Positions 1-64,000 are shown, numbered from the stretch's first letter. The stretch is 64,000 nt of DNA from an uncultured Rhodobacter sp. (GCA_964637875.1 CAZWXK010000008.1:4222-68221), one strand, 5' to 3'. A program made the numbers and translations. The notes: generated from the sequence alone by a model not told the origin.

Positions 1-1354
1 CGGCACACCGCTGGTAACCTGGAAAAAGATGGGCAAGGGCCGAGTGGTGCTGTTTCACGTCACCGCCAACGCCGAATGGTCGAATCTGCCGCTTTCGGGG
101 CTGTTCGTGCGCATGCTTGAGCGTCTGGCGATTTCAAGGCGGGCGTCAACGCCGACAGCCGCGGACATGGCCGGGCAGATGTGGCGGCCCGAGCGCGTGA
201 TGGACGCATTTGGAACCCTGCGCAAGGCAGACGATTTGCCGGCCGTTCCCGGCGAAGCCCTGGCCGAGGGAAGGGCCGGTCCCGACATCCTGCCGGGTAC
301 CTATCGCCTGGGACCCCGGCAATTCGCATTGAACGTGATCTCTCCCGGGCGCGCGCTGGCTGCTGCGCAATGGCCTGCCGGCGTTCGGGTCGTGGCGATG
401 CAAGGGGCCGCGCGGAAATCCCTCGAAGGGTGGTTCCTGGCGCTGGCGCTGTTGCTGCTGGTGCTGGATATACCGGCAACATTGCTGGTCGGTGGGCGTC
501 TTTCCGGGCCGCGCGGAACCATCGCCACCCTTTTTGTGCTGGTCTTTCTGTTGCCGACACCACCGGGGTTGGCGCAGGAATCCGGCAGCGACGCGGATGC
601 CCGCGCGGTCAGGGCAACGCGCGATACGGTGCTTGCCTATGTCCTGACAGGAGATGAGCGGATCGATGCCAAATCCGAAGCGGGGCTGTATGGCCTGTCG
701 CGCGTACTGGCGCGCCGGACTGCGGTCGAGCCGGCCGACCCGATCGGCGTTGACGTCGAAAATGACGAACTGGCCTTCTTTCCCCTGCTGTACTGGCCGG
801 TGAGCGAGACCTCGCCGCTGCCGTCGGATACGGCGGTGACGCGGATCAATACCTATTTGCAGACGGGCGGGATGATCGTTTTCGATACACAGGATGCCGA
901 TATCAGCGCCCTGGAGGGGGCAAGCCCGGCCGGCCGTCGTCTGCAACAGATCGCCGGCAGGCTGGACATTCCCGCGCTCGAGCCGGTTCCCTCGGATCAC
1001 GTTCTGACGCGCAGCTTCTATCTGTTGCAGTCCTTTCCGGGGCGGTTCTCGCAGGGGCAGGTATGGGTCGAGGCCGCCCCGCCCGATGCTGTCAAGCAGG
1101 AGGGCATGCCCTTTCGCAACCTCAATGACGGGGTTTCGCCCGTGGTGATAGGTGCGAATGACTGGGCCGCCGCCTGGGCCGTGGGGCGTGACGGGGGCTA
1201 TCTGTACCCGGTCGGACGCGGAGGATATGCAGGCGAGCGCCAGCGTGAGATGGCCTATCGTTTCGGAGTGAACCTGGTGATGTATGTGCTGACCGGCAAT
1301 TACAAGTCGGACCAGGTGCATGTGCCCGCGCTCCTGGAAAGGCTGGGGCAGTAG
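1..1354 (+). CDS. DUF4159/BatA-type membrane protein, C-terminal part (5' end lies outside the window)
   Basis: The reading frame is open from the window edge (codons from nt 2) into ORF 29..1354. It has an internal TM stretch (WFLALALLLLVLDIPATLLVGG) and the conserved C-terminal block NLVMYVLTGNYKSDQVHVP, typical of proteins that follow MoxR/DUF58 genes in alphaproteobacteria. Confidence 0.6.
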   Translation, partial: GTPLVTWKKMGKGRVVLFHVTANAEWSNLPLSGLFVRMLERLAISRRASTPTAADMAGQMWRPERVMDAFGTLRKADDLPAVPGEALAEGRAGPDILPGTYRLGPRQFALNVISPGRALAAAQWPAGVRVVAMQGAARKSLEGWFLALALLLLVLDIPATLLVGGRLSGPRGTIATLFVLVFLLPTPPGLAQESGSDADARAVRATRDTVLAYVLTGDERIDAKSEAGLYGLSRVLARRTAVEPADPIGVDVENDELAFFPLLYWPVSETSPLPSDTAVTRINTYLQTGGMIVFDTQDADISALEGASPAGRRLQQIAGRLDIPALEPVPSDHVLTRSFYLLQSFPGRFSQGQVWVEAAPPDAVKQEGMPFRNLNDGVSPVVIGANDWAAAWAVGRDGGYLYPVGRGGYAGERQREMAYRFGVNLVMYVLTGNYKSDQVHVPALLERLGQ

Positions 1355-1355
1355 G

Positions 1356-3449
1356 ATGGTTACCGATATCCAGTTTGCACCCCTTGTCCCCACGGCCCTG
1401 CTGGCCGTGATCGGGTTTGCCATGCTGGCCGCCCTTCTGGCCGCCCTGTGGCGCGGGCTGCCGGGGTGGTGGTTGCGTGCCCTGGCCGGCGTGGTTCTGC
1501 TGGTTGCTCTGGCCAACCCGGCCCTCAGGCAGGAACAGCGCCAGCCGTTGAGCGATATCGTCTTTGTCGTCGTGGATCAGAGCGCAAGCCAGCAGATTGC
1601 CGATCGCCCGGCCCAGATTGCCCGTGCCGTTGCCGCGCTGAAACAGAGACTGGGCAAGATCGACAATGTCGAAATTCGCACTGTTACCATTGGCGACGCT
1701 CCGGCCGGCAGCGATGCCGGTACCCTGGCCATGACCGCGCTGAGCCGCGCCATGGCCGAAGTGCCGCGCGGCCGGGTCGCGGGGGCGATCATCGTGACAG
1801 ACGGGCAGGTCCACGACATGGCGCTGGCCCCCGACATGCCCGCGCCTGTGAACGTGTTGCTGACCGGCAGGAAAAGCGATTGGGATCGACGCCTCGTCGT
1901 AACCAATGCCCCGGCATTTGCCATTCTGGGCGAACCCGTGACCCTGCGCCTGAAGATTCAGGACCAGGGCAGCGTTCCCGCGGGGGTTTCCGGTGAAACC
2001 CGTCTGGATATCGCGATCGACGGTGGCCCGGTGCAGAGTTTCCGCGTGCGCGTGGGCGAGCAGCTGGAACTGCCCTTGCGTCTTTCGCATGGTGGGCAGA
2101 ATGTCGTGCAGCTTTCGGTTCCACCCGTAAAAGGCGAGCTGACCAAGCGCAACAACGCGGCGGTGGTCGCGATAAACGGCGTGCGCGACCGTCTGCGCGT
2201 GCTGCTGGTCTCGGGCGAGCCCCATGCCGGCGAGCGGACGTGGCGCAACCTGCTCAAGTCGGACAGCTCGGTTGATCTGGTCCATTTCACCATCCTGCGC
2301 CCCCCAGGCAAACAGGATGGTGTGCCGGTAAACGAACTGTCCCTGATCGCCTTTCCGACGCGCGAGCTGTTTCTGGACAAGATCGACCAGTTCGACCTGA
2401 TCATTTTCGATCGTTACCGTTTGCGTGGTATATTGCCGCCCCTCTATTTGCAGAATGTCGTCCGCTATGTCGAACAGGGCGGCGCCGTTCTGGTGGCGGC
2501 GGGGCCGGCCTTTGCCGGGGTCGAAAGCATCTATCGCTCGCCGCTTGCGCGTATCCTGCCGGGGCGCCCGACGGCCCGGGTCTATGAAAAGGGCTTTGTG
2601 CCGCGCCTGTCCGCGCTGGGCAGGCGGCACCCGGTGACGCAGGGGCTGGCCGCATTTGCGCCGCGCAGCCCATCCAGCGACGGCACGCCCGGCTGGGGCC
2701 GGTGGTTCCGCATGATCGATATCGAGCGCCGCTCGGGGCAGGTGGTGATGACCGGCCCTGATGACAAGCCGCTATTGATCCTTGATCGGGTTGGCAAGGG
2801 GCGTGTGGCGTTGCTGGCCTCGGATCAGTCATGGTTGTGGAGCCGGGGCTATGAAGGAGGTGGGCCGCAACTGGAACTCCTCCGTCGTCTGGCTCACTGG
2901 ATGATGAAGGAGCCCGAGCTGGAAGAGGAATCCCTCAGTGCCGCGGCGAGGGGGCGCAATGTGACGATTCTGCGCCGCTCGATGTCGGACGCGCCGCATG
3001 AATTGCAGATTACCGGCCCTGATGGCACCACCAAGGATGCGCCCATGCGCAAGGTCGGGCCCGGCCGCTATGAATACCGCTTTGTCGGCGGTGAGGATGG
3101 CCTGTACCGGATCAGGGACGAAGCCCCGGGCCTGGCCCCACGAAAGACCGTTATCGCGCTGGGGCCAGCCGCGCCACGCGAATTCGAGGATCCGATTTCG
3201 ACGCCCACGCGCCTGGCCCCCTGGGTGCGGGCGACGCGTGGTGGCGTATTGCGTCTGTCGGACGGTCTGCCGTCAATTCGGCTGGTGCGCAACGGGCGGG
3301 TTGCCGCCGGGCGGGGCTGGATCGGGATTGCACCGCGTGGTGCGCATGTGACCACCGATATCCGTCTGGTGCCCCTGGTTGCGCCATTCTGGTTTTTGCT
3401 GGCTGCGTCAATGTTGATCCTGCTTGCATGGCGCCGCGAGGGGAAATGA
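1356..3449 (+). CDS. Large membrane protein (vWA-like / glutamine-amidotransferase-like fold), partner of the upstream DUF4159 gene
   Basis: The ATG at 1356 lies 1 nt after the upstream stop and is in frame with ORF 1320..3449. It has N-terminal TM helices, the DIVFVVVDQS motif and a C-terminal TM helix (APFWFLLAASMLILLAW). Confidence 0.55.
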   Translation: MVTDIQFAPLVPTALLAVIGFAMLAALLAALWRGLPGWWLRALAGVVLLVALANPALRQEQRQPLSDIVFVVVDQSASQQIADRPAQIARAVAALKQRLGKIDNVEIRTVTIGDAPAGSDAGTLAMTALSRAMAEVPRGRVAGAIIVTDGQVHDMALAPDMPAPVNVLLTGRKSDWDRRLVVTNAPAFAILGEPVTLRLKIQDQGSVPAGVSGETRLDIAIDGGPVQSFRVRVGEQLELPLRLSHGGQNVVQLSVPPVKGELTKRNNAAVVAINGVRDRLRVLLVSGEPHAGERTWRNLLKSDSSVDLVHFTILRPPGKQDGVPVNELSLIAFPTRELFLDKIDQFDLIIFDRYRLRGILPPLYLQNVVRYVEQGGAVLVAAGPAFAGVESIYRSPLARILPGRPTARVYEKGFVPRLSALGRRHPVTQGLAAFAPRSPSSDGTPGWGRWFRMIDIERRSGQVVMTGPDDKPLLILDRVGKGRVALLASDQSWLWSRGYEGGGPQLELLRRLAHWMMKEPELEEESLSAAARGRNVTILRRSMSDAPHELQITGPDGTTKDAPMRKVGPGRYEYRFVGGEDGLYRIRDEAPGLAPRKTVIALGPAAPREFEDPISTPTRLAPWVRATRGGVLRLSDGLPSIRLVRNGRVAAGRGWIGIAPRGAHVTTDIRLVPLVAPFWFLLAASMLILLAWRREGK

Positions 3450-3530
3450 CCCTGTTTTCACGCGTGGCACGCCACGCGACGGCAGGGGCTGCGCGTGGCG
3501 TGAACTGGACTTGGCCGCGGATATGGGGTA

Positions 3531-3553
3531 ATTGGTAAATATAATTTACCAAT
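3531..3553. promoter_or_regulatory. Perfect 23-bp palindrome ATTGGTAAAT-ATA-ATTTACCAAT, candidate GntR/FadR-type operator of glcDEF
   Basis: Read directly from the sequence: 10-bp arms are exact reverse complements. It is AT-rich in a GC-rich genome and ends 27 nt upstream of the glcD ATG. The ATTGGT...ACCAAT half-sites resemble PdhR/LldR/GlcC-type boxes. Confidence 0.5.
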
Positions 3554-3579
3554 CATGGCCGATTCCGGGAGGCCCCGCC

Positions 3580-5028
3580 ATGCAGATGCCCACACCCGAT
3601 CAGACGATCCTGTCGCGCAAGGATCATATCGTTCGCCGTCTGAGAACGGTTCTCCCCGACGATGCGGTGATTGACGCCCCCGAGGAAACCCGCGCCTATG
3701 AATGTGACGCGCTGTCGGCCTATCGCTGTCCGCCGCTGGCCGTGGTGCTGCCTGCCAGCACCGAAGAGGTGGCGGCAGCCCTGAAGATCTGCCACGACGA
3801 GGGCGTGCCGGTGGTGCCGCGCGGCTCTGGCACTTCGCTGGCCGGGGGGGCGCTGCCGACCGAAGACAGCATCATCCTTGGTGTCGCGCGGCTCAACCGG
3901 GTGCTGGAAACCGATTATGACAACCGTTTCATTCGCGTGCAAAGCGGGCTGACCAACCTTTCGGTCACTGGCGCGGTCGAGGATGAGGGGTTTTTCTACG
4001 CCCCCGATCCCTCGAGCCAGCTGGCCTGTGCCATTGCCGGCAATATCGCCATGAATTCGGGCGGCGCGCATTGTCTGAAATACGGCGTGACCACCAACAA
4101 CCTGATGGGCGTGAAGATGGTGTTGATGGATGGCAGCATCATTGATCTTGGTGGTCCCTGTGCCGACATGGCCGGGCTCGATCTGCTGGGGTTGATCTGC
4201 GGGTCCGAAGGGCAGCTGGGTGTCGTGACCGAGGCAACCCTGCGCATCCTGCACAAGCCCGAAGGCGCGCGCCCGGTGATGATGGGTTTTGACAGTAACG
4301 AAGAGGCCGGCGCCTGTGTTTCCGACATCATCAAGGCGGGTATTCTGCCGGTTGCGATCGAGTTCATGGATCGCCCTGTCATTCGCGCGACAGAAAATTT
4401 TGTCGGCGCGGGATACCCGGATGTCGAGGCCCTGCTGATCGTCGAGGTCGAGGGCTCGGAGGCGGAAATCGCCCAGCAACTGGCGCGGATCATCGAGATC
4501 GGCCAGCGCCATAACCCGGTCGAGACCCGCGAAAGCGGCAGCGCCGAGGAATCGGCCCGCATCTGGGCCGGGCGCAAGGCAGCGTTCGGGGCCATGGGGC
4601 AGATCAACGACTATATGTGTCTGGACGGCACGATCCCGGTTTCGCGGCTGCCTTTCGTTTTGAGGCGCATTGGCGAGCTGTCGGGCGAATACGGGCTGGG
4701 TGTCGGCAACGTGTTTCACGCGGGCGACGGCAACATGCACCCGTTGATCCTGTATGACGCCAACAAGCCCGGCGATCTGGAAAAGGCCGAATCCATGGGG
4801 GCCGATATCCTGAAACTGTGTGTCGAGGTGGGCGGTTGCCTGACCGGTGAACATGGCGTTGGCGTTGAAAAGCGCGAGTTGATGGATGCGCAATACAATG
4901 CCGATGATCTGGATGCGCAGATGGCGGTCAAGGACGTGTTCGACCCGGCCTGGTTGTTGAACCCGGCCAAGGTGTTCCCGTTGGCGGCAACAGCACAGCG
5001 GCGCGCGCGGCCCATGGCGGCAGAGTAG
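3580..5028 (+). CDS. glcD: Glycolate oxidase subunit GlcD (FAD-linked oxidase)
   Basis: ATG at 3580 with GGGAGG upstream. It has a PCMH-type FAD-binding region (VVPRGSGTSLAGGALP). Gene order is glcD-glcE-glcF. Confidence 0.9.
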   Translation: MQMPTPDQTILSRKDHIVRRLRTVLPDDAVIDAPEETRAYECDALSAYRCPPLAVVLPASTEEVAAALKICHDEGVPVVPRGSGTSLAGGALPTEDSIILGVARLNRVLETDYDNRFIRVQSGLTNLSVTGAVEDEGFFYAPDPSSQLACAIAGNIAMNSGGAHCLKYGVTTNNLMGVKMVLMDGSIIDLGGPCADMAGLDLLGLICGSEGQLGVVTEATLRILHKPEGARPVMMGFDSNEEAGACVSDIIKAGILPVAIEFMDRPVIRATENFVGAGYPDVEALLIVEVEGSEAEIAQQLARIIEIGQRHNPVETRESGSAEESARIWAGRKAAFGAMGQINDYMCLDGTIPVSRLPFVLRRIGELSGEYGLGVGNVFHAGDGNMHPLILYDANKPGDLEKAESMGADILKLCVEVGGCLTGEHGVGVEKRELMDAQYNADDLDAQMAVKDVFDPAWLLNPAKVFPLAATAQRRARPMAAE

Positions 5029-5088
5029 GGGGCGCTGCCCCCGTCGCGGGGGCGCGACTCCCCCGGACGTATTTGGACAAAGAAGAAG
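5029..5088 (+). repeat. Intergenic repeat element, copy 1 (GC hairpins plus GTATTTGGACAAAGAAGAAG tail)
   Basis: It fills the whole glcD-glcE spacer. The tail matches copies at 44925-44944 and 62740-62759. Hairpins GGGGGC-gct-GCCCCC and GTCGCG-gggg-CGCGAC are visible. Confidence 0.7.
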
Positions 5089-6207
5089 ATGATGGTGACA
5101 AGCGAAAGCGAACTGGCCGAGGCAATTGCCGGGGCACAGGGCCCGCTGCAGGTGGTGGGTGGTGGTACACGCTTGCCGGTCTCGGGCGAGGTGTTGCGGG
5201 TCGGGATTTCAGGCGTGAAACTGTATGAGCCGGGCGCTCTGACGCTGGTGGTCGGGGCGGGAACGCCGCTTGCCGAGGTCGAGGATCTGCTGGCCGCCGA
5301 AGGCCAGCGTCTGGCATTCGAGCCGATGGACTGCCGCCCCGTCATGGGCCGGGACGGAGAGCCAACGATTGGCGGGGTCGTTGCAGCCAATATCTCGGGG
5401 CCGCGCCGGGTGCAGGCGGGGGCCTGCCGCGATTTCCTGCTGGGGGTGCGGTTTGTCGATGGGCAGGGGCGCGTCATCAAGAGCGGCGGGCGCGTGATGA
5501 AGAACGTCACCGGCTATGATCTGGTCAAGCTGATGGCCGGCAGCTGGGGCACGCTGGGGGTGTTGAGCGAGGTTTCCCTGAAGGTTCTGCCTGCAGCCGA
5601 GGCGGTGGCCACGGTGGTTGTGCATGGGCTGGAAGATGCCGCGGCGGTCAAGGCGCTGAGCAGGGCGCTGGGCTCGGCCTATGACGTGTCGGGGGCCGCG
5701 CATATCGGGGAGGGGGACGACGCGCGCACCCTGGTGCGGGTCGAGGGTTTTGCCGATTCGGTGGCATATCGTGCCGGGCGTTTGCGCGAATTGCTGGGCG
5801 GGTTCGGTGAGATCAGCGTCGAGGATGACGCCGTACGCAATGCCGTCTTGTGGAAACGGATCCGCGATGTCGAGGATTTCGCAGGGCGCGCGGGGGATGT
5901 CTGGCGCTTGTCGCTCAAGCCTTCGGATGGGCCGGTTGCCGCCGCAGCTCTGCGCGCGGCTTTCGGGGCCGAGGTGATCCATGACTGGGGTGGCGGGCTG
6001 GTCTGGGTGCTGGTGCCCGAGGGTGCGGATCTGCGTGCAGCCATGGGCGATCTGCCGGGGCATGCGCGGATCATTCGGGCAAGCGCAGATACGGTTGCGC
6101 GCCTTGGCCGGTTCCATCCGCGCCCCGCGCCGGTGGCAAGGCTTGAGGCCGGGATGAAGGAAAGATACGACCCGAGGGGTATCTTGAACCCAGGGCTGAT
6201 GGGGTAG
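5089..6207 (+). CDS. glcE: Glycolate oxidase FAD-binding subunit GlcE
   Basis: 372-aa PCMH-type FAD-binding protein lying between glcD and glcF. Confidence 0.85.
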   Translation: MMVTSESELAEAIAGAQGPLQVVGGGTRLPVSGEVLRVGISGVKLYEPGALTLVVGAGTPLAEVEDLLAAEGQRLAFEPMDCRPVMGRDGEPTIGGVVAANISGPRRVQAGACRDFLLGVRFVDGQGRVIKSGGRVMKNVTGYDLVKLMAGSWGTLGVLSEVSLKVLPAAEAVATVVVHGLEDAAAVKALSRALGSAYDVSGAAHIGEGDDARTLVRVEGFADSVAYRAGRLRELLGGFGEISVEDDAVRNAVLWKRIRDVEDFAGRAGDVWRLSLKPSDGPVAAAALRAAFGAEVIHDWGGGLVWVLVPEGADLRAAMGDLPGHARIIRASADTVARLGRFHPRPAPVARLEAGMKERYDPRGILNPGLMG

Positions 6208-6213
6208 CCAAGC

Positions 6214-7506
6214 ATGCAGACGAATTTTTCACCCGAACAGCTGCGCGACCCGGGAATCAAGGTTGCCAACGACATCTTGCGCACATGTGTGCACTGCGGT
6301 TTCTGCACCGCGACCTGCCCCACCTATCAGGTGCTCGGCGACGAGTTGGACAGCCCCCGCGGGCGGATCTACCTGATCAAGGACATGCTGGAAAACGACC
6401 GTCCCGCAGATGAGCGCACGGTCAAGCATATCGATCGTTGTCTGTCCTGCCTTTCCTGCATGAGCACCTGCCCGTCGGGCGTACATTACATGCATCTGGT
6501 GGATCTGGCGCGCGAACATATCGACAAGACCTACAAGCGACCGCTGATGGATCGTGTGATCCGCTGGATGCTGGCGCGCATCCTGCCCTATCCGGGGCGA
6601 TTCCGGCTGGCCATTCTGGGGGCGTGGATGGGGCGGCCCTTCCGGCGGCTTTTGCCGGGCAAGCTGCGGGCGATGATGGATTTCGCCCCTGACAGTTTGC
6701 CGCCGGTCAGCCGCAATGACGACCCCCAGGTGTTTCCGGCGATCGGGCCGCGCAAGCGCCGGGTCGCGCTGATGACCGGCTGCGCGCAGCGGGCGTTGAA
6801 TACCGATATCAATGACGCGACTATCCGCATCCTGCGGCGCCACGGATGCGAGGTGGTGATTGCCCGCGGCATGGGGTGTTGCGGGGCACTGACACATCAT
6901 ATGGGCAAGACCGATGAAAGCCATGCCTCGGCCGCGCGCAATATCAGGGCGTGGATGCGTGAATATCGGGCCGAGGGGCTGGATGCCATCGTCATCAATA
7001 CTTCGGGCTGTGGCACCACGGTCAAGGATTACGGATTCATGTTCCGCGACGATCCGCTGGCCGAGGATGCCGCGAAAGTGTCGGAACTGGCCTGCGACAT
7101 ATCCGAACTGCTGATGGAACTGGACCTGCCCGAGGGTGGGGCCGAACCGCTGCGGGTTGCCTATCACGCGGCCTGTTCGCTGCAGCACGGCCAGCAGATC
7201 AAGACCCATCCCAAGATCTTGCTGAAGCGGGCCGGCTTTCAGGTGGTCGAGCCGCGCGATCCCCATCTGTGCTGTGGCTCGGCCGGGACCTACAACCTGT
7301 TGCAGCCCGAAATCGCGGGTGAGCTGAAAAAACGCAAGCTCAGAACCCTGGCCGAGGTTCGGCCGCAGGTGATTGCAGCGGGCAATATCGGCTGCATGAT
7401 CCAGATAGGTTCAGGCGCAGATGTGCCGGTCGTGCATACGGTCGAACTGCTCGACTGGGCTACGGGCGGGCCGCTGCCCCGGGTATTGTCAACGGCTGGT
7501 GGCTGA
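6214..7506 (+). CDS. glcF: Glycolate oxidase iron-sulfur subunit GlcF
   Basis: It has two ferredoxin-type motifs (CVHCGFCTATCP and CLSCLSCMSTCP) plus Cys-rich CCG-type C-terminal halves. Confidence 0.9.
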   Translation: MQTNFSPEQLRDPGIKVANDILRTCVHCGFCTATCPTYQVLGDELDSPRGRIYLIKDMLENDRPADERTVKHIDRCLSCLSCMSTCPSGVHYMHLVDLAREHIDKTYKRPLMDRVIRWMLARILPYPGRFRLAILGAWMGRPFRRLLPGKLRAMMDFAPDSLPPVSRNDDPQVFPAIGPRKRRVALMTGCAQRALNTDINDATIRILRRHGCEVVIARGMGCCGALTHHMGKTDESHASAARNIRAWMREYRAEGLDAIVINTSGCGTTVKDYGFMFRDDPLAEDAAKVSELACDISELLMELDLPEGGAEPLRVAYHAACSLQHGQQIKTHPKILLKRAGFQVVEPRDPHLCCGSAGTYNLLQPEIAGELKKRKLRTLAEVRPQVIAAGNIGCMIQIGSGADVPVVHTVELLDWATGGPLPRVLSTAGG

Positions 7507-7623
7507 TCCGGGCGTCTTTCCGAAAATTGCCATGAGGTTTTCAAACAATCCCACAATGAGGCCATAGTTCGGCCGCAAGAATCCCTATGGTCATATGTGG
7601 GGGCGCGTAGACGGGAACGCGCA

Positions 7624-8412
7624 ATGAGAAAATTCTTGCTGCTTGTGCTGGCGATATGGCTGGCTGCAACCGGGGCGACTGTCGCCAGGGACATCAGACC
7701 GGCGATATCGCTTGTATCAGGCGAAAATGCCCGCGCATGGGAGGCGGTGGGCAGAGTCAACATGATCGGTACGGGGTTTTGTACCGGCGCATTGATTCGC
7801 CCCAATCTGGTGCTGACTGCGGCCCACTGCATGTATGACAAGCGGACCGGCAAGCGGATCGCCACGAACAGGATCGAATTTCTCGCCGGCTGGCGCCAGG
7901 GGCGTGCCGTTGCCGTGCGCCAGGCCCGTCGCGTCATCATTCACGAGGGTTACAGATACAACAGCACCCGCAAATTGCAGCGTGTCGCGACCGATATCGC
8001 CTTGATTGAGCTGGACAAACCCATTCGCAACAGCCGTGTGATGCCCTTTGGCTGGGCACGGTCGCCGCGTGTCGGACAGAAGGTCGAGGTCGTCAGTTAT
8101 TCCAGTACCCATCCGCAGATTCCGGCATTGCAGGATTCCTGCCGCGTACTGGGGCGCGATCCGGGTGTGCTGGTGCTGTCATGCCAGGTGACCTTCGGGG
8201 CTTCGGGCTCGCCGATATTCGTGGTCGACAAGGGTGTGCCGCGTATCGCCTCGATCATCTCGGCCAAGGCGGAATGGCGCAATCGTGCCGTGGCACTGGG
8301 CACTTCGCTGGGCCGGCCGCTGGAATCCCTGATCGCGACGATGGAGGGCGGCGATGGCGTGTTCTCGCGCATTCAACCCGTCAGTTCGCGGGTTGGCGCC
8401 CCAGGTCAGTGA
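7624..8412 (+). CDS. Secreted trypsin-like (S1 family) serine protease
   Basis: Signal peptide MRKFLLLVLAIWLAATGATVA. Catalytic His in LTAAHC, Asp in DIALIEL and Ser in GASGSPIF. Confidence 0.8.
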   Translation: MRKFLLLVLAIWLAATGATVARDIRPAISLVSGENARAWEAVGRVNMIGTGFCTGALIRPNLVLTAAHCMYDKRTGKRIATNRIEFLAGWRQGRAVAVRQARRVIIHEGYRYNSTRKLQRVATDIALIELDKPIRNSRVMPFGWARSPRVGQKVEVVSYSSTHPQIPALQDSCRVLGRDPGVLVLSCQVTFGASGSPIFVVDKGVPRIASIISAKAEWRNRAVALGTSLGRPLESLIATMEGGDGVFSRIQPVSSRVGAPGQ

Positions 8413-8415
8413 CCT

Positions 8416-8443
8416 CTTGAACAGCGAAAATTCCGCCCCATAT
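8416..8443 (+). promoter_or_regulatory. Sigma-32 (RpoH)-type heat-shock promoter of the small HSP gene
   Basis: CTTGAA (8416-8421), a 14-nt spacer, then CCCCATAT (8436-8443). This matches the CTTGAA-N13-14-CCCCATnT consensus. It lies about 100 nt upstream of the hsp20 ATG. Confidence 0.65.
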
Positions 8444-8543
8444 TTCTGTTGCCGGGTGCCTCGATCGGGCCCGGTGACGGGAGTCAATGGCCTGTCCCCA
8501 AGGGAGGGCCGCAAGGGAACATCGCTCAAAGGAGGATGCGACA

Positions 8544-9023
8544 ATGAGAAGCTTTGATTTCACGCCGCTTTACCGGTCGACCGTGGGTTTTGACCACTTT
8601 GCCGATCTGATCGATCGCGCCTTTTCCGGCGATCTGGGTCAGAACAGCTATCCGCCTTACAACATCGAGAAAACCGCAGAAGATGCCTATCGCATCTCGA
8701 TTGCCGTGGCCGGGTTCACCGAAGATGACCTGACGGTAGAAGTGCGCGACAACCAGCTGCTGATCTCGGCCCACAAGGCAGATGACGGCGAAGAGGAAAA
8801 GAAAACCTACCTGCACCGGGGTATCGCCCAACGGTCGTTCGAGAAACGGTTCCAACTGGCCGACCATGTGGTTGTGACCGGCGCGACCATCGAGAACGGC
8901 ATGCTGTATGTTGACCTCGTGCGCGAGATTCCCGAGGCGCTGAAACCGCGGCGCATCGAGATCACCTCGCCGAAAACCATCGAGGGCAAGACCGGGAAAA
9001 AGGCAGTATCAAAGGCGGCCTGA
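8544..9023 (+). CDS. ibpA: Hsp20/alpha-crystallin family small heat-shock protein (IbpA-like)
   Basis: ATG at 8544 with AAAGGAGG 8 nt upstream. The N-terminus MRSFDFTPLYRSTVGFD and the core YPPYNIEK...YRISIAVAGF are typical of IbpA. Confidence 0.85.
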   Translation: MRSFDFTPLYRSTVGFDHFADLIDRAFSGDLGQNSYPPYNIEKTAEDAYRISIAVAGFTEDDLTVEVRDNQLLISAHKADDGEEEKKTYLHRGIAQRSFEKRFQLADHVVVTGATIENGMLYVDLVREIPEALKPRRIEITSPKTIEGKTGKKAVSKAA

Positions 9024-9057
9024 GTGCCTTTGATACGCGTCCCGTTTCATTGCGCGG

Positions 9058-9084
9058 CCCGGGCCGGATGGCCCGGGTTCGTTG
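9058..9084. terminator. Hairpin terminator between convergent ibpA and gabD
   Basis: CCCGGGCC-ggat-GGCCCGGG followed by TTCGTTGTG, sitting between two convergent stop codons. Confidence 0.55.
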
Positions 9085-9101
9085 TGGGGTCCAGCTGGGA
9101 C

Positions 9102-10571
9102 CTAACCGATATCCAGGCACAGATATTTCATTTCCAGATATTCATCGATCCCGTGATGCGACCCCTCGCGCCCCAGGCCCGATTGCTTGACCCCGCCAAA
9201 AGGCGCAACCTCGGTTGAAATCAGGCCGGTGTTGATGCCGACCATGCCATATTCCAGCGCCTCGGCGACCCGGTGGATACGACCCACGTCACGGGCATAG
9301 AAATAGGATGCCAGCCCGAAAATCGTGTCATTGGCCTGGCGGATCACGTCGTCTTCGTCCTTGAAGCGGAACAGAGGCGCCACCGGGCCGAAGGTTTCGT
9401 CATTTGTCACCATCATGTCGGGGGTCACATCGGTCAGGATGGTGGGCTCGAAAAACGTGCCGCCCAGCGCGTGGCGCTTGCCGCCGGCTGCGATATGCGC
9501 GCCCTTGGCCACGGCGTCGGCGATATGTTCCTCGACCTTTTTCACCGCGTCCTCGGTGATCAGGGGGCCGGTGGTCACGCCCTCGTCAAAGCCGTCGCCG
9601 ACCTTGATGCGGGCAACCGCAGCGGCCAGTTTTTCGGCAAATGCGTCATAGACACCTTCCTGCACATAGATGCGGTTGGCGCAGACGCAGGTCTGCCCGT
9701 TGTTGCGGTATTTCGAGATCATGGCGCCCTCGACCGCGGCATCCAGATCGGCGTCGTCGAACACGATGAAGGGCGCGTTGCCGCCCAGCTCCATCGAGGT
9801 TTTCATCACCTGATCCGCCGCCTGGCGCAGCAGGATGCGCCCGACCTCGGTGGATCCGGTGAATGTCAGCTTGCGCACGATGGGGTTTTCGCAGAATTCC
9901 TTGCCGATGGCCGAGGATTTCGTCGAGGTAACGATGCTCAGCACCCCTTTGGGCAGGCCGGCGCGCTCGGCCAGCAGGCCCATGGCCAGCGCCGAAAGCG
10001 GTGTTTCCGATGCGGGCCGCGCTACAAAGCCGCAGCCCACCGCCAGCGCCGGGGCCACCTTGCGCGCGATCATGGCGTTGGGAAAATTCCATGGCGTGAT
10101 CGAGGCGGCAACGCCGATGGGTTGCTTGATGACGGTGATGCGCTTGTCGCGCTGGTGGCCGGGGATGGTTTCGCCATAGACGCGCTTGGCCTCTTCGGAA
10201 AACCATTCGACAAACGAGGCCCCATACAGGACCTCGCCCCTGGCCTCGGGCAGGGGCTTGCCCATCTCGGCGGTCAGGATGGCGCCCAGATCATCGGCAT
10301 TTTCGACCATCAGATCATACCACCGGCGCAGGATGGCCGCGCGTTCCTTGCCGGTGCGCGCTGCCCATTCGCGCCGCGCCGCATCGGCCGCCTCGATCGC
10401 GCGTCGGGTTTCGGCAATGCCCAGATCAGGCACCCGGCAGATGACCTGCCCGTTGGCCGGGTTGATTACCGCGAATGTCGCGCCGTCGTCGGCATCCACC
10501 CATTCGCCGGCGACAAATGCCCTGGTGCAGAGCAGCGTCGGGTCTTTCAGAAAATCCTGTAGTGTGGCCAT
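9102..10571 (-). CDS. gabD: NAD(P)-dependent succinate-semialdehyde dehydrogenase
   Basis: Aldehyde dehydrogenase family with ELGGNAPFIVFDDADLD and the catalytic Cys region NGQTCVCANR. The start is taken at MATLQDF, preceded by GGGGGA. Confidence 0.85.
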   Translation of the reverse strand: MATLQDFLKDPTLLCTRAFVAGEWVDADDGATFAVINPANGQVICRVPDLGIAETRRAIEAADAARREWAARTGKERAAILRRWYDLMVENADDLGAILTAEMGKPLPEARGEVLYGASFVEWFSEEAKRVYGETIPGHQRDKRITVIKQPIGVAASITPWNFPNAMIARKVAPALAVGCGFVARPASETPLSALAMGLLAERAGLPKGVLSIVTSTKSSAIGKEFCENPIVRKLTFTGSTEVGRILLRQAADQVMKTSMELGGNAPFIVFDDADLDAAVEGAMISKYRNNGQTCVCANRIYVQEGVYDAFAEKLAAAVARIKVGDGFDEGVTTGPLITEDAVKKVEEHIADAVAKGAHIAAGGKRHALGGTFFEPTILTDVTPDMMVTNDETFGPVAPLFRFKDEDDVIRQANDTIFGLASYFYARDVGRIHRVAEALEYGMVGINTGLISTEVAPFGGVKQSGLGREGSHHGIDEYLEMKYLCLDIG

Positions 10572-10680
10572 GTTTTCCCCCATTTCAATGCCCGTTCATC
10601 CATCGAAAATCGGTCTTTCACAAATGCCTTTCCTTAGCAAGGGGATGCAGGGATACTGTGATCCGAGGGAGGGAAAGGAA

Positions 10681-11493
10681 ATGGCAGCATTCGACCTGGA
10701 TGACGCTTATGCTAACGGAAAATACATTGTGGGGGCGGCAGACTATCCACCCCGCTGGGCGGGGCTGGCAAAAGCGTTCCGTGCCCGGATGGAGGCCGCC
10801 GGCCGGGCCGATCTGGACATGGAATACGGTCCCCATCCGCGCCAGAAGCTGGACCTGTTCCTTCCATCGGCCGCGCTGCGCGGACTGGTGGTGTTCGTGC
10901 ATGGCGGCTACTGGCGTTCTTTCGACAAATCTTCGTGGTCGCATCTGGCGACCGGGGCGCTGGCGCATGACATGGCGGTGGCAATCCCCGGTTATGTTCT
11001 GGCGCCCGAGGCCCGGATTCGGGAAATTACCCATCAGGTTGCCCGCGCGATCGACATGGTGGCGGGCAGGATTGCGGGGCCGATTTACCTGACTGGTCAT
11101 TCCGCCGGGGGGCATCTGGTTACCCGGATGCTGTGCGCCGACATTGACTGGTCCTGCTGTTTTTCCGCTCGACTGAAGCGGGTCGTTTCGATTTCCGGTT
11201 TGCACGACCTGCGCCCCTTGATGCAGACAGAAATGAACGCAGATCTGCGCCTGGACAAGGACGAGGCACGCAGCGAAAGCCCCATGTTGCACGATGACGT
11301 TCTGCCAGTGCCCGTGGTGGCCTGGGTCGGTGGGGATGAACGTCCGGCCTTTATCGACCAGGCGCGGCGTCTGGCCGCCACATGGCCCAATGCGGAAATG
11401 GTCATCGAGCCGGGCAAACATCATTTCAACGTGATCGACGGGCTTGTCCGGCCTGACAGTCCCCTGGTGCGGGCCCTTGTCGATCAGGACTGA
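10681..11493 (+). CDS. Alpha/beta hydrolase (arylformamidase / kynurenine-formamidase-like)
   Basis: ATG at 10681 with GGGAGGGAAAGGAA upstream. It has the HGGYW oxyanion motif and the GHSAGGH nucleophile elbow. Confidence 0.65.
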   Translation: MAAFDLDDAYANGKYIVGAADYPPRWAGLAKAFRARMEAAGRADLDMEYGPHPRQKLDLFLPSAALRGLVVFVHGGYWRSFDKSSWSHLATGALAHDMAVAIPGYVLAPEARIREITHQVARAIDMVAGRIAGPIYLTGHSAGGHLVTRMLCADIDWSCCFSARLKRVVSISGLHDLRPLMQTEMNADLRLDKDEARSESPMLHDDVLPVPVVAWVGGDERPAFIDQARRLAATWPNAEMVIEPGKHHFNVIDGLVRPDSPLVRALVDQD

Positions 11494-11870
11494 AGGCCGC
11501 GCGGCCCCTGAACCAGGTCGTCGTCGCCCAGATAGCAGCCCATCCTGACCTCGATCATGTGCAGATCGATATGTCCCGGATTGGCAATTCCATGTGTCTC
11601 GCCGATTCCGATATCGAGTGATTCGCCCTCGAACAGGTCGAATGTCCGGTCGTTCTTTTCCACACGGCCCGAGCCCGCGACAACAAGCCAGTGCTCGACC
11701 CGATGCAGATGACATTCAAGACGCAAGGCCCTGCCCGGATGAATGATGACATGGCGCACGCTGTATCGTTCCTGTTCGAGCAGGCGAAAGCTGCTACCCC
11801 AATCATGGGACTGCCAGATACCTGGCAGGGCGGGGTCTTGCGGGCTGAGGGTCTTGAGCGGGATGTTCAT
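11484..11870 (-). CDS. Cupin-domain protein (phosphomannose isomerase type II C-terminal cupin-like)
   Basis: HxHxxxEHW-type motif (CHLHRVEHWLVVAG) and GETHGIANPG, ending YLGDDDLV. Confidence 0.7.
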   Translation of the reverse strand: MNIPLKTLSPQDPALPGIWQSHDWGSSFRLLEQERYSVRHVIIHPGRALRLECHLHRVEHWLVVAGSGRVEKNDRTFDLFEGESLDIGIGETHGIANPGHIDLHMIEVRMGCYLGDDDLVQGPRGLQS

Positions 11871-11983
11871 GGCATGCCCCCGTATCACTGTGGCGCAACT
11901 CGTTTTCAGGTCGGTTCAGGGGTAGGAACGCAACGTAAATGAAGGGTTAATTCGGCCGAGAAAATTGAATTGTTTCCGCAATA

Positions 11984-12979
11984 TCAACAATTACCGTATT
12001 TTTGTTGCCATGTGGGCAACAGATCGCCGGTGGCGCTGCGGGCGTGCCATATGCCGCGCGCAATTGCTCGGGCCAGACATATGGCCCCCGCATGGCCCAG
12101 CAACAATGGGTCGCGCATGGGGTCCCGCAATGCCTTTTCACCGGTGGCAACGGCAAAGACGAGATCTCCGTCAAAGGGGGTATGACTGGGAAAGATCGCT
12201 CGAGCCATGCCATCATGGGCGGCCACAGCCAGGCGTGTTGCCTGGGCCTGGGTCAGGATGGCATCGGTCGCAATGATCGCGATGGTGGTATTTGCGCCCA
12301 TTTCGGCAAACGGATCGGGCTCGACCGTCGGGTCGATGTCATGGCGGATTCCCCGGCCGCCGAACTCGGCGCCGATTTCGAAAGGGGCGGCCCAGAATTC
12401 GCCACCCGCGCCGGAAACGACCGAGCCCAGCGGGTTCGCCGCAACCAGTGCCCCCACCGTCAGGCCGTTTCCCAGAACCAGCGAGGCCGAACCCAGCCCC
12501 CCCTTGAGCGCCCCTGCCGTGGCTCCGGTTCCGGCGCCTTCTGACCCCAGGGAAAACGACGCGCCGGCAGCATCGAGTGCGGCCATGCCCAGTGCCTTGT
12601 AAGGGTTTTCAGTCCAGTTCTTTTCACCCCCGTTCAGCAGATCGAACAGGATTGCGCCGGGCACGATCGGCACGCGCGCCGGGCCAACGGCAAATCCCCG
12701 CCCCTGTGCACGCAGACTGTCGGCAACGCCCGAGGCCGCGTCCAGCCCGAAGGCCGATCCTCCGGACAATACCAGCGCGTCGACCTCCTGCACCAGCTTG
12801 TCAGGTGCCAGAAGATCGCTCTCGCGCGTGCCCGGTGCGCCGCCCATGACGTGCATGCCGGCCGTCATCGGGCGCTCGCCCAGCAGTACCGTGCAGCCCG
12901 ATTTCAGCCGGTCGTCACGGGCGTTTCCAACCCTGAGGCCGGCAATGTCGGTAATCAGGTTGCGTTTGCCGGGCTTCAT
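11984..12979 (-). CDS. P1/DmpA (S58) family aminopeptidase
   Basis: MKPGKRNLITDIAGLRVGN at the N-terminus, then GGAPGTRE and SGGSAFGLDAA motifs. The start at 12979 abuts the ribD stop. Confidence 0.75.
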   Translation of the reverse strand: MKPGKRNLITDIAGLRVGNARDDRLKSGCTVLLGERPMTAGMHVMGGAPGTRESDLLAPDKLVQEVDALVLSGGSAFGLDAASGVADSLRAQGRGFAVGPARVPIVPGAILFDLLNGGEKNWTENPYKALGMAALDAAGASFSLGSEGAGTGATAGALKGGLGSASLVLGNGLTVGALVAANPLGSVVSGAGGEFWAAPFEIGAEFGGRGIRHDIDPTVEPDPFAEMGANTTIAIIATDAILTQAQATRLAVAAHDGMARAIFPSHTPFDGDLVFAVATGEKALRDPMRDPLLLGHAGAICLARAIARGIWHARSATGDLLPTWQQKYGNC

Positions 12980-12980
12980 C

Positions 12981-14096
12981 TCAACCTCCCTGCCGACGGC
13001 TCCATACATGCATGACATCAGGCCCGACAACATGCACCCGGGTCAGCGAGAAGCGATGGTGTTCGTCCAGCGACATGCCGGGCAGCGCGCCGATTGCGGG
13101 CCGTCCATCGGCCCCCAGAACCAGGCCGGCGGTAAAGCCGACCATCCTGTCAACCATGTCCTCGGCCAGAAGGCTGGCCGCCAGTTGCCCGCCCCCCTCG
13201 CAGAAAAGGCGGGTCAGGCCGCGCTGACCCAGCCGGTGCAGGACATCCACGATGTCCAGCCCGTCTGCGCCGGCACGACATTCGATCAATGCCGCACCTG
13301 TTGCATGCCAGTTTTCGCGTGCCCTGGCCGGGGCATCGCTGCCGTGGCACATCCAGAGGGGAACGTCACGCGCCGACCTGCCCAGCCTGCCCGACGGATC
13401 GACGGACAGGCGCGTGTCACAGACCACCCGCACCGGCTGCCACGACATTCCCAGACCGCGGACCGTCAGCATCGGGTCGTCGGCACGGGCAGTGCCCCCG
13501 CCCACCATGACCGCATCATGGGTTGCGCGCAGGAAATGAACCTGCCTCCGGGCATCCGGCCCGGTGATCCAGCGGCTCTCGCCCGAGGCGGTTGCGATAC
13601 GCCCGTCAAATGATGTCGCCAGCTTCAGCGTGACCATGGGGCGGCCGTCCGTGACCCGCCGCAGGAATCCGGTGTGATCCTGTCGGGCGGCATCTGTCAG
13701 GCATCCGGTTTCCACCCGCAGCCCGGCACTTCGCATCCGTTCGATACCCTTGCCTTGTACGCGTGGGTCCGGGTCCTGCATGGCGCAGACCACGCGGGCG
13801 ATCCCGGCATCGATCAGCGCATCCGCGCAGGGCGGTGTCTTGCCGTGATGGGCACAGGGTTCGAGCGTGACATAGGCGGTGGCGCCCCGCGCGGCCTTGC
13901 CCGCCTGCGCCAGCGCCATGACCTCGCCATGAGGGCGGCCGCCGGGCTGGGTCCAGCCCCGGCCCACAACCCGGCCATCCCTGACGATCACGCAGCCCAC
14001 CGCCGGGTTGGGCCAGGTACGGCCAAGGCCCCGGCGGCCCAGCGACAGGGACAGCCTCATCCAGCGTTCGTCGGCCGGATCACCCCCCATGATCAA
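12981..14096 (-). CDS. ribD: Bifunctional riboflavin biosynthesis deaminase/reductase RibD
   Basis: Deaminase zinc motifs HGEVMAL and [11 protein letters not shown], plus a C-terminal reductase domain. ATGA overlap with the nrdR stop. Confidence 0.9.
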
Positions 14097-14560
14097 TCGT
14101 CATCGGGTTGCGGCGGACGCAGTTCGTGGACGAATTCCTCGAAATCGTCGGCGGCCTGGAAATTCTTGTACACGCTGGCAAAGCGCACATAGGCAACGGT
14201 ATCGATGCGTGCCAGCGTTTCCATCACGATGGTGCCGATCTTTTCCGACTGGATATCGGTTTCGCCAAGGGATTCCAGCCTGCGCACGATGCCCGAGATC
14301 ATCTGGTCGATCCGCTCGGGGTCCAGAGGCCTTTTTTGCATTGCGATGCGAATCGAACGCTCCAGCTTGTCACGGTCGAATTCTTCGCGTTTGCCGTTCT
14401 TCTTGATGACGACGAGATCACGCAGCTGGACCCGCTCGTAGGTGGTAAAACGTCCGCCGCAGGCGGGGCAGGCACGGCGCCGGCGGATCGCGATATGATC
14501 TTCGGCCGGGCGGCTGTCCTTTACCTGAGTATCGATATTCCCGCAAAATGGGCAACGCAT
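14093..14560 (-). CDS. nrdR: Transcriptional repressor NrdR
   Basis: Zinc ribbon MRCPFCG...[10 protein letters not shown] followed by an ATP-cone. The nrdR-ribD arrangement is conserved. Confidence 0.95.
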
Positions 14561-14705
14561 GACCGTATTTCCTCGTTTTCAGCCTGCTGGATGAGCGGCA
14601 CTATAAGGGCGCTTCAACTCTTTGTGTAGGGGGTATGCACCGCCACAACATGCAGCAGCCGGAAAAGCCATCTGCAGGGTGCGCAAGCAGGGCGCAGGGG
14701 GGCGG

Positions 14706-15128
14706 TCAGCCGGTCGAAAGATGCGCCATGACCCGCCTTTGATGCGGCCTGTCGCGGTGTTCGAACAGAAAGACGCCCTGCCATGTTCCCAGCGCCATGC
14801 GCCCTCCTGATACGGGAATCGACAGGCTGACCGGCAGGATCGCCGCCTTGATATGGGCAGGCATGTCATCGGGGCCCTCGCTGACATGGCGGATATAGTG
14901 CATGGTCGGATCACTGCCGGGCGGGACGAGGCGGCGAAAGAAGGCTTGCAGGTCGGCCTGAACCTGTGGGTCGGCATTTTCCTGTATGACCAGCGAACAG
15001 GATGTATGACGCACGAAAAGCGTCAGCAAGGCATCATCGATTGCCTGGCCGTGCAGCCAGCCCTCGATCTGGCGGGTGAACTCGTACAGGCCGGGGCCAT
15101 TGGTGCCTATGGTGAATGTCGCCTGCAT
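14706..15128 (-). CDS. yjbQ: YjbQ/UPF0047 family protein (secondary thiamine-phosphate synthase)
   Basis: 140 aa with the HTSCSLVIQEN and HIKAAILP motifs of the family. It lies 33 nt downstream of ubiV on the same strand. Confidence 0.8.
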   Translation of the reverse strand: MQATFTIGTNGPGLYEFTRQIEGWLHGQAIDDALLTLFVRHTSCSLVIQENADPQVQADLQAFFRRLVPPGSDPTMHYIRHVSEGPDDMPAHIKAAILPVSLSIPVSGGRMALGTWQGVFLFEHRDRPHQRRVMAHLSTG

Positions 15129-15161
15129 GGGGTGCAGGATACATGCCTTGTGCAGCCGTCG

Positions 15162-16085
15162 TCAAAGACTCTCGAGTGCGCGTTCCTGCGCCACTTTGCG
15201 CACCCCGGCCTGCCCGTGCCAGAAACCGTTGGCAAAGGGCGCCGGCAGGTTCAACGAGTCCAGCTGTTTCTGCCCCTCTTCCGGGGTGATCTTGCCGTCC
15301 AGCGCATCGCGCCAGATCCTGGCGACCGCCACCATGTCGACATTTTGGGGAACCAGCCGGAAATGGGTGATTCCCATCTCGCGCAGCTGTGGCAGCTCGG
15401 CCATCAGGTTGACATATTTGTGTGAAAGCGTCTGGATGCCGTTGATGGCCAGAAAATCGTTGCCGTCAAGTGTGCGCAGCGGCATGCCATCGGGGTCCAG
15501 TTCGCAGACGAACTGGCAGTTGTCCTTGATCCGGCCATGGGCGCGGGCGTGATAGCAGCGCGCGGAAAGCGCCAGCTGGGCACGACCAAAGACCTGAACC
15601 TCGATGCCGACCTCCAGCTTTCGTGCCGCCCTGGCCATGACCGCGACCGCGCTTCCGGGCAGTTCGGTCGGCATGGCGAAATGGGTTGCCCCCCTGGCAG
15701 CGAGGTAGCGCATGGTTTCCTCGTTGTAGACATTCATCAGGGGGCCGACTCGAAATGCCCGCCCATCGAGATGCCAGAGAGCGGACGCATCGTTTATCTC
15801 GATCTCGTGCTCGTCCATTTCGCAGAATCCGGCCATCATCCTGCGTTCGCGTTTCAGCATGATCTCGGCCAGGGACGAAAATACGACCCTCTTGCCTGCT
15901 TTTGTCAGCCGCTGGGCAACATCGTCGTAATATTGCTCGAAAAAGGGCGTGCGCTTTGAACAGACGACTTCGCCGACATGAACCACATCGACAGGTGCCT
16001 CTTCGGCAATGCGGGCATAGAATTCCAGTTTCTTTTCGGCCGGCCAGTGAAACAGGATCGGCCCCATCGTCAGTACGGGTTTCAT
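15162..16085 (-). CDS. ubiV: U32-family protein UbiV (O2-independent ubiquinone hydroxylation)
   Basis: Collinear with E. coli YhbV/UbiV: LGPILFHWP, GEVVCSKR and LSARCYHARAHGRIKDNCQFVC (Fe-S Cys cluster). It follows ubiU. Confidence 0.8.
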   Translation of the reverse strand: MKPVLTMGPILFHWPAEKKLEFYARIAEEAPVDVVHVGEVVCSKRTPFFEQYYDDVAQRLTKAGKRVVFSSLAEIMLKRERRMMAGFCEMDEHEIEINDASALWHLDGRAFRVGPLMNVYNEETMRYLAARGATHFAMPTELPGSAVAVMARAARKLEVGIEVQVFGRAQLALSARCYHARAHGRIKDNCQFVCELDPDGMPLRTLDGNDFLAINGIQTLSHKYVNLMAELPQLREMGITHFRLVPQNVDMVAVARIWRDALDGKITPEEGQKQLDSLNLPAPFANGFWHGQAGVRKVAQERALESL

Positions 16086-16089
16086 TTCA

Positions 16090-17100
16090 TCACCGCCATG
16101 TCTTGCTCTTGAACGCGCCCTCGGTCTGTTTCTGGCCTTCGGTCAGGGCGATGAGATCGGCAAGGGGTGGTTCCTCGCCGGCCATGATCGCATCGACCGC
16201 CTTGCGAAAGGACGACACCACATTGCGCACATAGGCGCGCGAGCGCTGACGCCCCTCGATCTTGAGCGCATTTACCCCCGCAGCCATCAGCTCGGGCAGC
16301 AGGGATGACAGGTTCAGGCTGATCGGTTCCTCGAACGCGTAATAGCCCTTGTCGCGCGCAGGCGTCAGATAGCGGCCCTTGCAGATGGTGGGATAGCCGG
16401 CGGTCTCGGAACAGGAAAAGCAGTCGATGGTGAAATCGCCCAGCCGGGTCGAAAGATTGCCATCATCGTCGCGGCGATATTCCACATCGGCGGCAGGCGA
16501 ACATACGCCGTCGTAATTGGTGGACTGTCCCGTGATGTAGTTGGTCAGCGAGCAACGCCCCTCGACCATCAGGCCGTGGTTGCCAAAGATGAAGGTTTCG
16601 ATTTCGCAGGGGATCTCGGCCGCGATTTCCCTGATTTCCGAAACGGTCAGGATGCGTGGCAGCACCACGCGCCTGACGCCGAATTCGCGGCAATACCAGC
16701 GTATCGCCTCGGGGCTCGAGGCCGCGGCCTGCACCGACAGGTGCAGCCGGATGTCGGGGTGATTGCGGGCGATATAGTCTGCCACGCCAATATCGGCGAC
16801 GATAAAGGCATCGACACCAAGGCGCGCGCCCAGATCGACCGCATCACGCCACAGATCGACCTTGCCCGCGGGCGGAAAGGTGTTGATTGCCAGCAGCACC
16901 TTGGTGCCGTTTTCGTGGGCGTGCCCAATCCCCCGGCCCAGCTCGTCAGGGGTAAAGTTGAGGCCCGGAAAGTTGCGTGCATTGGTTGCGTTCTGAAAGC
17001 CGCAATAGACGGCGTCGGCGCCCGCCTCGACGGCGGTACGCATGGCGGCGGGGGTGCCGGCCGGGCAGACCAGTTCTGGCGCTCTCATGCTTGTCCTCAT
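16090..17100 (-). CDS. ubiU: U32-family protein UbiU (O2-independent ubiquinone hydroxylation)
   Basis: Strong collinearity with E. coli YhbU/UbiU: ELVCPAG, GADAVYCG, NARNF.GLNF, GYPTICKGRY and LKIEGRQRS. Confidence 0.85.
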   Translation of the reverse strand: MRTSMRAPELVCPAGTPAAMRTAVEAGADAVYCGFQNATNARNFPGLNFTPDELGRGIGHAHENGTKVLLAINTFPPAGKVDLWRDAVDLGARLGVDAFIVADIGVADYIARNHPDIRLHLSVQAAASSPEAIRWYCREFGVRRVVLPRILTVSEIREIAAEIPCEIETFIFGNHGLMVEGRCSLTNYITGQSTNYDGVCSPAADVEYRRDDDGNLSTRLGDFTIDCFSCSETAGYPTICKGRYLTPARDKGYYAFEEPISLNLSSLLPELMAAGVNALKIEGRQRSRAYVRNVVSSFRKAVDAIMAGEEPPLADLIALTEGQKQTEGAFKSKTWR

Positions 17101-17621
17101 GATTTCTTGCGTGCGCTGGCGCGTCTGAGTGCCGAAAGCATGGCGCGGCCGGGCGGGCCGAACATGTCGGCGACGGACTGCGCGATCGAACCATCGACAT
17201 CATCCAGCGCATTGCGCAGGCAGACCACGGCCTCGGTGTTGCCGGTGATGGTGAGATCGCGCGAAAAGAACAGGGCATCGCCATCGGCATCGCCATCGAC
17301 CAGCCCCAGAAGATCGAGAAACCCACCGCGGATTTCGGCGTCGGCCGCGGGTTTGCGCCTGCGTGCGACGGCCCGGAACAACAGGTCCTCGGGGTCGGGA
17401 CGCAGATGCAGCACAAAGGGCAGGCCGATCACGTCGATGATGAAATCTGCCGACTTGTGCGGCCCCAGCCTGTTGAACATGTCGGGATTCTGCATCGCGA
17501 CCCGCGTCACGATCCTTTTCAGGATCGGTTGCAGCAGAAACAGAGGCAGCGGCGGCACCGGCAGGAATGGGCGCGCCCTGGTATCGTTGCCAGTGGGCGG
17601 ATAGGGAGTCACGGGTTCCAT
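17097..17621 (-). CDS. ubiT: SCP2-domain lipid-binding protein UbiT
   Basis: 174 aa, the same length and layout as E. coli YhbT/UbiT, with an SCP2 core (LTITGNTEAVVCLRNALD). ATGA overlap with the ubiU start. Confidence 0.75.
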   Translation of the reverse strand: MEPVTPYPPTGNDTRARPFLPVPPLPLFLLQPILKRIVTRVAMQNPDMFNRLGPHKSADFIIDVIGLPFVLHLRPDPEDLLFRAVARRRKPAADAEIRGGFLDLLGLVDGDADGDALFFSRDLTITGNTEAVVCLRNALDDVDGSIAQSVADMFGPPGRAMLSALRRASARKKS

Positions 17622-17656
17622 GCGCGCCGCTCTAGACCAATGTGGCGCTGTTGGAA

Positions 17657-17670
17657 TTGACCGCGATCAA
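17657..17670. promoter_or_regulatory. FNR/FnrL-type box TTGAC-CGCG-ATCAA in the ubiT / DUF2478 divergent promoter region
   Basis: Near-perfect match to TTGAT-N4-ATCAA. Its centre lies 42.5 nt from the ubiT ATG. Confidence 0.6.
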
Positions 17671-17830
17671 GAATCGGGCACGAATCCGGATTTTATTCAT
17701 CCTCGCTTGCGTCTGGCCTGGATCCGGCGATCCGACTGTATCCGGCGCCCTGGTGGCGGGGCTTGAAATATCGGGGCAGATGGCGCAGGAGGAGGGGTAT
17801 CCGGGTAACCAGACAACGAGGATCCGACAG

Positions 17831-18349
17831 ATGAAACTGGCCTTCGTGACATCCTCTCAGAGGGGCGAGATCGATCGCCTCCTGTCCGAGACCGCGAAAC
17901 GGCTGGAGGTCGAGGGCATGCGTCTGTCGGGGGTGGTCAAGCTGTTCGAGGACAATCCCGCCCACGATCACGTCTGCGACATGGATCTGAGGGTTCTGCC
18001 CGACGGCCCCGCGATTACCATCACGCAGTCGCTGGGACGCGAGTCGACCTCGTGCCGCCTGAACCCGGCCGCGATCGAAGAGGCCGTCGTCGCCGTCGAA
18101 AGACATGCGCGCGAGGATTCCGAGCTGTTCATCCTGAACAAGTTCGGCCCGCAAGAGGCCGATGGCCATGGCTTCAGGGCAATGATCGGCACGTCGCTCG
18201 AGCGCGACATTCCTGTTCTTCTGGGCGTCGGCCCGACCATGCTGGAGCCTTTCCATGCCTTTGCGGCAGGGCTGGCCGAGGAATTGCCTGACGATCTGGA
18301 TGCGATCCATGACTGGTGCCTTGCCGCAGCGGGCCGGGCGGGCGACTGA
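17831..18349 (+). CDS. DUF2478-family (NTPase-like) protein
   Basis: The start MKLAFVTSSQRGEIDRLL is preceded by GAGGA. The size and sequence are typical of DUF2478. Confidence 0.6.
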   Translation: MKLAFVTSSQRGEIDRLLSETAKRLEVEGMRLSGVVKLFEDNPAHDHVCDMDLRVLPDGPAITITQSLGRESTSCRLNPAAIEEAVVAVERHAREDSELFILNKFGPQEADGHGFRAMIGTSLERDIPVLLGVGPTMLEPFHAFAAGLAEELPDDLDAIHDWCLAAAGRAGD

Positions 18350-18418
18350 TTGCAATGACCCGCCAGAGGGTGTATTCGGCGCCGATGTGAAAATCCGTAT
18401 CAGGATGCAGGTGCCCCG

Positions 18419-19750
18419 ATGCCGCAAAAGCGCAAACTGTTCGTCAAGACCTATGGCTGTCAGATGAATGTCTATGACAGCGAGCGGATGGAATCCGCGC
18501 TGGGCGTTTCAGGCTATGAGGCGACCGATACGCCGGATGATGCCGATCTGATCCTGCTGAACACCTGCCATATCCGCGAAAAAGCCGCCGAAAAGGTGTA
18601 TTCCGAACTGGGGCGTTTCAAGCCGCTCAAGGCCGATAATCCCGACCTCAAGATTGCCGTTGCCGGCTGCGTTGCCCAGGCCGAGGGCGAGGAAATCATC
18701 CGCCGCCAGCCCATGGTCGATATCGTCGTCGGCCCGCAGGCCTATCACCGCCTGCCGGCGCTGGAAAAATCGGCGCGCGCGGGCGAAAAGGTGATCGACA
18801 CCGATTTCCCCGAGGAGGACAAGTTCGACCATCTGCCCCGGCGCGCCGCCCCCGGCCCCCGGATGCGTCGTGCGCCCGCGGCATTTCTGACGGTGCAGGA
18901 AGGTTGTGACAAGTTCTGCGCCTTTTGCGTCGTTCCCTATACCCGCGGCATGGAGGTCAGCCGTCCGCCCGAACGCATCCTGGCCGAGGCGCGCGATCTG
19001 GTTGCGCGCGGCGTGGTCGAGATCACCCTGTTGGGCCAGAACGTCAACGCCTATCACGGCGCGGGCGAGGGGGGCGACTGGTCGCTTGCCCGCCTGATCC
19101 GCGAGCTGGCCCGCATTGACGGGCTGGAACGCATCCGTTTCACCACCAGCCACCCCAATGACATGCGCGACGACCTGATCGCCGCCTTTGGCGAGGTGGA
19201 CAAGCTGATGCCCTATCTGCATCTGCCGGTGCAGTCGGGTTCTGACAAGATCCTCAAGGCGATGAACCGCAGGCATACCGCCGAAAGCTATATCCGGCTG
19301 ATCGAGCGCATCCGCGCCGCGCGGCCCGATCTGTTGTTGTCGGGCGATTTCATCGTCGGCTTTCCGGGCGAGACCGAGGCCGATTTTCAGGACACGATGG
19401 CCCTGGTCGAGACGGTGAAATACGGGCAGGCCTACAGCTTCAAGTACTCGGCCCGTCCCGGCACCCCCGCGGCCGAGCGGGACGAGGTTTCGCCTGTGGA
19501 CAAGTCCGACCGCCTGGCCCGCTTGCAGGCGCTCCTGACGGCCCAGCAAAGGGACGCGCAGGATGCGATGGTCGGGCGCGAGGTGAAGGTTCTGTTCGAA
19601 AGGCCGGGCCGCATGGAGGGCCAGCTTGTCGGCAAGAGCGAGCACCTACATGCTGTGTATGCGCAGGCGGATTCCTCCAGCCTTGGTAGGGTTGTGGCGG
19701 TCCGCATCACAGAATCAGGCCCGAATTCGTTGGCCGGCGAGGTTGTCTGA
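18419..19750 (+). CDS. miaB: tRNA-2-methylthio-N6-dimethylallyladenosine synthase MiaB
   Basis: MTTase N-terminal domain (KTYGCQMN), radical-SAM [11 protein letters not shown] motif and a C-terminal TRAM domain. Confidence 0.95.
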
Positions 19751-19988
19751 AGTCTTGTTCGGACTGTGGCAAATTTATGTCTGCCCGCAAATAGTGCCTG
19801 ATTTGCCACGCAATTCGGGAACAATCGCCCCGGCAACCCGTGATTGTTCGGGGTTCTGTGGATAATCTGTGGAAAAATCCCTTCACTTGAACGCAGTTTT
19901 TGTTAGAATCATTCGCAATTACAAGGGTGGAGGCAGCAGTGCCGGGATGCCACGGTTATTCCGGCCGAGAGCGTATAGGCAGAGGGCG

Positions 19989-20555
19989 ATGATAGCATTT
20001 TCACGTTTTTACAAGCTGGCCCGCATCTGGGTTGCGGTTGTGGCCAGCGTGCTGGTCCTGACCGATGCGGCAACGGCGGGACATACCGCAGGTCACAGCG
20101 AAAGATATGTCCCCGGCATCTGGGTCGATCCCGATGGTTGCGAGCATTGGGTGATGGACGACGGTTGGGAAGGATACATGACCCCCAACGTCACCCCGGA
20201 CGGAATTCCGGTCTGCCGCAGGGTGCAGGCTTGTCTGGTGGAGAACTCGGATCAGCTCTTTGCAGTGGACAAGAGTTATATCAACCCGGCCAACCGCAAG
20301 CGGCTGGCGGATTTCTTTCGCAAGGCCGGGGCGACGTCCTATGTGATCTATGGCCATACCGACAGCACCGCATCGGATGCGTACAACATGCGATTATCGC
20401 TCAGGCGCGCCGAGGCCGTGGCGGCAATCGCACGATCGGTGGGCGCAAGGGTCTCGAAGGTACGAGGATTTGGCGAACGACAGCCCATTGCCTCGAACAA
20501 GACGGCCTATGGTCGATCGCGGAACCGCCGTGTCGAAGTCATCTGTATCAAATAA
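19989..20555 (+). CDS. OmpA-family peptidoglycan-binding protein with a novel Cys-containing N-domain
   Basis: Signal/TM segment IWVAVVASVLVLTDAATA. N-domain GIWVDPDGCEHWVMDDGWEGYM...GIPVC. C-terminal OmpA motifs GHTDSTASDAYNMRLSLRRAEAV and NRRVEV. Confidence 0.75.
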   Translation: MIAFSRFYKLARIWVAVVASVLVLTDAATAGHTAGHSERYVPGIWVDPDGCEHWVMDDGWEGYMTPNVTPDGIPVCRRVQACLVENSDQLFAVDKSYINPANRKRLADFFRKAGATSYVIYGHTDSTASDAYNMRLSLRRAEAVAAIARSVGARVSKVRGFGERQPIASNKTAYGRSRNRRVEVICIK

Positions 20556-20570
20556 TCGGGGGAAAGCGCG

Positions 20571-20870
20571 ATGAAACCTGTTCAGGGAATGATCCTCGGA
20601 TTCGCGGCCTTGGTCACCGCCTGCACGCAGATTCCGATCGGCCCGGACAAGTCGGTTGATCGGGGGCCGGTCAATATCCACCCCCTCAGCAACATGAAGG
20701 CCGGTATCTGGGTCGATCCGAATGGCTGCGACCAGTGGATCATCGACGATGGCGCCGAAGGCTACATGTCGGCCCGGCTCGACCGTTACGGCAAACCGGT
20801 CTGCTCGGGCATCGCAAAGCCGACCTACACCGTCGGCAAGTTCAAGAACTGGGTGCCGGATCCCCTTTGA
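20571..20870 (+). CDS. Small lipoprotein carrying the same GIWVDPxGC...EGYM...PVC domain
   Basis: Lipobox ALVTAC. The domain GIWVDPNGCDQWIIDDGAEGYM...GKPVC is paralogous to the upstream gene. GGGGGAAAG lies before the ATG. Confidence 0.7.
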   Translation: MKPVQGMILGFAALVTACTQIPIGPDKSVDRGPVNIHPLSNMKAGIWVDPNGCDQWIIDDGAEGYMSARLDRYGKPVCSGIAKPTYTVGKFKNWVPDPL

Positions 20871-21019
20871 TGGCAACAGGCATGTCATCGGCTCGGGCCG
20901 TGGGGCGTGACCTCGCGGCCCGTTGTCGGTTGCGCCAGGTGAATTTTTCGTGCAGGGCCTTGCCGCGAGCCGGCCGAATGGGCAGCATGCAGATGAATGA
21001 TTGAACCACGGAGAACCTC

Positions 21020-22039
21020 TTGGCGACGACCGCGCTGAATCCGCCACCGTCATCACCTGAAAACGCAACGGTGCGCATGACCTTTCCCGACAACCGGCTG
21101 CTGGTCGATCTGTGCGGCGAATATGACCGCAACCTTGCCGAAATCGAGCAGGCTTTCGATGTCGATATCCTGCGGCGCGGCAACGAATTGTCGATCATCG
21201 GCGAGCAGGCCGCATGTCATCGGGCAGAGGAAACCCTCAGGGCGCTGTATGACCGGCTCGAGGCCGGTCGTCCCGTCGAGGCGGCCGATGTCAAGGCGGC
21301 GATACGTTTTGGCAAGCCCGCCGAACGCGATGCGGAAAAAGGCAGCGATCAGCTGGAAATGTTTCGCGGCGGGCAGATCACCATAAGGACCCGAAAGAAA
21401 CAGGTCGAGCCGCGCACACGCAATCAGGCCGAATATGTACGTCAGCTTTTCGAACACGAGCTGGTCTTCGGTCTGGGTCCCGCCGGAACCGGCAAGACCT
21501 ATCTGGCCGTCGCGGTTGCCGTGTCGATGTTCATCGAGGGCCATGTCGATCGCATCCTCCTGTCGCGCCCCGCGGTCGAGGCTGGCGAGCGGCTGGGTTT
21601 TCTGCCCGGCGACATGAAGGAAAAGGTCGACCCCTACATGCAGCCCCTTTATGATGCGCTGAATGATTTTCTGCCTGCGCGGCAGCTGGGCAGGCTGATC
21701 GAGGAAAAGCGGATCGAGATCGCCCCCCTTGCCTTCATGCGGGGGCGTACCCTGTCAAATGCCTTTGTCGTTCTGGACGAGGCGCAGAATGCCACCAGCA
21801 TGCAGATGAAGATGTTTCTCACGCGTCTGGGCGAGGGATCGCGCATGGTGGTCACCGGTGACATGACCCAGATCGACCTGCCGCGCGGGGTGATTTCGGG
21901 CCTGATCGAGGCCGAGCGTATCCTGCGCGGCGTGCCGGGGATCGGCTTTACCCGCTTTACCGCCCGCGACGTGGTGCGTCACCCGATGGTCGCCCGCATC
22001 ATCGAGGCCTACGAAAAGGCCGGCAACCCCGATGCCTGA
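21020..22039 (+). CDS. phoH: PhoH-family ATPase (YbeZ-like)
   Basis: Walker A GPAGTGKTY and conserved VLDEAQN. It sits upstream of ybeY. A TTG start with ACGGAG is proposed, and an alternative ATG exists at 21077. Confidence 0.85.
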   Translation: MATTALNPPPSSPENATVRMTFPDNRLLVDLCGEYDRNLAEIEQAFDVDILRRGNELSIIGEQAACHRAEETLRALYDRLEAGRPVEAADVKAAIRFGKPAERDAEKGSDQLEMFRGGQITIRTRKKQVEPRTRNQAEYVRQLFEHELVFGLGPAGTGKTYLAVAVAVSMFIEGHVDRILLSRPAVEAGERLGFLPGDMKEKVDPYMQPLYDALNDFLPARQLGRLIEEKRIEIAPLAFMRGRTLSNAFVVLDEAQNATSMQMKMFLTRLGEGSRMVVTGDMTQIDLPRGVISGLIEAERILRGVPGIGFTRFTARDVVRHPMVARIIEAYEKAGNPDA

Positions 22040-22535
22040 GACGGTCGAAACCCTCGTCGAGGATGATCGGTGGAACGCCGTTCCCGTCGCCGCTCTGGCC
22101 CGGAGGTCCTGCCATGCGGTCCTTGCGCATCTGGGGCTTGACCCCGGTTGCTATGAAGTCGCGGTGATGGCCTGCAATGATGCGCGCATGGCCCGCTTGA
22201 ACGCGGAATTCCGCGATCTGGACAAACCGACCAATGTCCTGTCCTGGCCGGCGCTGGATCTTGCCCCCGACCGGCCGGGTGGAACGCCCGCTGCCGTGCC
22301 TGTCGCCACGGCGGGTCCGGCGCAGGAACTGGGCGATATCGCGGTCGCCTATGAGACCTGCATGCGCGAGGCCGATGAACAGGGTATCAGCCTTGCCGAT
22401 CATGTGACGCATCTGCTGGTTCACGGTTGCCTGCACCTGTTGGGATATGACCATGTGCATGATGCGGATGCCGCCCTGATGGAGGGGCTCGAAATCGCGA
22501 TACTTGCCAAGCTGGGCGTGGCAAACCCATATTGA
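22032..22535 (+). CDS. ybeY: rRNA maturation endoribonuclease YbeY
   Basis: Zinc motif HLLVHGCLHLLGYDH. It overlaps the phoH stop. Confidence 0.9.
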   Translation: MPETVETLVEDDRWNAVPVAALARRSCHAVLAHLGLDPGCYEVAVMACNDARMARLNAEFRDLDKPTNVLSWPALDLAPDRPGGTPAAVPVATAGPAQELGDIAVAYETCMREADEQGISLADHVTHLLVHGCLHLLGYDHVHDADAALMEGLEIAILAKLGVANPY

Positions 22536-22574
22536 GACCATCCCGCATCAGCGGGCATCAACCGGACAGGAGCC

Positions 22575-23465
22575 ATGGACGACACGGGCGAAGGATCATC
22601 TGCCGCGGCGCAGGGCGCGCACAAGGAGACAAAGGGACACGGCCACAGTTGGCTTTCCCGCATTTTCGGATCGGGCAACCAGGACGAAAACGCCAGCGCG
22701 GTATCGGAACATGCGCCGCGAAACGGCCACACGCTGTCGCCCTCGGGCGGGATCGGCAATCTCAACCGGGTTCGGGTCGAGGACGTCGCGGTACCCCGTG
22801 CCGAGATCGTGGCGGTACCGGTCGAAATCTCGCTGGACGAGCTGGTGCGCACCTTTCGCGACAGCGGCCTTACCCGTCTGCCTGTATTCGAGGAAACCCT
22901 GGATACGCCGCTGGGATTCGTTCACCTCAAGGATCTTGCCCTGAAGCATGGCTTCGCCTGTGACGACCAGACACTGGATCTGCGCGCGATGTTGCGTCCG
23001 CTGCTGTTTGCGCCGCCATCCATGCCAATCGGGGTATTGCTGCAGAAAATGCAGACGGATCGCATCCATATGGCGCTGGTGATCGATGAATATGGCGGGG
23101 TGGACGGGCTGGTCACCATCGAGGACCTGATCGAACAGGTTCTGGGTGAGATCGAGGACGAGCACGACGTTGACGAAGATCAGTACTGGGTGCAGGAAAA
23201 GCCAGGCGTGTTCATCTGCCAGGCACGTACCCCGATCGACGCCTTTGAAGAGGAAACCGGCCTGACACTGGCCGACCCCCATGGCGAGGACGAGATAGAC
23301 ACGCTGGGCGGGCTGGTCTTTGTCCTTTCCGGCCGGGTTCCCGTACGCGGCGAGGTGATTGCACATCCCTCGGGGGTGGAGTTCGAGGTTCTGGATGCCG
23401 ACCCACGGCGGATCAAGAGATTGCGCGTGGTGCTGCCCCGGCAGTCGGGCGGAAGGGGCGGCTGA
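22575..23465 (+). CDS. corC: CBS-domain / CorC_HlyC transporter-associated protein (CorC/YbeX-like)
   Basis: Tandem CBS region plus a C-terminal CorC_HlyC domain, in the conserved position ybeY-corC-lnt. Confidence 0.8.
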
Positions 23466-25016
23466 ATGGAAATGTCCACCAGGCGCCAACGCCTGACGAC
23501 CGTATCGGCCGGGCTGCTGGGCGGCGCAATCATGGCGCTGGGACAAGAGCCCGTTTCCTGGCCGCTGGCGATGCTTGCCGGGTTCCTGTTTCTGGGTGAT
23601 CGTTTCCTGCGGGTGCGGGCCACGCGCGGCGCGGCCCTGTTGGGCTGGAGCGCAGGCCTGGGATATTTCGCGGCCTCGCTGTACTGGATCGTCGAACCCT
23701 TTCTGGTCGAGCCCGAGGTCTATGGCTGGATGGCGCCTTTCGCTCTGATCCTGCTGGCCGGCGGTCTTGCCCTGTTCTGGGCCGGGGCCTTTGCGGTTGC
23801 CTTTTTGCCGCGCCGATCACGCGCGCGCGCGCAGCTCGCAGGGGTCGCGGAGGCGCCGAACATGCAGCGACGGCGTGTGCTGCTGTTGCCGTTTGTGCTG
23901 ACCCTTGCCGAGATGCTGCGCGGCACGATCTTTACCGGGTTTCCATGGGGTCTGCCTGCCTATGGGTGGATCAATACGCCGATCGCGCAGAACCTGTCCT
24001 GGGCCGGGCCCTATGGTCTGACGCTGATTACGCTGCTGCTTGGCGTCCTGCCCCTTGTCTGGCGCCATGCACGGGTCGGCCTGGTCCTGTCTGCCGGTGC
24101 TCTTGGCGGGCTCTGGCTGTGGGGCGATGCGCGTCTGGCGCCGGCATTGCCCGCGCGCATGCCCGAGTTGCGGTTGCGTCTGATCCAGCCCAATGCTCCG
24201 CAGGCCGAGAAATGGGATCCCCAAAAGATGCCGATCTTTTTCCGTCGCCAGCTGAACCTGACGGCGGCCGACCCGTCCTTTGCTCCCGATCTGGTGATCT
24301 GGCCGGAAACGGCGGTGCCTTTCTGGCTGGGCCAGAGGCCGGGCCTGCAGCGGCTGGTTGCGGATTCGGCCCCGCCCGGGGCAACGGTGATCATTGGCGC
24401 CCGCCGAGCCGAGGGGCGGCGGTTCTTCAACGCGCTGGCGGTTCTTGGGCGGGATGGTCAGGTCGCGCAGCGCTATGACAAGGCCCATCTTGTGCCTTTC
24501 GGGGAATATGTCCCCTTCGGGGCCTTTTTCGCCCGTTTTGGAATTACCGGCCTTGCGGCCGAAGACGGCGGCGGGTTCAGTGCGGGGCCCGGCGCGGTGC
24601 TGCTGGATCTTGGCAAGGCGGGCAAGGTGCGCCCTCTGATCTGTTACGAGGCAATCTTTCCGGCCGAGATTGCCCGCGGGGTCGCCCGTCCCGACTGGAT
24701 GCTCCAGATTACCAACGACGCCTGGTTCGGCAGGAACGCCGGCCCCCGTCAGCATTTCGCGCAGGCCCGGGCCCGGGCAATCGAACAGGGCCTGCCGATG
24801 GTGCGGGTGGCCAATACCGGCATAACCGCCGTCATTGGCCCCAGGGGAAGGATTCGCGCACAGCTCCCCCCCCGTGTTGCGGGCAAGCTGGATTCCTTGC
24901 TGCCATCGGCGCTGCCGCCGACGCCCTATTCACGTATGGGTGATGCGCCGGTTCTTTTCTTCGTGCTGCTTGGCGGTTTCCTGCTGGCCTGGCGGCGGCG
25001 AAAAATTAATCATTGA
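23466..25016 (+). CDS. lnt: Apolipoprotein N-acyltransferase
   Basis: Multi-TM N-terminus plus a carbon-nitrogen hydrolase domain (LIQPN..., KAHLVPFGEYVP, LICYEAIFP). Confidence 0.9.
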   Translation: MEMSTRRQRLTTVSAGLLGGAIMALGQEPVSWPLAMLAGFLFLGDRFLRVRATRGAALLGWSAGLGYFAASLYWIVEPFLVEPEVYGWMAPFALILLAGGLALFWAGAFAVAFLPRRSRARAQLAGVAEAPNMQRRRVLLLPFVLTLAEMLRGTIFTGFPWGLPAYGWINTPIAQNLSWAGPYGLTLITLLLGVLPLVWRHARVGLVLSAGALGGLWLWGDARLAPALPARMPELRLRLIQPNAPQAEKWDPQKMPIFFRRQLNLTAADPSFAPDLVIWPETAVPFWLGQRPGLQRLVADSAPPGATVIIGARRAEGRRFFNALAVLGRDGQVAQRYDKAHLVPFGEYVPFGAFFARFGITGLAAEDGGGFSAGPGAVLLDLGKAGKVRPLICYEAIFPAEIARGVARPDWMLQITNDAWFGRNAGPRQHFAQARARAIEQGLPMVRVANTGITAVIGPRGRIRAQLPPRVAGKLDSLLPSALPPTPYSRMGDAPVLFFVLLGGFLLAWRRRKINH

Positions 25017-25053
25017 CCCGCATAACGCGCGGCCTTAACCACATTTCATTCTT

Positions 25054-25100
25054 GCCGCCACAACGGCTTCCTGACGTGGCGGTGTAAACCCAATGGAGCA
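25054..25100 (+). promoter_or_regulatory. SAM-SAH riboswitch (metK leader)
   Basis: GCCGCCACAACGGCUUCCUGACGUGGCGG...AAUGGAGCA. It has a 7-bp P1 (CCGCCAC/GUGGCGG). The core CACAACGGCUUCCUGACGUGGC matches the motif as I remember it from Rhodobacterales metK leaders. The 3' tail contains the GGAG Shine-Dalgarno that can pair with the CUUCC loop. Confidence 0.8.
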
Positions 25101-25104
25101 CTAC

Positions 25105-26286
25105 ATGTCCCGACAGAATTATCTTTTCACTTCGGAATCCGTTTCCGAGGGTCACCCCGACAAGGTCTGCGACCGTATTTCGGATGCTGTTCTCGACGCC
25201 TTCCTGGCCGAGCAGCCCGAGGCCCGCGTCGCCTGCGAAACCTTTGCCACGACCAATCGCGTGGTGATCGGCGGTGAAGTCGGGTTGACCGACAAGGCCC
25301 GCCTCTCCGAAATGAAGGAGCAGGTCGAACAGATCGCCCGCGATTGCATCCGCGACATCGGCTATGAGCAGGAGAAATTCCACTGGAAGACCTGCGAGAT
25401 CACCAACCTGCTGCACGAACAATCCGCCCATATCGCCCAGGGTGTGGATGCAGCCGACAACAAGGACGAAGGCGCAGGCGACCAGGGCATCATGTTCGGC
25501 TATGCGGTGCGTGAAACGCCCGAACTGATGCCGGCGCCGATCCAGTATGCCCATGCCATCCTGCGCCGTCTGGCCGAGGTGCGCAAGGCGGGTGACGCGC
25601 CTACCCTTGGACCGGACGCCAAGTCGCAGTTGTCCATCCGCTACGAGGGCGGCAATCCGGTCGAAGTGACCTCGATCGTGCTCTCCACCCAGCACGCCCA
25701 TGAAAGCCAGACATCCGACGATATCCGTGAAATCGTCGAACCCTATATCCGCGAAGTCCTGCCCGAGGGCTGGATCAACGGCAATACCGACTGGCACGTC
25801 AACCCGACCGGCACCTTCGTGATCGGCGGCCCCGATGGCGATGCCGGCCTGACGGGGCGCAAGATCATCGTTGATACCTATGGCGGCGCGGCCCCCCATG
25901 GCGGCGGGGCGTTTTCCGGCAAGGATCCGACCAAGGTTGACCGGTCAGCCGCCTATGCGGCCCGCTATCTGGCCAAGAACGTGGTTGCCGCCGGTGTTGC
26001 CGATCGCTGCACGCTGCAACTGTCTTATGCCATCGGCGTGGCCAGACCGCTGTCGATCTATGTCGATACCCACGGCACCGGACAGGTCGCTGACAGCGAA
26101 ATCGAGCGCGCGGTTGCCGAAATAATGGACCTGACCCCGCGCGGCATCCGCACCCATCTGGGGCTGAACAGGCCGATCTATCAGCGCACTGCCGCCTATG
26201 GCCATTTCGGCCGCACCCCCGAGGATGACGGCGGTTTCAGCTGGGAACGCACTGATCTTGTGGACGCCCTCAAGGCGGCGCTGTAA
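25105..26286 (+). CDS. metK: S-adenosylmethionine synthetase
   Basis: [20 protein letters not shown] and [16 protein letters not shown] are canonical MetK. The start is set at the ATG following the riboswitch GGAG. Confidence 0.95.
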
Positions 26287-26311
26287 GGCGGGCCTGATCC
26301 AAGGGAAAATC

Positions 26312-26345
26312 AAGGCCCCGGATCATTTCCGGGGCCTTTCCATTT
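26312..26345 (+). terminator. Rho-independent terminator of metK
   Basis: AAGGCCCCGG-atcattt-CCGGGGCCTT followed by TCCATTT. Confidence 0.8.
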
Positions 26346-26350
26346 GCGGG

Positions 26351-27091
26351 ATGCGACAGATGAGCAAGGACAAGGCCCCCGGCAAATCACATTCGGGCGC
26401 GCCCTGGCGCAACTTTTACGGCCGTCGCCACGGCAAGACCCTGCGCAACAGCCAGCGGGAATATCTGGAATCCGACCTGCGCCGCCTGGCGGTTCCAGAT
26501 GTCGGCTGGGACGAAAACCCCGAACGGCGCAAGATCGACCTGACGCAGCTGTTTGGCGATGGGCGGCCGGTCTGGCTGGAAATCGGCTTTGGCGGGGGCG
26601 AGCACATGGTGCATCAGGCGGCCCTGCACCCCGAGGTCGGGCTGATCGGCTGCGAGCCCTTCATCAACGGCGTCGCCATGCTGCTGGGCAAGATCCGCGA
26701 GGCCGGTGTCGAAAACCTTGCCATCCATCCGGGCGATGTGCGCGACCTGTTCGATGTGCTGCCCGATGCGTCGATCGCGCGGGCCTTTCTGCTGTATCCC
26801 GACCCCTGGCCGAAAAAGCGCCACCATCGGCGCCGTTTCGTGAACCCGGAATTCCTGGATCCGCTGGCCCGCGTCATGCAGCCGGGCGCCATCCTGCGCG
26901 TTGCCACCGACATCGAGGATTATGTTCGCCAGACGCTGGAACAATTGACCCGCCACCCCGATTTCGAATGGCTTGCCGAAGGGCCTGATGACTGGCGCAA
27001 ACCTTGGGAAGACTGGGAATCGACCCGCTATGAAAACAAGGCCCTGCGCGAGGGGCGCAGACCGCATTACCTGACCTTCAGGCGTCGGTAA
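26351..27091 (+). CDS. trmB: tRNA (guanine-N7)-methyltransferase
   Basis: NFYGRRHGK, LEIGFGGGEH and YPDPWPKKRHHRRR motifs. The start could be at 26351 or 26360. Confidence 0.9.
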   Translation: MRQMSKDKAPGKSHSGAPWRNFYGRRHGKTLRNSQREYLESDLRRLAVPDVGWDENPERRKIDLTQLFGDGRPVWLEIGFGGGEHMVHQAALHPEVGLIGCEPFINGVAMLLGKIREAGVENLAIHPGDVRDLFDVLPDASIARAFLLYPDPWPKKRHHRRRFVNPEFLDPLARVMQPGAILRVATDIEDYVRQTLEQLTRHPDFEWLAEGPDDWRKPWEDWESTRYENKALREGRRPHYLTFRRR

Positions 27092-27755
27092 TCGCGCTGT
27101 CGTCGTCCGGCCGGGGTGCAAGCAGCCGACGGAACAGATCCATGGCCTTGTCATTCAGCGCGCGTCGCTGGCGATCGTCCATCTGGTCCCAGTGCTCAAG
27201 AAACCAGCGATCCATCGACATGGCCAGCGACATCACCATGTCGATGATCAGGCCCTCGGGCAGGTCCCGGCGCAACAGGCCCAGCCGCTGCCCCCTGTCG
27301 ATCAGATCCTTCAGCCAGTCGGTCGATATCTGCATGATCTCTTGCGTCAGCATGCGCTCGTCCGGGTTTTCGTGGCAGCGATAGAACATCCGCCCGACGG
27401 TGATCATTTGGGGCGAGCTTTCGGCCATTTTCGACAGCTCATCCGCCATGGTGGCGATCATCGGCCAGAAATTGTCGCGGTTCAGCCGCGCAAGATCAAA
27501 GGAAGAGCGCGCCGAAAGAATGGGCTGCATGGCGTCATTCAGGATCTGCATGAAAAGATCCTGCTTGTTTCTGAAATAGTGATAGAAGGACGATTTTCTC
27601 ATCCCTACCGCATCGATGATGCGATTGAGAGAGGCGCCACGAAAGCCGTGGGTTGCAAATTCTGCCGCACCTGTCTGAAAGATCCGGTTGCGTCTTTCAT
27701 CCGGGAGCCTGTGTGAAGCGTGATCGTTCATGTTCTTGACAGGGGTGGGCGCCAT
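27078..27755 (-). CDS. TetR/AcrR family transcriptional regulator
   Basis: N-terminal HTH (RIFQTGAAEFATHGFRGASLNRIIDAVGMRKSSFYHYFRNK). It is divergent from the ABC/LolA-like operon. An alternative start exists at 27731. Confidence 0.85.
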   Translation of the reverse strand: MAPTPVKNMNDHASHRLPDERRNRIFQTGAAEFATHGFRGASLNRIIDAVGMRKSSFYHYFRNKQDLFMQILNDAMQPILSARSSFDLARLNRDNFWPMIATMADELSKMAESSPQMITVGRMFYRCHENPDERMLTQEIMQISTDWLKDLIDRGQRLGLLRRDLPEGLIIDMVMSLAMSMDRWFLEHWDQMDDRQRRALNDKAMDLFRRLLAPRPDDDSAITDA

Positions 27756-27769
27756 GGCTACCTATGGTG

Positions 27770-27787
27770 CTGGACCGACTGGTCCAG
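27770..27787. promoter_or_regulatory. Candidate TetR operator CTGGACC-gact-GGTCCAG just downstream of a TTGACA-N17-TACCTA promoter
   Basis: 7-bp inverted arms read directly from the sequence. TTGACA is at 27736-27741 and TACCTA at 27759-27764, both facing the + operon. Confidence 0.45.
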
Positions 27788-27879
27788 TAAATTCCTTAAC
27801 CTACCCGTTCGGGTTTGGCAAGTTGGCAAGGGTCTGCCGCGCGCCCATCGCGCGGGCAGGAGGGGAGAGAGGGATCGGC

Positions 27880-28677
27880 ATGTCTCGCATTTTCACGGAC
27901 CGGGAAAGGCCCGATATCCGGCGCAGCATGTCGATCGCCATTCTGGCAATGCTGGCACTGGTTGTCATTGCGCTGCCGCAGGCGTCGGCCCAGGATGCGC
28001 GCACGATCCTGAAAAAGGCCTATGACAACTGGCGCGCCGACAGTTCCTTTTCCGTGGTCGAGATGACCATCAAGCGCAAGGGGAGCCTGCGCAAGCTGAC
28101 CATGAAAAGCTGGACAAAGGGCACGGACAAGGCCCTGGTACGTTTCGTTGCGCCTGCGCGCGACGCCGGCAATGCGACCTTGCAGATCGGCAATTCCACC
28201 TATGTATACAACCCCCGGATCAATCAGGTGATCAAGCTGCCGGCCAGCGCCATGTCGCAATCATGGATGGGCTCGGATTTTTCCTATAACGATCTGGCGC
28301 GTTCGCAGAGGGTGCTCGACGACTATACCCACAAGCTGATCGGAACCAGGATCATCAAGGGACAAAAGATCTATGTGATCGAATCCATTCCCAAAAGGGG
28401 CAGGCCCATCGTGTGGGGCAAGCAGATCATCATGGTGCGCGGTGACGGTGTGTTGTACCGGGTCGAATATTACGACCAGCTGGGCAAGCGGGTGCGTGTG
28501 ATGACGGCCGACAAGATCGGTCGTATCGGCGGGCGGCTTTATCCGATCGTGATGACCATGCGACGCGATGACAAGCCTGGGCAATACACCCGCATTGCCA
28601 CACGAACCGCCCAGTTCAACATTCCGATCCCGGCCTATGTCTTTACCCGCTCGAACCTGCAGAACCCGAGGGATTGA
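27880..28677 (+). CDS. Periplasmic LolA-like outer-membrane lipoprotein-sorting protein
   Basis: ATG with AGGAGGGGAGAGAGGG upstream. Signal peptide SIAILAMLALVVIALPQASAQ. All-beta sequence pattern typical of LolA_like proteins (ALVRFVAPARDAGNATL..., YVYNPRINQV). Confidence 0.7.
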   Translation: MSRIFTDRERPDIRRSMSIAILAMLALVVIALPQASAQDARTILKKAYDNWRADSSFSVVEMTIKRKGSLRKLTMKSWTKGTDKALVRFVAPARDAGNATLQIGNSTYVYNPRINQVIKLPASAMSQSWMGSDFSYNDLARSQRVLDDYTHKLIGTRIIKGQKIYVIESIPKRGRPIVWGKQIIMVRGDGVLYRVEYYDQLGKRVRVMTADKIGRIGGRLYPIVMTMRRDDKPGQYTRIATRTAQFNIPIPAYVFTRSNLQNPRD

Positions 28678-28680
28678 GGC

Positions 28681-29898
28681 ATGATTGCCTCGCTTGCATG
28701 GCGAAACATCTGGCGACAGCCGACCCGCACCGGCCTCAGCCTGACGGGAATGGCATTTGCCTCGATGCTGCTGGTTTTCATGCTGTCGTTTCAGTTCGGC
28801 TCGTATGATTCGATGAAGGCGAACATTTTGCGGATCATCGACGGCTATGGCCAGATTCAGCCGCCCGGATACAAGGACGACCCGGAAATCACCAAGGTCA
28901 TTGGCGACCCCTCGGGCCTGATTGCCGAGCTGGAGTCACTTCCGCAGGTCACCACCGCCAGCGCGCGGGCCAATGGCTATGTCCTGCTGGCCAATGGCGA
29001 GCGCAGCTTTGCGGCCGCCGTCGCGGGGGTCGATCCGGCCCGAGAGGTGCATATCACGCGGATTGCCAGCCTGATCAAACAGGGCCGCCCCCTGAGGGCA
29101 GATGATGACGCTGCAATCGTGCTGGGCGAGGCGCTTGCGCGGAACCTGCGGCTGAAGGTGGGTGACCGGGTGACCTTGCTGGGAACGGCGATGGATGGAT
29201 CGGTTGCCGCCGACGTGCTGAAGGTCGTGGGCATTTTCCGCACCGGCATCACCGAGATCGATCGTCAGATCGCCCACATGCCACTGAATCGCTTTCGCGA
29301 GACTTTCGTCATGGATGGGGCCGTCAACGAGGTCGCCATCATCGGCCGGGACCTGCGCGACATCATCAATGCCGAGCCGCGCCTGCGGGCAATAGCCGCC
29401 CGCCACAATGCCGTCTATCTGAACTGGGGGCAGTTGCAGCCCGCGGTCAAGCAGGCGATCACACTGGACATGACCACGGCATCCCTGATGTATGGCACGC
29501 TGGTCATCGTGGTTGTATTCATCATCCTGAACACGTTGTACATGTCGGTTCTGGAACGCACCCGTGAATTCGGGGTGCTTCTGGCCGTCGGCATGAAGCC
29601 GGGGCAGATCGGGCGGATGGTCTGGATGGAGATCATCTTTCTTTCCCTGGTCGGCACCGGAATCGGCATTGTCCTTGGCATGGCGCTTGCCTGGTATTTC
29701 GGACGCATCGGCATCACCTTCGAGGGGATGCAGGAGATTTTCTCGCAATGGGGCTTGCCGCCGCGCATCTATCCACGGATGACGCCGTTTCGGGTGCTGG
29801 CCGGCCCCGGTGCAATCATTCTGCTGATTGCGCTTTTGGGGATCATCCCCTATCGGCGGGTGCTTGGGCTGGAGCCGGTAAAGGCGATGAACGCATGA
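28681..29898 (+). CDS. FtsX/MacB-type ABC transporter permease (LolC/E-like) 1
   Basis: TM1, then a periplasmic domain of about 220 aa, then three C-terminal TM helices (FtsX fold). It starts 3 nt after the upstream gene. Confidence 0.8.
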   Translation: MIASLAWRNIWRQPTRTGLSLTGMAFASMLLVFMLSFQFGSYDSMKANILRIIDGYGQIQPPGYKDDPEITKVIGDPSGLIAELESLPQVTTASARANGYVLLANGERSFAAAVAGVDPAREVHITRIASLIKQGRPLRADDDAAIVLGEALARNLRLKVGDRVTLLGTAMDGSVAADVLKVVGIFRTGITEIDRQIAHMPLNRFRETFVMDGAVNEVAIIGRDLRDIINAEPRLRAIAARHNAVYLNWGQLQPAVKQAITLDMTTASLMYGTLVIVVVFIILNTLYMSVLERTREFGVLLAVGMKPGQIGRMVWMEIIFLSLVGTGIGIVLGMALAWYFGRIGITFEGMQEIFSQWGLPPRIYPRMTPFRVLAGPGAIILLIALLGIIPYRRVLGLEPVKAMNA

Positions 29899-31124
29899 TC
29901 AGCACGTTGCGCATATTTGCCCCTCTGGCGTGGCGCAATCTGTGGCGTAATCCGCGCCGCACGCTGATTACGTTGATCGTGGTATCGGTTGGTCTGTGGT
30001 CGGTGCTGGCCTTCAATTCCTTTCTCAACGCCTGGACGCAGGCCAGCAAGGACACCACCCTTCAACTGTTGCTCGGGCAAGGGCAGATTCATGCCGCAGG
30101 CTACATGGATGATCCGGGGGTGGAAAAGCTCATGCCCCCGCCCGACCCCGCCCTGCGCGCCGCGCTGGATGACCCGCGCATAGCATCATGGGCGATGCGG
30201 CTGGTCGTGCCCGCCGTCGTGCAGAGCGAATACAAGACCCTTCCGGTCATGATCGTCGGGGTCGATCCGAAATCCGAACGCAGGGTCTCGTCGATCCCGG
30301 GCAAGGTTGTCGCCGGACGATACCTGTCCGGAGTGGGCGACGACGGTGTGGTGATCGGCCAGCATCTGGCAGATCGCCTGAAAACGGGGCTTGGCCGACG
30401 GGTGATTCTGATGTCGCAGGGTAGCGACGGCAAGCTCGCCGAGCAGAGCTTTGACGTTGTCGGCCTGTATGATGCCGACCAGCAGACCGAGGATTACTAT
30501 GTCTTCACCGGTCGCAAGGCCGAGCAGGCCTTTCTGGGCCTGAGCGGACAGATCGCCGAGATCGTGTTCACCATCCCGAACGAGGCCGATCTGGAGCCGG
30601 TCATTGCCAGCCTGCGGAAAGCGGCGCCAGGGCTGGATGTGCGGTCATGGAAAAGGTTGTCCCCGTTTCTGGCCGCAACCGATGCCTTCATGGGCGGTTT
30701 CATCTATATCTGGCTGGCGGTCGTGTTCACGCTGATGGCCATCGGCATCGTCAATACCCAGTTGATGGCCGTTTTCGAGCGCACCCATGAATTCGGCCTG
30801 TTGCAGGCGCTGGGCATGAAGCCACGGCTGATTCTGGTCATGGTGACAATGGAATCCACGCTGCTGATCGGCCTTGGCGTGGCTCTGGGCGCCGTCATCG
30901 CGGCTGCAACGATCTGGGCCACGGCCGACGGGATCGACCTGTCAGCCTTTGCCAAGGGGCTGGAACTGGTGCAGGGCGGGCAGATTCTGTTTCCTGAATT
31001 CGATGGTCGCAGCTTTGTCCTGTTTTCGCTGGCGATCTGGTTTCTCGGAATCATCGTGGCATTGTGGCCGGCATGGCGCGCATCACGCGCCAGCCCGGTC
31101 GAAGCCATGCGGCAGACGACCTAG
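29895..31124 (+). CDS. FtsX/MacB-type ABC transporter permease (LolC/E-like) 2
   Basis: Paralogous architecture to permease 1 (LAWRNLWRNPRRT..., C-terminal FtsX helices). ATGA overlap with permease 1. Confidence 0.8.
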   Translation: MISTLRIFAPLAWRNLWRNPRRTLITLIVVSVGLWSVLAFNSFLNAWTQASKDTTLQLLLGQGQIHAAGYMDDPGVEKLMPPPDPALRAALDDPRIASWAMRLVVPAVVQSEYKTLPVMIVGVDPKSERRVSSIPGKVVAGRYLSGVGDDGVVIGQHLADRLKTGLGRRVILMSQGSDGKLAEQSFDVVGLYDADQQTEDYYVFTGRKAEQAFLGLSGQIAEIVFTIPNEADLEPVIASLRKAAPGLDVRSWKRLSPFLAATDAFMGGFIYIWLAVVFTLMAIGIVNTQLMAVFERTHEFGLLQALGMKPRLILVMVTMESTLLIGLGVALGAVIAAATIWATADGIDLSAFAKGLELVQGGQILFPEFDGRSFVLFSLAIWFLGIIVALWPAWRASRASPVEAMRQTT

Positions 31125-31138
31125 AAAGGATGCGGACG

Positions 31139-31831
31139 ATGACTGAACCGATCGTGAGTTGCCGGGCTGTCAACAAGATTTTCGGAAGCGGCGAGTTGCA
31201 GGTCCATGCCCTGCGCGATGTCGATCTGGATATCATGCCCGGGGATTTCGCGACACTTGCAGGGCCCAGCGGGTCAGGCAAGACCACCCTGCTGAACATG
31301 ATCGGGGCACTCGACACGCCAACCAGTGGCGAGGTGGTGATCGACGGTCGGTCGCTCGACGGGCTGGGAAAATCGGAATTGTCGGATCTGCGTCTGAACA
31401 AGGTTGGTTTTGTCTTTCAGGCCTACAATCTGGTCCCGGTATTGTCGGCCCGCGAGAATATCGAATTTGTCCTTGAGCTTCATGGCATGCCGGCGGCCGA
31501 GCGGCGCAAACGGGCGCGTGACATCCTGCGCGAGGTTGGCCTCGAAGGGCTGGAGAATCGTCGCCCGGCCCAGCTCTCGGGTGGGCAGCAGCAGAGGGTT
31601 GCGGTGGCCCGCGCTCTGGTTGCGCGCCCCAGTATCGTTCTGGCAGACGAGCCGACGGCCAATCTGGATTCGAAAACAACGGAAGAGCTGGTTCAACTGA
31701 TGTATCGTCTGAATCGCGAGTTCGGGACGACATTCGTGATCGGCACCCATGATCCGCGGGTCATGGAGCACAGCAAACGTCATATCGAGTTGCTGGACGG
31801 AAGGATCGCAAGCGATGTACGCGGGACGTGA
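31139..31831 (+). CDS. ABC transporter ATP-binding protein (LolD/MacB-NBD-like)
   Basis: Walker [10 protein letters not shown], signature LSGGQQQRV and Walker [15 protein letters not shown] lies 8 nt before the ATG. Confidence 0.9.
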
Positions 31832-33095
31832 ACGCAACCTTCCTGCCGCGGTATCGCGGTATTGGCGGCAGGGGATGCTGGCGGCACTGCTGGCGATGGC
31901 CCTCATGCCCGGTCATGCGGTGGCTCAGGGGATCCGGCTGCGGACGGAATTTTCATCCAGCCGGGCCTGGGCGGATACAGCCAGCCTGGATGCCGCGCTG
32001 GGCTTTGCCTCGCGCCAGACGGCCGGCGCCGGCGCCAGGCTGATTTACGAAAAAACCCTTGGCGATGTCAGGATCGAGTTTCAGGGCGTCCTCACCGCGT
32101 ATAGCGGCGATGACATAGCCTATCGCGCGGCCCTGGCCGCCCGCTTTCCTCCTGCTCCGCCGACGACGCTGTTCGATCTGGGCCAGATCTGGCAGCACGA
32201 TGCGACGACACGGATCGAAGGGGTGATCGATCGTCTGTCATTCGCCTGGGTCACGCCCCATCTGGTGCTGAAGATCGGCCGACAGGCGATCACCTGGGGC
32301 AGTGGAATAGTCTTTCATCCCGCCGACATCGTGGCGCCTTTTCCTCCCAATGCGGTGGATACCAGCTACAAGCCGGGCGCGGACATGGTCTATGGCCAGT
32401 ATCTGTTTGACAGCGGCGCCGATGTTCAGGCCATCGCCCTGCCACGCCCACTGGTGCCGGGTGGTCCGGTTGCCTTTGGCAATTCGACCTATGCCGTACG
32501 GGGAAAGACCTCGATCGGGGCGCTGGATCTGTCGGCAATGTTTGCCCGTGATCGTGGCGACAGTGTTGCAAGCATGGGACTGGCGGGCGCATTGGGCGGG
32601 GCCAGCTGGAATGCGCAATATGTCGGATGGAAACTGGCCAGCGGCGCCGAGCGGCCCAGCTGGCTGATCAACATCTCAAGTTTCGGCACCCTGGCCGGGC
32701 GTAACATGTCGTGGTTTGCCGAAATCTATCACAACGGTTTCGGCGTCGGGTCCGGGGTGCCGCTTTCGCTGTTGCCGCCCGAGCTGTCGAAGCGGACCGC
32801 AACAGGGCAGGTTTTCGTTCTGGGCCGTGATTTCCTGGCCCTGGGGGGGCGGGTCGAGCTTGGCCCCGATATCTCGGTATCCCCTGCTGCGCTGGTCAGC
32901 CTGAGTGATGGCAGCGCGTTGCTCAGCCTGCGCGCCGATTATTCACTGGGCGACAATACCGATATCCTGCTTGGCTATGATCGCCCCCTTGGCCGAAACG
33001 GGACCGAGTTCGGTGGGCGGGAAACGACGCCCGGTTCAGGGATTTATGCACGGCCGGCTGCGCGGATGATGCTGAAACTTGTGCGTTATTTCTGA
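31815..33095 (+). CDS. Predicted outer-membrane beta-barrel protein (DUF1302/alginate-export-like)
   Basis: Signal peptide ending MPGHAVAQ, alternating-hydrophobic strands, a GRQAITWG motif and a C-terminal ...KLVRYF (terminal aromatic residue typical of BAM substrates). It overlaps the ATPase stop by 17 nt. Confidence 0.6.
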   Translation: MYAGRERNLPAAVSRYWRQGMLAALLAMALMPGHAVAQGIRLRTEFSSSRAWADTASLDAALGFASRQTAGAGARLIYEKTLGDVRIEFQGVLTAYSGDDIAYRAALAARFPPAPPTTLFDLGQIWQHDATTRIEGVIDRLSFAWVTPHLVLKIGRQAITWGSGIVFHPADIVAPFPPNAVDTSYKPGADMVYGQYLFDSGADVQAIALPRPLVPGGPVAFGNSTYAVRGKTSIGALDLSAMFARDRGDSVASMGLAGALGGASWNAQYVGWKLASGAERPSWLINISSFGTLAGRNMSWFAEIYHNGFGVGSGVPLSLLPPELSKRTATGQVFVLGRDFLALGGRVELGPDISVSPAALVSLSDGSALLSLRADYSLGDNTDILLGYDRPLGRNGTEFGGRETTPGSGIYARPAARMMLKLVRYF

Positions 33096-33160
33096 AGGCC
33101 TTTTTCGGTGCCGGTCTGCATGTTATCCTGCTTCTTGGGCAGCAGTGACGGTGTTGACAG

Positions 33161-33472
33161 ATGAGAACCGCGATCTTTTCCAGCCTTGTTCTGGTCACAA
33201 TGGCAGGTTCGGCGCCTGCCAGCGACCTGATCCGCAAGGCCTGCCTGAAATCTGCCCGCCCGGCTGTTACCGCCAGGCTGTGTACCTGCATCCAGCGGGT
33301 CGCGGATCAACGGCTCGAACGAGGTGAACAACGCCTGGCCGCCAGTTTTTTTCTCAACCCGCAAAAGGCACAGCGAATTCGCCAGTCGGCCAATGCACGC
33401 AATGCGGTGTTCTGGCAACGCTATCGGCAGTGGGGTGATGCTGCGGAAAAGGCCTGTGGCGATCGGAAATGA
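33161..33472 (+). CDS. Hypothetical small secreted Cys-containing protein
   Basis: Signal peptide MRTAIFSSLVLVTMAGSAPA. It has four Cys residues. There is no recognisable family and the SD is weak. Confidence 0.45.
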   Translation: MRTAIFSSLVLVTMAGSAPASDLIRKACLKSARPAVTARLCTCIQRVADQRLERGEQRLAASFFLNPQKAQRIRQSANARNAVFWQRYRQWGDAAEKACGDRK

Positions 33473-33517
33473 TGGCGGATCCGCGCATGGCAGGTTACAG
33501 GCCGGACGGAGCCGTGG

Positions 33518-33563
33518 CCAGACGAAAAACGGCCCTGCGGCCAGACGAAAAACGGCCCTGCGC
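33518..33563. repeat. Tandem 2 x 23-bp duplication CCAGACGAAAAACGGCCCTGCG(G/C)
   Basis: Read directly from the sequence. It duplicates the 3' arm and U-tract of the rpmB terminator. Confidence 0.85.
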
Positions 33564-33582
33564 CGATGGGGACGGGGCCGTT
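33546..33582 (-). terminator. Rho-independent terminator of rpmB
   Basis: Minus strand reads ACGGCCCC-(14 nt)-AGGGCCGU followed by UUUUU. Confidence 0.7.
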
Positions 33583-33604
33583 GACATGTTTCGGCGGGGT
33601 GCGA

Positions 33605-33895
33605 TCAGGCGGCTGCGGTCTGCGCCTTGAGGATTTCCTTTTTCACCTTCAGCGCCTTTTCGGACAGCTCGCTGTCTTTTGCCTTGGCAAGAAAGGCATC
33701 CAGCCCGCCACGATGATCGATCGTGCGCAGCGCAGCAGCCGAGATACGGAACCTGAACGATCGGCCCAGCACATCCGACTGAAGGGTGACTTCGTTCAGG
33801 TTCGGCAGAAAGCGGCGCTTGTTCTTGTTGTTGGCGTGGCTGACATTGTTGCCAACCATCACGCCCTTACCAGTCAGTTCACAACGGCGAGACAT
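33605..33895 (-). CDS. rpmB: 50S ribosomal protein L28
   Basis: [33 protein letters not shown] is canonical L28. Confidence 0.95.
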
Positions 33896-34114
33896 GTTCA
33901 GGGTCCTTGGGTTACGGCTTGCGGTTGCGCCGCGCGCGCGGCACAGCGGAAATTCGAGACGCCTCTTTAGGGGCATGCGCGCTCGGCGTCAAGGGATTCG
34001 CGCCGCCCGCCCTGCAATACCGCTGCATAGTGCGGGCAGGGCTGGAAAATGCCGAGTGGATTCCCCGTTGGCCACCCTTTATAGCATTGCCAGGACAAAG
34101 CACAGGAAAAGATC

Positions 34115-35467
34115 ATGTCAGCCCACGGCACCCCGATTCCCATGACGTCACGCCGCGCCGCCCCCCTGAAAGGTGTGGCGCAGATCCCCGGCGACAAGTC
34201 GATCAGCCATCGTGCGCTGATTCTCGGCGCGCTCAGCGTCGGGGAAACCTGGATATCCGGCCTGCTGGAAGGCCAGGACGTGCTGGATACCGCCAGGGCC
34301 ATGGCTGCCTTCGGTGCCGAGGTCGAGCGTCTGGGTGATGGCGAGTGGCGCGTGCATGGCGTTGGTGTCGGTGGCTTTGCCGAACCAGAAGACGTGATCG
34401 ATTGCGGCAATGCGGGCACCGGCGTGCGGCTGATCATGGGGGCGATGGCCACGACGCCGATCAACGCAACTTTCACGGGTGATGCAAGCCTGCGTGCGCG
34501 CCCCATGGCCCGCATCACCGACCCGCTGGCACTGTTTGGCGCATGTGCCCATGGGCGCAGCGGCGGGCGGCTGCCGCTGACACTGGTCGGCGCGCAGGAT
34601 GCGGTGCCGGTGCGCTATGAAACCCCGGTTGCCTCGGCCCAGGTGAAATCGGCGGTGCTGCTGGCAGGGCTGAACGCGCCGGGGCAGACGGTGGTGATCG
34701 AAAGGACCCCGACGCGCGACCATACCGAACGGATGCTGGCGGGCTTTGGCGCCGAAATCACGACCGAGGTCACCGATCAAGGCCAGGTCATCACCTTGAC
34801 AGGCCAGCCGGAACTGACCGGGCAGACCATCGTCGTGCCGCGCGATCCCAGCTCGGCCGCGTTTCCGGTCTGCGCGGCCCTGATCGTGCCGGATTCGGAT
34901 GTGCTGGTGCCAGGGATCGGGCTGAACCCGACCCGCGCCGGCCTTTTCACCACCCTGCGCGAGATGGGCGCCGACCTGACCTATGAAAACGAGCGCATCG
35001 AGGGGGGCGAGCCGGTTGCCGATCTGCGCGCGCGGTTTTCGCCCGACCTCAGGGGCATCACCGTTCCGCCCGAACGCGCCGCCAGCATGATCGACGAATA
35101 TCCGATTCTCTCGGTTGTGGCCGCCTTTGCCCACGGCCAGACCGTCATGCGCGGCATTCACGAGCTGCGCGTCAAGGAATCCGACCGCATCAAGGCGATG
35201 GTCGAGGGGCTGCGCGCCAATGGGGTAAAGGTGGACGAGGAAGAAGACGGCATGATCGTGCATGGCCGCGGCCCCGATGGCGTGCCGGGTGGCGCAACTG
35301 TTGCAACCCATCTGGACCACCGTATCGCCATGTCGTTTTTGTGTCTTGGCATGGCGGCGCAAAAGGCGGTGTCGATCGACGATGGCGCGCCGGTTGCCAC
35401 CAGCTTTCCGGTGTTCGAGGGGCTGATGGCCGGTCTGGGTGCGCAGATTGTGCGCGCCAACAGTTAG
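34115..35467 (+). CDS. aroA: 3-phosphoshikimate 1-carboxyvinyltransferase (EPSP synthase)
   Basis: [25 protein letters not shown] and the C-terminal DHRIAMSF motif. Confidence 0.95.
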
Positions 35468-35473
35468 GGGGAT

Positions 35474-35992
35474 ATGATGAAGCTGCTCTACTGGGCCGTT
35501 CTGGCGATCATGGCGGGGCTTTACGCCGTGCTGTTGCTGTCAACGGAACCGAGATTGGCCGCCTATACCGGGGGGCTGCCCTTGTTCGACCTGCGCCCGC
35601 TTGGTTATTCTCTGGCGGATGCGCGGGAATATCTGTCGGCGCTTTCGCGCGCCGGGCAAAGCTATTACCTGACGCGCTGGTTTGCGCTGGACATGACCTT
35701 TCTGATGTTTCTGACCGTTTCCTTCATGTCCACGCTATGGCAGCTCTACCGCCGTCCGGCACTGGCATGGCGGGTGGCGATCATCGTCCTGCCCCTGCTT
35801 TACGGCGGGCTTGATGCGGCTGAAAATTTCCGTGTGGCCATTCTGGTGTCGGGCGGCGTTGACGGGTTGACGCGGGCCAATGTCGCCGCCGCAAGTCTGA
35901 TGACACAGGGCAAGTTCGTTGTATTCTTCATCCTTGTCGCCATGGTCGCGGCCGGGATGGTCCGGCGGTTTCGCGCCAGGGCGGCGCGATGA
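35474..35992 (+). CDS. Hypothetical integral membrane protein
   Basis: Four to five predicted TM helices. ATGA overlap with the cmk start. No family recognised. Confidence 0.55.
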
Positions 35993-36609
35993 GGTTCACC
36001 GTTGCCATCGACGGCCCGGCAGCGGCGGGCAAGGGCACCATCGCGCGCGCCGTGGCCGATCACTTCGGCTTTGCCCATCTCGACACCGGCCTTTTGTATC
36101 GCGCCACGGGCCGCAAGGTTCTGGCGGGGATGGCTCCGGTCGAGGCGGCGCGCATCCTGACGCCCGACGACCTGAATGCCTCCGATCTGCGCAGCGCCGA
36201 GGTTGCCGCCGCTGCATCCAGGGTTGCCGCCATCCCCGAGGTCCGTGCGGCGCTGGTCGATTTCCAGCGCCGTTTTGCCCGGCGCGAGGGCGGCGCGGTG
36301 CTGGACGGGCGCGACATCGGCACCGTGATCTGCCCCGAGGCCGAGGCCAAGCTGTATGTCACAGCCTCGGACGAGGTGCGCGCACGCCGCCGTTATGACG
36401 AGCTGCGTGCCGCCGGCACCCGAACCACCCTTGACGAGGTGCTTGCCGACCTGCGCACCCGCGATGCCCGCGATGCCGGGCGCGATGTTGCGCCCATGCG
36501 CCCGGCTGATGATGCGCTCTTGCTAGATACGACGGATTTGTCTATAGACGCGGCTGTCGCCGAGGCGGTAGCGCATATAACAAAAAGAATCGGGCAGGGT
36601 CGGGATTAG
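35989..36609 (+). CDS. cmk: (d)CMP kinase
   Basis: [14 protein letters not shown]-loop. The aroA-cmk-rpsA order is conserved. Confidence 0.9.
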
Positions 36610-36726
36610 CACCGGCCCTCTTTGGTTCTTGCCTGTTCGGGCTCCCATCTCAGACCCAACCAACCGAAAGACCGGTGGACCCAACCACCTGGCCCGCAAA
36701 ACGAACTGAAAAGGATATCTGTTTAC

Positions 36727-38412
36727 ATGTCAGCAAATGCGACAATGGAAGAATTCGAAAGCCTCCTGAACGAGAGCTTCGAGCTGGACACCCCCAAGGA
36801 GGGGAGCGTCGTCAAGGGCACTGTCATCGCCATCGAGAACGGACAGGCCATCATCGATATCGGCTACAAGATGGAAGGCCGTGTTGATCTCAAGGAATTT
36901 GCAAATCCCGGCGAGCCGCCCGAAATCGAGGTTGGCGATACCGTCGAGGTTTATCTTGAACGTGTCGAGAACGCCCGTGGCGAGGCCGTCATCAGCCGTG
37001 ACAAGGCCCGCCGTGAAGAGGCCTGGGACCGTCTTGAAAAGGCCGCCGCCAATGACGAACGCGTCGAAGGCGCGATCTTTGGCCGCGTCAAGGGCGGGTT
37101 CACCGTCGATCTGGGCGGTGCCGTGGCATTCCTGCCCGGCAGCCAGGTCGATGTGCGCCCGGTACGCGACGCCTCGGCCCTGATGGGCATCAAGCAGCCC
37201 TTCCAGATCCTGAAAATGGACCGTCGCCGTGGCAACATCGTCGTTTCCCGCCGTGCCATCCTGGAAGAAAGCCGCGCCGAGCAGCGCGCCGAGATCGTCG
37301 GCAAGCTGAACGAAGGCGACGTCGTGGAAGGTGTGGTCAAGAACATCACCGAATATGGTGCATTTGTCGATCTGGGCGGTGTTGACGGCCTTCTGCATGT
37401 CACCGACATGGCCTGGCGCCGGGTCAACCACCCGTCGGAAATCGTGTCGATCGGTGAAACCATCAAGGTGCAGATCGTCAAGATCAACAAGGAAACCTTG
37501 CGCATCAGCCTGGGTCTCAAGCAGCTGCAGGAAGACCCCTGGACCAATGTCGAGGAAAAATATGCGCTGGGCTCGGTCCACAAGGGCCGCGTGACCAACA
37601 TCACCGACTATGGCGCCTTCGTCGAGCTGGAGCCCGGCGTCGAGGGCCTCGTCCACGTTTCCGAAATGTCCTGGACCAAGAAGAACGTACATCCGGGCAA
37701 GATCGTTTCCACCTCGCAAGAGGTTGACGTGATGATCCTGGAGATCGACACCGCCAAGCGCCGTGTCAGCCTTGGCCTGAAACAGACCCAGGGCAACCCG
37801 TGGGAAAACTTCAAGAAGGCATTCCCCGTGGGCACCGAGGTCGAGGGCGAGGTCAAGAACATCACCGAATTCGGCCTGTTCATCGGGCTCGAAGGCGGCA
37901 TCGACGGCATGGTTCACCTGTCCGATCTGGACTGGAACCGTTCGGGCGAAGAAGCCATGGAAGATTATCGCAAGGGCGATATCGTCAAGGCCATGGTCAC
38001 CGATGTCGATGTCGAAAAAGAGCGCATCAGCCTGTCGATCAAGGCGCTGGAAGGCGACCCGTTTGCCGAGGCAACATCGGGCGTCAAGCGTGGCGATGTG
38101 GTGACCGTGACCGTCACCAAGATCGAGGATGGCGGCATCGAGGTCGAATATGACGGCATGAAAAGCTTTATCCGTCGCTCGGACCTGTCGCGCGACCGGT
38201 CGGAACAGCGTCCCGAGCGCTTTTCGGTTGGCGACAAGGTGGATGCCCGCGTCACCAATATCGACCGCAATTCGCGCCGTCTGGGCCTGTCGATCAAGGC
38301 CCGCGAGATCGCCGAGGAAAAAGAAGCCGTCAAGCAATACGGCTCGTCCGATTCAGGCGCCAGCCTGGGCGACATCCTTGGTGCCGCCCTCAAGGGCAAG
38401 GACAAGGAGTGA
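36727..38412 (+). CDS. rpsA: 30S ribosomal protein S1
   Basis: Six S1 repeats (for example GTVIAIENGQAIIDIGYK and GVVKNITEYGAFVDLGG). Confidence 0.95.
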   Translation: MSANATMEEFESLLNESFELDTPKEGSVVKGTVIAIENGQAIIDIGYKMEGRVDLKEFANPGEPPEIEVGDTVEVYLERVENARGEAVISRDKARREEAWDRLEKAAANDERVEGAIFGRVKGGFTVDLGGAVAFLPGSQVDVRPVRDASALMGIKQPFQILKMDRRRGNIVVSRRAILEESRAEQRAEIVGKLNEGDVVEGVVKNITEYGAFVDLGGVDGLLHVTDMAWRRVNHPSEIVSIGETIKVQIVKINKETLRISLGLKQLQEDPWTNVEEKYALGSVHKGRVTNITDYGAFVELEPGVEGLVHVSEMSWTKKNVHPGKIVSTSQEVDVMILEIDTAKRRVSLGLKQTQGNPWENFKKAFPVGTEVEGEVKNITEFGLFIGLEGGIDGMVHLSDLDWNRSGEEAMEDYRKGDIVKAMVTDVDVEKERISLSIKALEGDPFAEATSGVKRGDVVTVTVTKIEDGGIEVEYDGMKSFIRRSDLSRDRSEQRPERFSVGDKVDARVTNIDRNSRRLGLSIKAREIAEEKEAVKQYGSSDSGASLGDILGAALKGKDKE

Positions 38413-38445
38413 TTCGCGTCCCGGCATGAGGACTTCGATACCTTG

Positions 38446-38480
38446 CAAACGGCCCCCGTGGGGGCCGTTTGTGCGTTTGT
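38446..38480 (+). terminator. Rho-independent terminator of rpsA
   Basis: 11-bp stem CAAACGGCCCC-cgtg-GGGGCCGTTTG followed by TGCGTTTGT. Confidence 0.85.
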
Positions 38481-38748
38481 CAGGGTGGCCGGATGGCGCG
38501 AATCACCTGCAGGGTGGATGCACCGCGTTCGGGTTCGCCCCTGGTTCACGCCGTTCAAACCGGCAGTATGGGGGTGCACGAGTGAAAACGGATGGGCAAA
38601 CAGGGCGTTACCGTGGAATTTCCGTCGCCTCGGGGGGTGTGCTCTATTCCCTGACAGGCGATTTTCTGCCAAACTCGATACATAAGGTAGCGTTGGGTTT
38701 CCGCCCCGCCAAAAACGGCGGGTGGCGGGCGATTCGGAGGGCAAATGC

Positions 38749-39030
38749 ATGATAAGATCGGAACTGGTCCAGAAAATTGCCGAGGAAAACCCCCATCTCT
38801 ATCAACGTGATGTCGAACGTATCGTGTCCACGATCTTTGATGAAATCATCGAAGCGATGGCCAATGGCAACCGGGTGGAACTGCGCGGCTTTGGCGCCTT
38901 TTCAGTCAAGAAGCGCGATGCAAGGGTGGGCCGCAATCCCCGGACTGGCGAATCGGTCAAGGTCGAGGAAAAATATGTGCCGTTCTTCAAGACCGGCAAA
39001 CTCTTGCGGGACCGTCTGAACGGCGGCTGA
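38749..39030 (+). CDS. ihfB: Integration host factor beta subunit
   Basis: [17 protein letters not shown]...[22 protein letters not shown] is canonical HU/IHF. GGAGGG lies 8 nt upstream. Confidence 0.95.
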
Positions 39031-39055
39031 CCCATCAACACCGACAGAGGCCGCC

Positions 39056-39400
39056 ATGTTGCGCATCATCCGCTATCTTTTCCTGGCCGTGGTCGGGATC
39101 GTTCTTGTCGTCGTGTCGCTGGCCAATCGTGGCGTGGTGACGCTTCACGTCGTCCCCGGCGAGCTGGCCCCGTTTCTGCCCCTTCCCAATTCCCTTGAAC
39201 TGCCACTGTTCCTGGTCATTCTGGGGTCGGTCATCGTGGGGCTGCTGATCGGCTTTGTTCTGGAATACATCCGGGAATACCGCCACCGGGCCGAGGCCGC
39301 CCGGCGCAAGCGCGAGATCGGAAAGATGGAGCGTGAATTGCGTGGCTTGCGCGACAAGACCGGCGAGGGCAAGGATGATGTTCTTGCCCTGCTTGAATGA
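39056..39400 (+). CDS. LapA/DUF1049-family inner-membrane protein
   Basis: Two TM helices followed by a charged coiled tail, in the conserved position after ihfB. Confidence 0.7.
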   Translation: MLRIIRYLFLAVVGIVLVVVSLANRGVVTLHVVPGELAPFLPLPNSLELPLFLVILGSVIVGLLIGFVLEYIREYRHRAEAARRKREIGKMERELRGLRDKTGEGKDDVLALLE

Positions 39401-39436
39401 CGTGCGGGCGTCCGGGCCACTGACGGGATCAAGACA

Positions 39437-40072
39437 ATGAAGGCAAAGATCTGCGGCCTGACCGACAGTGCCGCGTTGCATGCGGCAGCGCAAGGAGGGG
39501 CGGCCTATATGGGGTTCGTGTTCTTTGCAGGATCGCCCCGCAACCTTTCGTTCGACAGGGCACGCGAGCTGATGGTCGAGGTCCCGCCCGGCATCTGCAA
39601 GGTTGCCCTGACGGTAGATGCCGATGACGACTTTCTCGACAGGCTGACGGCGACACTTCCGGTGGACATGATGCAGCTGCATGGCCATGAGCCGCCGGAA
39701 AGGGTTGCGGAAATCCGCATGCGCCTCGGTCTGCCGGTGATGAAGGCCGTCGGCATTGCGGATGAGGATGATTTGCCCCTGCTGGACGAATATGCGCGGG
39801 TTGCCGATCAATTGCTGGTCGATGCCAGACCACCCCATAGCGCCACGCTGCCCGGAGGCAATGGCTCGGCCTTCGACTGGCGGCTGATCGCAAACCGCCG
39901 CTGGACCGTACCCTGGATGCTGGCGGGCGGCCTGACGCCCGATAACGTGGCTCAGGCCATTGGCCTGACGGGGGCGGATCAGGTCGATGTCAGCTCGGGC
40001 GTTGAAAGTGCGCCGGGCGTCAAGGATGAAAAGATGATCGCGGCGTTCCTCAAGGCCGCAAACGGAGTTTGA
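39437..40072 (+). CDS. trpF: Phosphoribosylanthranilate isomerase
   Basis: MKAKICGLT at the N-terminus, with the QLHG and DVSSGVE motifs. Confidence 0.9.
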
Positions 40073-40075
40073 AAC

Positions 40076-41308
40076 ATGCCACAAGACCTGTTCAACAGCT
40101 TCATGGGCGGCCCCGACGAGAACGGGCGTTTCGGCATCTATGGCGGACGATTTGTCAGCGAAACATTGATGCCGCTGATCCTTTCGCTGGAAAAGGAATA
40201 TGAAAGGGCCAAGACGGATGACAGTTTCTGGGCCGAGATGGACGACCTGTGGAAGCATTATGTCGGCCGTCCCAGCCCGCTCTATTTCGCCGAGCGCCTG
40301 ACCCAGCGTCTTGGCGGCGCCAGGATCTATCTCAAGCGCGACGAGCTGAACCATACCGGCGCGCACAAGATCAACAACGTGCTGGGCCAGATCCTGCTGG
40401 CGCGCCGCATGGGCAAGAAACGTATCATCGCCGAAACCGGTGCCGGCCAGCATGGCGTTGCCACGGCAACCGTCTGTGCCAAGTTCGGCCTGCAATGCGT
40501 GGTTTACATGGGTGCGCATGATGTCGAGCGTCAGGCACCGAATGTCTTTCGCATGCGCCTGCTGGGGGCCGAGGTGGTGCCGGTCACATCCGGGCGCGGC
40601 ACGCTGAAGGATGCGATGAACGACGCGCTGCGCGATTGGGTGACAAACGTCGCCGACACCTTTTACTGCATCGGCACGGTCGCAGGCCCCCATCCCTATC
40701 CGGCGATGGTGCGCGATTTCCAGTCGATCATCGGCAAGGAAGTGCGCGAACAGATCATGCAGGCCGAGGGACGGCTGCCCGACACACTGGTAGCCGCCAT
40801 CGGGGGGGGATCCAACGCGATGGGCCTGTTCTACCCGTTCCTTGACGACAAGGATGTGCGCATCATCGGGGTCGAGGCCGGCGGCAAGGGTGTTGACGAA
40901 AAGATGCAGCACTGCGCCAGCCTGACAGGCGGGCGCCCCGGCGTGCTGCATGGCAACCGCACCTATCTGTTGCAGGATGATGACGGGCAGATCCTCGAAG
41001 GGTTCTCGATCTCGGCCGGGCTCGACTATCCGGGCATCGGTCCCGAACACAGCTGGCTGCACGACACGGGCCGCGCCGAATATGTGGCGATCACCGATGC
41101 CGAGGCGCTGGCCGCCTTTCAGCTGAGCTGCGAAACCGAGGGAATCATTCCCGCGCTTGAACCCAGCCATGCGCTTGCCCATGTGGCGAAAATCGCGCCA
41201 GAGCTGCCAGACGACCACCTGATCGTGATGAACATGTGCGGACGCGGTGACAAGGATATTTTTACCGTGGCCAGGGCACTGGGCGTCGAAATCGACACGG
41301 GCGGCTGA
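40076..41308 (+). CDS. trpB: Tryptophan synthase beta chain
   Basis: PLP-Lys motif [11 protein letters not shown] and the GGGSNAMG loop. Confidence 0.95.
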
Positions 41309-41759
41309 GTTCGGCACTGAACGCGCCCCTAAACTGGGGTTTATATGCCTAGCTCACCAGTTTAGCCGCCCGTTCTTAACCCCCATGGCAATTGCGATGC
41401 GCGCGCCCATGCCCAATTCTGCCGACATGGAAGAATCAGGCACATGCCGCGCCGTGAGCCGAGATACGAAAACGGCGGGCAATCAGGCGATGGGCAGTAC
41501 GACCATCGAGGCAAGGTGACGGTCCGCGCCATGTGCGGGCTGGCAGGAACCGCGTGGCATGTGGGGCGGAAAATTTCCGTTCGCCCCGCATGCGATGCGC
41601 AGTGATGTAACCAGTCGGGCCGAGAGGCCCTTTCCTTCACGGGGGCGTGAAACCCTGCGCGCCCTGGGGAAGGGAGGTTGAGTAAACAGGCCCGGCCGCG
41701 ATATTGTTCATGTCGCGGTCGGGCAAAACCCGAACGGCCCCACAAGGAGGGCGCAACCA

Positions 41760-42206
41760 ATGAAACGCAGAACGATCCTGGCAATTGCCATTGTCGCCGC
41801 AATCGGTGCGGCTCCGGCATTCGGACAGACGGCGATTCAGCAGAGATTCGTTTCCGAACTCAAGCAGCAGGGATTCGGCGACCTCAAGATCAACCGTACA
41901 TGGCTGGGCCGGGTACGCATCACCGCCCAGAGCAAGGATTACAAGCGCGAGCTTGTCTTCAACCCCAATTCGGGCGAGATACTGCGTGACTATTGGGAGG
42001 CGACAAAACCCGGTGACGACAACCGGAACGAGGACGCGAAAAAGGGCAAGAAGGAGGAACCCGCCGGTCTTCTGAATCCCGAGGATACGGCCCAAAGTGG
42101 TTTTCAGGACGGTGGCAGCCAGGACGGCGGCTCGGGCGATGGCGGCTCGGGCGATGGCGGCGACAGTGACGGTGGCGGTAGCGACGGTGGTGACAGCAAT
42201 GACTGA
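41760..42206 (+). CDS. Secreted PepSY-like domain protein with an acidic Gly/Ser/Asp-repeat tail
   Basis: AAGGAGG lies before the ATG. Signal peptide AIAIVAAIGAAPAFGQ. PepSY-like core (GFGDLKINRTWLGRVRITAQSKDYKRELVFNPNSGEILRDYWE). Tail is GGSQDGGSGDGGSGDGGDSDGGGSDGGDSND. Confidence 0.65.
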   Translation: MKRRTILAIAIVAAIGAAPAFGQTAIQQRFVSELKQQGFGDLKINRTWLGRVRITAQSKDYKRELVFNPNSGEILRDYWEATKPGDDNRNEDAKKGKKEEPAGLLNPEDTAQSGFQDGGSQDGGSGDGGSGDGGDSDGGGSDGGDSND

Positions 42207-42373
42207 ACCAGGCCTGCCCGCGTGGTACGGCGCGCGCCAACAGCCCGGCACGACGCGGGCGCATCAGTCGCCCGGTAGCAGGCCCAGCGGCAGCCAGCTG
42301 CCCCTCCCGGCCGATGGAGCGGATGCATGATGTGCCCTGTTGCACAGGCTGCATCCGCCGCCCATAATCCCCT

Positions 42374-42955
42374 TTGTCGGCAACAAGGGTAACAAGGTAT
42401 CGCCTCTTGACCAAGCCCTGGTTCATTCGCACGGTTTTCGTGGTGCAGTTTCTCTGCGCCTCGTTTTTCGTCTGGGATATCTTTGTCAGTTATGTCGGCC
42501 TGCGTTCGCGCCCCATCGCGTGGGAGTTTCGCGAGTTCATCGAAATCGGTGCTGCCATCGGTCTGATCCTGGGCGTCGTGCTGGGTGCGATCGCGCTGGT
42601 CAAGACGCAGGCGCAGTCGCGCCGCCTTAACGACCAGCTGCGCGCCGCGTCCGGGGCATTTGCCGAGCTTCTGGAAGAACGGTTCGAAGAGTGGGGCCTT
42701 ACCCCGGCCGAACGCGATGTCGCCTGGTTTGCGGTCAAGGGTCTGTCCACGCAGGAAATCGCGGCGCTGCGCAACACTTCCGAGGGTACGGTCAAGGCCC
42801 AGAGCAATGCGATCTATCGCAAGGCCGGTGTTTCGGGTCGGTATCAGCTGCTCAGCCAGTTCGTGGACGAGCTGATGGCCGGCGCATCGGAAATCCGGGA
42901 TGATCGCGATAACGGCCGTGGTCGGCGAAATGGCCGACAGAAACTGCGGGCCTGA
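42374..42955 (+). CDS. Membrane-anchored LuxR/FixJ-type HTH transcriptional regulator
   Basis: Two N-terminal TM helices (FIRTVFVVQFLCASFFVWDIFV and IEIGAAIGLILGVVLGAIALV). The C-terminal LuxR HTH is LTPAERDVAWFAVKGLSTQEIAALRNTSEGTVKAQSNAIYRKAGV. The start codon is uncertain (TTG at 42374 or 42407). Confidence 0.65.
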   Translation: MSATRVTRYRLLTKPWFIRTVFVVQFLCASFFVWDIFVSYVGLRSRPIAWEFREFIEIGAAIGLILGVVLGAIALVKTQAQSRRLNDQLRAASGAFAELLEERFEEWGLTPAERDVAWFAVKGLSTQEIAALRNTSEGTVKAQSNAIYRKAGVSGRYQLLSQFVDELMAGASEIRDDRDNGRGRRNGRQKLRA

Positions 42956-43161
42956 TGCCGCTTTCCTGCCGCCGGGGCATGTGCGGGGCAATCCGGCGCA
43001 ATGCACATTCGGGGCATATTCGGGGTTACAATGCGCCGCCCCGCCCTGTATAGGGGCGCATCCGCAAAGGCGGATCAGTGCCTCTGGTCAGAATGATTCC
43101 CGTGACAGCGGTTTTCGCCATGGCCGAGGTTTTTCCCGCAATATCAAGGAAGGTCGTGCAG

Positions 43162-43467
43162 ATGTCTGGTTTTGAAATAGGTGATCTCGTTGTGCTGACG
43201 GCCGGGTCGATGAGAATGGCTGTCGAAGAGACCGACGGCAAGATGGTTTCCTGCGTCTGGTGTCACGAAGGCAAGATCGGGCGCGACAGGTTCGCGGCTG
43301 CGCTGCTCAAGAAATGGGAGCACCGGGAAAACGACCGTTCCGACAAGGGACGTCCCCAGGCCAAGGGCGAACGCGAAGGCGGGCCAAGGCGTCATGACGA
43401 CAAGCCCCGGGGCAAGCCGGGCTGGGATGGCAAGCCGCGCGAAAAGAAATATTTCCGCAAGGATTGA
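43162..43467 (+). CDS. DUF2158 (YodC-like) small protein with a highly basic tail
   Basis: AAGGAAGG lies before the ATG. The FEIGDLVVLTAGSMRMAV...VSCVWCHEGK core is followed by a Lys/Arg/Gly/Pro-rich C-terminus. Confidence 0.6.
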   Translation: MSGFEIGDLVVLTAGSMRMAVEETDGKMVSCVWCHEGKIGRDRFAAALLKKWEHRENDRSDKGRPQAKGEREGGPRRHDDKPRGKPGWDGKPREKKYFRKD

Positions 43468-43473
43468 GCGCCG

Positions 43474-43490
43474 CCCCGATTTCGGGGTTT
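43474..43490 (+). terminator. Short hairpin terminator after the DUF2158 gene
   Basis: CCCCGA-tt-TCGGGG followed by TTTATT. The stem is short. Confidence 0.4.
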
Positions 43491-43539
43491 ATTCCGCCTC
43501 TCGCGCGCCGTAATCTGCTGGTCGCGCAGGGAGGGGCCG

Positions 43540-43995
43540 TTGGGCAGTCTGTCATTTCAATCACCTGTCGGTTGGCTGACCGTGGCCGGGGATGACGAGG
43601 TCGTCACCCGTCTGTCATGGGGCAGGCAACCGGCATGGGGTGTCACACCCTTGTTGAACGAGGCCCAGGCCCAGGTCACGGCGTATTTCGATCATGCGCT
43701 GAGGCGCTTCGATCTGCCGCTTTCCTTTCCGGCAACGCCGTTTCAGCATGCGGTTCTGGAGTCGATGTTCTCGATCGATTTTGGTACCACCCGCAGCTAT
43801 GGCGAGATCGCCGCCTATGTCGGAGCCTCGCCGCAGGCGGTGGGGCGTGCCTGCGGGGCAAATCCGGTCCCGATCATCATTCCCTGCCATCGGGTCGTGG
43901 GCGCGTCATCCCTTGGGGGGTATTCGGGGCGCGGAGGGTTGGAAACCAAGGTTTTCCTCTTGCGCCACGAAGGCGCGGCCAGCCTGTTGACATGA
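43540..43995 (+). CDS. ogt: Methylated-DNA--protein-cysteine methyltransferase
   Basis: Active site IIIPCHRVVG. TTG start as listed in the ORF track. Confidence 0.85.
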   Translation: MGSLSFQSPVGWLTVAGDDEVVTRLSWGRQPAWGVTPLLNEAQAQVTAYFDHALRRFDLPLSFPATPFQHAVLESMFSIDFGTTRSYGEIAAYVGASPQAVGRACGANPVPIIIPCHRVVGASSLGGYSGRGGLETKVFLLRHEGAASLLT

Positions 43996-44828
43996 GCGGC
44001 GGGGTCTTTGCCGCCGTCCTGTTCGCGGCCTTTCTGCATGCCTCGTGGAATGCGGTCATCAAGGTCGGTTCGGACAAGTTGCGGGCCATGTTCGTGATGT
44101 CCAGCGCACAGGGGCTGATGGGGCTGGCGATAGCCCTGACCCTGCCCTTTCCGGGGCGCGAGATGTGGCCGTGGCTGGTGTTTTCGATGGTGTTTCATTC
44201 GGCCTACAAGGCCTTTCTGACCCTCGCCTATGAACGCGGAGATCTGTCGCGGGTCTATCCGATTGCGCGCGGGACGGCGCCCTTGCTGGTCGCCGTCATC
44301 GGCTTTCTGATCCTGGGCGAGAGATTGCAGTCGCGGGATGTGGTTGCGATCCTGCTGGTTGGCGCAGGGATACTGCTGATGGGGCGCGGTGTGTTTGCCC
44401 ATGGCGAATCGCGCGCATTGCTGCCCTTTGCACTGGCTTCGGCCAGCATGACCGCAGGCTATTCCCTGGTCGATGGCAGCGGTGCCCGGGTTTCAGGTCA
44501 GCCGGGGCAGTTTGTTGCCTGGATGTTCCTTCTGGACGGGATGCTGTTTGCCACCTGGGCGATCTGGCATCGGGGGCATGTCGTGGTCAGCCGTGACTGG
44601 CCGTCATGGCGCGCCGGTATCGTTGCGGGCGCCGCGTCTTATGGTGCATATGCGATCATCGTCTGGGCGATGGCGCGCGCGCCCATTGCGCTGGTGGCCG
44701 CGTTGAGAGAGAGCTCGGTCCTGTTTGCGGTTCTTCTGGGTCTTGTGCTGCTGCGCGAGCGACCCGACCGTGGCAAGCTGCTGGCCGCGGTGCTGATTGT
44801 TGCCGGGGTTGTCGTCATACGCATCTAG
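43992..44828 (+). CDS. EamA/DMT-family transporter
   Basis: The start MSGGVFAAVLFAAFLHASWNAVIKV forms an ATGA overlap with the ogt stop. It has ten TM segments in a two-EamA-repeat pattern. Confidence 0.8.
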   Translation: MSGGVFAAVLFAAFLHASWNAVIKVGSDKLRAMFVMSSAQGLMGLAIALTLPFPGREMWPWLVFSMVFHSAYKAFLTLAYERGDLSRVYPIARGTAPLLVAVIGFLILGERLQSRDVVAILLVGAGILLMGRGVFAHGESRALLPFALASASMTAGYSLVDGSGARVSGQPGQFVAWMFLLDGMLFATWAIWHRGHVVVSRDWPSWRAGIVAGAASYGAYAIIVWAMARAPIALVAALRESSVLFAVLLGLVLLRERPDRGKLLAAVLIVAGVVVIRI

Positions 44829-44895
44829 ACGCGCGTTCCCAACATGTTGTTCGTTTGACCGATTTCGGCCAATACGCGCGTCTGGACGCGCAGGC

Positions 44896-44944
44896 GGGGG
44901 CTGTCTGCCCCCGCACCCCCGAGAGTATTGGTGCAAAGAAGAAG
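44896..44944 (+). repeat. Intergenic repeat element, copy 2
   Basis: GGGGGC-tgtct-GCCCCC hairpin followed by CACCCCCGAGAGTATTGGTGCAAAGAAGAAG. Confidence 0.7.
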
Positions 44945-45091
44945 CGGTGAATTCAGGGCAAGGATCGGGAAATGGCGGGAAATGGATGACGCGGCGGCGG
45001 GCCGCGCGCCTGCCGGATGGTTGGTCGAGATGTGAACGGTTTCGGGAGAATCTGCTGCGGGGGATGGCCGCGATGTCGTATGCCGGGGATT

Positions 45092-46297
45092 CTATTGGCA
45101 CCCCCTGTGCCGGGCGCCCTGGCAGGCCAGCGAGCGCAGACTCCACAAGGTCTTGATATAGGCGACGATGTCGCGGATCTCGTCATCCGAAAGGCGCATG
45201 CTGAAAGCGACCATCCGCCGGTTCCGCGGAGAGCCCTTGCTGATGGTTGCAAAGATTCCCCGGTCGCTGTGGTGCCAGGCGTGGGCGTCGTTGTTCAGGG
45301 CCGGTGCCTTGAAGCCGTATTTGTCCTTTGCGCTGGGGTTGCCCGGAGCTTCGCCGATCCCGTTTACTCCGTGACATGCCTGGCAATTCTGCTGAAACAG
45401 CTTCTTGCCATTGGCGATATGCTCGGGGGTGGCCCAGTCGCTGCCCTCGAAGCTGATCCATTTGCGTCCGCCATCTCGGCTCATCAGGATGGCGCCTGTA
45501 TCGAAGGTTGCGAAAACTTCGTCCGGGCGCTGAGGGTTTTGCGCCAGATCGACCATGAACCGATCTTCGAAGCCCTCTGCAAGCAGGGTCCATTTCAGAT
45601 CCGGTTCCCGCGCGCCGAGCAGCCCCCGGGAATAGGCAAAGGCCAGCAGACGGCCGTCGGCAAGGCCGGTGATCATGGTGATCGGCTGATTCCCGGCCCC
45701 GGCATCACGCCATGTTGCGCCATTGTCGTCGCTGACCATGAGTCCGGTCATGGTTCCCGCATAGATTCTGTCGGCGATGGTGGGAGAGGGGGCGACCGCA
45801 AAGGTTTTGTCCGGGGTTGCGGCAAGCGTGCGCCAGGTTTTGCCCGTGTCATCGCTGACCATGATCTTGCTGGCAAGCCCGACCATGCGACCGGGTTTCA
45901 TGCGGCTCAGGGACAAGGCACCGACGATGACGGGTTTCGCGCCCTCGACCGGTGCCCAGGTGATGCCCCCATCAGTCGATTCCATCAGATTGCCTGGCGC
46001 GCCCTTGCTGTCGACAGTCGAGGCAAAGAGGTGATTCGGGTCGTCAGGATCGGTTGCCAGCGAAACCACGGCTGCCTTGAGGGAGGGAACAAGTTCCGAA
46101 AGCCCGTCCGGCCGTGCCCTGAGCAGACCGTATTGCGTGGCGATCAGAACGGTGCCGCCGTTGGTCGCGGGGTCGACCGCGATGCCATATATCTTTTTGA
46201 TGCTGTCGGTCGAGCCGGTTTGGCGCTGCTGCGCCGAGGCCGGGAGCAGCGATGTCAACACGATCAGGGCGGCGGCAAGGATGCGCAGAGGCTTCAT
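45092..46297 (-). CDS. Periplasmic BNR/Asp-box beta-propeller (Ycf48/sialidase-like) fused to a c-type cytochrome domain
   Basis: Signal peptide ILAAALIVLTSLLPASAQ. Four Asp-boxes (STDGGITW, SDDTGKTW, SDDNGATW, SRDGGRKW). C-terminal CQACH haem motif with a distal Met region (RRMVAFSMRLSDDEIRDIVAYIKTLW). Confidence 0.75.
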   Translation of the reverse strand: MKPLRILAAALIVLTSLLPASAQQRQTGSTDSIKKIYGIAVDPATNGGTVLIATQYGLLRARPDGLSELVPSLKAAVVSLATDPDDPNHLFASTVDSKGAPGNLMESTDGGITWAPVEGAKPVIVGALSLSRMKPGRMVGLASKIMVSDDTGKTWRTLAATPDKTFAVAPSPTIADRIYAGTMTGLMVSDDNGATWRDAGAGNQPITMITGLADGRLLAFAYSRGLLGAREPDLKWTLLAEGFEDRFMVDLAQNPQRPDEVFATFDTGAILMSRDGGRKWISFEGSDWATPEHIANGKKLFQQNCQACHGVNGIGEAPGNPSAKDKYGFKAPALNNDAHAWHHSDRGIFATISKGSPRNRRMVAFSMRLSDDEIRDIVAYIKTLWSLRSLACQGARHRGCQ

Positions 46298-46429
46298 GGT
46301 CTTGCTCCATTTGGCAAAGATGGCCCGAGCCTAGGCGCGGTGCCGGATGCTTGCAACATCAAGCGCGCAACGCCCCCCGAGACGCTGTGTCGCGTCCCAC
46401 GCTGGAAGGTTCGGCCGGAACGGGATCGG

Positions 46430-47374
46430 TCAGTCGTCCTCGAATTCCACGGGCGGCATGGGTCGCCGATCGACATGCAACGAGAATATGTCGGGGCGCG
46501 AATAATGCCCGGTCACGTCGAGCGTGCGCCGAGCCAGGGCAACCCTGTCGGTGTCGATTTCTCCATACAGGATGTCCGCCGAGCGATGCAGCGGTCCCGC
46601 ACGTACCGCCGAGAATGGCGCGACGAGCATCGCATCGCCATCGCAGATCCATTCGTCGGGGTCGCCGAACAGTTCTGTGCGGCCCGGAAAATCGTCGGGG
46701 ATGTCGGCGCCTTTCAGGGCGGTGGCCAGGGATACCACCCAGCAGCCCCCTTCGGTTGCGATATGGCGCATCGTGGTCTGCCAGCGATCGCTGCAATCCC
46801 ATGTGGGGGAAACCAGGATCTCCATCCGCTGCGCATAGAGGGCATAGCGCGACAGGGGCATGTAGTTTTCCCAGCAGATCAGCATGCCGATCCTGCCGAC
46901 CGGGGTATCCACGACGCGCAGGCCCCGCGCGTCGCCCCGGCCCCAGACCATGCGTTCCGGGTTGGTGGGAATCAGCTTGCGGTGGCGGTTCAGGACCGCG
47001 CCGTCGGGGCCGATCAGAACCACCGTATTGAACAGGGTCGCACCGCTGAATTCCGAGTCGATTTCCGTCATGCCCATGACAACTGTCATGCCGGTATCGC
47101 GCGCGGCGTTGCATAGCGGGGCCAGATCCCCCCCATCGATATCGACGGCGTTGCGGGTCAGGCGTTCGTGTATTGTCACCGACAGACGCATGTCGGAGCC
47201 GGGACGCAGGCGCCAGGCCCATGCCGGATAGCCCGGCAGATATGCCTCGGGAAAGACGGCCAGCCTGGCACCGGCCTCGGCGGCCTTTCGCAGGGCGGAG
47301 ATGGCTCTCTCCATCGAAGCCTCGATATCGAGCAGTACCGGGGGTGTCTGGATGATGGCGACCTTGCTTTTCAT
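46430..47374 (-). CDS. Nitrilase (carbon-nitrogen hydrolase superfamily)
   Basis: Glu-Lys-Cys triad contexts FPEAYLPGYP, HRKLIPT and LICWENYMP. Confidence 0.8.
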   Translation of the reverse strand: MKSKVAIIQTPPVLLDIEASMERAISALRKAAEAGARLAVFPEAYLPGYPAWAWRLRPGSDMRLSVTIHERLTRNAVDIDGGDLAPLCNAARDTGMTVVMGMTEIDSEFSGATLFNTVVLIGPDGAVLNRHRKLIPTNPERMVWGRGDARGLRVVDTPVGRIGMLICWENYMPLSRYALYAQRMEILVSPTWDCSDRWQTTMRHIATEGGCWVVSLATALKGADIPDDFPGRTELFGDPDEWICDGDAMLVAPFSAVRAGPLHRSADILYGEIDTDRVALARRTLDVTGHYSRPDIFSLHVDRRPMPPVEFEDD

Positions 47375-47467
47375 GTTCGGACTCCTGTGCCTGTTGCGGG
47401 CAGATATGGCCAGATCGGGTCAATGGCATTAGAAGGGCACAAAACCGCATGACAGGGAAGAGATACA

Positions 47468-48382
47468 ATGACCGAAAACGACAGCCTCGATACCGGCGAT
47501 ACCATGGAAAGGCGCAAAAGCCGCGCGGCCAGCTGGTTTCGCCGCCTGCGGGACGAAATCGTTGCCGCGTTCGAGCAGATCGAGGCCGGGCCGAGCACCG
47601 GCTCACCGGTCCGGCACGGCCCCGGAAGATTCGAGGTTCGCGAGACCAAGCGCATTTCCGATGACGGCTCGGATGCGGGCGGCGGACTGATGTCGGTCAT
47701 GCGCGGCGGGCGCGTATTCGAAAAGGTGGGGGTCAATGTTTCGACCGTCCATGGCCGTCTGGGCGAGGCCGCGCGCCAGGCAATGGCTGCGCGCGGGGTG
47801 CCGGGGATCGAGGATGATCCGCGGTTCTGGGCCTCGGGCATCTCGTTGGTGGCCCATATGCAGAACCCGCATTGCCCTGCCGTGCACATGAACACCCGCA
47901 TGTTCTGGACCCCCGGCGCCTGGTGGTTCGGGGGGGGGAGCGACCTGAACCCCTGCATCGAGTATGACGAGGACACCACCCATTTCCACACCGTGCTCAA
48001 GGAGTACTGCGACCGGCACGACCCCGAATATTATCCCCGTTTCAGGAAATGGGCCGATGAATATTTCTTTGTGCCCCATCGGGGGCGTGCGCGTGGCGTT
48101 GGCGGCATTTTCCTGGATGATCACAATACTGGTGACTGGGAGGCCGATTTTGCCTTTATCCAGGACGTGGGACGCGCCTTTCTGCCGGCTTTCGAGCCGA
48201 TCACAAGGCGTCGCCGGTCGATGCCATGGAATGATGCCGACAAGGACAGGCAGTTGATTCACCGCGGGCTCTATGCCGAATACAATCTTGTCTATGATCG
48301 GGGCACGCGGTTCGGGCTGGCGACCGGGCACGACGCCGACGCCGTGTTGATGAGCTTGCCGCCGATGGCGAAATGGGTTTGA
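47468..48382 (+). CDS. hemF: Oxygen-dependent coproporphyrinogen III oxidase
   Basis: GGGSDLNP, RGRARGVGGIFLDD and the C-terminal YNLVYDRGTRFGL motif. Confidence 0.9.
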   Translation: MTENDSLDTGDTMERRKSRAASWFRRLRDEIVAAFEQIEAGPSTGSPVRHGPGRFEVRETKRISDDGSDAGGGLMSVMRGGRVFEKVGVNVSTVHGRLGEAARQAMAARGVPGIEDDPRFWASGISLVAHMQNPHCPAVHMNTRMFWTPGAWWFGGGSDLNPCIEYDEDTTHFHTVLKEYCDRHDPEYYPRFRKWADEYFFVPHRGRARGVGGIFLDDHNTGDWEADFAFIQDVGRAFLPAFEPITRRRRSMPWNDADKDRQLIHRGLYAEYNLVYDRGTRFGLATGHDADAVLMSLPPMAKWV

Positions 48383-48411
48383 GGCCCGGCCTGATGACTC
48401 GCGCCGATGTG

Positions 48412-48450
48412 ATGGATTTGCGGGGCAGGACGGGCGGCAAATCCATTTTC
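48412..48450 (+). terminator. Rho-independent terminator of hemF
   Basis: 10-bp stem ATGGATTTGC-(15 nt)-GCAAATCCAT followed by TTTC. Confidence 0.7.
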
Positions 48451-48500
48451 GCGCCTACCGTTCAGGTTGGAGGCGTGGCATATTGGCCCGAGTCGATCAA

Positions 48501-49283
48501 ATGTATTCGTCTGGCCCCATGAACCTGTTTTCGCGTCTTTTCCGCAGAAAACCCCCCGAGGATCCGCCTGCGCCATTCACGGCGCGGCCCGCCCCGAAAC
48601 GCCCGCTCTATGCGATTGGCGATATCCACGGTCGCGACGATCTGCTGGCGCAGCTGCTGGAACGGATCAGTAGGGATGCCGATGGCAAGCCGCATGACTT
48701 GGTGCTGGTGGGGGACTATGTGGATCGGGGCGAGGCAAGCGCCGCCGTCCTGCGCCGCCTTGCCGCGCTGGATGCGTCCGATCATGTCGTCTGCCTGAAG
48801 GGAAATCACGAGGCCATGCTGCTGGAGTTTCTGGATGACCCCGAAGGCGCGGGCCGGCGCTGGATCAGGAATGGCGGGTTGCAGACGCTGGCCAGCTTTG
48901 GTGTGGGGGGGGTGACCGAAACCGCCAGCGGCGACGCGATGAAACGCATCCGCGACCAGCTGCGGGCCGCAATGGGCGATCTGGAAGCATGGCTGAGGGG
49001 GTTGAGGACATTTTTCCACAGCGGGAACATCATGGTCGCCCATGCCGGGGCCGATCCGCGCCTGCCGGCGGATGAGCAGGACGAAAAGACATTGCTGTGG
49101 GGACACCCCGCCTTTCATGCGCAGCCACGGCAGGATGGCATCTGGGTGGTTCATGGCCACACGGTGGTGGATGCAGCCCGCGCACGCGATGGTCGGATTT
49201 CCATCGATACCGGCGCCTATGCGACCGGGCGCCTGACCGCCGTCGCACTGGAGCGCGACGATATCAGGTTTCTCGACGCCTGA
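48501..49283 (+). CDS. Metallophosphoesterase (PPP-family Ser/Thr phosphatase, PrpE/ApaH-like)
   Basis: GDIHGR, GDYVDRG and GNHE motifs. The start is uncertain (48501 or 48519). Confidence 0.8.
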   Translation: MYSSGPMNLFSRLFRRKPPEDPPAPFTARPAPKRPLYAIGDIHGRDDLLAQLLERISRDADGKPHDLVLVGDYVDRGEASAAVLRRLAALDASDHVVCLKGNHEAMLLEFLDDPEGAGRRWIRNGGLQTLASFGVGGVTETASGDAMKRIRDQLRAAMGDLEAWLRGLRTFFHSGNIMVAHAGADPRLPADEQDEKTLLWGHPAFHAQPRQDGIWVVHGHTVVDAARARDGRISIDTGAYATGRLTAVALERDDIRFLDA

Positions 49284-49518
49284 TCCCGCAAGACAGGCCT
49301 GGTGGCCAATGGCGTGAAACGCGCTTGTACACGGATGCGACTGTTTCAGAATCCGGCAACAGAATTAGCAAATTAAATCCATTGTTTCATCAAATTTTCG
49401 GCACATTTGCCCGGCAGCTTGATGGTCATGAAGAGGCGACGTGGTGGGGAAGGATTTCAACGCACTTCGCTCATTCAGAAAACCAACTGAGCAACAAGCC
49501 TGGAAGGAGGGCAACAAA

Positions 49519-49704
49519 ATGAAACTGTTCAAGAACTTCAAGAATGATGAATCCGGTGCCGTGACCGTTGACTGGGTCGTGCTGACCGCCGCCATCGTCG
49601 GCCTGGGCATCGCCGTTCTGGCCACCGTGTCGGGTGGCGTCAAGAACCTGTCGGGCGACATCAGCAAGCAGCTGTCGAACCAGAAGATCTCGACCACGTT
49701 CTGA
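49519..49704 (+). CDS. flp: Flp/Fap-family type IVb pilin
   Basis: GGAAGGAGG lies before the ATG. 61 aa with the leader MKLFKNFKNDESG and hydrophobic AVTVDWVVLTAAIVGLGIAVLA, as in Flp prepilins. Confidence 0.7.
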   Translation: MKLFKNFKNDESGAVTVDWVVLTAAIVGLGIAVLATVSGGVKNLSGDISKQLSNQKISTTF

Positions 49705-49726
49705 TCGGGACATCATACCGAAAAAA

Positions 49727-49760
49727 ATGGGCCGCCCTCGCAGCGGCCCATTTTCTTTTC
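49727..49760. terminator. Bidirectional terminator between flp and the convergent DedA/PAP2 gene
   Basis: AAAAAA-ATGGGCCGC-cctcgca-GCGGCCCAT-TTTCTTTTC. Confidence 0.8.
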
Positions 49761-49792
49761 GGGTCTTGCGCAGCTCATCCGGCAGCGGGGGT

Positions 49793-51895
49793 TCAGCGCA
49801 GCCTGACCAGCGCCGCCTTGCCATCAGAGAACCACGTTCCCTCGGGCAGCGCGTCGATCGGCCTTGGCGGCGCGATCCTGAGCGTGCCACGTTTCCCAAC
49901 CATGCCCGCGGCAGACAGATCATTGACCAGCAGCGCGCGCTCGGCGTCGACATCGGGTGCGATCAGGCGCGACAGGCCCCAGCCAAGACCCTTGTCGAAA
50001 CTTGCTGCCACCGTGAATATCCTTTCCCCGGATACGGTGTGAAAAGGGGTTTCCCAGATACGCGCATGGTGCCGTCGCCGGGTTGCCTGCCTTGCGGCCG
50101 TTCCCGGCCCGGTCCTGCGAAAGGCCAGATCATTGGGTCTGCCCTGCCAGAAAAAGGGTGCAACCGGCGCGTTTTCCCCGAAATTTCCCAGCCATCCGGC
50201 CAACACCGTCCGCCCCAGCGAAACGATTCCGGGCCTGGCCACTGCCACCCATCCCGCCCGGGCAAGGGCGGTTTCAAGTGCCTGCCGGTCGCGTGCCACC
50301 ACGATCACGTTGATGGGGCCGATCGTTCGGCCGGTCAAGGTTTCGGTGACACCCGCAAGCCGGCCGGTCGAGAACAGATTGCCGATATCGGCAACGGTCT
50401 CGGCCGGGGGCGGTGTGCGGGGCAGATTCAGCGTCTTGTCATAGGACAGCACGGTCCAGCCCGAGACCACGACAAGGCCGGCAGCAATCGGCAGGATAAT
50501 GCGCCGGCCAACAGCAGCGACCGCCTTTCCCGTCGTGGGGTGTGAATCCCGCCACCATTCGGCGATGCTGATTCCGACCACCAGCCACAGCGCACCGACA
50601 AGCCAGCCATTCAGGACATCGCTCAGGTAATGCTCGATCAGATATACCCGGCTGAGGCCCACCATGAATGCCAGGGTTGCCGCCAGCAGCGCCGCCGAAA
50701 TCGGCCCCAGGCGTTTCAGGCGCAGCGCGATATAAAACAGCATGCCATAGAATGCGATCGAAATGGCGGCATGGCCCGAGGGAAAGCTGCCCGAGGTTTC
50801 GACGAAATAGGCAAGTTCCGGGCGCGGACGGTCGAAAATCCGCTTGAGCAGCCAGACCGAGGCCAGGTTGCCCACGAGGGCGCTGCCCAGCCCCAGGGCC
50901 AGGTCGGCGCGGCGGCGCAGATACAACAGGCCCAGAACCGCCAGCAGCAGCGGTGTGACCACGCGCCAGTCGCCAAGGGCGGTGACATGGGCAAAGAACC
51001 TCAGCAGGGCCGGTGACCAGAAGGCATGGATCAGCTCGGCCAGGCGCATGTCGATCTGCACGACCCCGCGCGACATCAGGAAATCCAGCACCACACCCAG
51101 CCAGATCACGAAAATATAGATCATCACCAGCGCCAGCAAGGTTGCCGTCAGGCCGCCAAAGCGGTGCATGTCGAGCCGCGATCCGATCAGACCGGCAAGA
51201 CGGGGGTGGCGCGCGGCCCAGGCGCGAATGTCCGGGTTCTCGGCAACCGCGCCGATGATCGAACGGGTCACTGACAGGACAAATGGCAACAGGCGCTCAA
51301 TCCGGATGATCAGCCACCACAGCAGGGCAATGACTGCCGCCACCGCGGCCGCGAACAGGACCAGCCGTGTCGCAAACGGGCCCAGGCGCGTGATCACATC
51401 GCCCAGGAAATAGCCAAAGGCCACATGCCCGATGGCGTAGGGAACACCGCTGACGATGTTCCAGATCAGGAAACGTCTCCTCTCCATACCCGAAAGCGCG
51501 GCCGCCAGCGGTACAAGGCCCGACAATGGCCCCAGAAAGCGCCCGATCACCAGGGCCAGTCCGCCTCGGCGCGCAAAGAGCTGTTCGGCCCGGCGATAGC
51601 TGGGCGATTTCTCGGGTTGCCAGCGTTCCTTCAGATAGTGCCGGGCAAGGCGCCCGACCCAATAGCCCGCCTCGGCCCCCAGGATCGAGCCGATGGCGAC
51701 AAACCACAGCAGGTCGATGAAATCCAGCGCGCCCTGTTGAACCAGCATGCCGCCGGCATCGACGACCAGAGTGCCGGGAACAAAGGCCCCGGTGGCAAAG
51801 AATGCCTCGAGCATCGAGGCCGCACCTATGATCCAGTAGGACCACAGGCCAAGCGCCTCGAGCGAGGGCAGGATCTGGTCGAGACTGTGCGGCAT
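49793..51895 (-). CDS. Triple-domain membrane protein: DedA + PAP2 phosphatase + LssY-like C-terminal domain
   Basis: DedA region (FVPGTLVVDAGG..., LVIGRFLGPLSGLVP). PAP2 motifs KRIFDRPRP, SFPSGHA and SRVYLIEHYLSD. The C-terminus has RHHARIW and FTVAASFDKGL, typical of LssY_C. Confidence 0.75.
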   Translation of the reverse strand: MPHSLDQILPSLEALGLWSYWIIGAASMLEAFFATGAFVPGTLVVDAGGMLVQQGALDFIDLLWFVAIGSILGAEAGYWVGRLARHYLKERWQPEKSPSYRRAEQLFARRGGLALVIGRFLGPLSGLVPLAAALSGMERRRFLIWNIVSGVPYAIGHVAFGYFLGDVITRLGPFATRLVLFAAAVAAVIALLWWLIIRIERLLPFVLSVTRSIIGAVAENPDIRAWAARHPRLAGLIGSRLDMHRFGGLTATLLALVMIYIFVIWLGVVLDFLMSRGVVQIDMRLAELIHAFWSPALLRFFAHVTALGDWRVVTPLLLAVLGLLYLRRRADLALGLGSALVGNLASVWLLKRIFDRPRPELAYFVETSGSFPSGHAAISIAFYGMLFYIALRLKRLGPISAALLAATLAFMVGLSRVYLIEHYLSDVLNGWLVGALWLVVGISIAEWWRDSHPTTGKAVAAVGRRIILPIAAGLVVVSGWTVLSYDKTLNLPRTPPPAETVADIGNLFSTGRLAGVTETLTGRTIGPINVIVVARDRQALETALARAGWVAVARPGIVSLGRTVLAGWLGNFGENAPVAPFFWQGRPNDLAFRRTGPGTAARQATRRRHHARIWETPFHTVSGERIFTVAASFDKGLGWGLSRLIAPDVDAERALLVNDLSAAGMVGKRGTLRIAPPRPIDALPEGTWFSDGKAALVRLR

Positions 51896-52081
51896 CGCCC
51901 GGGCGGCTCCTGTGGGTGTGGGCGTTATCTTGGCGCGCCGACCTCTACGCTCGGCCGGCCACATGCCCTTACACCGTGCGGATACGGTTCTTCAACCGTC
52001 CAGGGGCACGGACCCGTTCCGACAGGGTGCCAGCTGCGCGAACGGCTGGGCCGCGCCGAAAACCACGCCCTTTTGCCGCGC

Positions 52082-52615
52082 TCAGCCAGCCTTTTTCAGA
52101 AGGCTTCTCTTCTTGAACTCGTCGGCGAACAGATCGACCAGTTCCTGGCGCGACAGTGAGGATCCATCGGCCTTGCTGCGGCGCGAGCTGTAATGGCGGG
52201 GCCGGGGCGGTTCGGCGGCAATGCGCGCCTCTTCACTGGCCTCGCACAGCTTGGCCGCAACACGCAGCCGCGCCGTGATTTCAAAGACATCGAAGGGCTT
52301 GGTCAGGTAATCCGTCGCACCAGCCATGAATGCGCGTTCGACATATGCCCGTTCGGCCATTGCCGTCAGCATGACGATCGGCACCTCGGCATAGGCCTTG
52401 ATGCGTCGCAGCCTGTCGCACAGGGTGATGCCATCCATTTCAGGCATCTGGATGTCCAGCAACAGACAGTCGAACTGACGGTCGCCCTGTTCCGCCATTT
52501 CCAGGGCCTCCAGCGGCGAGGGCGTGGTCGTCACCTCGTCATAGCCGGCATCGGTCAACAGGGCCTCCAGAATTTCCAGGATATGGATATCGTCGTCAAC
52601 CGCGAGAATTCTCAT
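52082..52615 (-). CDS. Stand-alone response-regulator receiver protein
   Basis: MRILAVDDD, LLLDIQMPEMDG (phospho-Asp), MLTA and KPF motifs. It has no output domain and no kinase gene lies nearby. Confidence 0.8.
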   Translation of the reverse strand: MRILAVDDDIHILEILEALLTDAGYDEVTTTPSPLEALEMAEQGDRQFDCLLLDIQMPEMDGITLCDRLRRIKAYAEVPIVMLTAMAERAYVERAFMAGATDYLTKPFDVFEITARLRVAAKLCEASEEARIAAEPPRPRHYSSRRSKADGSSLSRQELVDLFADEFKKRSLLKKAG

Positions 52616-52896
52616 CCCTTCCTCCAGACAAAGCGGGTGCTGCTTGCGATGTTAAGTGATGTGCAGGGATTCGGGCCTTTTTGCGGCGTCAATGGGGAAT
52701 GGGGGTGATATCCGGCTATTCGCGACGAAAATCACGAAATATTGCATGCGCCGGTCGCGCGCGGGCGGGCATAGGCGGGTTTGAACCGCAGTCAGCCGAG
52801 AACCACCGTTGCGACCGACATGCAAACCCGCATATCCTGACGGTGGCAGAATCGGAGGGCCGATGGGACGGCCCCCACAACAGGGAGTTTGGATTC

Positions 52897-54486
52897 ATGA
52901 CCGGAGAACTGAAATATCTGGGTGACAAGGTTGCGCGTGGTCTCATGGGCCGACGGGCCTTTATGGGGCGCGCGGCGGCGCTGGGCATATCCGCGGGCAT
53001 GGCCAACACCATTCTCGCCGGCGCGGTAAAGGCCGCGGGGGCGATGAAGGGGGGCACTCTGCGCGCGGGCCTGCAGGGCGGGGAAAGCACCAACAGCCTC
53101 GACCCGGCGACCTGGGCCTCGAGCGTGCCGATCGAGTTCGGCCGTACCTGGGCCGAACCGCTGGTCGATGTCAGCCCCAGGGGCGAAATCGAATTCCGCA
53201 TTGCCGAAAGCGTCGAAGCATCCCCTGACGCCAAGGTATGGACCTTCAAGGTTCGCAAGGGGGTCGAATTTCACAACGGCAAGACGGTCACCGCACAGGA
53301 TGTCGTGGCCACGTTGCGGCGGCATTCCGACAAGAATTCCAAATCGGGCGCCCTGGGCATCGTCAAGGGTATCACCGACATGAAGGCCGACGGCGACTAT
53401 GTCGTTCTGACACTGGATCGGGCCAATGCCGACCTGCCCTATTTGATGGCCGATTATCACCTGATGATCCAGCCGGGCGGCGGTGTGGACAAGCCTGATG
53501 CGGGCATCGGGACAGGCCCCTACCGCGTGGCCGAAAACCAGCCCGGGGTGCGCCATGTCGGAACCAGGTTCGAAAACTACTGGGATGCCGACAATCGTGG
53601 CCATGCCGATCAGGTCGAGGTGGTGGTGATCAACGATGCCACGGCGCGCCTTTCGGCCCTGCAGTCGGGCCAGGTGGACATGATCAACCGGGTCGAGCCC
53701 AAGGTCGTCAAGCTGGTGAAACGCATTCCCGGCGTTTCGGTTCAGAACGTCTCGGGACGGGGCCATTACGTGTTCGTCATGCATGTGAACACGGCGCCTT
53801 TCGACAACAACCACCTGCGCCTTGCGCTGAAGCTGGCCATCAACCGCAAGGAAATGGTGGACAAGATCCTTCAGGGATACGGATCGGTGGGTAACGATTT
53901 CCCGATCAACGCCGCCTATCCTCTGTTTCCGGACGATATTCCCCAGCGTGAATACGACCCCGAAAAGGCAGCATTCCATTACAGGAAATCGGGTCATTCC
54001 GGTTCGATCCTGCTGCGCACGTCCGATGTGGCCTTTCCAGGGGCCGTCGATGCGGCACAGCTGTTCCAGCAGAGTGCCAAGGCTGCCGGCATCACGCTGG
54101 AAATCAAGCGCGAGCCAGGCGACGGATACTGGTCCGAGGTCTGGAACAAGAAGCCCTTTGCCGCATCGTACTGGAGCGGCCGACCCGTGCAGGACCAGAT
54201 GTATTCGACCGCCTATCTGTCGACCTCGGACTGGAACGATACCCGTTTCTTCCGCCCCGATTTCGACAAGATCATCCTCGAGGCACGCGGCGAGCTGGAC
54301 CCGGTCAAGCGCAAGGCCCTGTACCGCGAGGCAGCGCTCATGGTGCGCAACGACGGCGGGCTGATCGCGCCGATGTTCAACGATTTCATCGACGCAACCA
54401 GCAACAAGGTCGGTGGATGGGTGGATGATCCCAATGGAGAGCAGATGAACAGCATGGCTCTGGCAAAGTGCTGGCGCAAAGCCTGA
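52897..54486 (+). CDS. ABC transporter substrate-binding protein, family 5 (peptide/nickel/opine type)
   Basis: Tat-type signal MGRRAFMGRAAALGISAG and a family-5 SBP fold sequence. AGGGAG lies before the ATG. Confidence 0.85.
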   Translation: MTGELKYLGDKVARGLMGRRAFMGRAAALGISAGMANTILAGAVKAAGAMKGGTLRAGLQGGESTNSLDPATWASSVPIEFGRTWAEPLVDVSPRGEIEFRIAESVEASPDAKVWTFKVRKGVEFHNGKTVTAQDVVATLRRHSDKNSKSGALGIVKGITDMKADGDYVVLTLDRANADLPYLMADYHLMIQPGGGVDKPDAGIGTGPYRVAENQPGVRHVGTRFENYWDADNRGHADQVEVVVINDATARLSALQSGQVDMINRVEPKVVKLVKRIPGVSVQNVSGRGHYVFVMHVNTAPFDNNHLRLALKLAINRKEMVDKILQGYGSVGNDFPINAAYPLFPDDIPQREYDPEKAAFHYRKSGHSGSILLRTSDVAFPGAVDAAQLFQQSAKAAGITLEIKREPGDGYWSEVWNKKPFAASYWSGRPVQDQMYSTAYLSTSDWNDTRFFRPDFDKIILEARGELDPVKRKALYREAALMVRNDGGLIAPMFNDFIDATSNKVGGWVDDPNGEQMNSMALAKCWRKA

Positions 54487-54492
54487 TTGGCC

Positions 54493-55449
54493 ATGCCGAT
54501 GGTTCTGAAACTGGTTGCCCAGCGCATTGCGCTGGGCTTGCTGCTGCTGCTGGCGGTGTCGGTGCTGATCTTTGCCGGCACGCAGATCCTGCCCGGGGAT
54601 GTTGCCCAGAGCATACTGGGACAATCGGCAACCCCGACGGCCCTGGCGAATCTGCGCCGTGACCTGGGGTTGGACGATCCCGCATATGTTCGGTATTTCC
54701 GCTGGCTCTGGGGGGTGCTGCATGGTGATCTGGGGACCGCGCTCTCAAACGGTCAGGATATCGCGACGCAGATCGGCAGGCGCCTGGGCAACACGCTCTT
54801 TCTGGCGTTCTGGGCGGCCGTTGTTGCGGTGCCGCTTGCGATCACGCTGGGGCTGGTGTCGGTGCGCTATCGCAACCGTTGGCCGGACAGGCTGATATCG
54901 ATGCTCAGCCTCGCGTCGATATCGCTGCCCGAATTCTTTATCGGCTATGTCCTGATCTACTATTTCTCGGCGCGCCACCAGTGGTTTCCGTCACTGGCCA
55001 CCGTCTATGACGGCATGGCCCTGCTTGACAGGTTGAGGGCGATTGCCCTGCCTGTTGCGGTGCTGACGCTGGTGGTTCTCGCCCACATGATGCGCATGAC
55101 GCGGGCGGCGATACTGAACGTCATGCAATCGGCCTATATCGAGACCGCCGAACTCAAGGGTCTGTCGGCCTTCAGGATCATCATCCGGCATGCCCTTCCC
55201 AACGCCATTTCGCCGATCGTCAATGTGGTGATGATCAACCTGGCCTATCTCGTCGTCGGTGTGGTCGTGGTCGAGGTGATATTCGTCTATCCCGGCATGG
55301 GGCAGTATCTGGTCGATCATGTCGCCAAGCGCGATGTTCCGGTGGTGCAGGCAACCGGGCTGATCTTTGCCGCGGTATATATCGGGTTGAACCTGATCGC
55401 AGATGTTGTTGCGATTCTGTCCAACCCGCGCCTGAGGCACCCCAAATGA
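54493..55449 (+). CDS. ABC transporter permease (DppB/OppB-like)
   Basis: Six TM helices. The N-terminus MVLKLVAQRIALGLLLLL is typical of this family. Confidence 0.85.
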   Translation: MPMVLKLVAQRIALGLLLLLAVSVLIFAGTQILPGDVAQSILGQSATPTALANLRRDLGLDDPAYVRYFRWLWGVLHGDLGTALSNGQDIATQIGRRLGNTLFLAFWAAVVAVPLAITLGLVSVRYRNRWPDRLISMLSLASISLPEFFIGYVLIYYFSARHQWFPSLATVYDGMALLDRLRAIALPVAVLTLVVLAHMMRMTRAAILNVMQSAYIETAELKGLSAFRIIIRHALPNAISPIVNVVMINLAYLVVGVVVVEVIFVYPGMGQYLVDHVAKRDVPVVQATGLIFAAVYIGLNLIADVVAILSNPRLRHPK

Positions 55450-56261
55450 GGATGCCGCTTTCCGCCATGATCGGGTTGGTCGTGACTGCCGCCATTTTCC
55501 TGGCGGCGATCCTTGCGCCACTGATCGCCCCCTATGGCATGGCCGAGATCGTCGGCGATGTATGGGAACCCGCCTCGGCTGCGCATTGGCTGGGAACGGA
55601 CAATATCGGACGCGACCTGTTGACCCGGTTGATCTACGGGGGCCGTACGACGATTTTCATCGCCACGCTGGCAACGACGCTTTCGTTTTCCCTCGGCGCA
55701 TTTCTGGGGTTTTCGGCGGCGGTGATCGGCGGTTGGGTCGATCAGGTGATGTCGCGGCTGATCGACCTGCTGATGGCCATTCCGTCGCTGATCTTTGCGC
55801 TGGTCGTGCTGTCGGTAATGCCGGTGACCTTGCCGGTTCTGATCGTGGTGATGGGATTGCTGGATTCGACACGGGTCTTTCGCCTTGCCCGCGCCGTGGC
55901 GGTGGACATCAACGTCATGGATTTTGTCGAATCCGCCCGGTTGCGGGGCGAGGGACGTATCTGGATCATCTTTCGCGAGATCCTGCCCAACGCGCTGTCG
56001 CCGCTGGTGGCCGAGCTGGGGTTGAGATTCATCTTTGCGGTGCTGTTCCTTTCGACGCTTTCCTTTCTGGGTCTTGGGGTGCAACCGCCGGCCTCGGACT
56101 GGGGAGGGATGGTCAAGGAAAACAAGGACGGCATCGTTTTCGGCATCAACGCGGCGCTGTACCCGGCTGCGGCGATTTCCGTTCTGGCGATTTCGGTCAA
56201 TCTGGTCGCGGACTGGGTGCTGAACCGCACCTCGGACCTGAAAGGAGGGCGCGGTGACTGA
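55446..56261 (+). CDS. ABC transporter permease (DppC/OppC-like)
   Basis: HWLGTDNIGRDLLTRLIYG motif. ATGA overlap with the upstream permease. Confidence 0.85.
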   Translation: MRMPLSAMIGLVVTAAIFLAAILAPLIAPYGMAEIVGDVWEPASAAHWLGTDNIGRDLLTRLIYGGRTTIFIATLATTLSFSLGAFLGFSAAVIGGWVDQVMSRLIDLLMAIPSLIFALVVLSVMPVTLPVLIVVMGLLDSTRVFRLARAVAVDINVMDFVESARLRGEGRIWIIFREILPNALSPLVAELGLRFIFAVLFLSTLSFLGLGVQPPASDWGGMVKENKDGIVFGINAALYPAAAISVLAISVNLVADWVLNRTSDLKGGRGD

Positions 56262-57885
56262 TCGCCTGCTGGACATTCGCCACCTGCATGTCGAGGCGAC
56301 CGTGCAGGCGCCGGGAGAAAAACCCCGCGATATCGTGATTGCGGATGACGTCTCGCTGAGCCTGGAAAAGGGGCGCGTCCTGGGCCTGATCGGTGAAAGC
56401 GGCGCGGGAAAATCGACGATCGGGCTGGCGGCCATGGGATATGGACGTGGCGCGATACGTCTGTCGGGTGAGGTCTGGCTGAACGGGCGAAACATTCTGA
56501 GCGGCGGACTGCGTGAGCTGCGCCGCCTGCGTGGGCGCGAGGTCACCTACGTGTCGCAATCCGCGGCGGCATCGTTCAACCCGGCCACGCGGCTGATGGA
56601 GCAGATCATCGAGGCCGGGCTTGAACATGGTACAGGTTCGCGTCGGGCCCTGGTCGCGCGCGCGGTGCACCTGTTTTCCGAACTGGGTCTGCCCGACCCG
56701 GAACATTTCGGCCACCGTTACCCGCATCAGGTCTCGGGCGGGCAGTTGCAGCGCGCCATGACGGTCATGGCGCTGGTGCCCGAACCCGATCTGATCATAT
56801 TCGACGAGCCGACGACCGCACTGGATGTGACCACGCAGATCGATGTTCTTGCCGCCATCAAGAAGGCGATTCGCGAAACCGGCGTTGCTGCGATGTACAT
56901 CACGCATGATCTGGCGGTGGTGGCGCAGGTCTCGGATGACATCATGGTCTTGCGCAACGGGAAGACGGTCGAACATGGCAGCACTGACCAGATCATCAAT
57001 GCCCCGCACGAGGAATACACGCATGCGCTGGTTTCGGTTCGCTCGATCGAGCATGACGAGCAAACCCCGACCGACAACCCCGTACTGCGTTGCCGCAATG
57101 TTTCGGCACGCTACGGAAAGGGGGAACGGGTGCTGGATGACGTGTCGGTCGAACTGCACCCCGGTCAGACCCTGGCCATCGTCGGTGAGAGCGGGTCGGG
57201 AAAATCGACCCTTGCGCGGGTTATCACCGGGTTGTTGCCCCCCCTTGCCGGCGATGTCACGTTTCTTGGCCGCGAATTGTCACCCTCGCTGAATGGCCGC
57301 AGCAAGGATGACCTGCGCCAGTTGCAGATGATCTATCAGATGGCCGATGTCGCCATGAACCCTCGCCAGACGGTGGGCACGATCATCGGACGGCCGCTGG
57401 AATTCTATTTCGGCCTCAGGGGGCGTGCGCGGCGCGATCGTGTGCTCGAATTGCTGAACGACATCGAAATGGGCCCCGAATTCATCGACCGCTACCCGGC
57501 CGAGCTGTCGGGCGGGCAGAAACAGCGTGTCTGCATCGCGCGTGCCCTGGCCGCCAGACCGCGCGTAATCATCTGTGACGAGGTGACCAGCGCGCTGGAT
57601 CCGCTGGTTGCCGACGGTATCCTCAAATTGTTGCTGAGGCTGCAGGAGCGCGAGGGGGTGGCCTATCTGTTCATTACCCACGATCTGGCAACCGTCAGGG
57701 CCATCGCCGACAGCATTGCCGTGATGTATCGCGGGACGCTGGTTCGATATGGCCCCAAGAGCCAGGTCCTGGCCCCGCCTTTCGACGATTATACCGATCT
57801 GCTTCTGGCCTCGGTTCCCGAGATGAAACGCGGCTGGCTGGAAGAGGTCCTGTCCCGCCGCCGGATGGAAAGTGCCGGAAACTGA
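56254..57885 (+). CDS. Fused dual-NBD ABC transporter ATPase (DppD/DppF-like)
   Basis: Two Walker A sites (GESGAGKST and GESGSGKST) and two signatures (VSGGQLQR and LSGGQKQR). GTG start with AAAGGAGGG. Confidence 0.9.
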   Translation: MTDRLLDIRHLHVEATVQAPGEKPRDIVIADDVSLSLEKGRVLGLIGESGAGKSTIGLAAMGYGRGAIRLSGEVWLNGRNILSGGLRELRRLRGREVTYVSQSAAASFNPATRLMEQIIEAGLEHGTGSRRALVARAVHLFSELGLPDPEHFGHRYPHQVSGGQLQRAMTVMALVPEPDLIIFDEPTTALDVTTQIDVLAAIKKAIRETGVAAMYITHDLAVVAQVSDDIMVLRNGKTVEHGSTDQIINAPHEEYTHALVSVRSIEHDEQTPTDNPVLRCRNVSARYGKGERVLDDVSVELHPGQTLAIVGESGSGKSTLARVITGLLPPLAGDVTFLGRELSPSLNGRSKDDLRQLQMIYQMADVAMNPRQTVGTIIGRPLEFYFGLRGRARRDRVLELLNDIEMGPEFIDRYPAELSGGQKQRVCIARALAARPRVIICDEVTSALDPLVADGILKLLLRLQEREGVAYLFITHDLATVRAIADSIAVMYRGTLVRYGPKSQVLAPPFDDYTDLLLASVPEMKRGWLEEVLSRRRMESAGN

Positions 57886-57959
57886 GGCCGGGCCGGCGCA
57901 TAGCCGGGCGCAATCCCGGGCCGGGGCACCGTCGGGGCACCCACGCCCCGACATGGAGA

Positions 57960-58898
57960 TCAGTCAAAGAAATACGGACCTGCATCCCCGAGCAGGATGC
58001 GGGCCAGCTCGGCCCCCAGTTCGGCGGCGTCGTCGATCGGGCCGCGCAGCTCGTGTGCCAGACATTCGGAACCGTCGGGTCGCAGGATCTCCCCGCGAAT
58101 GTGGATGGTCTCGTCATGCAGGCTTGCCAGGCCTCCGATCGGCATCTGGCACGAGCCGTCCAGACCGCGCAGAAAGGCGCGCTCGGCGTCCAGCCGATAA
58201 CCGGTGGGAAAATCATGGATCGGCATCAGCAGCTCGCGCAGCTTTTCATCGGCGCCACGCCGCTCGATGCCGATGGCGCCCTGGGCGATGGCGGGCAGCA
58301 TCTCGCTGACCGCCACGGGCGCGCGGGCGGCCTCTTCCATGCCCAGGCGGTTCAGCCCTGCCATGGCCAGAAAGGTGCAGTCGGCAACGCCGTCTTCCAG
58401 TTTCTTCAGCCGTGTCTGCACATTTCCGCGAAATTCAACAACCTTAAGGTCAGGACGGCGATAGAGGATCTGCGCCTTGCGCCGCAGGCTGCTGGTGCCG
58501 ACCCGTGCCCCGGGCGGCAGGTCTGTCAGGCGCTCGAACCGCGGGGACAGGAAGGCATCGCGCACATCCTCGCGCGGCAGGAAACAGTCCAGCACCAGTC
58601 CCTTGGGCTGGTCAACGGGCATGTCCTTCATCGAATGAACCGCGATGTCGATACGGCCGGCCAGCAGGGCGTCCTCGATTTCCCTGGTGAACAGGCCCTT
58701 GCCGCCAACCTCGCTCAGCGGTCTGTTCTGGATGCGATCGCCGGTCGTCTTGATGACAACGATCTCGAACATGTCCTCGGAAAAGCCGTGCATTTCCATC
58801 AGACGGCGACGGGTCTCGTAGGCCTGCGCCAGCGCCAGCGGCGAGCCGCGCGTGCCGATGCGCAGGGGTGAAGCGGTATTTGGCCATAGCGGTTGCAT
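57960..58898 (-). CDS. hemC: Hydroxymethylbilane synthase (porphobilinogen deaminase)
   Basis: LRIGTRGSPLALAQA at the N-terminus. The dipyrromethane Cys is in the DGSCQMPIG region. Confidence 0.9.
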   Translation of the reverse strand: MQPLWPNTASPLRIGTRGSPLALAQAYETRRRLMEMHGFSEDMFEIVVIKTTGDRIQNRPLSEVGGKGLFTREIEDALLAGRIDIAVHSMKDMPVDQPKGLVLDCFLPREDVRDAFLSPRFERLTDLPPGARVGTSSLRRKAQILYRRPDLKVVEFRGNVQTRLKKLEDGVADCTFLAMAGLNRLGMEEAARAPVAVSEMLPAIAQGAIGIERRGADEKLRELLMPIHDFPTGYRLDAERAFLRGLDGSCQMPIGGLASLHDETIHIRGEILRPDGSECLAHELRGPIDDAAELGAELARILLGDAGPYFFD

Positions 58899-59039
58899 GA
58901 CCCCCGATGTAGCGGCACAATCCCGTACTGACAATGGCAAAGCCGCCATGATGCCGGGTGACACATTGACATCCCGCGCCCGAGGCGTGAGGAGGGGGCC
59001 GACATGGGCGAAATCAAGAACCGGAAGAAGGGGCAGGAG

Positions 59040-60077
<1,038 letters not shown>

Positions 60078-60217
60078 TGGCCCGGCCCGGGAAACCGGCC
60101 TGTCCATTTGCAAGCCGCAGCAAGGGGCATGGCCGGTACAGCGTCGTAACGTTCGGTGAAAATGGGCTACAACAGGGGGTCTCTCTGTGGCAGGCTGCCC
60201 CCGAGGAGGAACCGCCC

Positions 60218-60910
60218 ATGCCCATCACCACCTGCATATTCGATGCCTACGGAACGCTGTTCGACGTTTCCGCCGCTGCCCGCGAATGCGCGGCCGAGCC
60301 GGGGCGCAAGGCGCTGGCCGCCAAGTGGCAAGAGCTGGCGAATATCTGGCGCCTCAAGCAGCTGCAATATACCTGGCTGCGGGCACTGGCCGATGCGCAC
60401 ACCGATTTCTGGACCGTAACGCAAGAGGGGCTGGACTATGCCCTTGAAGCAACCGGTCTGAAAGGCGATGCCGAGCTGCGCGAACGCCTGCTGGCGCTGT
60501 ACTGGGAACTGTCCGCCTATGCCGAGGTGCCCGCAATGCTGGCCGCGCTGCGGGATATGGGGATGAACACCGCAATCCTGTCGAATGGCTCGCCCGACAT
60601 GCTGGCGGGGGCGGTGAAATCGGCCGGAATTGGCGATGTTCTGGACGATGTCCTGAGCGTCGAGGATGTGGGCGTCTTCAAGCCCCACAAATCGGTTTAC
60701 GACATGGTGACGGAACGATTCGGCTGTTCCCCTGCCGAGGTGTTGTTCGTATCGTCCAACTGCTGGGATGCCTGTGCGGCGGCTGGCAACGGGTTTTACA
60801 CGGCCTGGGCCAACCGCGCGGGCGAGCCCCTTGACCGCCTGCCCTGGCGACCACAGGTGATCGTGGGCGACCTCACCACCATTCCCGAAATTGCAAAAGG
60901 TGTGAAATGA
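60218..60910 (+). CDS. Haloacid dehalogenase type II (HAD superfamily)
   Basis: Nucleophile motif FDAYGTLFDV. It also has SNGS and a KPH lysine motif. GAGGAGG lies before the ATG. Confidence 0.8.
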   Translation: MPITTCIFDAYGTLFDVSAAARECAAEPGRKALAAKWQELANIWRLKQLQYTWLRALADAHTDFWTVTQEGLDYALEATGLKGDAELRERLLALYWELSAYAEVPAMLAALRDMGMNTAILSNGSPDMLAGAVKSAGIGDVLDDVLSVEDVGVFKPHKSVYDMVTERFGCSPAEVLFVSSNCWDACAAAGNGFYTAWANRAGEPLDRLPWRPQVIVGDLTTIPEIAKGVK

Positions 60911-61731
60911 AGCGATTTACCACATCCGACGGCCTGTCCCTTGCCTATGAGGATGACGGCGAGGGGCAGGCCGTTCTGTGCCTTGCCGGGCTGACCCGCA
61001 CCCATCGCGATTTCGATGACATGCTGCCTTATATCAAGGGCGCGCGGCTGATCCGCATGGATTACCGCGGCCGGGGCGAATCCGACTGGGACCCGAACCC
61101 GCAGAACTATACCGTGCCGGTCGAGGCACGCGATGCGGTCGAGCTGCTCGATCACCTGGGCATCGAAAAGGCCGCGATCATCGGTTCGTCTCGCGGCGGG
61201 ATCATCGGCATGTTTCTGGCCGCAACCGCCAAGGACCGGATCACCGGAGTGCTGCTGAACGATGTCGGCCCGGAACTTGACCGCAGCGATCTTTCACGCA
61301 TAGCCGGCTATGTGGGCCGCAACCCGCCCTGGCGCGATTATCTGGAAGCGGCGGCCAAGCTGCCTGACGAGATGCCCGGTTTTGACGACATCATCCCCGA
61401 GCGCTGGGCCATCGAAGCCGTGCGCCAGTGGCGCCAGACGCCCGACGGCCTGGTCAACCGTTATGACCCGGCGCTGCGCATCACGACCGAGGCCACGTTG
61501 AATGGCCCCGAGGTGGACATGTGGCCGCTGTTCGATGCGATGAAGGGGTTGCCGGTTGCGCTGCTGCGGGGCGAGAATTCAAGGCTTTTGTCCGGGGCTG
61601 CGGTCGAACGCATGATGGAACGCCGACCCGACATCATCTTTGCCGAGGTCATGGATCGCGGTCATATCCCGTTGCTGGACGAATATGAAAGCCTGCTGGT
61701 GATCGACGCGTTTCTGGCAAGCACCGCATGA
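60907..61731 (+). CDS. Alpha/beta hydrolase
   Basis: Nucleophile elbow GSSRGG with a C-terminal His (DRGHIP). ATGA overlaps on both sides. Confidence 0.75.
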   Translation: MKRFTTSDGLSLAYEDDGEGQAVLCLAGLTRTHRDFDDMLPYIKGARLIRMDYRGRGESDWDPNPQNYTVPVEARDAVELLDHLGIEKAAIIGSSRGGIIGMFLAATAKDRITGVLLNDVGPELDRSDLSRIAGYVGRNPPWRDYLEAAAKLPDEMPGFDDIIPERWAIEAVRQWRQTPDGLVNRYDPALRITTEATLNGPEVDMWPLFDAMKGLPVALLRGENSRLLSGAAVERMMERRPDIIFAEVMDRGHIPLLDEYESLLVIDAFLASTA

Positions 61732-62702
61732 CCGACATCACGATGATCGAGGCGGCGGCGCAGCGTGCGCAGGGTGTCGTGCGTCAAACGCCGCTGCTGT
61801 CGTCGCCCTTTCTGGACGAGATCGCAGGCCGGCGGGTGTTTGTGAAACCCGAATGCCTGCAACATACCGGCAGTTTCAAGTTTCGCGGCGCATGGTCGGC
61901 GCTGTCGGGAATGGGGGTGGACGCGCGTGCCTGCGGGGTGATCGCCTATTCATCGGGCAACCACGCACAGGGCGTGGCGCTGGCGGCCCGGATGCACGGG
62001 GTGCGGGCGGTGATCCTGATGCCGTCGGACGCCCCGCGCGTGAAGATCGAGAATACCCGCGCGCTGGGGGCCGAGGTGGTGCTGCATGATCGTGAAACCG
62101 ATGACCGCGATGAAATAGGCGCGCGGCTTGCGGCAGAACGGGGCCTGACGCTGGTCAAGCCGTTCGACAACCCGCTGGTGGTTGCCGGGCAAGGGGCGGT
62201 CGGGATGGAAATTGCGGCACAGGCTGGCGAGCGCGGGATCGGCACGGCACAGGTTCTGGTGCCGTGTGGCGGTGGCGGGCTCACCTCGGGTATTGCGGTG
62301 GCGCTTGAGGCGCGCGCGCCTGATATGGTCGTGCGCCCGTGCGAGCCCGAGGGGTTTGACGACACCAACCGTTCACTGCGCTCGGGCCGGCGCAAGGTGA
62401 ACGCAAGGCGTGGTGGCTCGATCTGCGATGCCATCATCACGCCCAGCCCGGGCGAAGTAACACTCCCGATCATGCAGCGCCTCTGCCAGCCGGGGTTTGC
62501 GGTCACCGAGGGCGATGTGCTGCGCGCGATGGCGCTGGCATTCGAGCGGCTGCGCATTGTGGTTGAACCGGGCGGCGCGGTAGCACTGGCCGCGGCGTTG
62601 TTCCATGCGCGGGCGCTGCCCGAGGGCGATGTGATCGCGGTGGTTTCCGGCGGCAATGTGGACCAAGCCTTGTTTGCGCGGGCTTTGGGCGTGAGGGGCT
62701 GA
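61728..62702 (+). CDS. PLP-dependent threonine/serine dehydratase family protein
   Basis: PLP-Lys motif GSFKFRGA and the GGGGL glycine loop. Confidence 0.8.
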   Translation: MTDITMIEAAAQRAQGVVRQTPLLSSPFLDEIAGRRVFVKPECLQHTGSFKFRGAWSALSGMGVDARACGVIAYSSGNHAQGVALAARMHGVRAVILMPSDAPRVKIENTRALGAEVVLHDRETDDRDEIGARLAAERGLTLVKPFDNPLVVAGQGAVGMEIAAQAGERGIGTAQVLVPCGGGGLTSGIAVALEARAPDMVVRPCEPEGFDDTNRSLRSGRRKVNARRGGSICDAIITPSPGEVTLPIMQRLCQPGFAVTEGDVLRAMALAFERLRIVVEPGGAVALAAALFHARALPEGDVIAVVSGGNVDQALFARALGVRG

Positions 62703-62704
62703 AC

Positions 62705-62759
62705 GGCGCCGCTTGCGCGGCACCGTGCCTCCGGCGGGCGTATTGGGGCAAAGAAGAAG
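62705..62759 (+). repeat. Intergenic repeat element, copy 3
   Basis: GC-rich hairpin region followed by CCTCCGGCGGGCGTATTGGGGCAAAGAAGAAG. Confidence 0.7.
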
Positions 62760-62765
62760 ACCTGT

Positions 62766-64000
62766 TCAGCCGTCTTTTCGGATGCGCTCGTTTTTGGGGT
62801 CGTGAGGGGAATCCACGGTGATTTCGGCATCCCATAGCTGGTCGAACATCCTGACCTTCAGTTTCTGCCCCGGCGCGGCGAGATCGGGCCTGACATAGCC
62901 CATGCCGATAGATTTGCCGAACGCCACCGAATAGCCGCCCGAGGTCAGGCGGCCAACCATGTTGTCGCCGTCATACAGCGCCTCGCGCCCCCAGGGATCG
63001 GCGTCGTCGGGGCCGTCGATCAACAGCGTCACACAGCGCGCGCGGATGCCGGTCTTGAGCATCGCCTGCTTGCCGTGGAAATCCTTGTCGAGATCGACAA
63101 AACGGTCGAGCCCGGCCTCGAGCGGGGTGGCGTCGCGGCCCAGTTCGGTGCCGAAGGCGCGATAGGATTTTTCCTGACGCAGCCAGTTCTGAGCGCGCGC
63201 GCCGACGGGTTTGAGGCCATGTGCCGCGCCCGCCTCGAACAGCTTGTCCCATAGATAGTTCTGCATCTCGATCGGGTGGTGCAGCTCCCAGCCCAGCTCG
63301 CCCGTATAGGCGACACGCACAGCGCGCACGGGGCACATGCCCAGTTCGATATCGCGCAGGCCGAGCCAGGGGAAGCGTTTGTTTGAAAGTGCGGTTTCCG
63401 GGGTGGCGTCGCGCAGCAGTTCATTCAGCACGTCGCGGGTTTTCGGCCCGGCAATGGCAAAGACGCCCCACTGGTTGGTGACATCGTGGATATCCACCCA
63501 TGCCCCGCCTGCGGACATGAAATCCTCGGCCGCCTTGCGCAAATAGTCGCTGTCATATTCCTGCCATGCGCCGGCGCTGATCAGGGTATAGTCATTCTCG
63601 GCCGTACGCAGGATGGTGTATTCGGTGCGCACGGTGCCCGCCGATGTCAGCGCATAGGTCAGGTTGATGCGGCCGATGCGCGGCAGACGGTTGCAGGTAA
63701 AGTCGTCGAGAAACGCGGTCGCGCCGGGGCCGCGCACGGCATGTTTGGCAAATGCTGTTGCGTCGATCAGGCCGACGCCGTTGCGGATGGCGCGGGCCTC
63801 GGCCGCCGCATATTGCCACCAGCCACCGCGGCGAAAGCTGCGTGCGGCCGCATCATCAAAGCCCGTGGGAGCATAGTAATTCGGCCGCTCCCAGCCATTG
63901 ACCTGGCCGAATTGCGCGCCAAGCGCCTTTTGACGATCATATGCGGGCGATGTTCGCAATGGGCGCGCGGCGGGGCGTTCCTCGTCGGGGTGGTGCAGGA
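62766..64000 (-). CDS. Dimethylglycine/sarcosine dehydrogenase-family protein, C-terminal aminomethyltransferase (GcvT-like) part (5' end outside the window)
   Basis: The frame stays open to the window edge beyond the listed Met. GcvT-type folate-binding region (AIAGPKTRDVL..., VAYTGELGWELH, GLDRFVDLDKDFHGK). Confidence 0.8.
   Translation of the reverse strand, partial: LHHPDEERPAARPLRTSPAYDRQKALGAQFGQVNGWERPNYYAPTGFDDAAARSFRRGGWWQYAAAEARAIRNGVGLIDATAFAKHAVRGPGATAFLDDFTCNRLPRIGRINLTYALTSAGTVRTEYTILRTAENDYTLISAGAWQEYDSDYLRKAAEDFMSAGGAWVDIHDVTNQWGVFAIAGPKTRDVLNELLRDATPETALSNKRFPWLGLRDIELGMCPVRAVRVAYTGELGWELHHPIEMQNYLWDKLFEAGAAHGLKPVGARAQNWLRQEKSYRAFGTELGRDATPLEAGLDRFVDLDKDFHGKQAMLKTGIRARCVTLLIDGPDDADPWGREALYDGDNMVGRLTSGGYSVAFGKSIGMGYVRPDLAAPGQKLKVRMFDQLWDAEITVDSPHDPKNERIRKDG

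Follow-up and report, generated by a model that had tools for sequence, protein, structure and literature searches.

The 64,000-nucleotide stretch of DNA from an uncultured Rhodobacter sp. that we analyzed (hereafter, the window) carries a real, widely conserved and uncharacterized five-gene envelope system, which combines a Lol-like ABC extractor with a carrier of the LolA superfamily and an 18-strand barrel. The explanation we favor, with a probability of roughly 55%, is that the module is a self-contained trans-envelope export route, by which a hydrophobic or amphiphilic molecule would leave the inner membrane and reach the outer one, with no adaptor or TolC duct of the usual kind involved. 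An earlier note had described the locus as a TetR-controlled 'shadow Lol pathway'. The gene sizes, coordinates and junctions given there were all reproduced, and the features are as follows:

27078-27755, minus strand: gene of a TetR-family repressor (225 aa), transcribed divergently from the five other genes
27771-27786, no strand assigned: probable operator of TetR, a palindrome (TGGACC-GACT-GGTCCA) within the 124 nt between the TetR and carrier genes
27880-28677, plus strand: LolA-superfamily carrier gene (265 aa)
28681-29898, plus strand: permease 1 gene (405 aa)
29895-31124, plus strand: permease 2 gene (409 aa)
31139-31831, plus strand: ABC ATPase gene (230 aa)
31815-33095, plus strand: barrel gene (426 aa)

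As read directly, the carrier and permease 1 genes are separated by 3 nt, the two permease genes overlap by 4 nt (ATGA), 14 nt lie between the permease 2 and ATPase genes, and the ATPase and barrel genes overlap by 17 nt. JGI and Logan, whose gene calls on identical contigs from metagenomes were made independently, give the same six products with the same junctions. The translations contain all of the previously listed motifs (GPSGSGKTT, LSGGQQQRV, IVLADEPT, GRQAITWG and the terminal VRYF). The parts list was correct as well, with the Pfam domains TetR_N, LolA_like, MacB_PCD, FtsX and ABC_tran complemented by a modeled barrel.

Both permeases contain MacB_PCD (PF12704) and FtsX (PF02687) domains, and their hydropathy profiles show four TM segments each, with a loop of ~230 aa between TM1 and TM2. 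The ATPase matches ABC_tran (PF00005, E 1.3e-34) and has its Walker A, ABC signature and Walker B motifs all present. This combination of 4-TM permeases, a periplasmic MacB_PCD domain, an FtsX domain and an ABC ATPase is that of a type VII (MacB/FtsX-fold) transporter. The two permeases are 29.5% identical to each other, and the nearest solved structures of both are LolF and LolE (E 6e-15 for permease 1 and 3e-13 for permease 2). As permease 2 is always encoded by the second permease gene, and permease 1 by the first, in 67 related modules, the permease duplication is older than the spread of the module. The scores against the lolCE model TIGR02212 are only 122.0 bits for permease 1 and 97.2 bits for permease 2, with an equivalog cut-off of 362, and the best NCBIfam matches of the ATPase, DevA (231.2 bits, cut-off 296) and LolD TIGR02211 (223.1 bits, cut-off 307.75), are both below their thresholds. 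By these scores, the locus is not canonical LolCDE. No other FtsX gene and no canonical lol locus were found within the 64-kb window.

The carrier has a sole Pfam match, LolA_like PF17131 (E 5.4e-50, 170 bits against a cut-off of 30). In its AF2 model (pLDDT 81.8), the best fold matches are 4z48 of the DUF1329 family, 9tp6 (P. gingivalis LolA3), 3buu and 3bk5, with TM-scores of 0.81-0.82 and rmsd of 2.6-3.1 Å, and 9tp6 is also the best PDB match in sequence (E 6e-18). The TMq values are 0.70-0.75 for the TP_0789/DUF1329 group, compared to 0.43-0.47 for true LolA. The protein contains a single hydrophobic segment, which is N-terminal, and among its orthologs 118 of 120 lack a lipobox and 102 of 120 lack cysteine; some of them match PF07044. 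Hence, the carrier is a soluble periplasmic protein whose place in the LolA superfamily is the TP_0789/DUF1329 branch. Its designation as LolA-like was right with respect to the fold, but a LolA proper is ruled out by its Pfam assignment and by the low similarity to true LolA.

The last gene had been expected to encode an outer-membrane barrel, and this is borne out by a confident AF2 model (pLDDT 89.7, pTM 0.82), in which we count 18 strands with periplasmic turns that are all 2-5 residues long, and by a C-terminal Phe, found in 118 of 120 relatives. In fold it most resembles AlgE (TMq 0.51-0.54) and chitoporins (0.56), followed by Occ channels. Grouped at 50% identity, the family numbers no fewer than 2,758 clusters (E ≤ 1e-3), and conservation is highest in the long loop that follows strand 5 (residues ~155-190), where R156, Q157, W161, D171 and K186 are invariant. 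Searches of Pfam and NCBIfam, for which DUF1302 and alginate-export profiles had been suggested, returned no match for the window protein, which also does not match PF06980 (DUF1302) at its gathering score of 23.2 bits. Sub-threshold PF06980 matches were obtained in 31 of 103 distant family members (best E 3.5e-5), and a separate scan of barrel relatives reached 22.7 bits (E 5.8e-5), still below the gathering score. The matches that we inspected always involve the GRQ..WG region and cover HMM positions 152-228 only. Alignment with four Bacteroidota DUF1302 proteins by hhalign gave a probability of 73% (E 3e-5) over 238 colinear columns, with a DUF1302 profile that is shallow. These comparisons lend moderate support to the proposal that the family, for which Pfam has no model, is a distant relative of DUF1302.

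The order carrier, permease 1, permease 2, ATPase and barrel is kept in 67 of the 68 related loci with enough upstream DNA, which span Rhodobacterales to Acidobacteriota and Desulfobacterales, and the barrel gene always follows a carrier module of the PF17131/DUF1329 type. The flanking genes are unrelated, as are those flanking families that recur, while the five genes keep their order, and hence the module behaves as a cassette. It is duplicated in one locus (L052), and on Burkholderia and Ralstonia plasmids the module has four genes, with a fused permease of 832 aa (hhalign 99.9% for the barrel). Relatives occur in only 327 of 185,579 species genomes and in varying genomic contexts, which speaks indirectly against a near-universal housekeeping Lol pathway. 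Such a patchy distribution with cassette-like mobility, together with the conserved TetR operator described below, fits an inducible accessory function.

The predicted lack of a membrane-fusion protein (MFP) and TolC holds. With the E. coli proteins MacA, AcrA and TolC as seeds, a jackhmmer search of every open reading frame in 79 related loci and in the window, which covers the vicinity of the module, found neither protein in the window or in 78 of the loci; the exception is a pair located downstream of the module (L073). At the locus itself, no tripartite pump of the MacAB-TolC type is encoded; an MFP or TolC gene could still lie elsewhere in the genome. The cluster also encodes no lipoprotein acceptor, as its last gene is the barrel gene, and neither an HAE3 RND transporter nor a BNR/Ycf48-like protein. 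A BNR-cytochrome c fusion is encoded 12 kb away (45092-46297), unlinked to the module.

The co-conservation proposed for all six genes does not extend to the TetR gene, which has an ortholog in 34 of 67 related modules (divergent upstream in 31, co-directional in three). TetR is an accessory of one sub-lineage and not a defining part of the module; since a TetR gene is missing next to half of the modules, inducibility by the cargo is not general. The protein has an N-terminal HTH (TetR_N PF00440, E 5.8e-12), to which its match with characterized TetRs is confined, the ligand domain being uninformative. The palindrome that had been singled out, CTGGACC-GACT-GGTCCAG (27770-27787), is present, and its core TGGACY-N4-RGTCCA occurs once in the window, compared to 0.00 occurrences expected from shuffles. 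In 30 of the 31 loci with a divergent TetR gene, the arms of TGGACC-N4-GGTCCA are kept while the 4-nt spacer varies freely, and each ~17-kb TetR locus that has the element contains a single copy, except for the duplicated module (L052), which has two. In loci that lack TetR, no such element lies upstream of the carrier gene, with the exceptions of a CGGACC...GGTCCG variant in one locus (L017) and of two contigs that begin just upstream of the carrier gene (L036 and L037). Judging from this pattern, the palindrome is probably the TetR operator.

If the module is an export route, the permeases would pass the cargo to the soluble carrier, which would bring it to the DUF1302-like barrel, and the latter would insert it into the outer membrane or pass it across. 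In the lineage of the window, TetR bound at TGGACC-N4-GGTCCA would repress the operon, and de-repression would presumably be caused by the cargo or a related ligand. The cargo would most likely be a lipid-like metabolite or a membrane-partitioning xenobiotic. This reading, in which direction and cargo are argued by analogy, is favored by the similarity of the permeases to the extractors LolF and LolE, by the soluble periplasmic carrier that superposes on LolA3-PG, by the confident barrel model, by the kept gene order and the same parts in other layouts, by the lack of an MFP/TolC pair in all but one of 79 loci and by the conserved TetR operator. Further precedents are E. coli YbbAP-TesA, a type VII ABC system that extracts hydrophobic compounds from the inner membrane with no MFP or TolC (PMC12646458), and the RND-driven cassettes, for which monoterpene tolerance (AmeABCD; PMC6394551) and co-fitness of the DUF1302/DUF1329/RND genes (10.1101/072470) are documented.

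The direction could also be the opposite one, with the barrel admitting a hydrophobic nutrient or metal-chelate complex, the carrier ferrying it inward and the ABC complex powering its release or insertion at the inner membrane. The similarity of the barrel to substrate-specific uptake channels (Occ and chitoporin) would agree with such a role, which we nevertheless consider unlikely. To our knowledge, export, extraction and mechanotransduction are the only roles found among characterized type VII ABC systems, and also among the HAE3 RND partners in the sister systems (HpnN, AmeD; PMC6394551). The cluster contains no substrate-binding protein and no TonB-type energizer, and efflux operons classically have a TetR gene that diverges from the transporter genes. 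Some data on relatives could indicate acquisition equally well as export: P. putida DUF1302/DUF1329 mutants fail to grow on Tween 20 and butyl stearate (10.1101/2020.07.04.188060; PMC10866462), and the Bacteroidota LolA3/DUF1302 operon, which in P. gingivalis is induced by iron or haem limitation (PMC10434189), is up 13- to 136-fold under iron limitation and up in a hemH mutant (PMC10434189; PMC13096392).

A true 'shadow Lol' system, in which the ABC pair draws certain acylated proteins or lipopeptides out of the membrane, the carrier shuttles them and the barrel replaces LolB as an insertase or surface-exposure gate, appears even more doubtful. The heterodimeric permease pair resembles LolC/LolE, the best family and structure matches of the permeases are LolC/E/F, the carrier has the LolA-superfamily fold, Alphaproteobacteria lack LolB (PMC9963962), and such a route has also been put forward in silico for Borrelia BBJ23-29 (PMC13078400). 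However, the scores against LolCE and LolD are far below the cut-offs, and the carrier is from the TP_0789/DUF1329 branch, of which P. gingivalis LolA3 is missing the residues that are hallmarks of LolA and LolB and shows only weak binding to LolB (PMC13103446). Gliding and T9SS are unaffected in F. johnsoniae when LolA3 is deleted (PMC11885536). TetR control, patchiness and cassette-like mobility are a better match to an accessory small-molecule function, and the phenotypes of relatives concern terpenes or fatty esters, not lipoproteins. Nothing in our analysis points to a lipoprotein cargo, the likelier candidates being small hydrophobic molecules or lipids. It is very improbable that no cargo moves through the ABC complex at all and that, as in FtsEX-EnvC, ATP hydrolysis reshapes the LolA-like partner, which then gates or activates the barrel. 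Mechanotransmission is the working mode of the FtsX/MacB fold, and the module has no MFP or duct; FtsEX and YbbAP both act on periplasmic partner proteins (PMC12646458). The partner here, however, has the fold of a lipid carrier, for which a hydrophobic groove is described in the 9tp6 (LolA3-PG) crystal structure (PMC13103446), and not that of an enzyme activator, and the permease sequences are nearest to Lol extractors and not to FtsX.

Since the carrier belongs to the TP_0789/DUF1329 branch and the barrel appears to be a distant DUF1302 relative, the nearest relatives of the exporter proposed here are not the Lol pathway. The module shares with LolCDE-LolA-LolB (LolDF-LolA in Caulobacter, the alphaproteobacterial example of the canonical pathway, which uses LolF as a partner; PMC9963962) a type VII ABC extractor whose two 4-TM permeases are paralogs and whose ATPase is a protein of its own, a soluble carrier of the LolA-superfamily fold and an extract, carry and deliver logic. 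It differs in missing all three equivalog cut-offs widely, in its carrier branch, in having an integral barrel in place of the LolB lipoprotein as acceptor and in being patchy, cassette-like and TetR-repressed, whereas Lol is universal and essential. With MacAB-TolC it has in common the FtsX/MacB-fold permease with its periplasmic MacB_PCD domain, but here the permeases are heterodimeric, the NBD is a separate polypeptide and a carrier and a barrel take the place of the MFP and TolC-type duct. The proposal for Borrelia BBJ23-BBJ29 is very similar in concept; by its description, that system has an Omp85/TamA-like barrel, a homodimeric permease and TPR chaperones and lacks TetR (PMC13078400). 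YbbAP-TesA also works with a periplasmic partner, and its fused permease resembles the Burkholderia plasmid variant, but that partner is a lipid hydrolase and not a carrier, and YbbAP-TesA is not known to have an outer-membrane component.

The nearest relatives are instead two groups of systems, and although no characterized member of the present arrangement was known to the earlier note, these relatives with an RND or MMPL motor already have genetic or expression data. One group consists of the DUF1302/DUF1329/BNR (COG4447)/HAE3-RND cassettes: AmeABCD of Castellaniella defragrans, which is genetically defined but whose mechanism is unsolved (PMC6394551), Sama_1588-1591, and PP_0765/0766 with PP_2018/2019. 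In these, too, the gene of a periplasmic LolA-superfamily protein adjoins those of an inner-membrane exporter and a barrel of 18 strands, MFP and TolC are absent, and the best structural match of the window carrier, 4z48, is of the DUF1329 family. A complex of DUF1302 and DUF1329 has been predicted by AlphaFold-Multimer with an ipTM of 0.84 (PMC13499233; PMC10866462), and the 18 strands of the window barrel, its AlgE and Occ neighbors in Foldseek and their TM-scores are the same as those published for DUF1302 (PMC13499233). The differences are a heterodimeric type VII ABC motor in place of an RND pump, the lack of a BNR/Ycf48-like protein, a carrier of ~265 aa (PF17131 type) compared to ~450 aa for DUF1329, a barrel of ~410 aa below the PF06980 threshold compared to ~600 aa for AmeA (PMC6394551), and a TetR regulator in place of LuxR or AraC. 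The other group is the Bacteroidota TetR-MMPL-LolA3-DUF1302-ABC operon, represented by PG1175-PG1181 of P. gingivalis and the Prevotella operons, with a carrier of the same family (PF17131 and PF07044). As in the module, a short barrel gene (405-420 aa) directly follows the carrier gene, and the operon contains no MFP or TolC. The operons of P. gingivalis and Prevotella are reported to have a neighboring TetR gene (PMC10434189); among the Bacteroidota loci in our set, where the carrier gene adjoins the DUF1302 barrel and MMPL transporter genes, one was seen in a single case, the P. macacae locus (L087). The barrel of that operon, however, passes the DUF1302 threshold with 35.7 bits, and its inner-membrane partners are an MMPL/HAE3 RND transporter and two ABC exporters of half size, which are of the ABC_membrane and not of the FtsX type. 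In summary, the module is the ABC-powered counterpart of the AmeABCD cassette and of the Bacteroidota TetR-MMPL-LolA3-DUF1302 operon.

All six genes that the earlier note had described in this region were recovered among the open reading frames of the window, and a seventh, small one follows them:

27078-27755, minus strand: TetR, 225 aa, Pfam TetR_N
27880-28677, plus strand: LolA-like carrier, 265 aa, Pfam PF17131 (LolA_like, now named TP_0789-like), E 5e-50
28681-29898, plus strand: permease 1, 405 aa, MacB_PCD and FtsX
29895-31124, plus strand: permease 2, 409 aa, MacB_PCD and FtsX
31139-31831, plus strand: ATPase, 230 aa, ABC_tran
31815-33095, plus strand: barrel protein, 426 aa, without Pfam or NCBIfam match
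33161-33472, plus strand: small ORF directly 3' of the barrel gene, 103 aa, signal-like N-terminus, no Pfam match

Direct reading of the sequence confirmed the tight packing of the five plus-strand genes, which are joined by gaps of 3 nt (carrier/permease 1) and 14 nt (permease 2/ATPase) and by overlaps of 4 nt (ATGA; permease 1/permease 2) and 17 nt (ATPase/barrel), and the JGI and Logan gene calls for identical metagenome contigs gave identical products and junctions. Each permease has the four hydrophobic segments claimed for it, with a loop of ~230 residues after TM1, and the two are 29.5% identical to each other. The 103-aa ORF is kept only in the related loci L001 and L015 and is therefore not part of the module. 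The G+C content is 0.58-0.59 over the TetR and carrier genes (window 27000-29000) versus 0.61-0.67 in the flanks, a slight depression that is compatible with the acquisition of a cassette but is not evidence for it.

The gene order was counted in those 68 of the 79 fetched related loci that include 4.3 kb or more of DNA ahead of the barrel gene. The order carrier-permease 1-permease 2-ATPase-barrel was found in 67 of them, in agreement with the proposed co-conservation of the ABC and barrel genes, and the sole exception (L057) is an orphan barrel amid unrelated genes. The loci belong to Rhodobacterales (barrel identity up to 77%), Caulobacteraceae and Gammaproteobacteria (Woeseia, Sulfuricaulis), and also to Thermoanaerobaculia, Methylomirabilis, Desulfobacterales and Bdellovibrionales (about 30% barrel identity). 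In the related modules, the first permease gene is always the best match to permease 1 and the second to permease 2, from which we conclude that the duplication is an old one and that the heterodimer is a conserved trait. We also clustered 634 flanking ORFs for a clue to the cargo. No family was present in more than nine loci, all nine of one clade, and the recurrent flanking families recognized by Pfam are housekeeping ones (Asd, CcmE, CobQ, NnrU, Usp). The five genes behave as one co-inherited module, a cassette whose flanks are not conserved. All 79 loci and the cluster members that we looked up derive from MAGs or metagenomes, and no cultured host of the five-gene form was found among them.

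One neighbor had looked suggestive:

23466-25016, plus strand: lnt (apolipoprotein N-acyltransferase; LNT_N and CN_hydrolase), 2 kb upstream of the module and preceded by ybeY and corC

We rejected a functional connection between lnt and the module. Its proximity to a Lol-like cluster looks coincidental because the lnt-metK-trmB and L28-aroA flanks are common only to the nearest relatives (L001, L002, L004, L015).

Several loci depart from the common arrangement. In L052 (632-9311), the genes for TetR, the carrier, permease 1 and part of permease 2 occur twice in tandem before a complete module, as a result of a tandem duplication or else of an error in assembly. In a Bdellovibrionales MAG (L071), the ATPase gene is separated from the barrel gene by an insertion (5550-7643) that encodes a 697-aa fusion of a class II aldolase and a short-chain dehydrogenase. 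L061, from a MAG labelled Acidimicrobiia, contains a complete module with its outer-membrane barrel. This class is expected to have a single membrane, and the presence of the module in such a bin suggests mis-binning or a taxonomic surprise.

The claimed lack of a membrane-fusion protein (MFP) and TolC was borne out. Iterated searches from E. coli MacA, AcrA and TolC seeds through all ORFs in the 79 loci and in the entire window found a single TolC and MFP pair, located downstream of the module in L073, and none in the window.

The last gene of the module had been proposed to encode an outer-membrane barrel, and its AlphaFold2 model, calculated from a 40-sequence alignment, is a confident one (pLDDT 89.7, pTM 0.82). 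It contains 18 strands, and the C-terminal residue is a Phe both here and in 118 of 120 close relatives. Judging from the DSSP string of the model, all periplasmic turns would be 2-5 residues long and the long loops would be extracellular. The top Foldseek matches are chitoporins (TMq 0.56) and the 18-strand AlgE (TMq 0.51-0.54), followed by Occ channels. Conservation is strongest in the loop after strand 5 (residues about 155-190), which contains the GRQAITWG motif and whose invariant residues include R156, Q157, W161, D171, K186 and G188.

A profile search of 1.84 billion cluster representatives gave 2,758 barrel relatives at E <= 1e-3 and 391 at E <= 1e-30, the clusters being defined at the 50% identity level, and relatives are present in at least 327 species-representative genomes. 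Examples of complete genomes with the module are OZ244901.1 and OZ252048.1. None of the relatives listed in an earlier protein search has a precomputed Pfam domain, and the barrel profile matched no PDB sequence even at E <= 10. Membership in Alginate_exp was rejected, as PF13372 was matched by no family member and the likeness to AlgE is at the fold level only (TM about 0.53). The sole recurrent family was Pfam DUF1302, matched below threshold by 31 of 103 distant members; all of the matches that we inspected fall at HMM positions 152-228, around the GRQ..WG motif. Furthermore, hhalign aligned the barrel-family profile with Bacteroidota DUF1302 proteins over 238 colinear columns (probability 73%, E 3e-5). 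According to published AlphaFold work, DUF1302 is itself an 18-strand barrel with the same AlgE and Occ neighbors at TM about 0.55, and a DUF1302-DUF1329 complex is predicted with an ipTM of 0.84 (PMC13499233; PMC10866462). Hence, the window barrel is probably a distant DUF1302 relative, yet outside PF06980 as modelled. The module thus defines an outer-membrane barrel family that has neither a Pfam nor an NCBIfam model.

A similar kinship emerges for the carrier. Its model (pLDDT 81.8) superimposes with a TM of 0.81-0.82 on 4z48, deposited as a DUF1329 family protein, on 9tp6, which is the P. gingivalis carrier LolA3, and on 3buu and 3bk5, whereas true LolA proteins form a clearly lower tier (TMq 0.43-0.47). 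Several carrier orthologs have DUF1329 matches of their own, and the orthologs are soluble, 118 of 120 being without a lipobox and 102 of 120 without any cysteine. In the NCBIfam comparison, the permeases score 122 and 97 bits against a cut-off of 362 for the lolCE equivalog model, and the ATPase 223 bits against 308 for LolD. The nearest solved structures to the permeases are LolF and LolE, with E of only about 1e-15 to 1e-13. These missed cut-offs and the structural tier of the carrier led us to reject a canonical Lol identity. The description of the cluster in the earlier note was accurate, but the label 'shadow Lol' that it attached to an extract-carry-deliver reading is only partly apt. 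No further FtsX-type gene is present within the 64-kb window. In the canonical Lol system of Caulobacter, the transporter partner of LolA is LolF (PMC9963962), whereas the window module has a pair of paralogous permeases.

Of the 67 modules, 31 have a TetR ortholog that is read divergently from the carrier gene, 3 (Thermoanaerobaculia) have a co-directional one and 33 have none. The palindrome reported at 27770-27787 (CTGGACC-GACT-GGTCCAG) is indeed there, and its core occurs once in 64 kb against a chance expectation of 0.00. The candidate operator reads TGGACCGACTGGTCCA. The pattern TGGAC(C/T)-N4-(A/G)GTCCA was found in the intergenic region of 30 of the 31 divergent-TetR loci, with conserved arms and a freely varying spacer, even in Phenylobacterium, whose TetR is only 33% identical. 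It is the sole copy in each ~17-kb divergent-TetR locus except L052, where two copies accompany the duplicated module. TetR-less loci are missing the pattern upstream of the carrier, the exceptions being L017 (a variant) and L036 and L037, whose contigs begin just upstream of the carrier. This conserved palindrome is a clear phylogenetic footprint of a predicted TetR operator. So sharply defined an operator could help to identify the inducer, which might in turn lead to the cargo. The ligand-binding half of TetR offered no such clue, as it bears no likeness to characterised TetRs and the HTH region alone aligns. A scan for sigma-70 promoters and terminators was similarly uninformative. A GC-rich hairpin (CCGCGCG-CCCAT-CGCGCGG; 27837-27855, plus strand) is found past the operator and ahead of the start codon of the carrier gene, in what is presumably the 5' leader. 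The modules of the Silicimonas/Boseongicola clade (L017, L019, L020, L023, L024, L030, L060) have no upstream TetR, and most have a CcmE-domain gene ahead of the carrier. Just downstream of the barrel in this clade are a different TetR (TetR_C_3/YcdC type) and a flavodoxin-like gene, and one copy of the palindrome pattern lies about 2.5-5 kb downstream of the barrel gene.

With the 9tp6 sequence as the query, we retrieved Bacteroidota loci, and in four genomes the genes for an MMPL transporter, LolA3 (PF17131 and PF07044) and a 405-420-aa DUF1302 barrel are neighbors. The barrel of Porphyromonas macacae scores above the DUF1302 threshold (35.7 bits), and its locus also has an adjoining TetR gene and two half-size ABC exporters. 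The arrangement is that of the PG1175-PG1181 operon of P. gingivalis, whose expression rises 13- to 136-fold under iron limitation and is also raised in a hemH mutant (PMC10434189; PMC13096392). Plasmids of Burkholderia thailandensis and Ralstonia contain a four-gene variant, in which the carrier, the ATPase, a fused 832-aa double permease and a 380-aa barrel are followed by a UbiB-family kinase gene:

L080, 4643-11478: four-gene variant, Burkholderia thailandensis AW34-19p plasmid p1
L083, 4643-11538: four-gene variant, Ralstonia pickettii pRp12D0

The variant barrel falls in the window barrel family by hhalign (99.9% probability, E 6e-31). So the window module, the Bacteroidota operon and the plasmid variant provide the same four functions in three layouts with two kinds of motor. 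The plasmid hosts are cultured and usable for experiments, and the variant lies in a plasmid island that also has FtsH, YHS, P-type ATPase, cupredoxin, ppk2 and isoprenylcysteine methyltransferase genes. In the window, a VTT-domain gene of the kind also found near the plasmid variant encodes a 723-aa membrane protein (49793-51964, minus strand), a fusion of VTT (DedA-like), PAP2 phosphatase and LssY_C domains; a response-regulator gene adjoins. In a 401-aa secreted protein (45092-46297, minus strand), BNR/Ycf48-like beta-propeller repeats are followed by a cytochrome c domain at the C-terminus. The DUF1302/DUF1329/RND cassettes have BNR/Ycf48-like proteins as their third periplasmic component; this gene lies 12 kb from the module, and no link between them was found. 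Three adjacent genes at 15162-17621 (minus strand) encode, by Pfam domains, two peptidase-U32 family proteins and an SCP2 lipid-binding protein, an arrangement like that of the O2-independent ubiquinone genes ubiV, ubiU and ubiT.

Leaving aside LPS, lipoproteins and phospholipids, the ways in which lipids and hydrophobic small molecules arrive at or cross the outer membrane are poorly understood, and the module is a compact and very widespread candidate machine for this step. We favor, with a probability of roughly 0.55, an extract-carry-deliver model for a hydrophobic cargo, in which we infer the direction, the hand-over steps and the cargo. The permease heterodimer would pull the cargo from the inner membrane at the cost of ATP and pass it to the soluble carrier, from which the barrel would receive it and insert or release it at the outer membrane.

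The same parts might instead work in acquisition or retrograde transport, although we consider it unlikely; what points in this direction is that P. putida shows phenotypes on Tween 20 and butyl stearate (10.1101/2020.07.04.188060) and that iron limitation induces the Bacteroidota operon. A dedicated lipoprotein route is a little less plausible still; LolA3 has neither the Arg that marks LolA nor the Leu that marks LolB, its LolB binding is weak (PMC13103446), and deletion of its F. johnsoniae homologue left gliding and type IX secretion unaffected (PMC11885536). That the transporter is purely a mechanotransducer strikes us as very improbable.

The extract-carry-deliver model can be extended, more tentatively, to the related systems. 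We think it possible, if somewhat doubtful, that a PF17131/DUF1329-type carrier and an 18-strand barrel of the DUF1302 superfamily form a conserved 'carrier-and-gate' pair, the outer envelope half of a system coupled interchangeably to two unrelated inner-membrane motors. One motor may be the type VII ABC transporter of the window module, and the other an HAE3 RND pump, as in the Ame systems and those of Bacteroidota. If true, this would be a general route for hydrophobic molecules across the periplasm without MFP or TolC, distinct from the tripartite pumps and the Lol, Lpt and Mla machineries, and its ABC-coupled branch alone would comprise thousands of protein clusters with a barrel that no family model covers. 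The module would also tie into one system family, differing in the motor alone, the monoterpene tolerance conferred by AmeABCD, the phenotypes of DUF1302/DUF1329 mutants on Tween 20 and the iron-induced LolA3 operon.

We found no experimental or computational description of the ABC-type module in the literature searched. The novelty lies in the combination, in which a Lol-like heterodimeric type VII ABC transporter is paired with a carrier of the DUF1329 type and a barrel resembling DUF1302. New as well are the breadth of the barrel family and the fact that no family model covers it. The concept has precedents in the Bacteroidota operon and in the DUF1302/DUF1329/RND cassette. The latter, a homologous RND-driven arrangement represented by AmeABCD of Castellaniella defragrans, provides monoterpene tolerance and Nile Red efflux (PMC6394551), and the DUF1302, DUF1329, BNR and RND genes show co-fitness in several bacteria (10.1101/072470). 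Similar in concept to the window module is also an in-silico proposal for Borrelia BBJ23-29, which combines a MacB-like ABC transporter and a LolA-like protein with an Omp85 barrel (PMC13078400).
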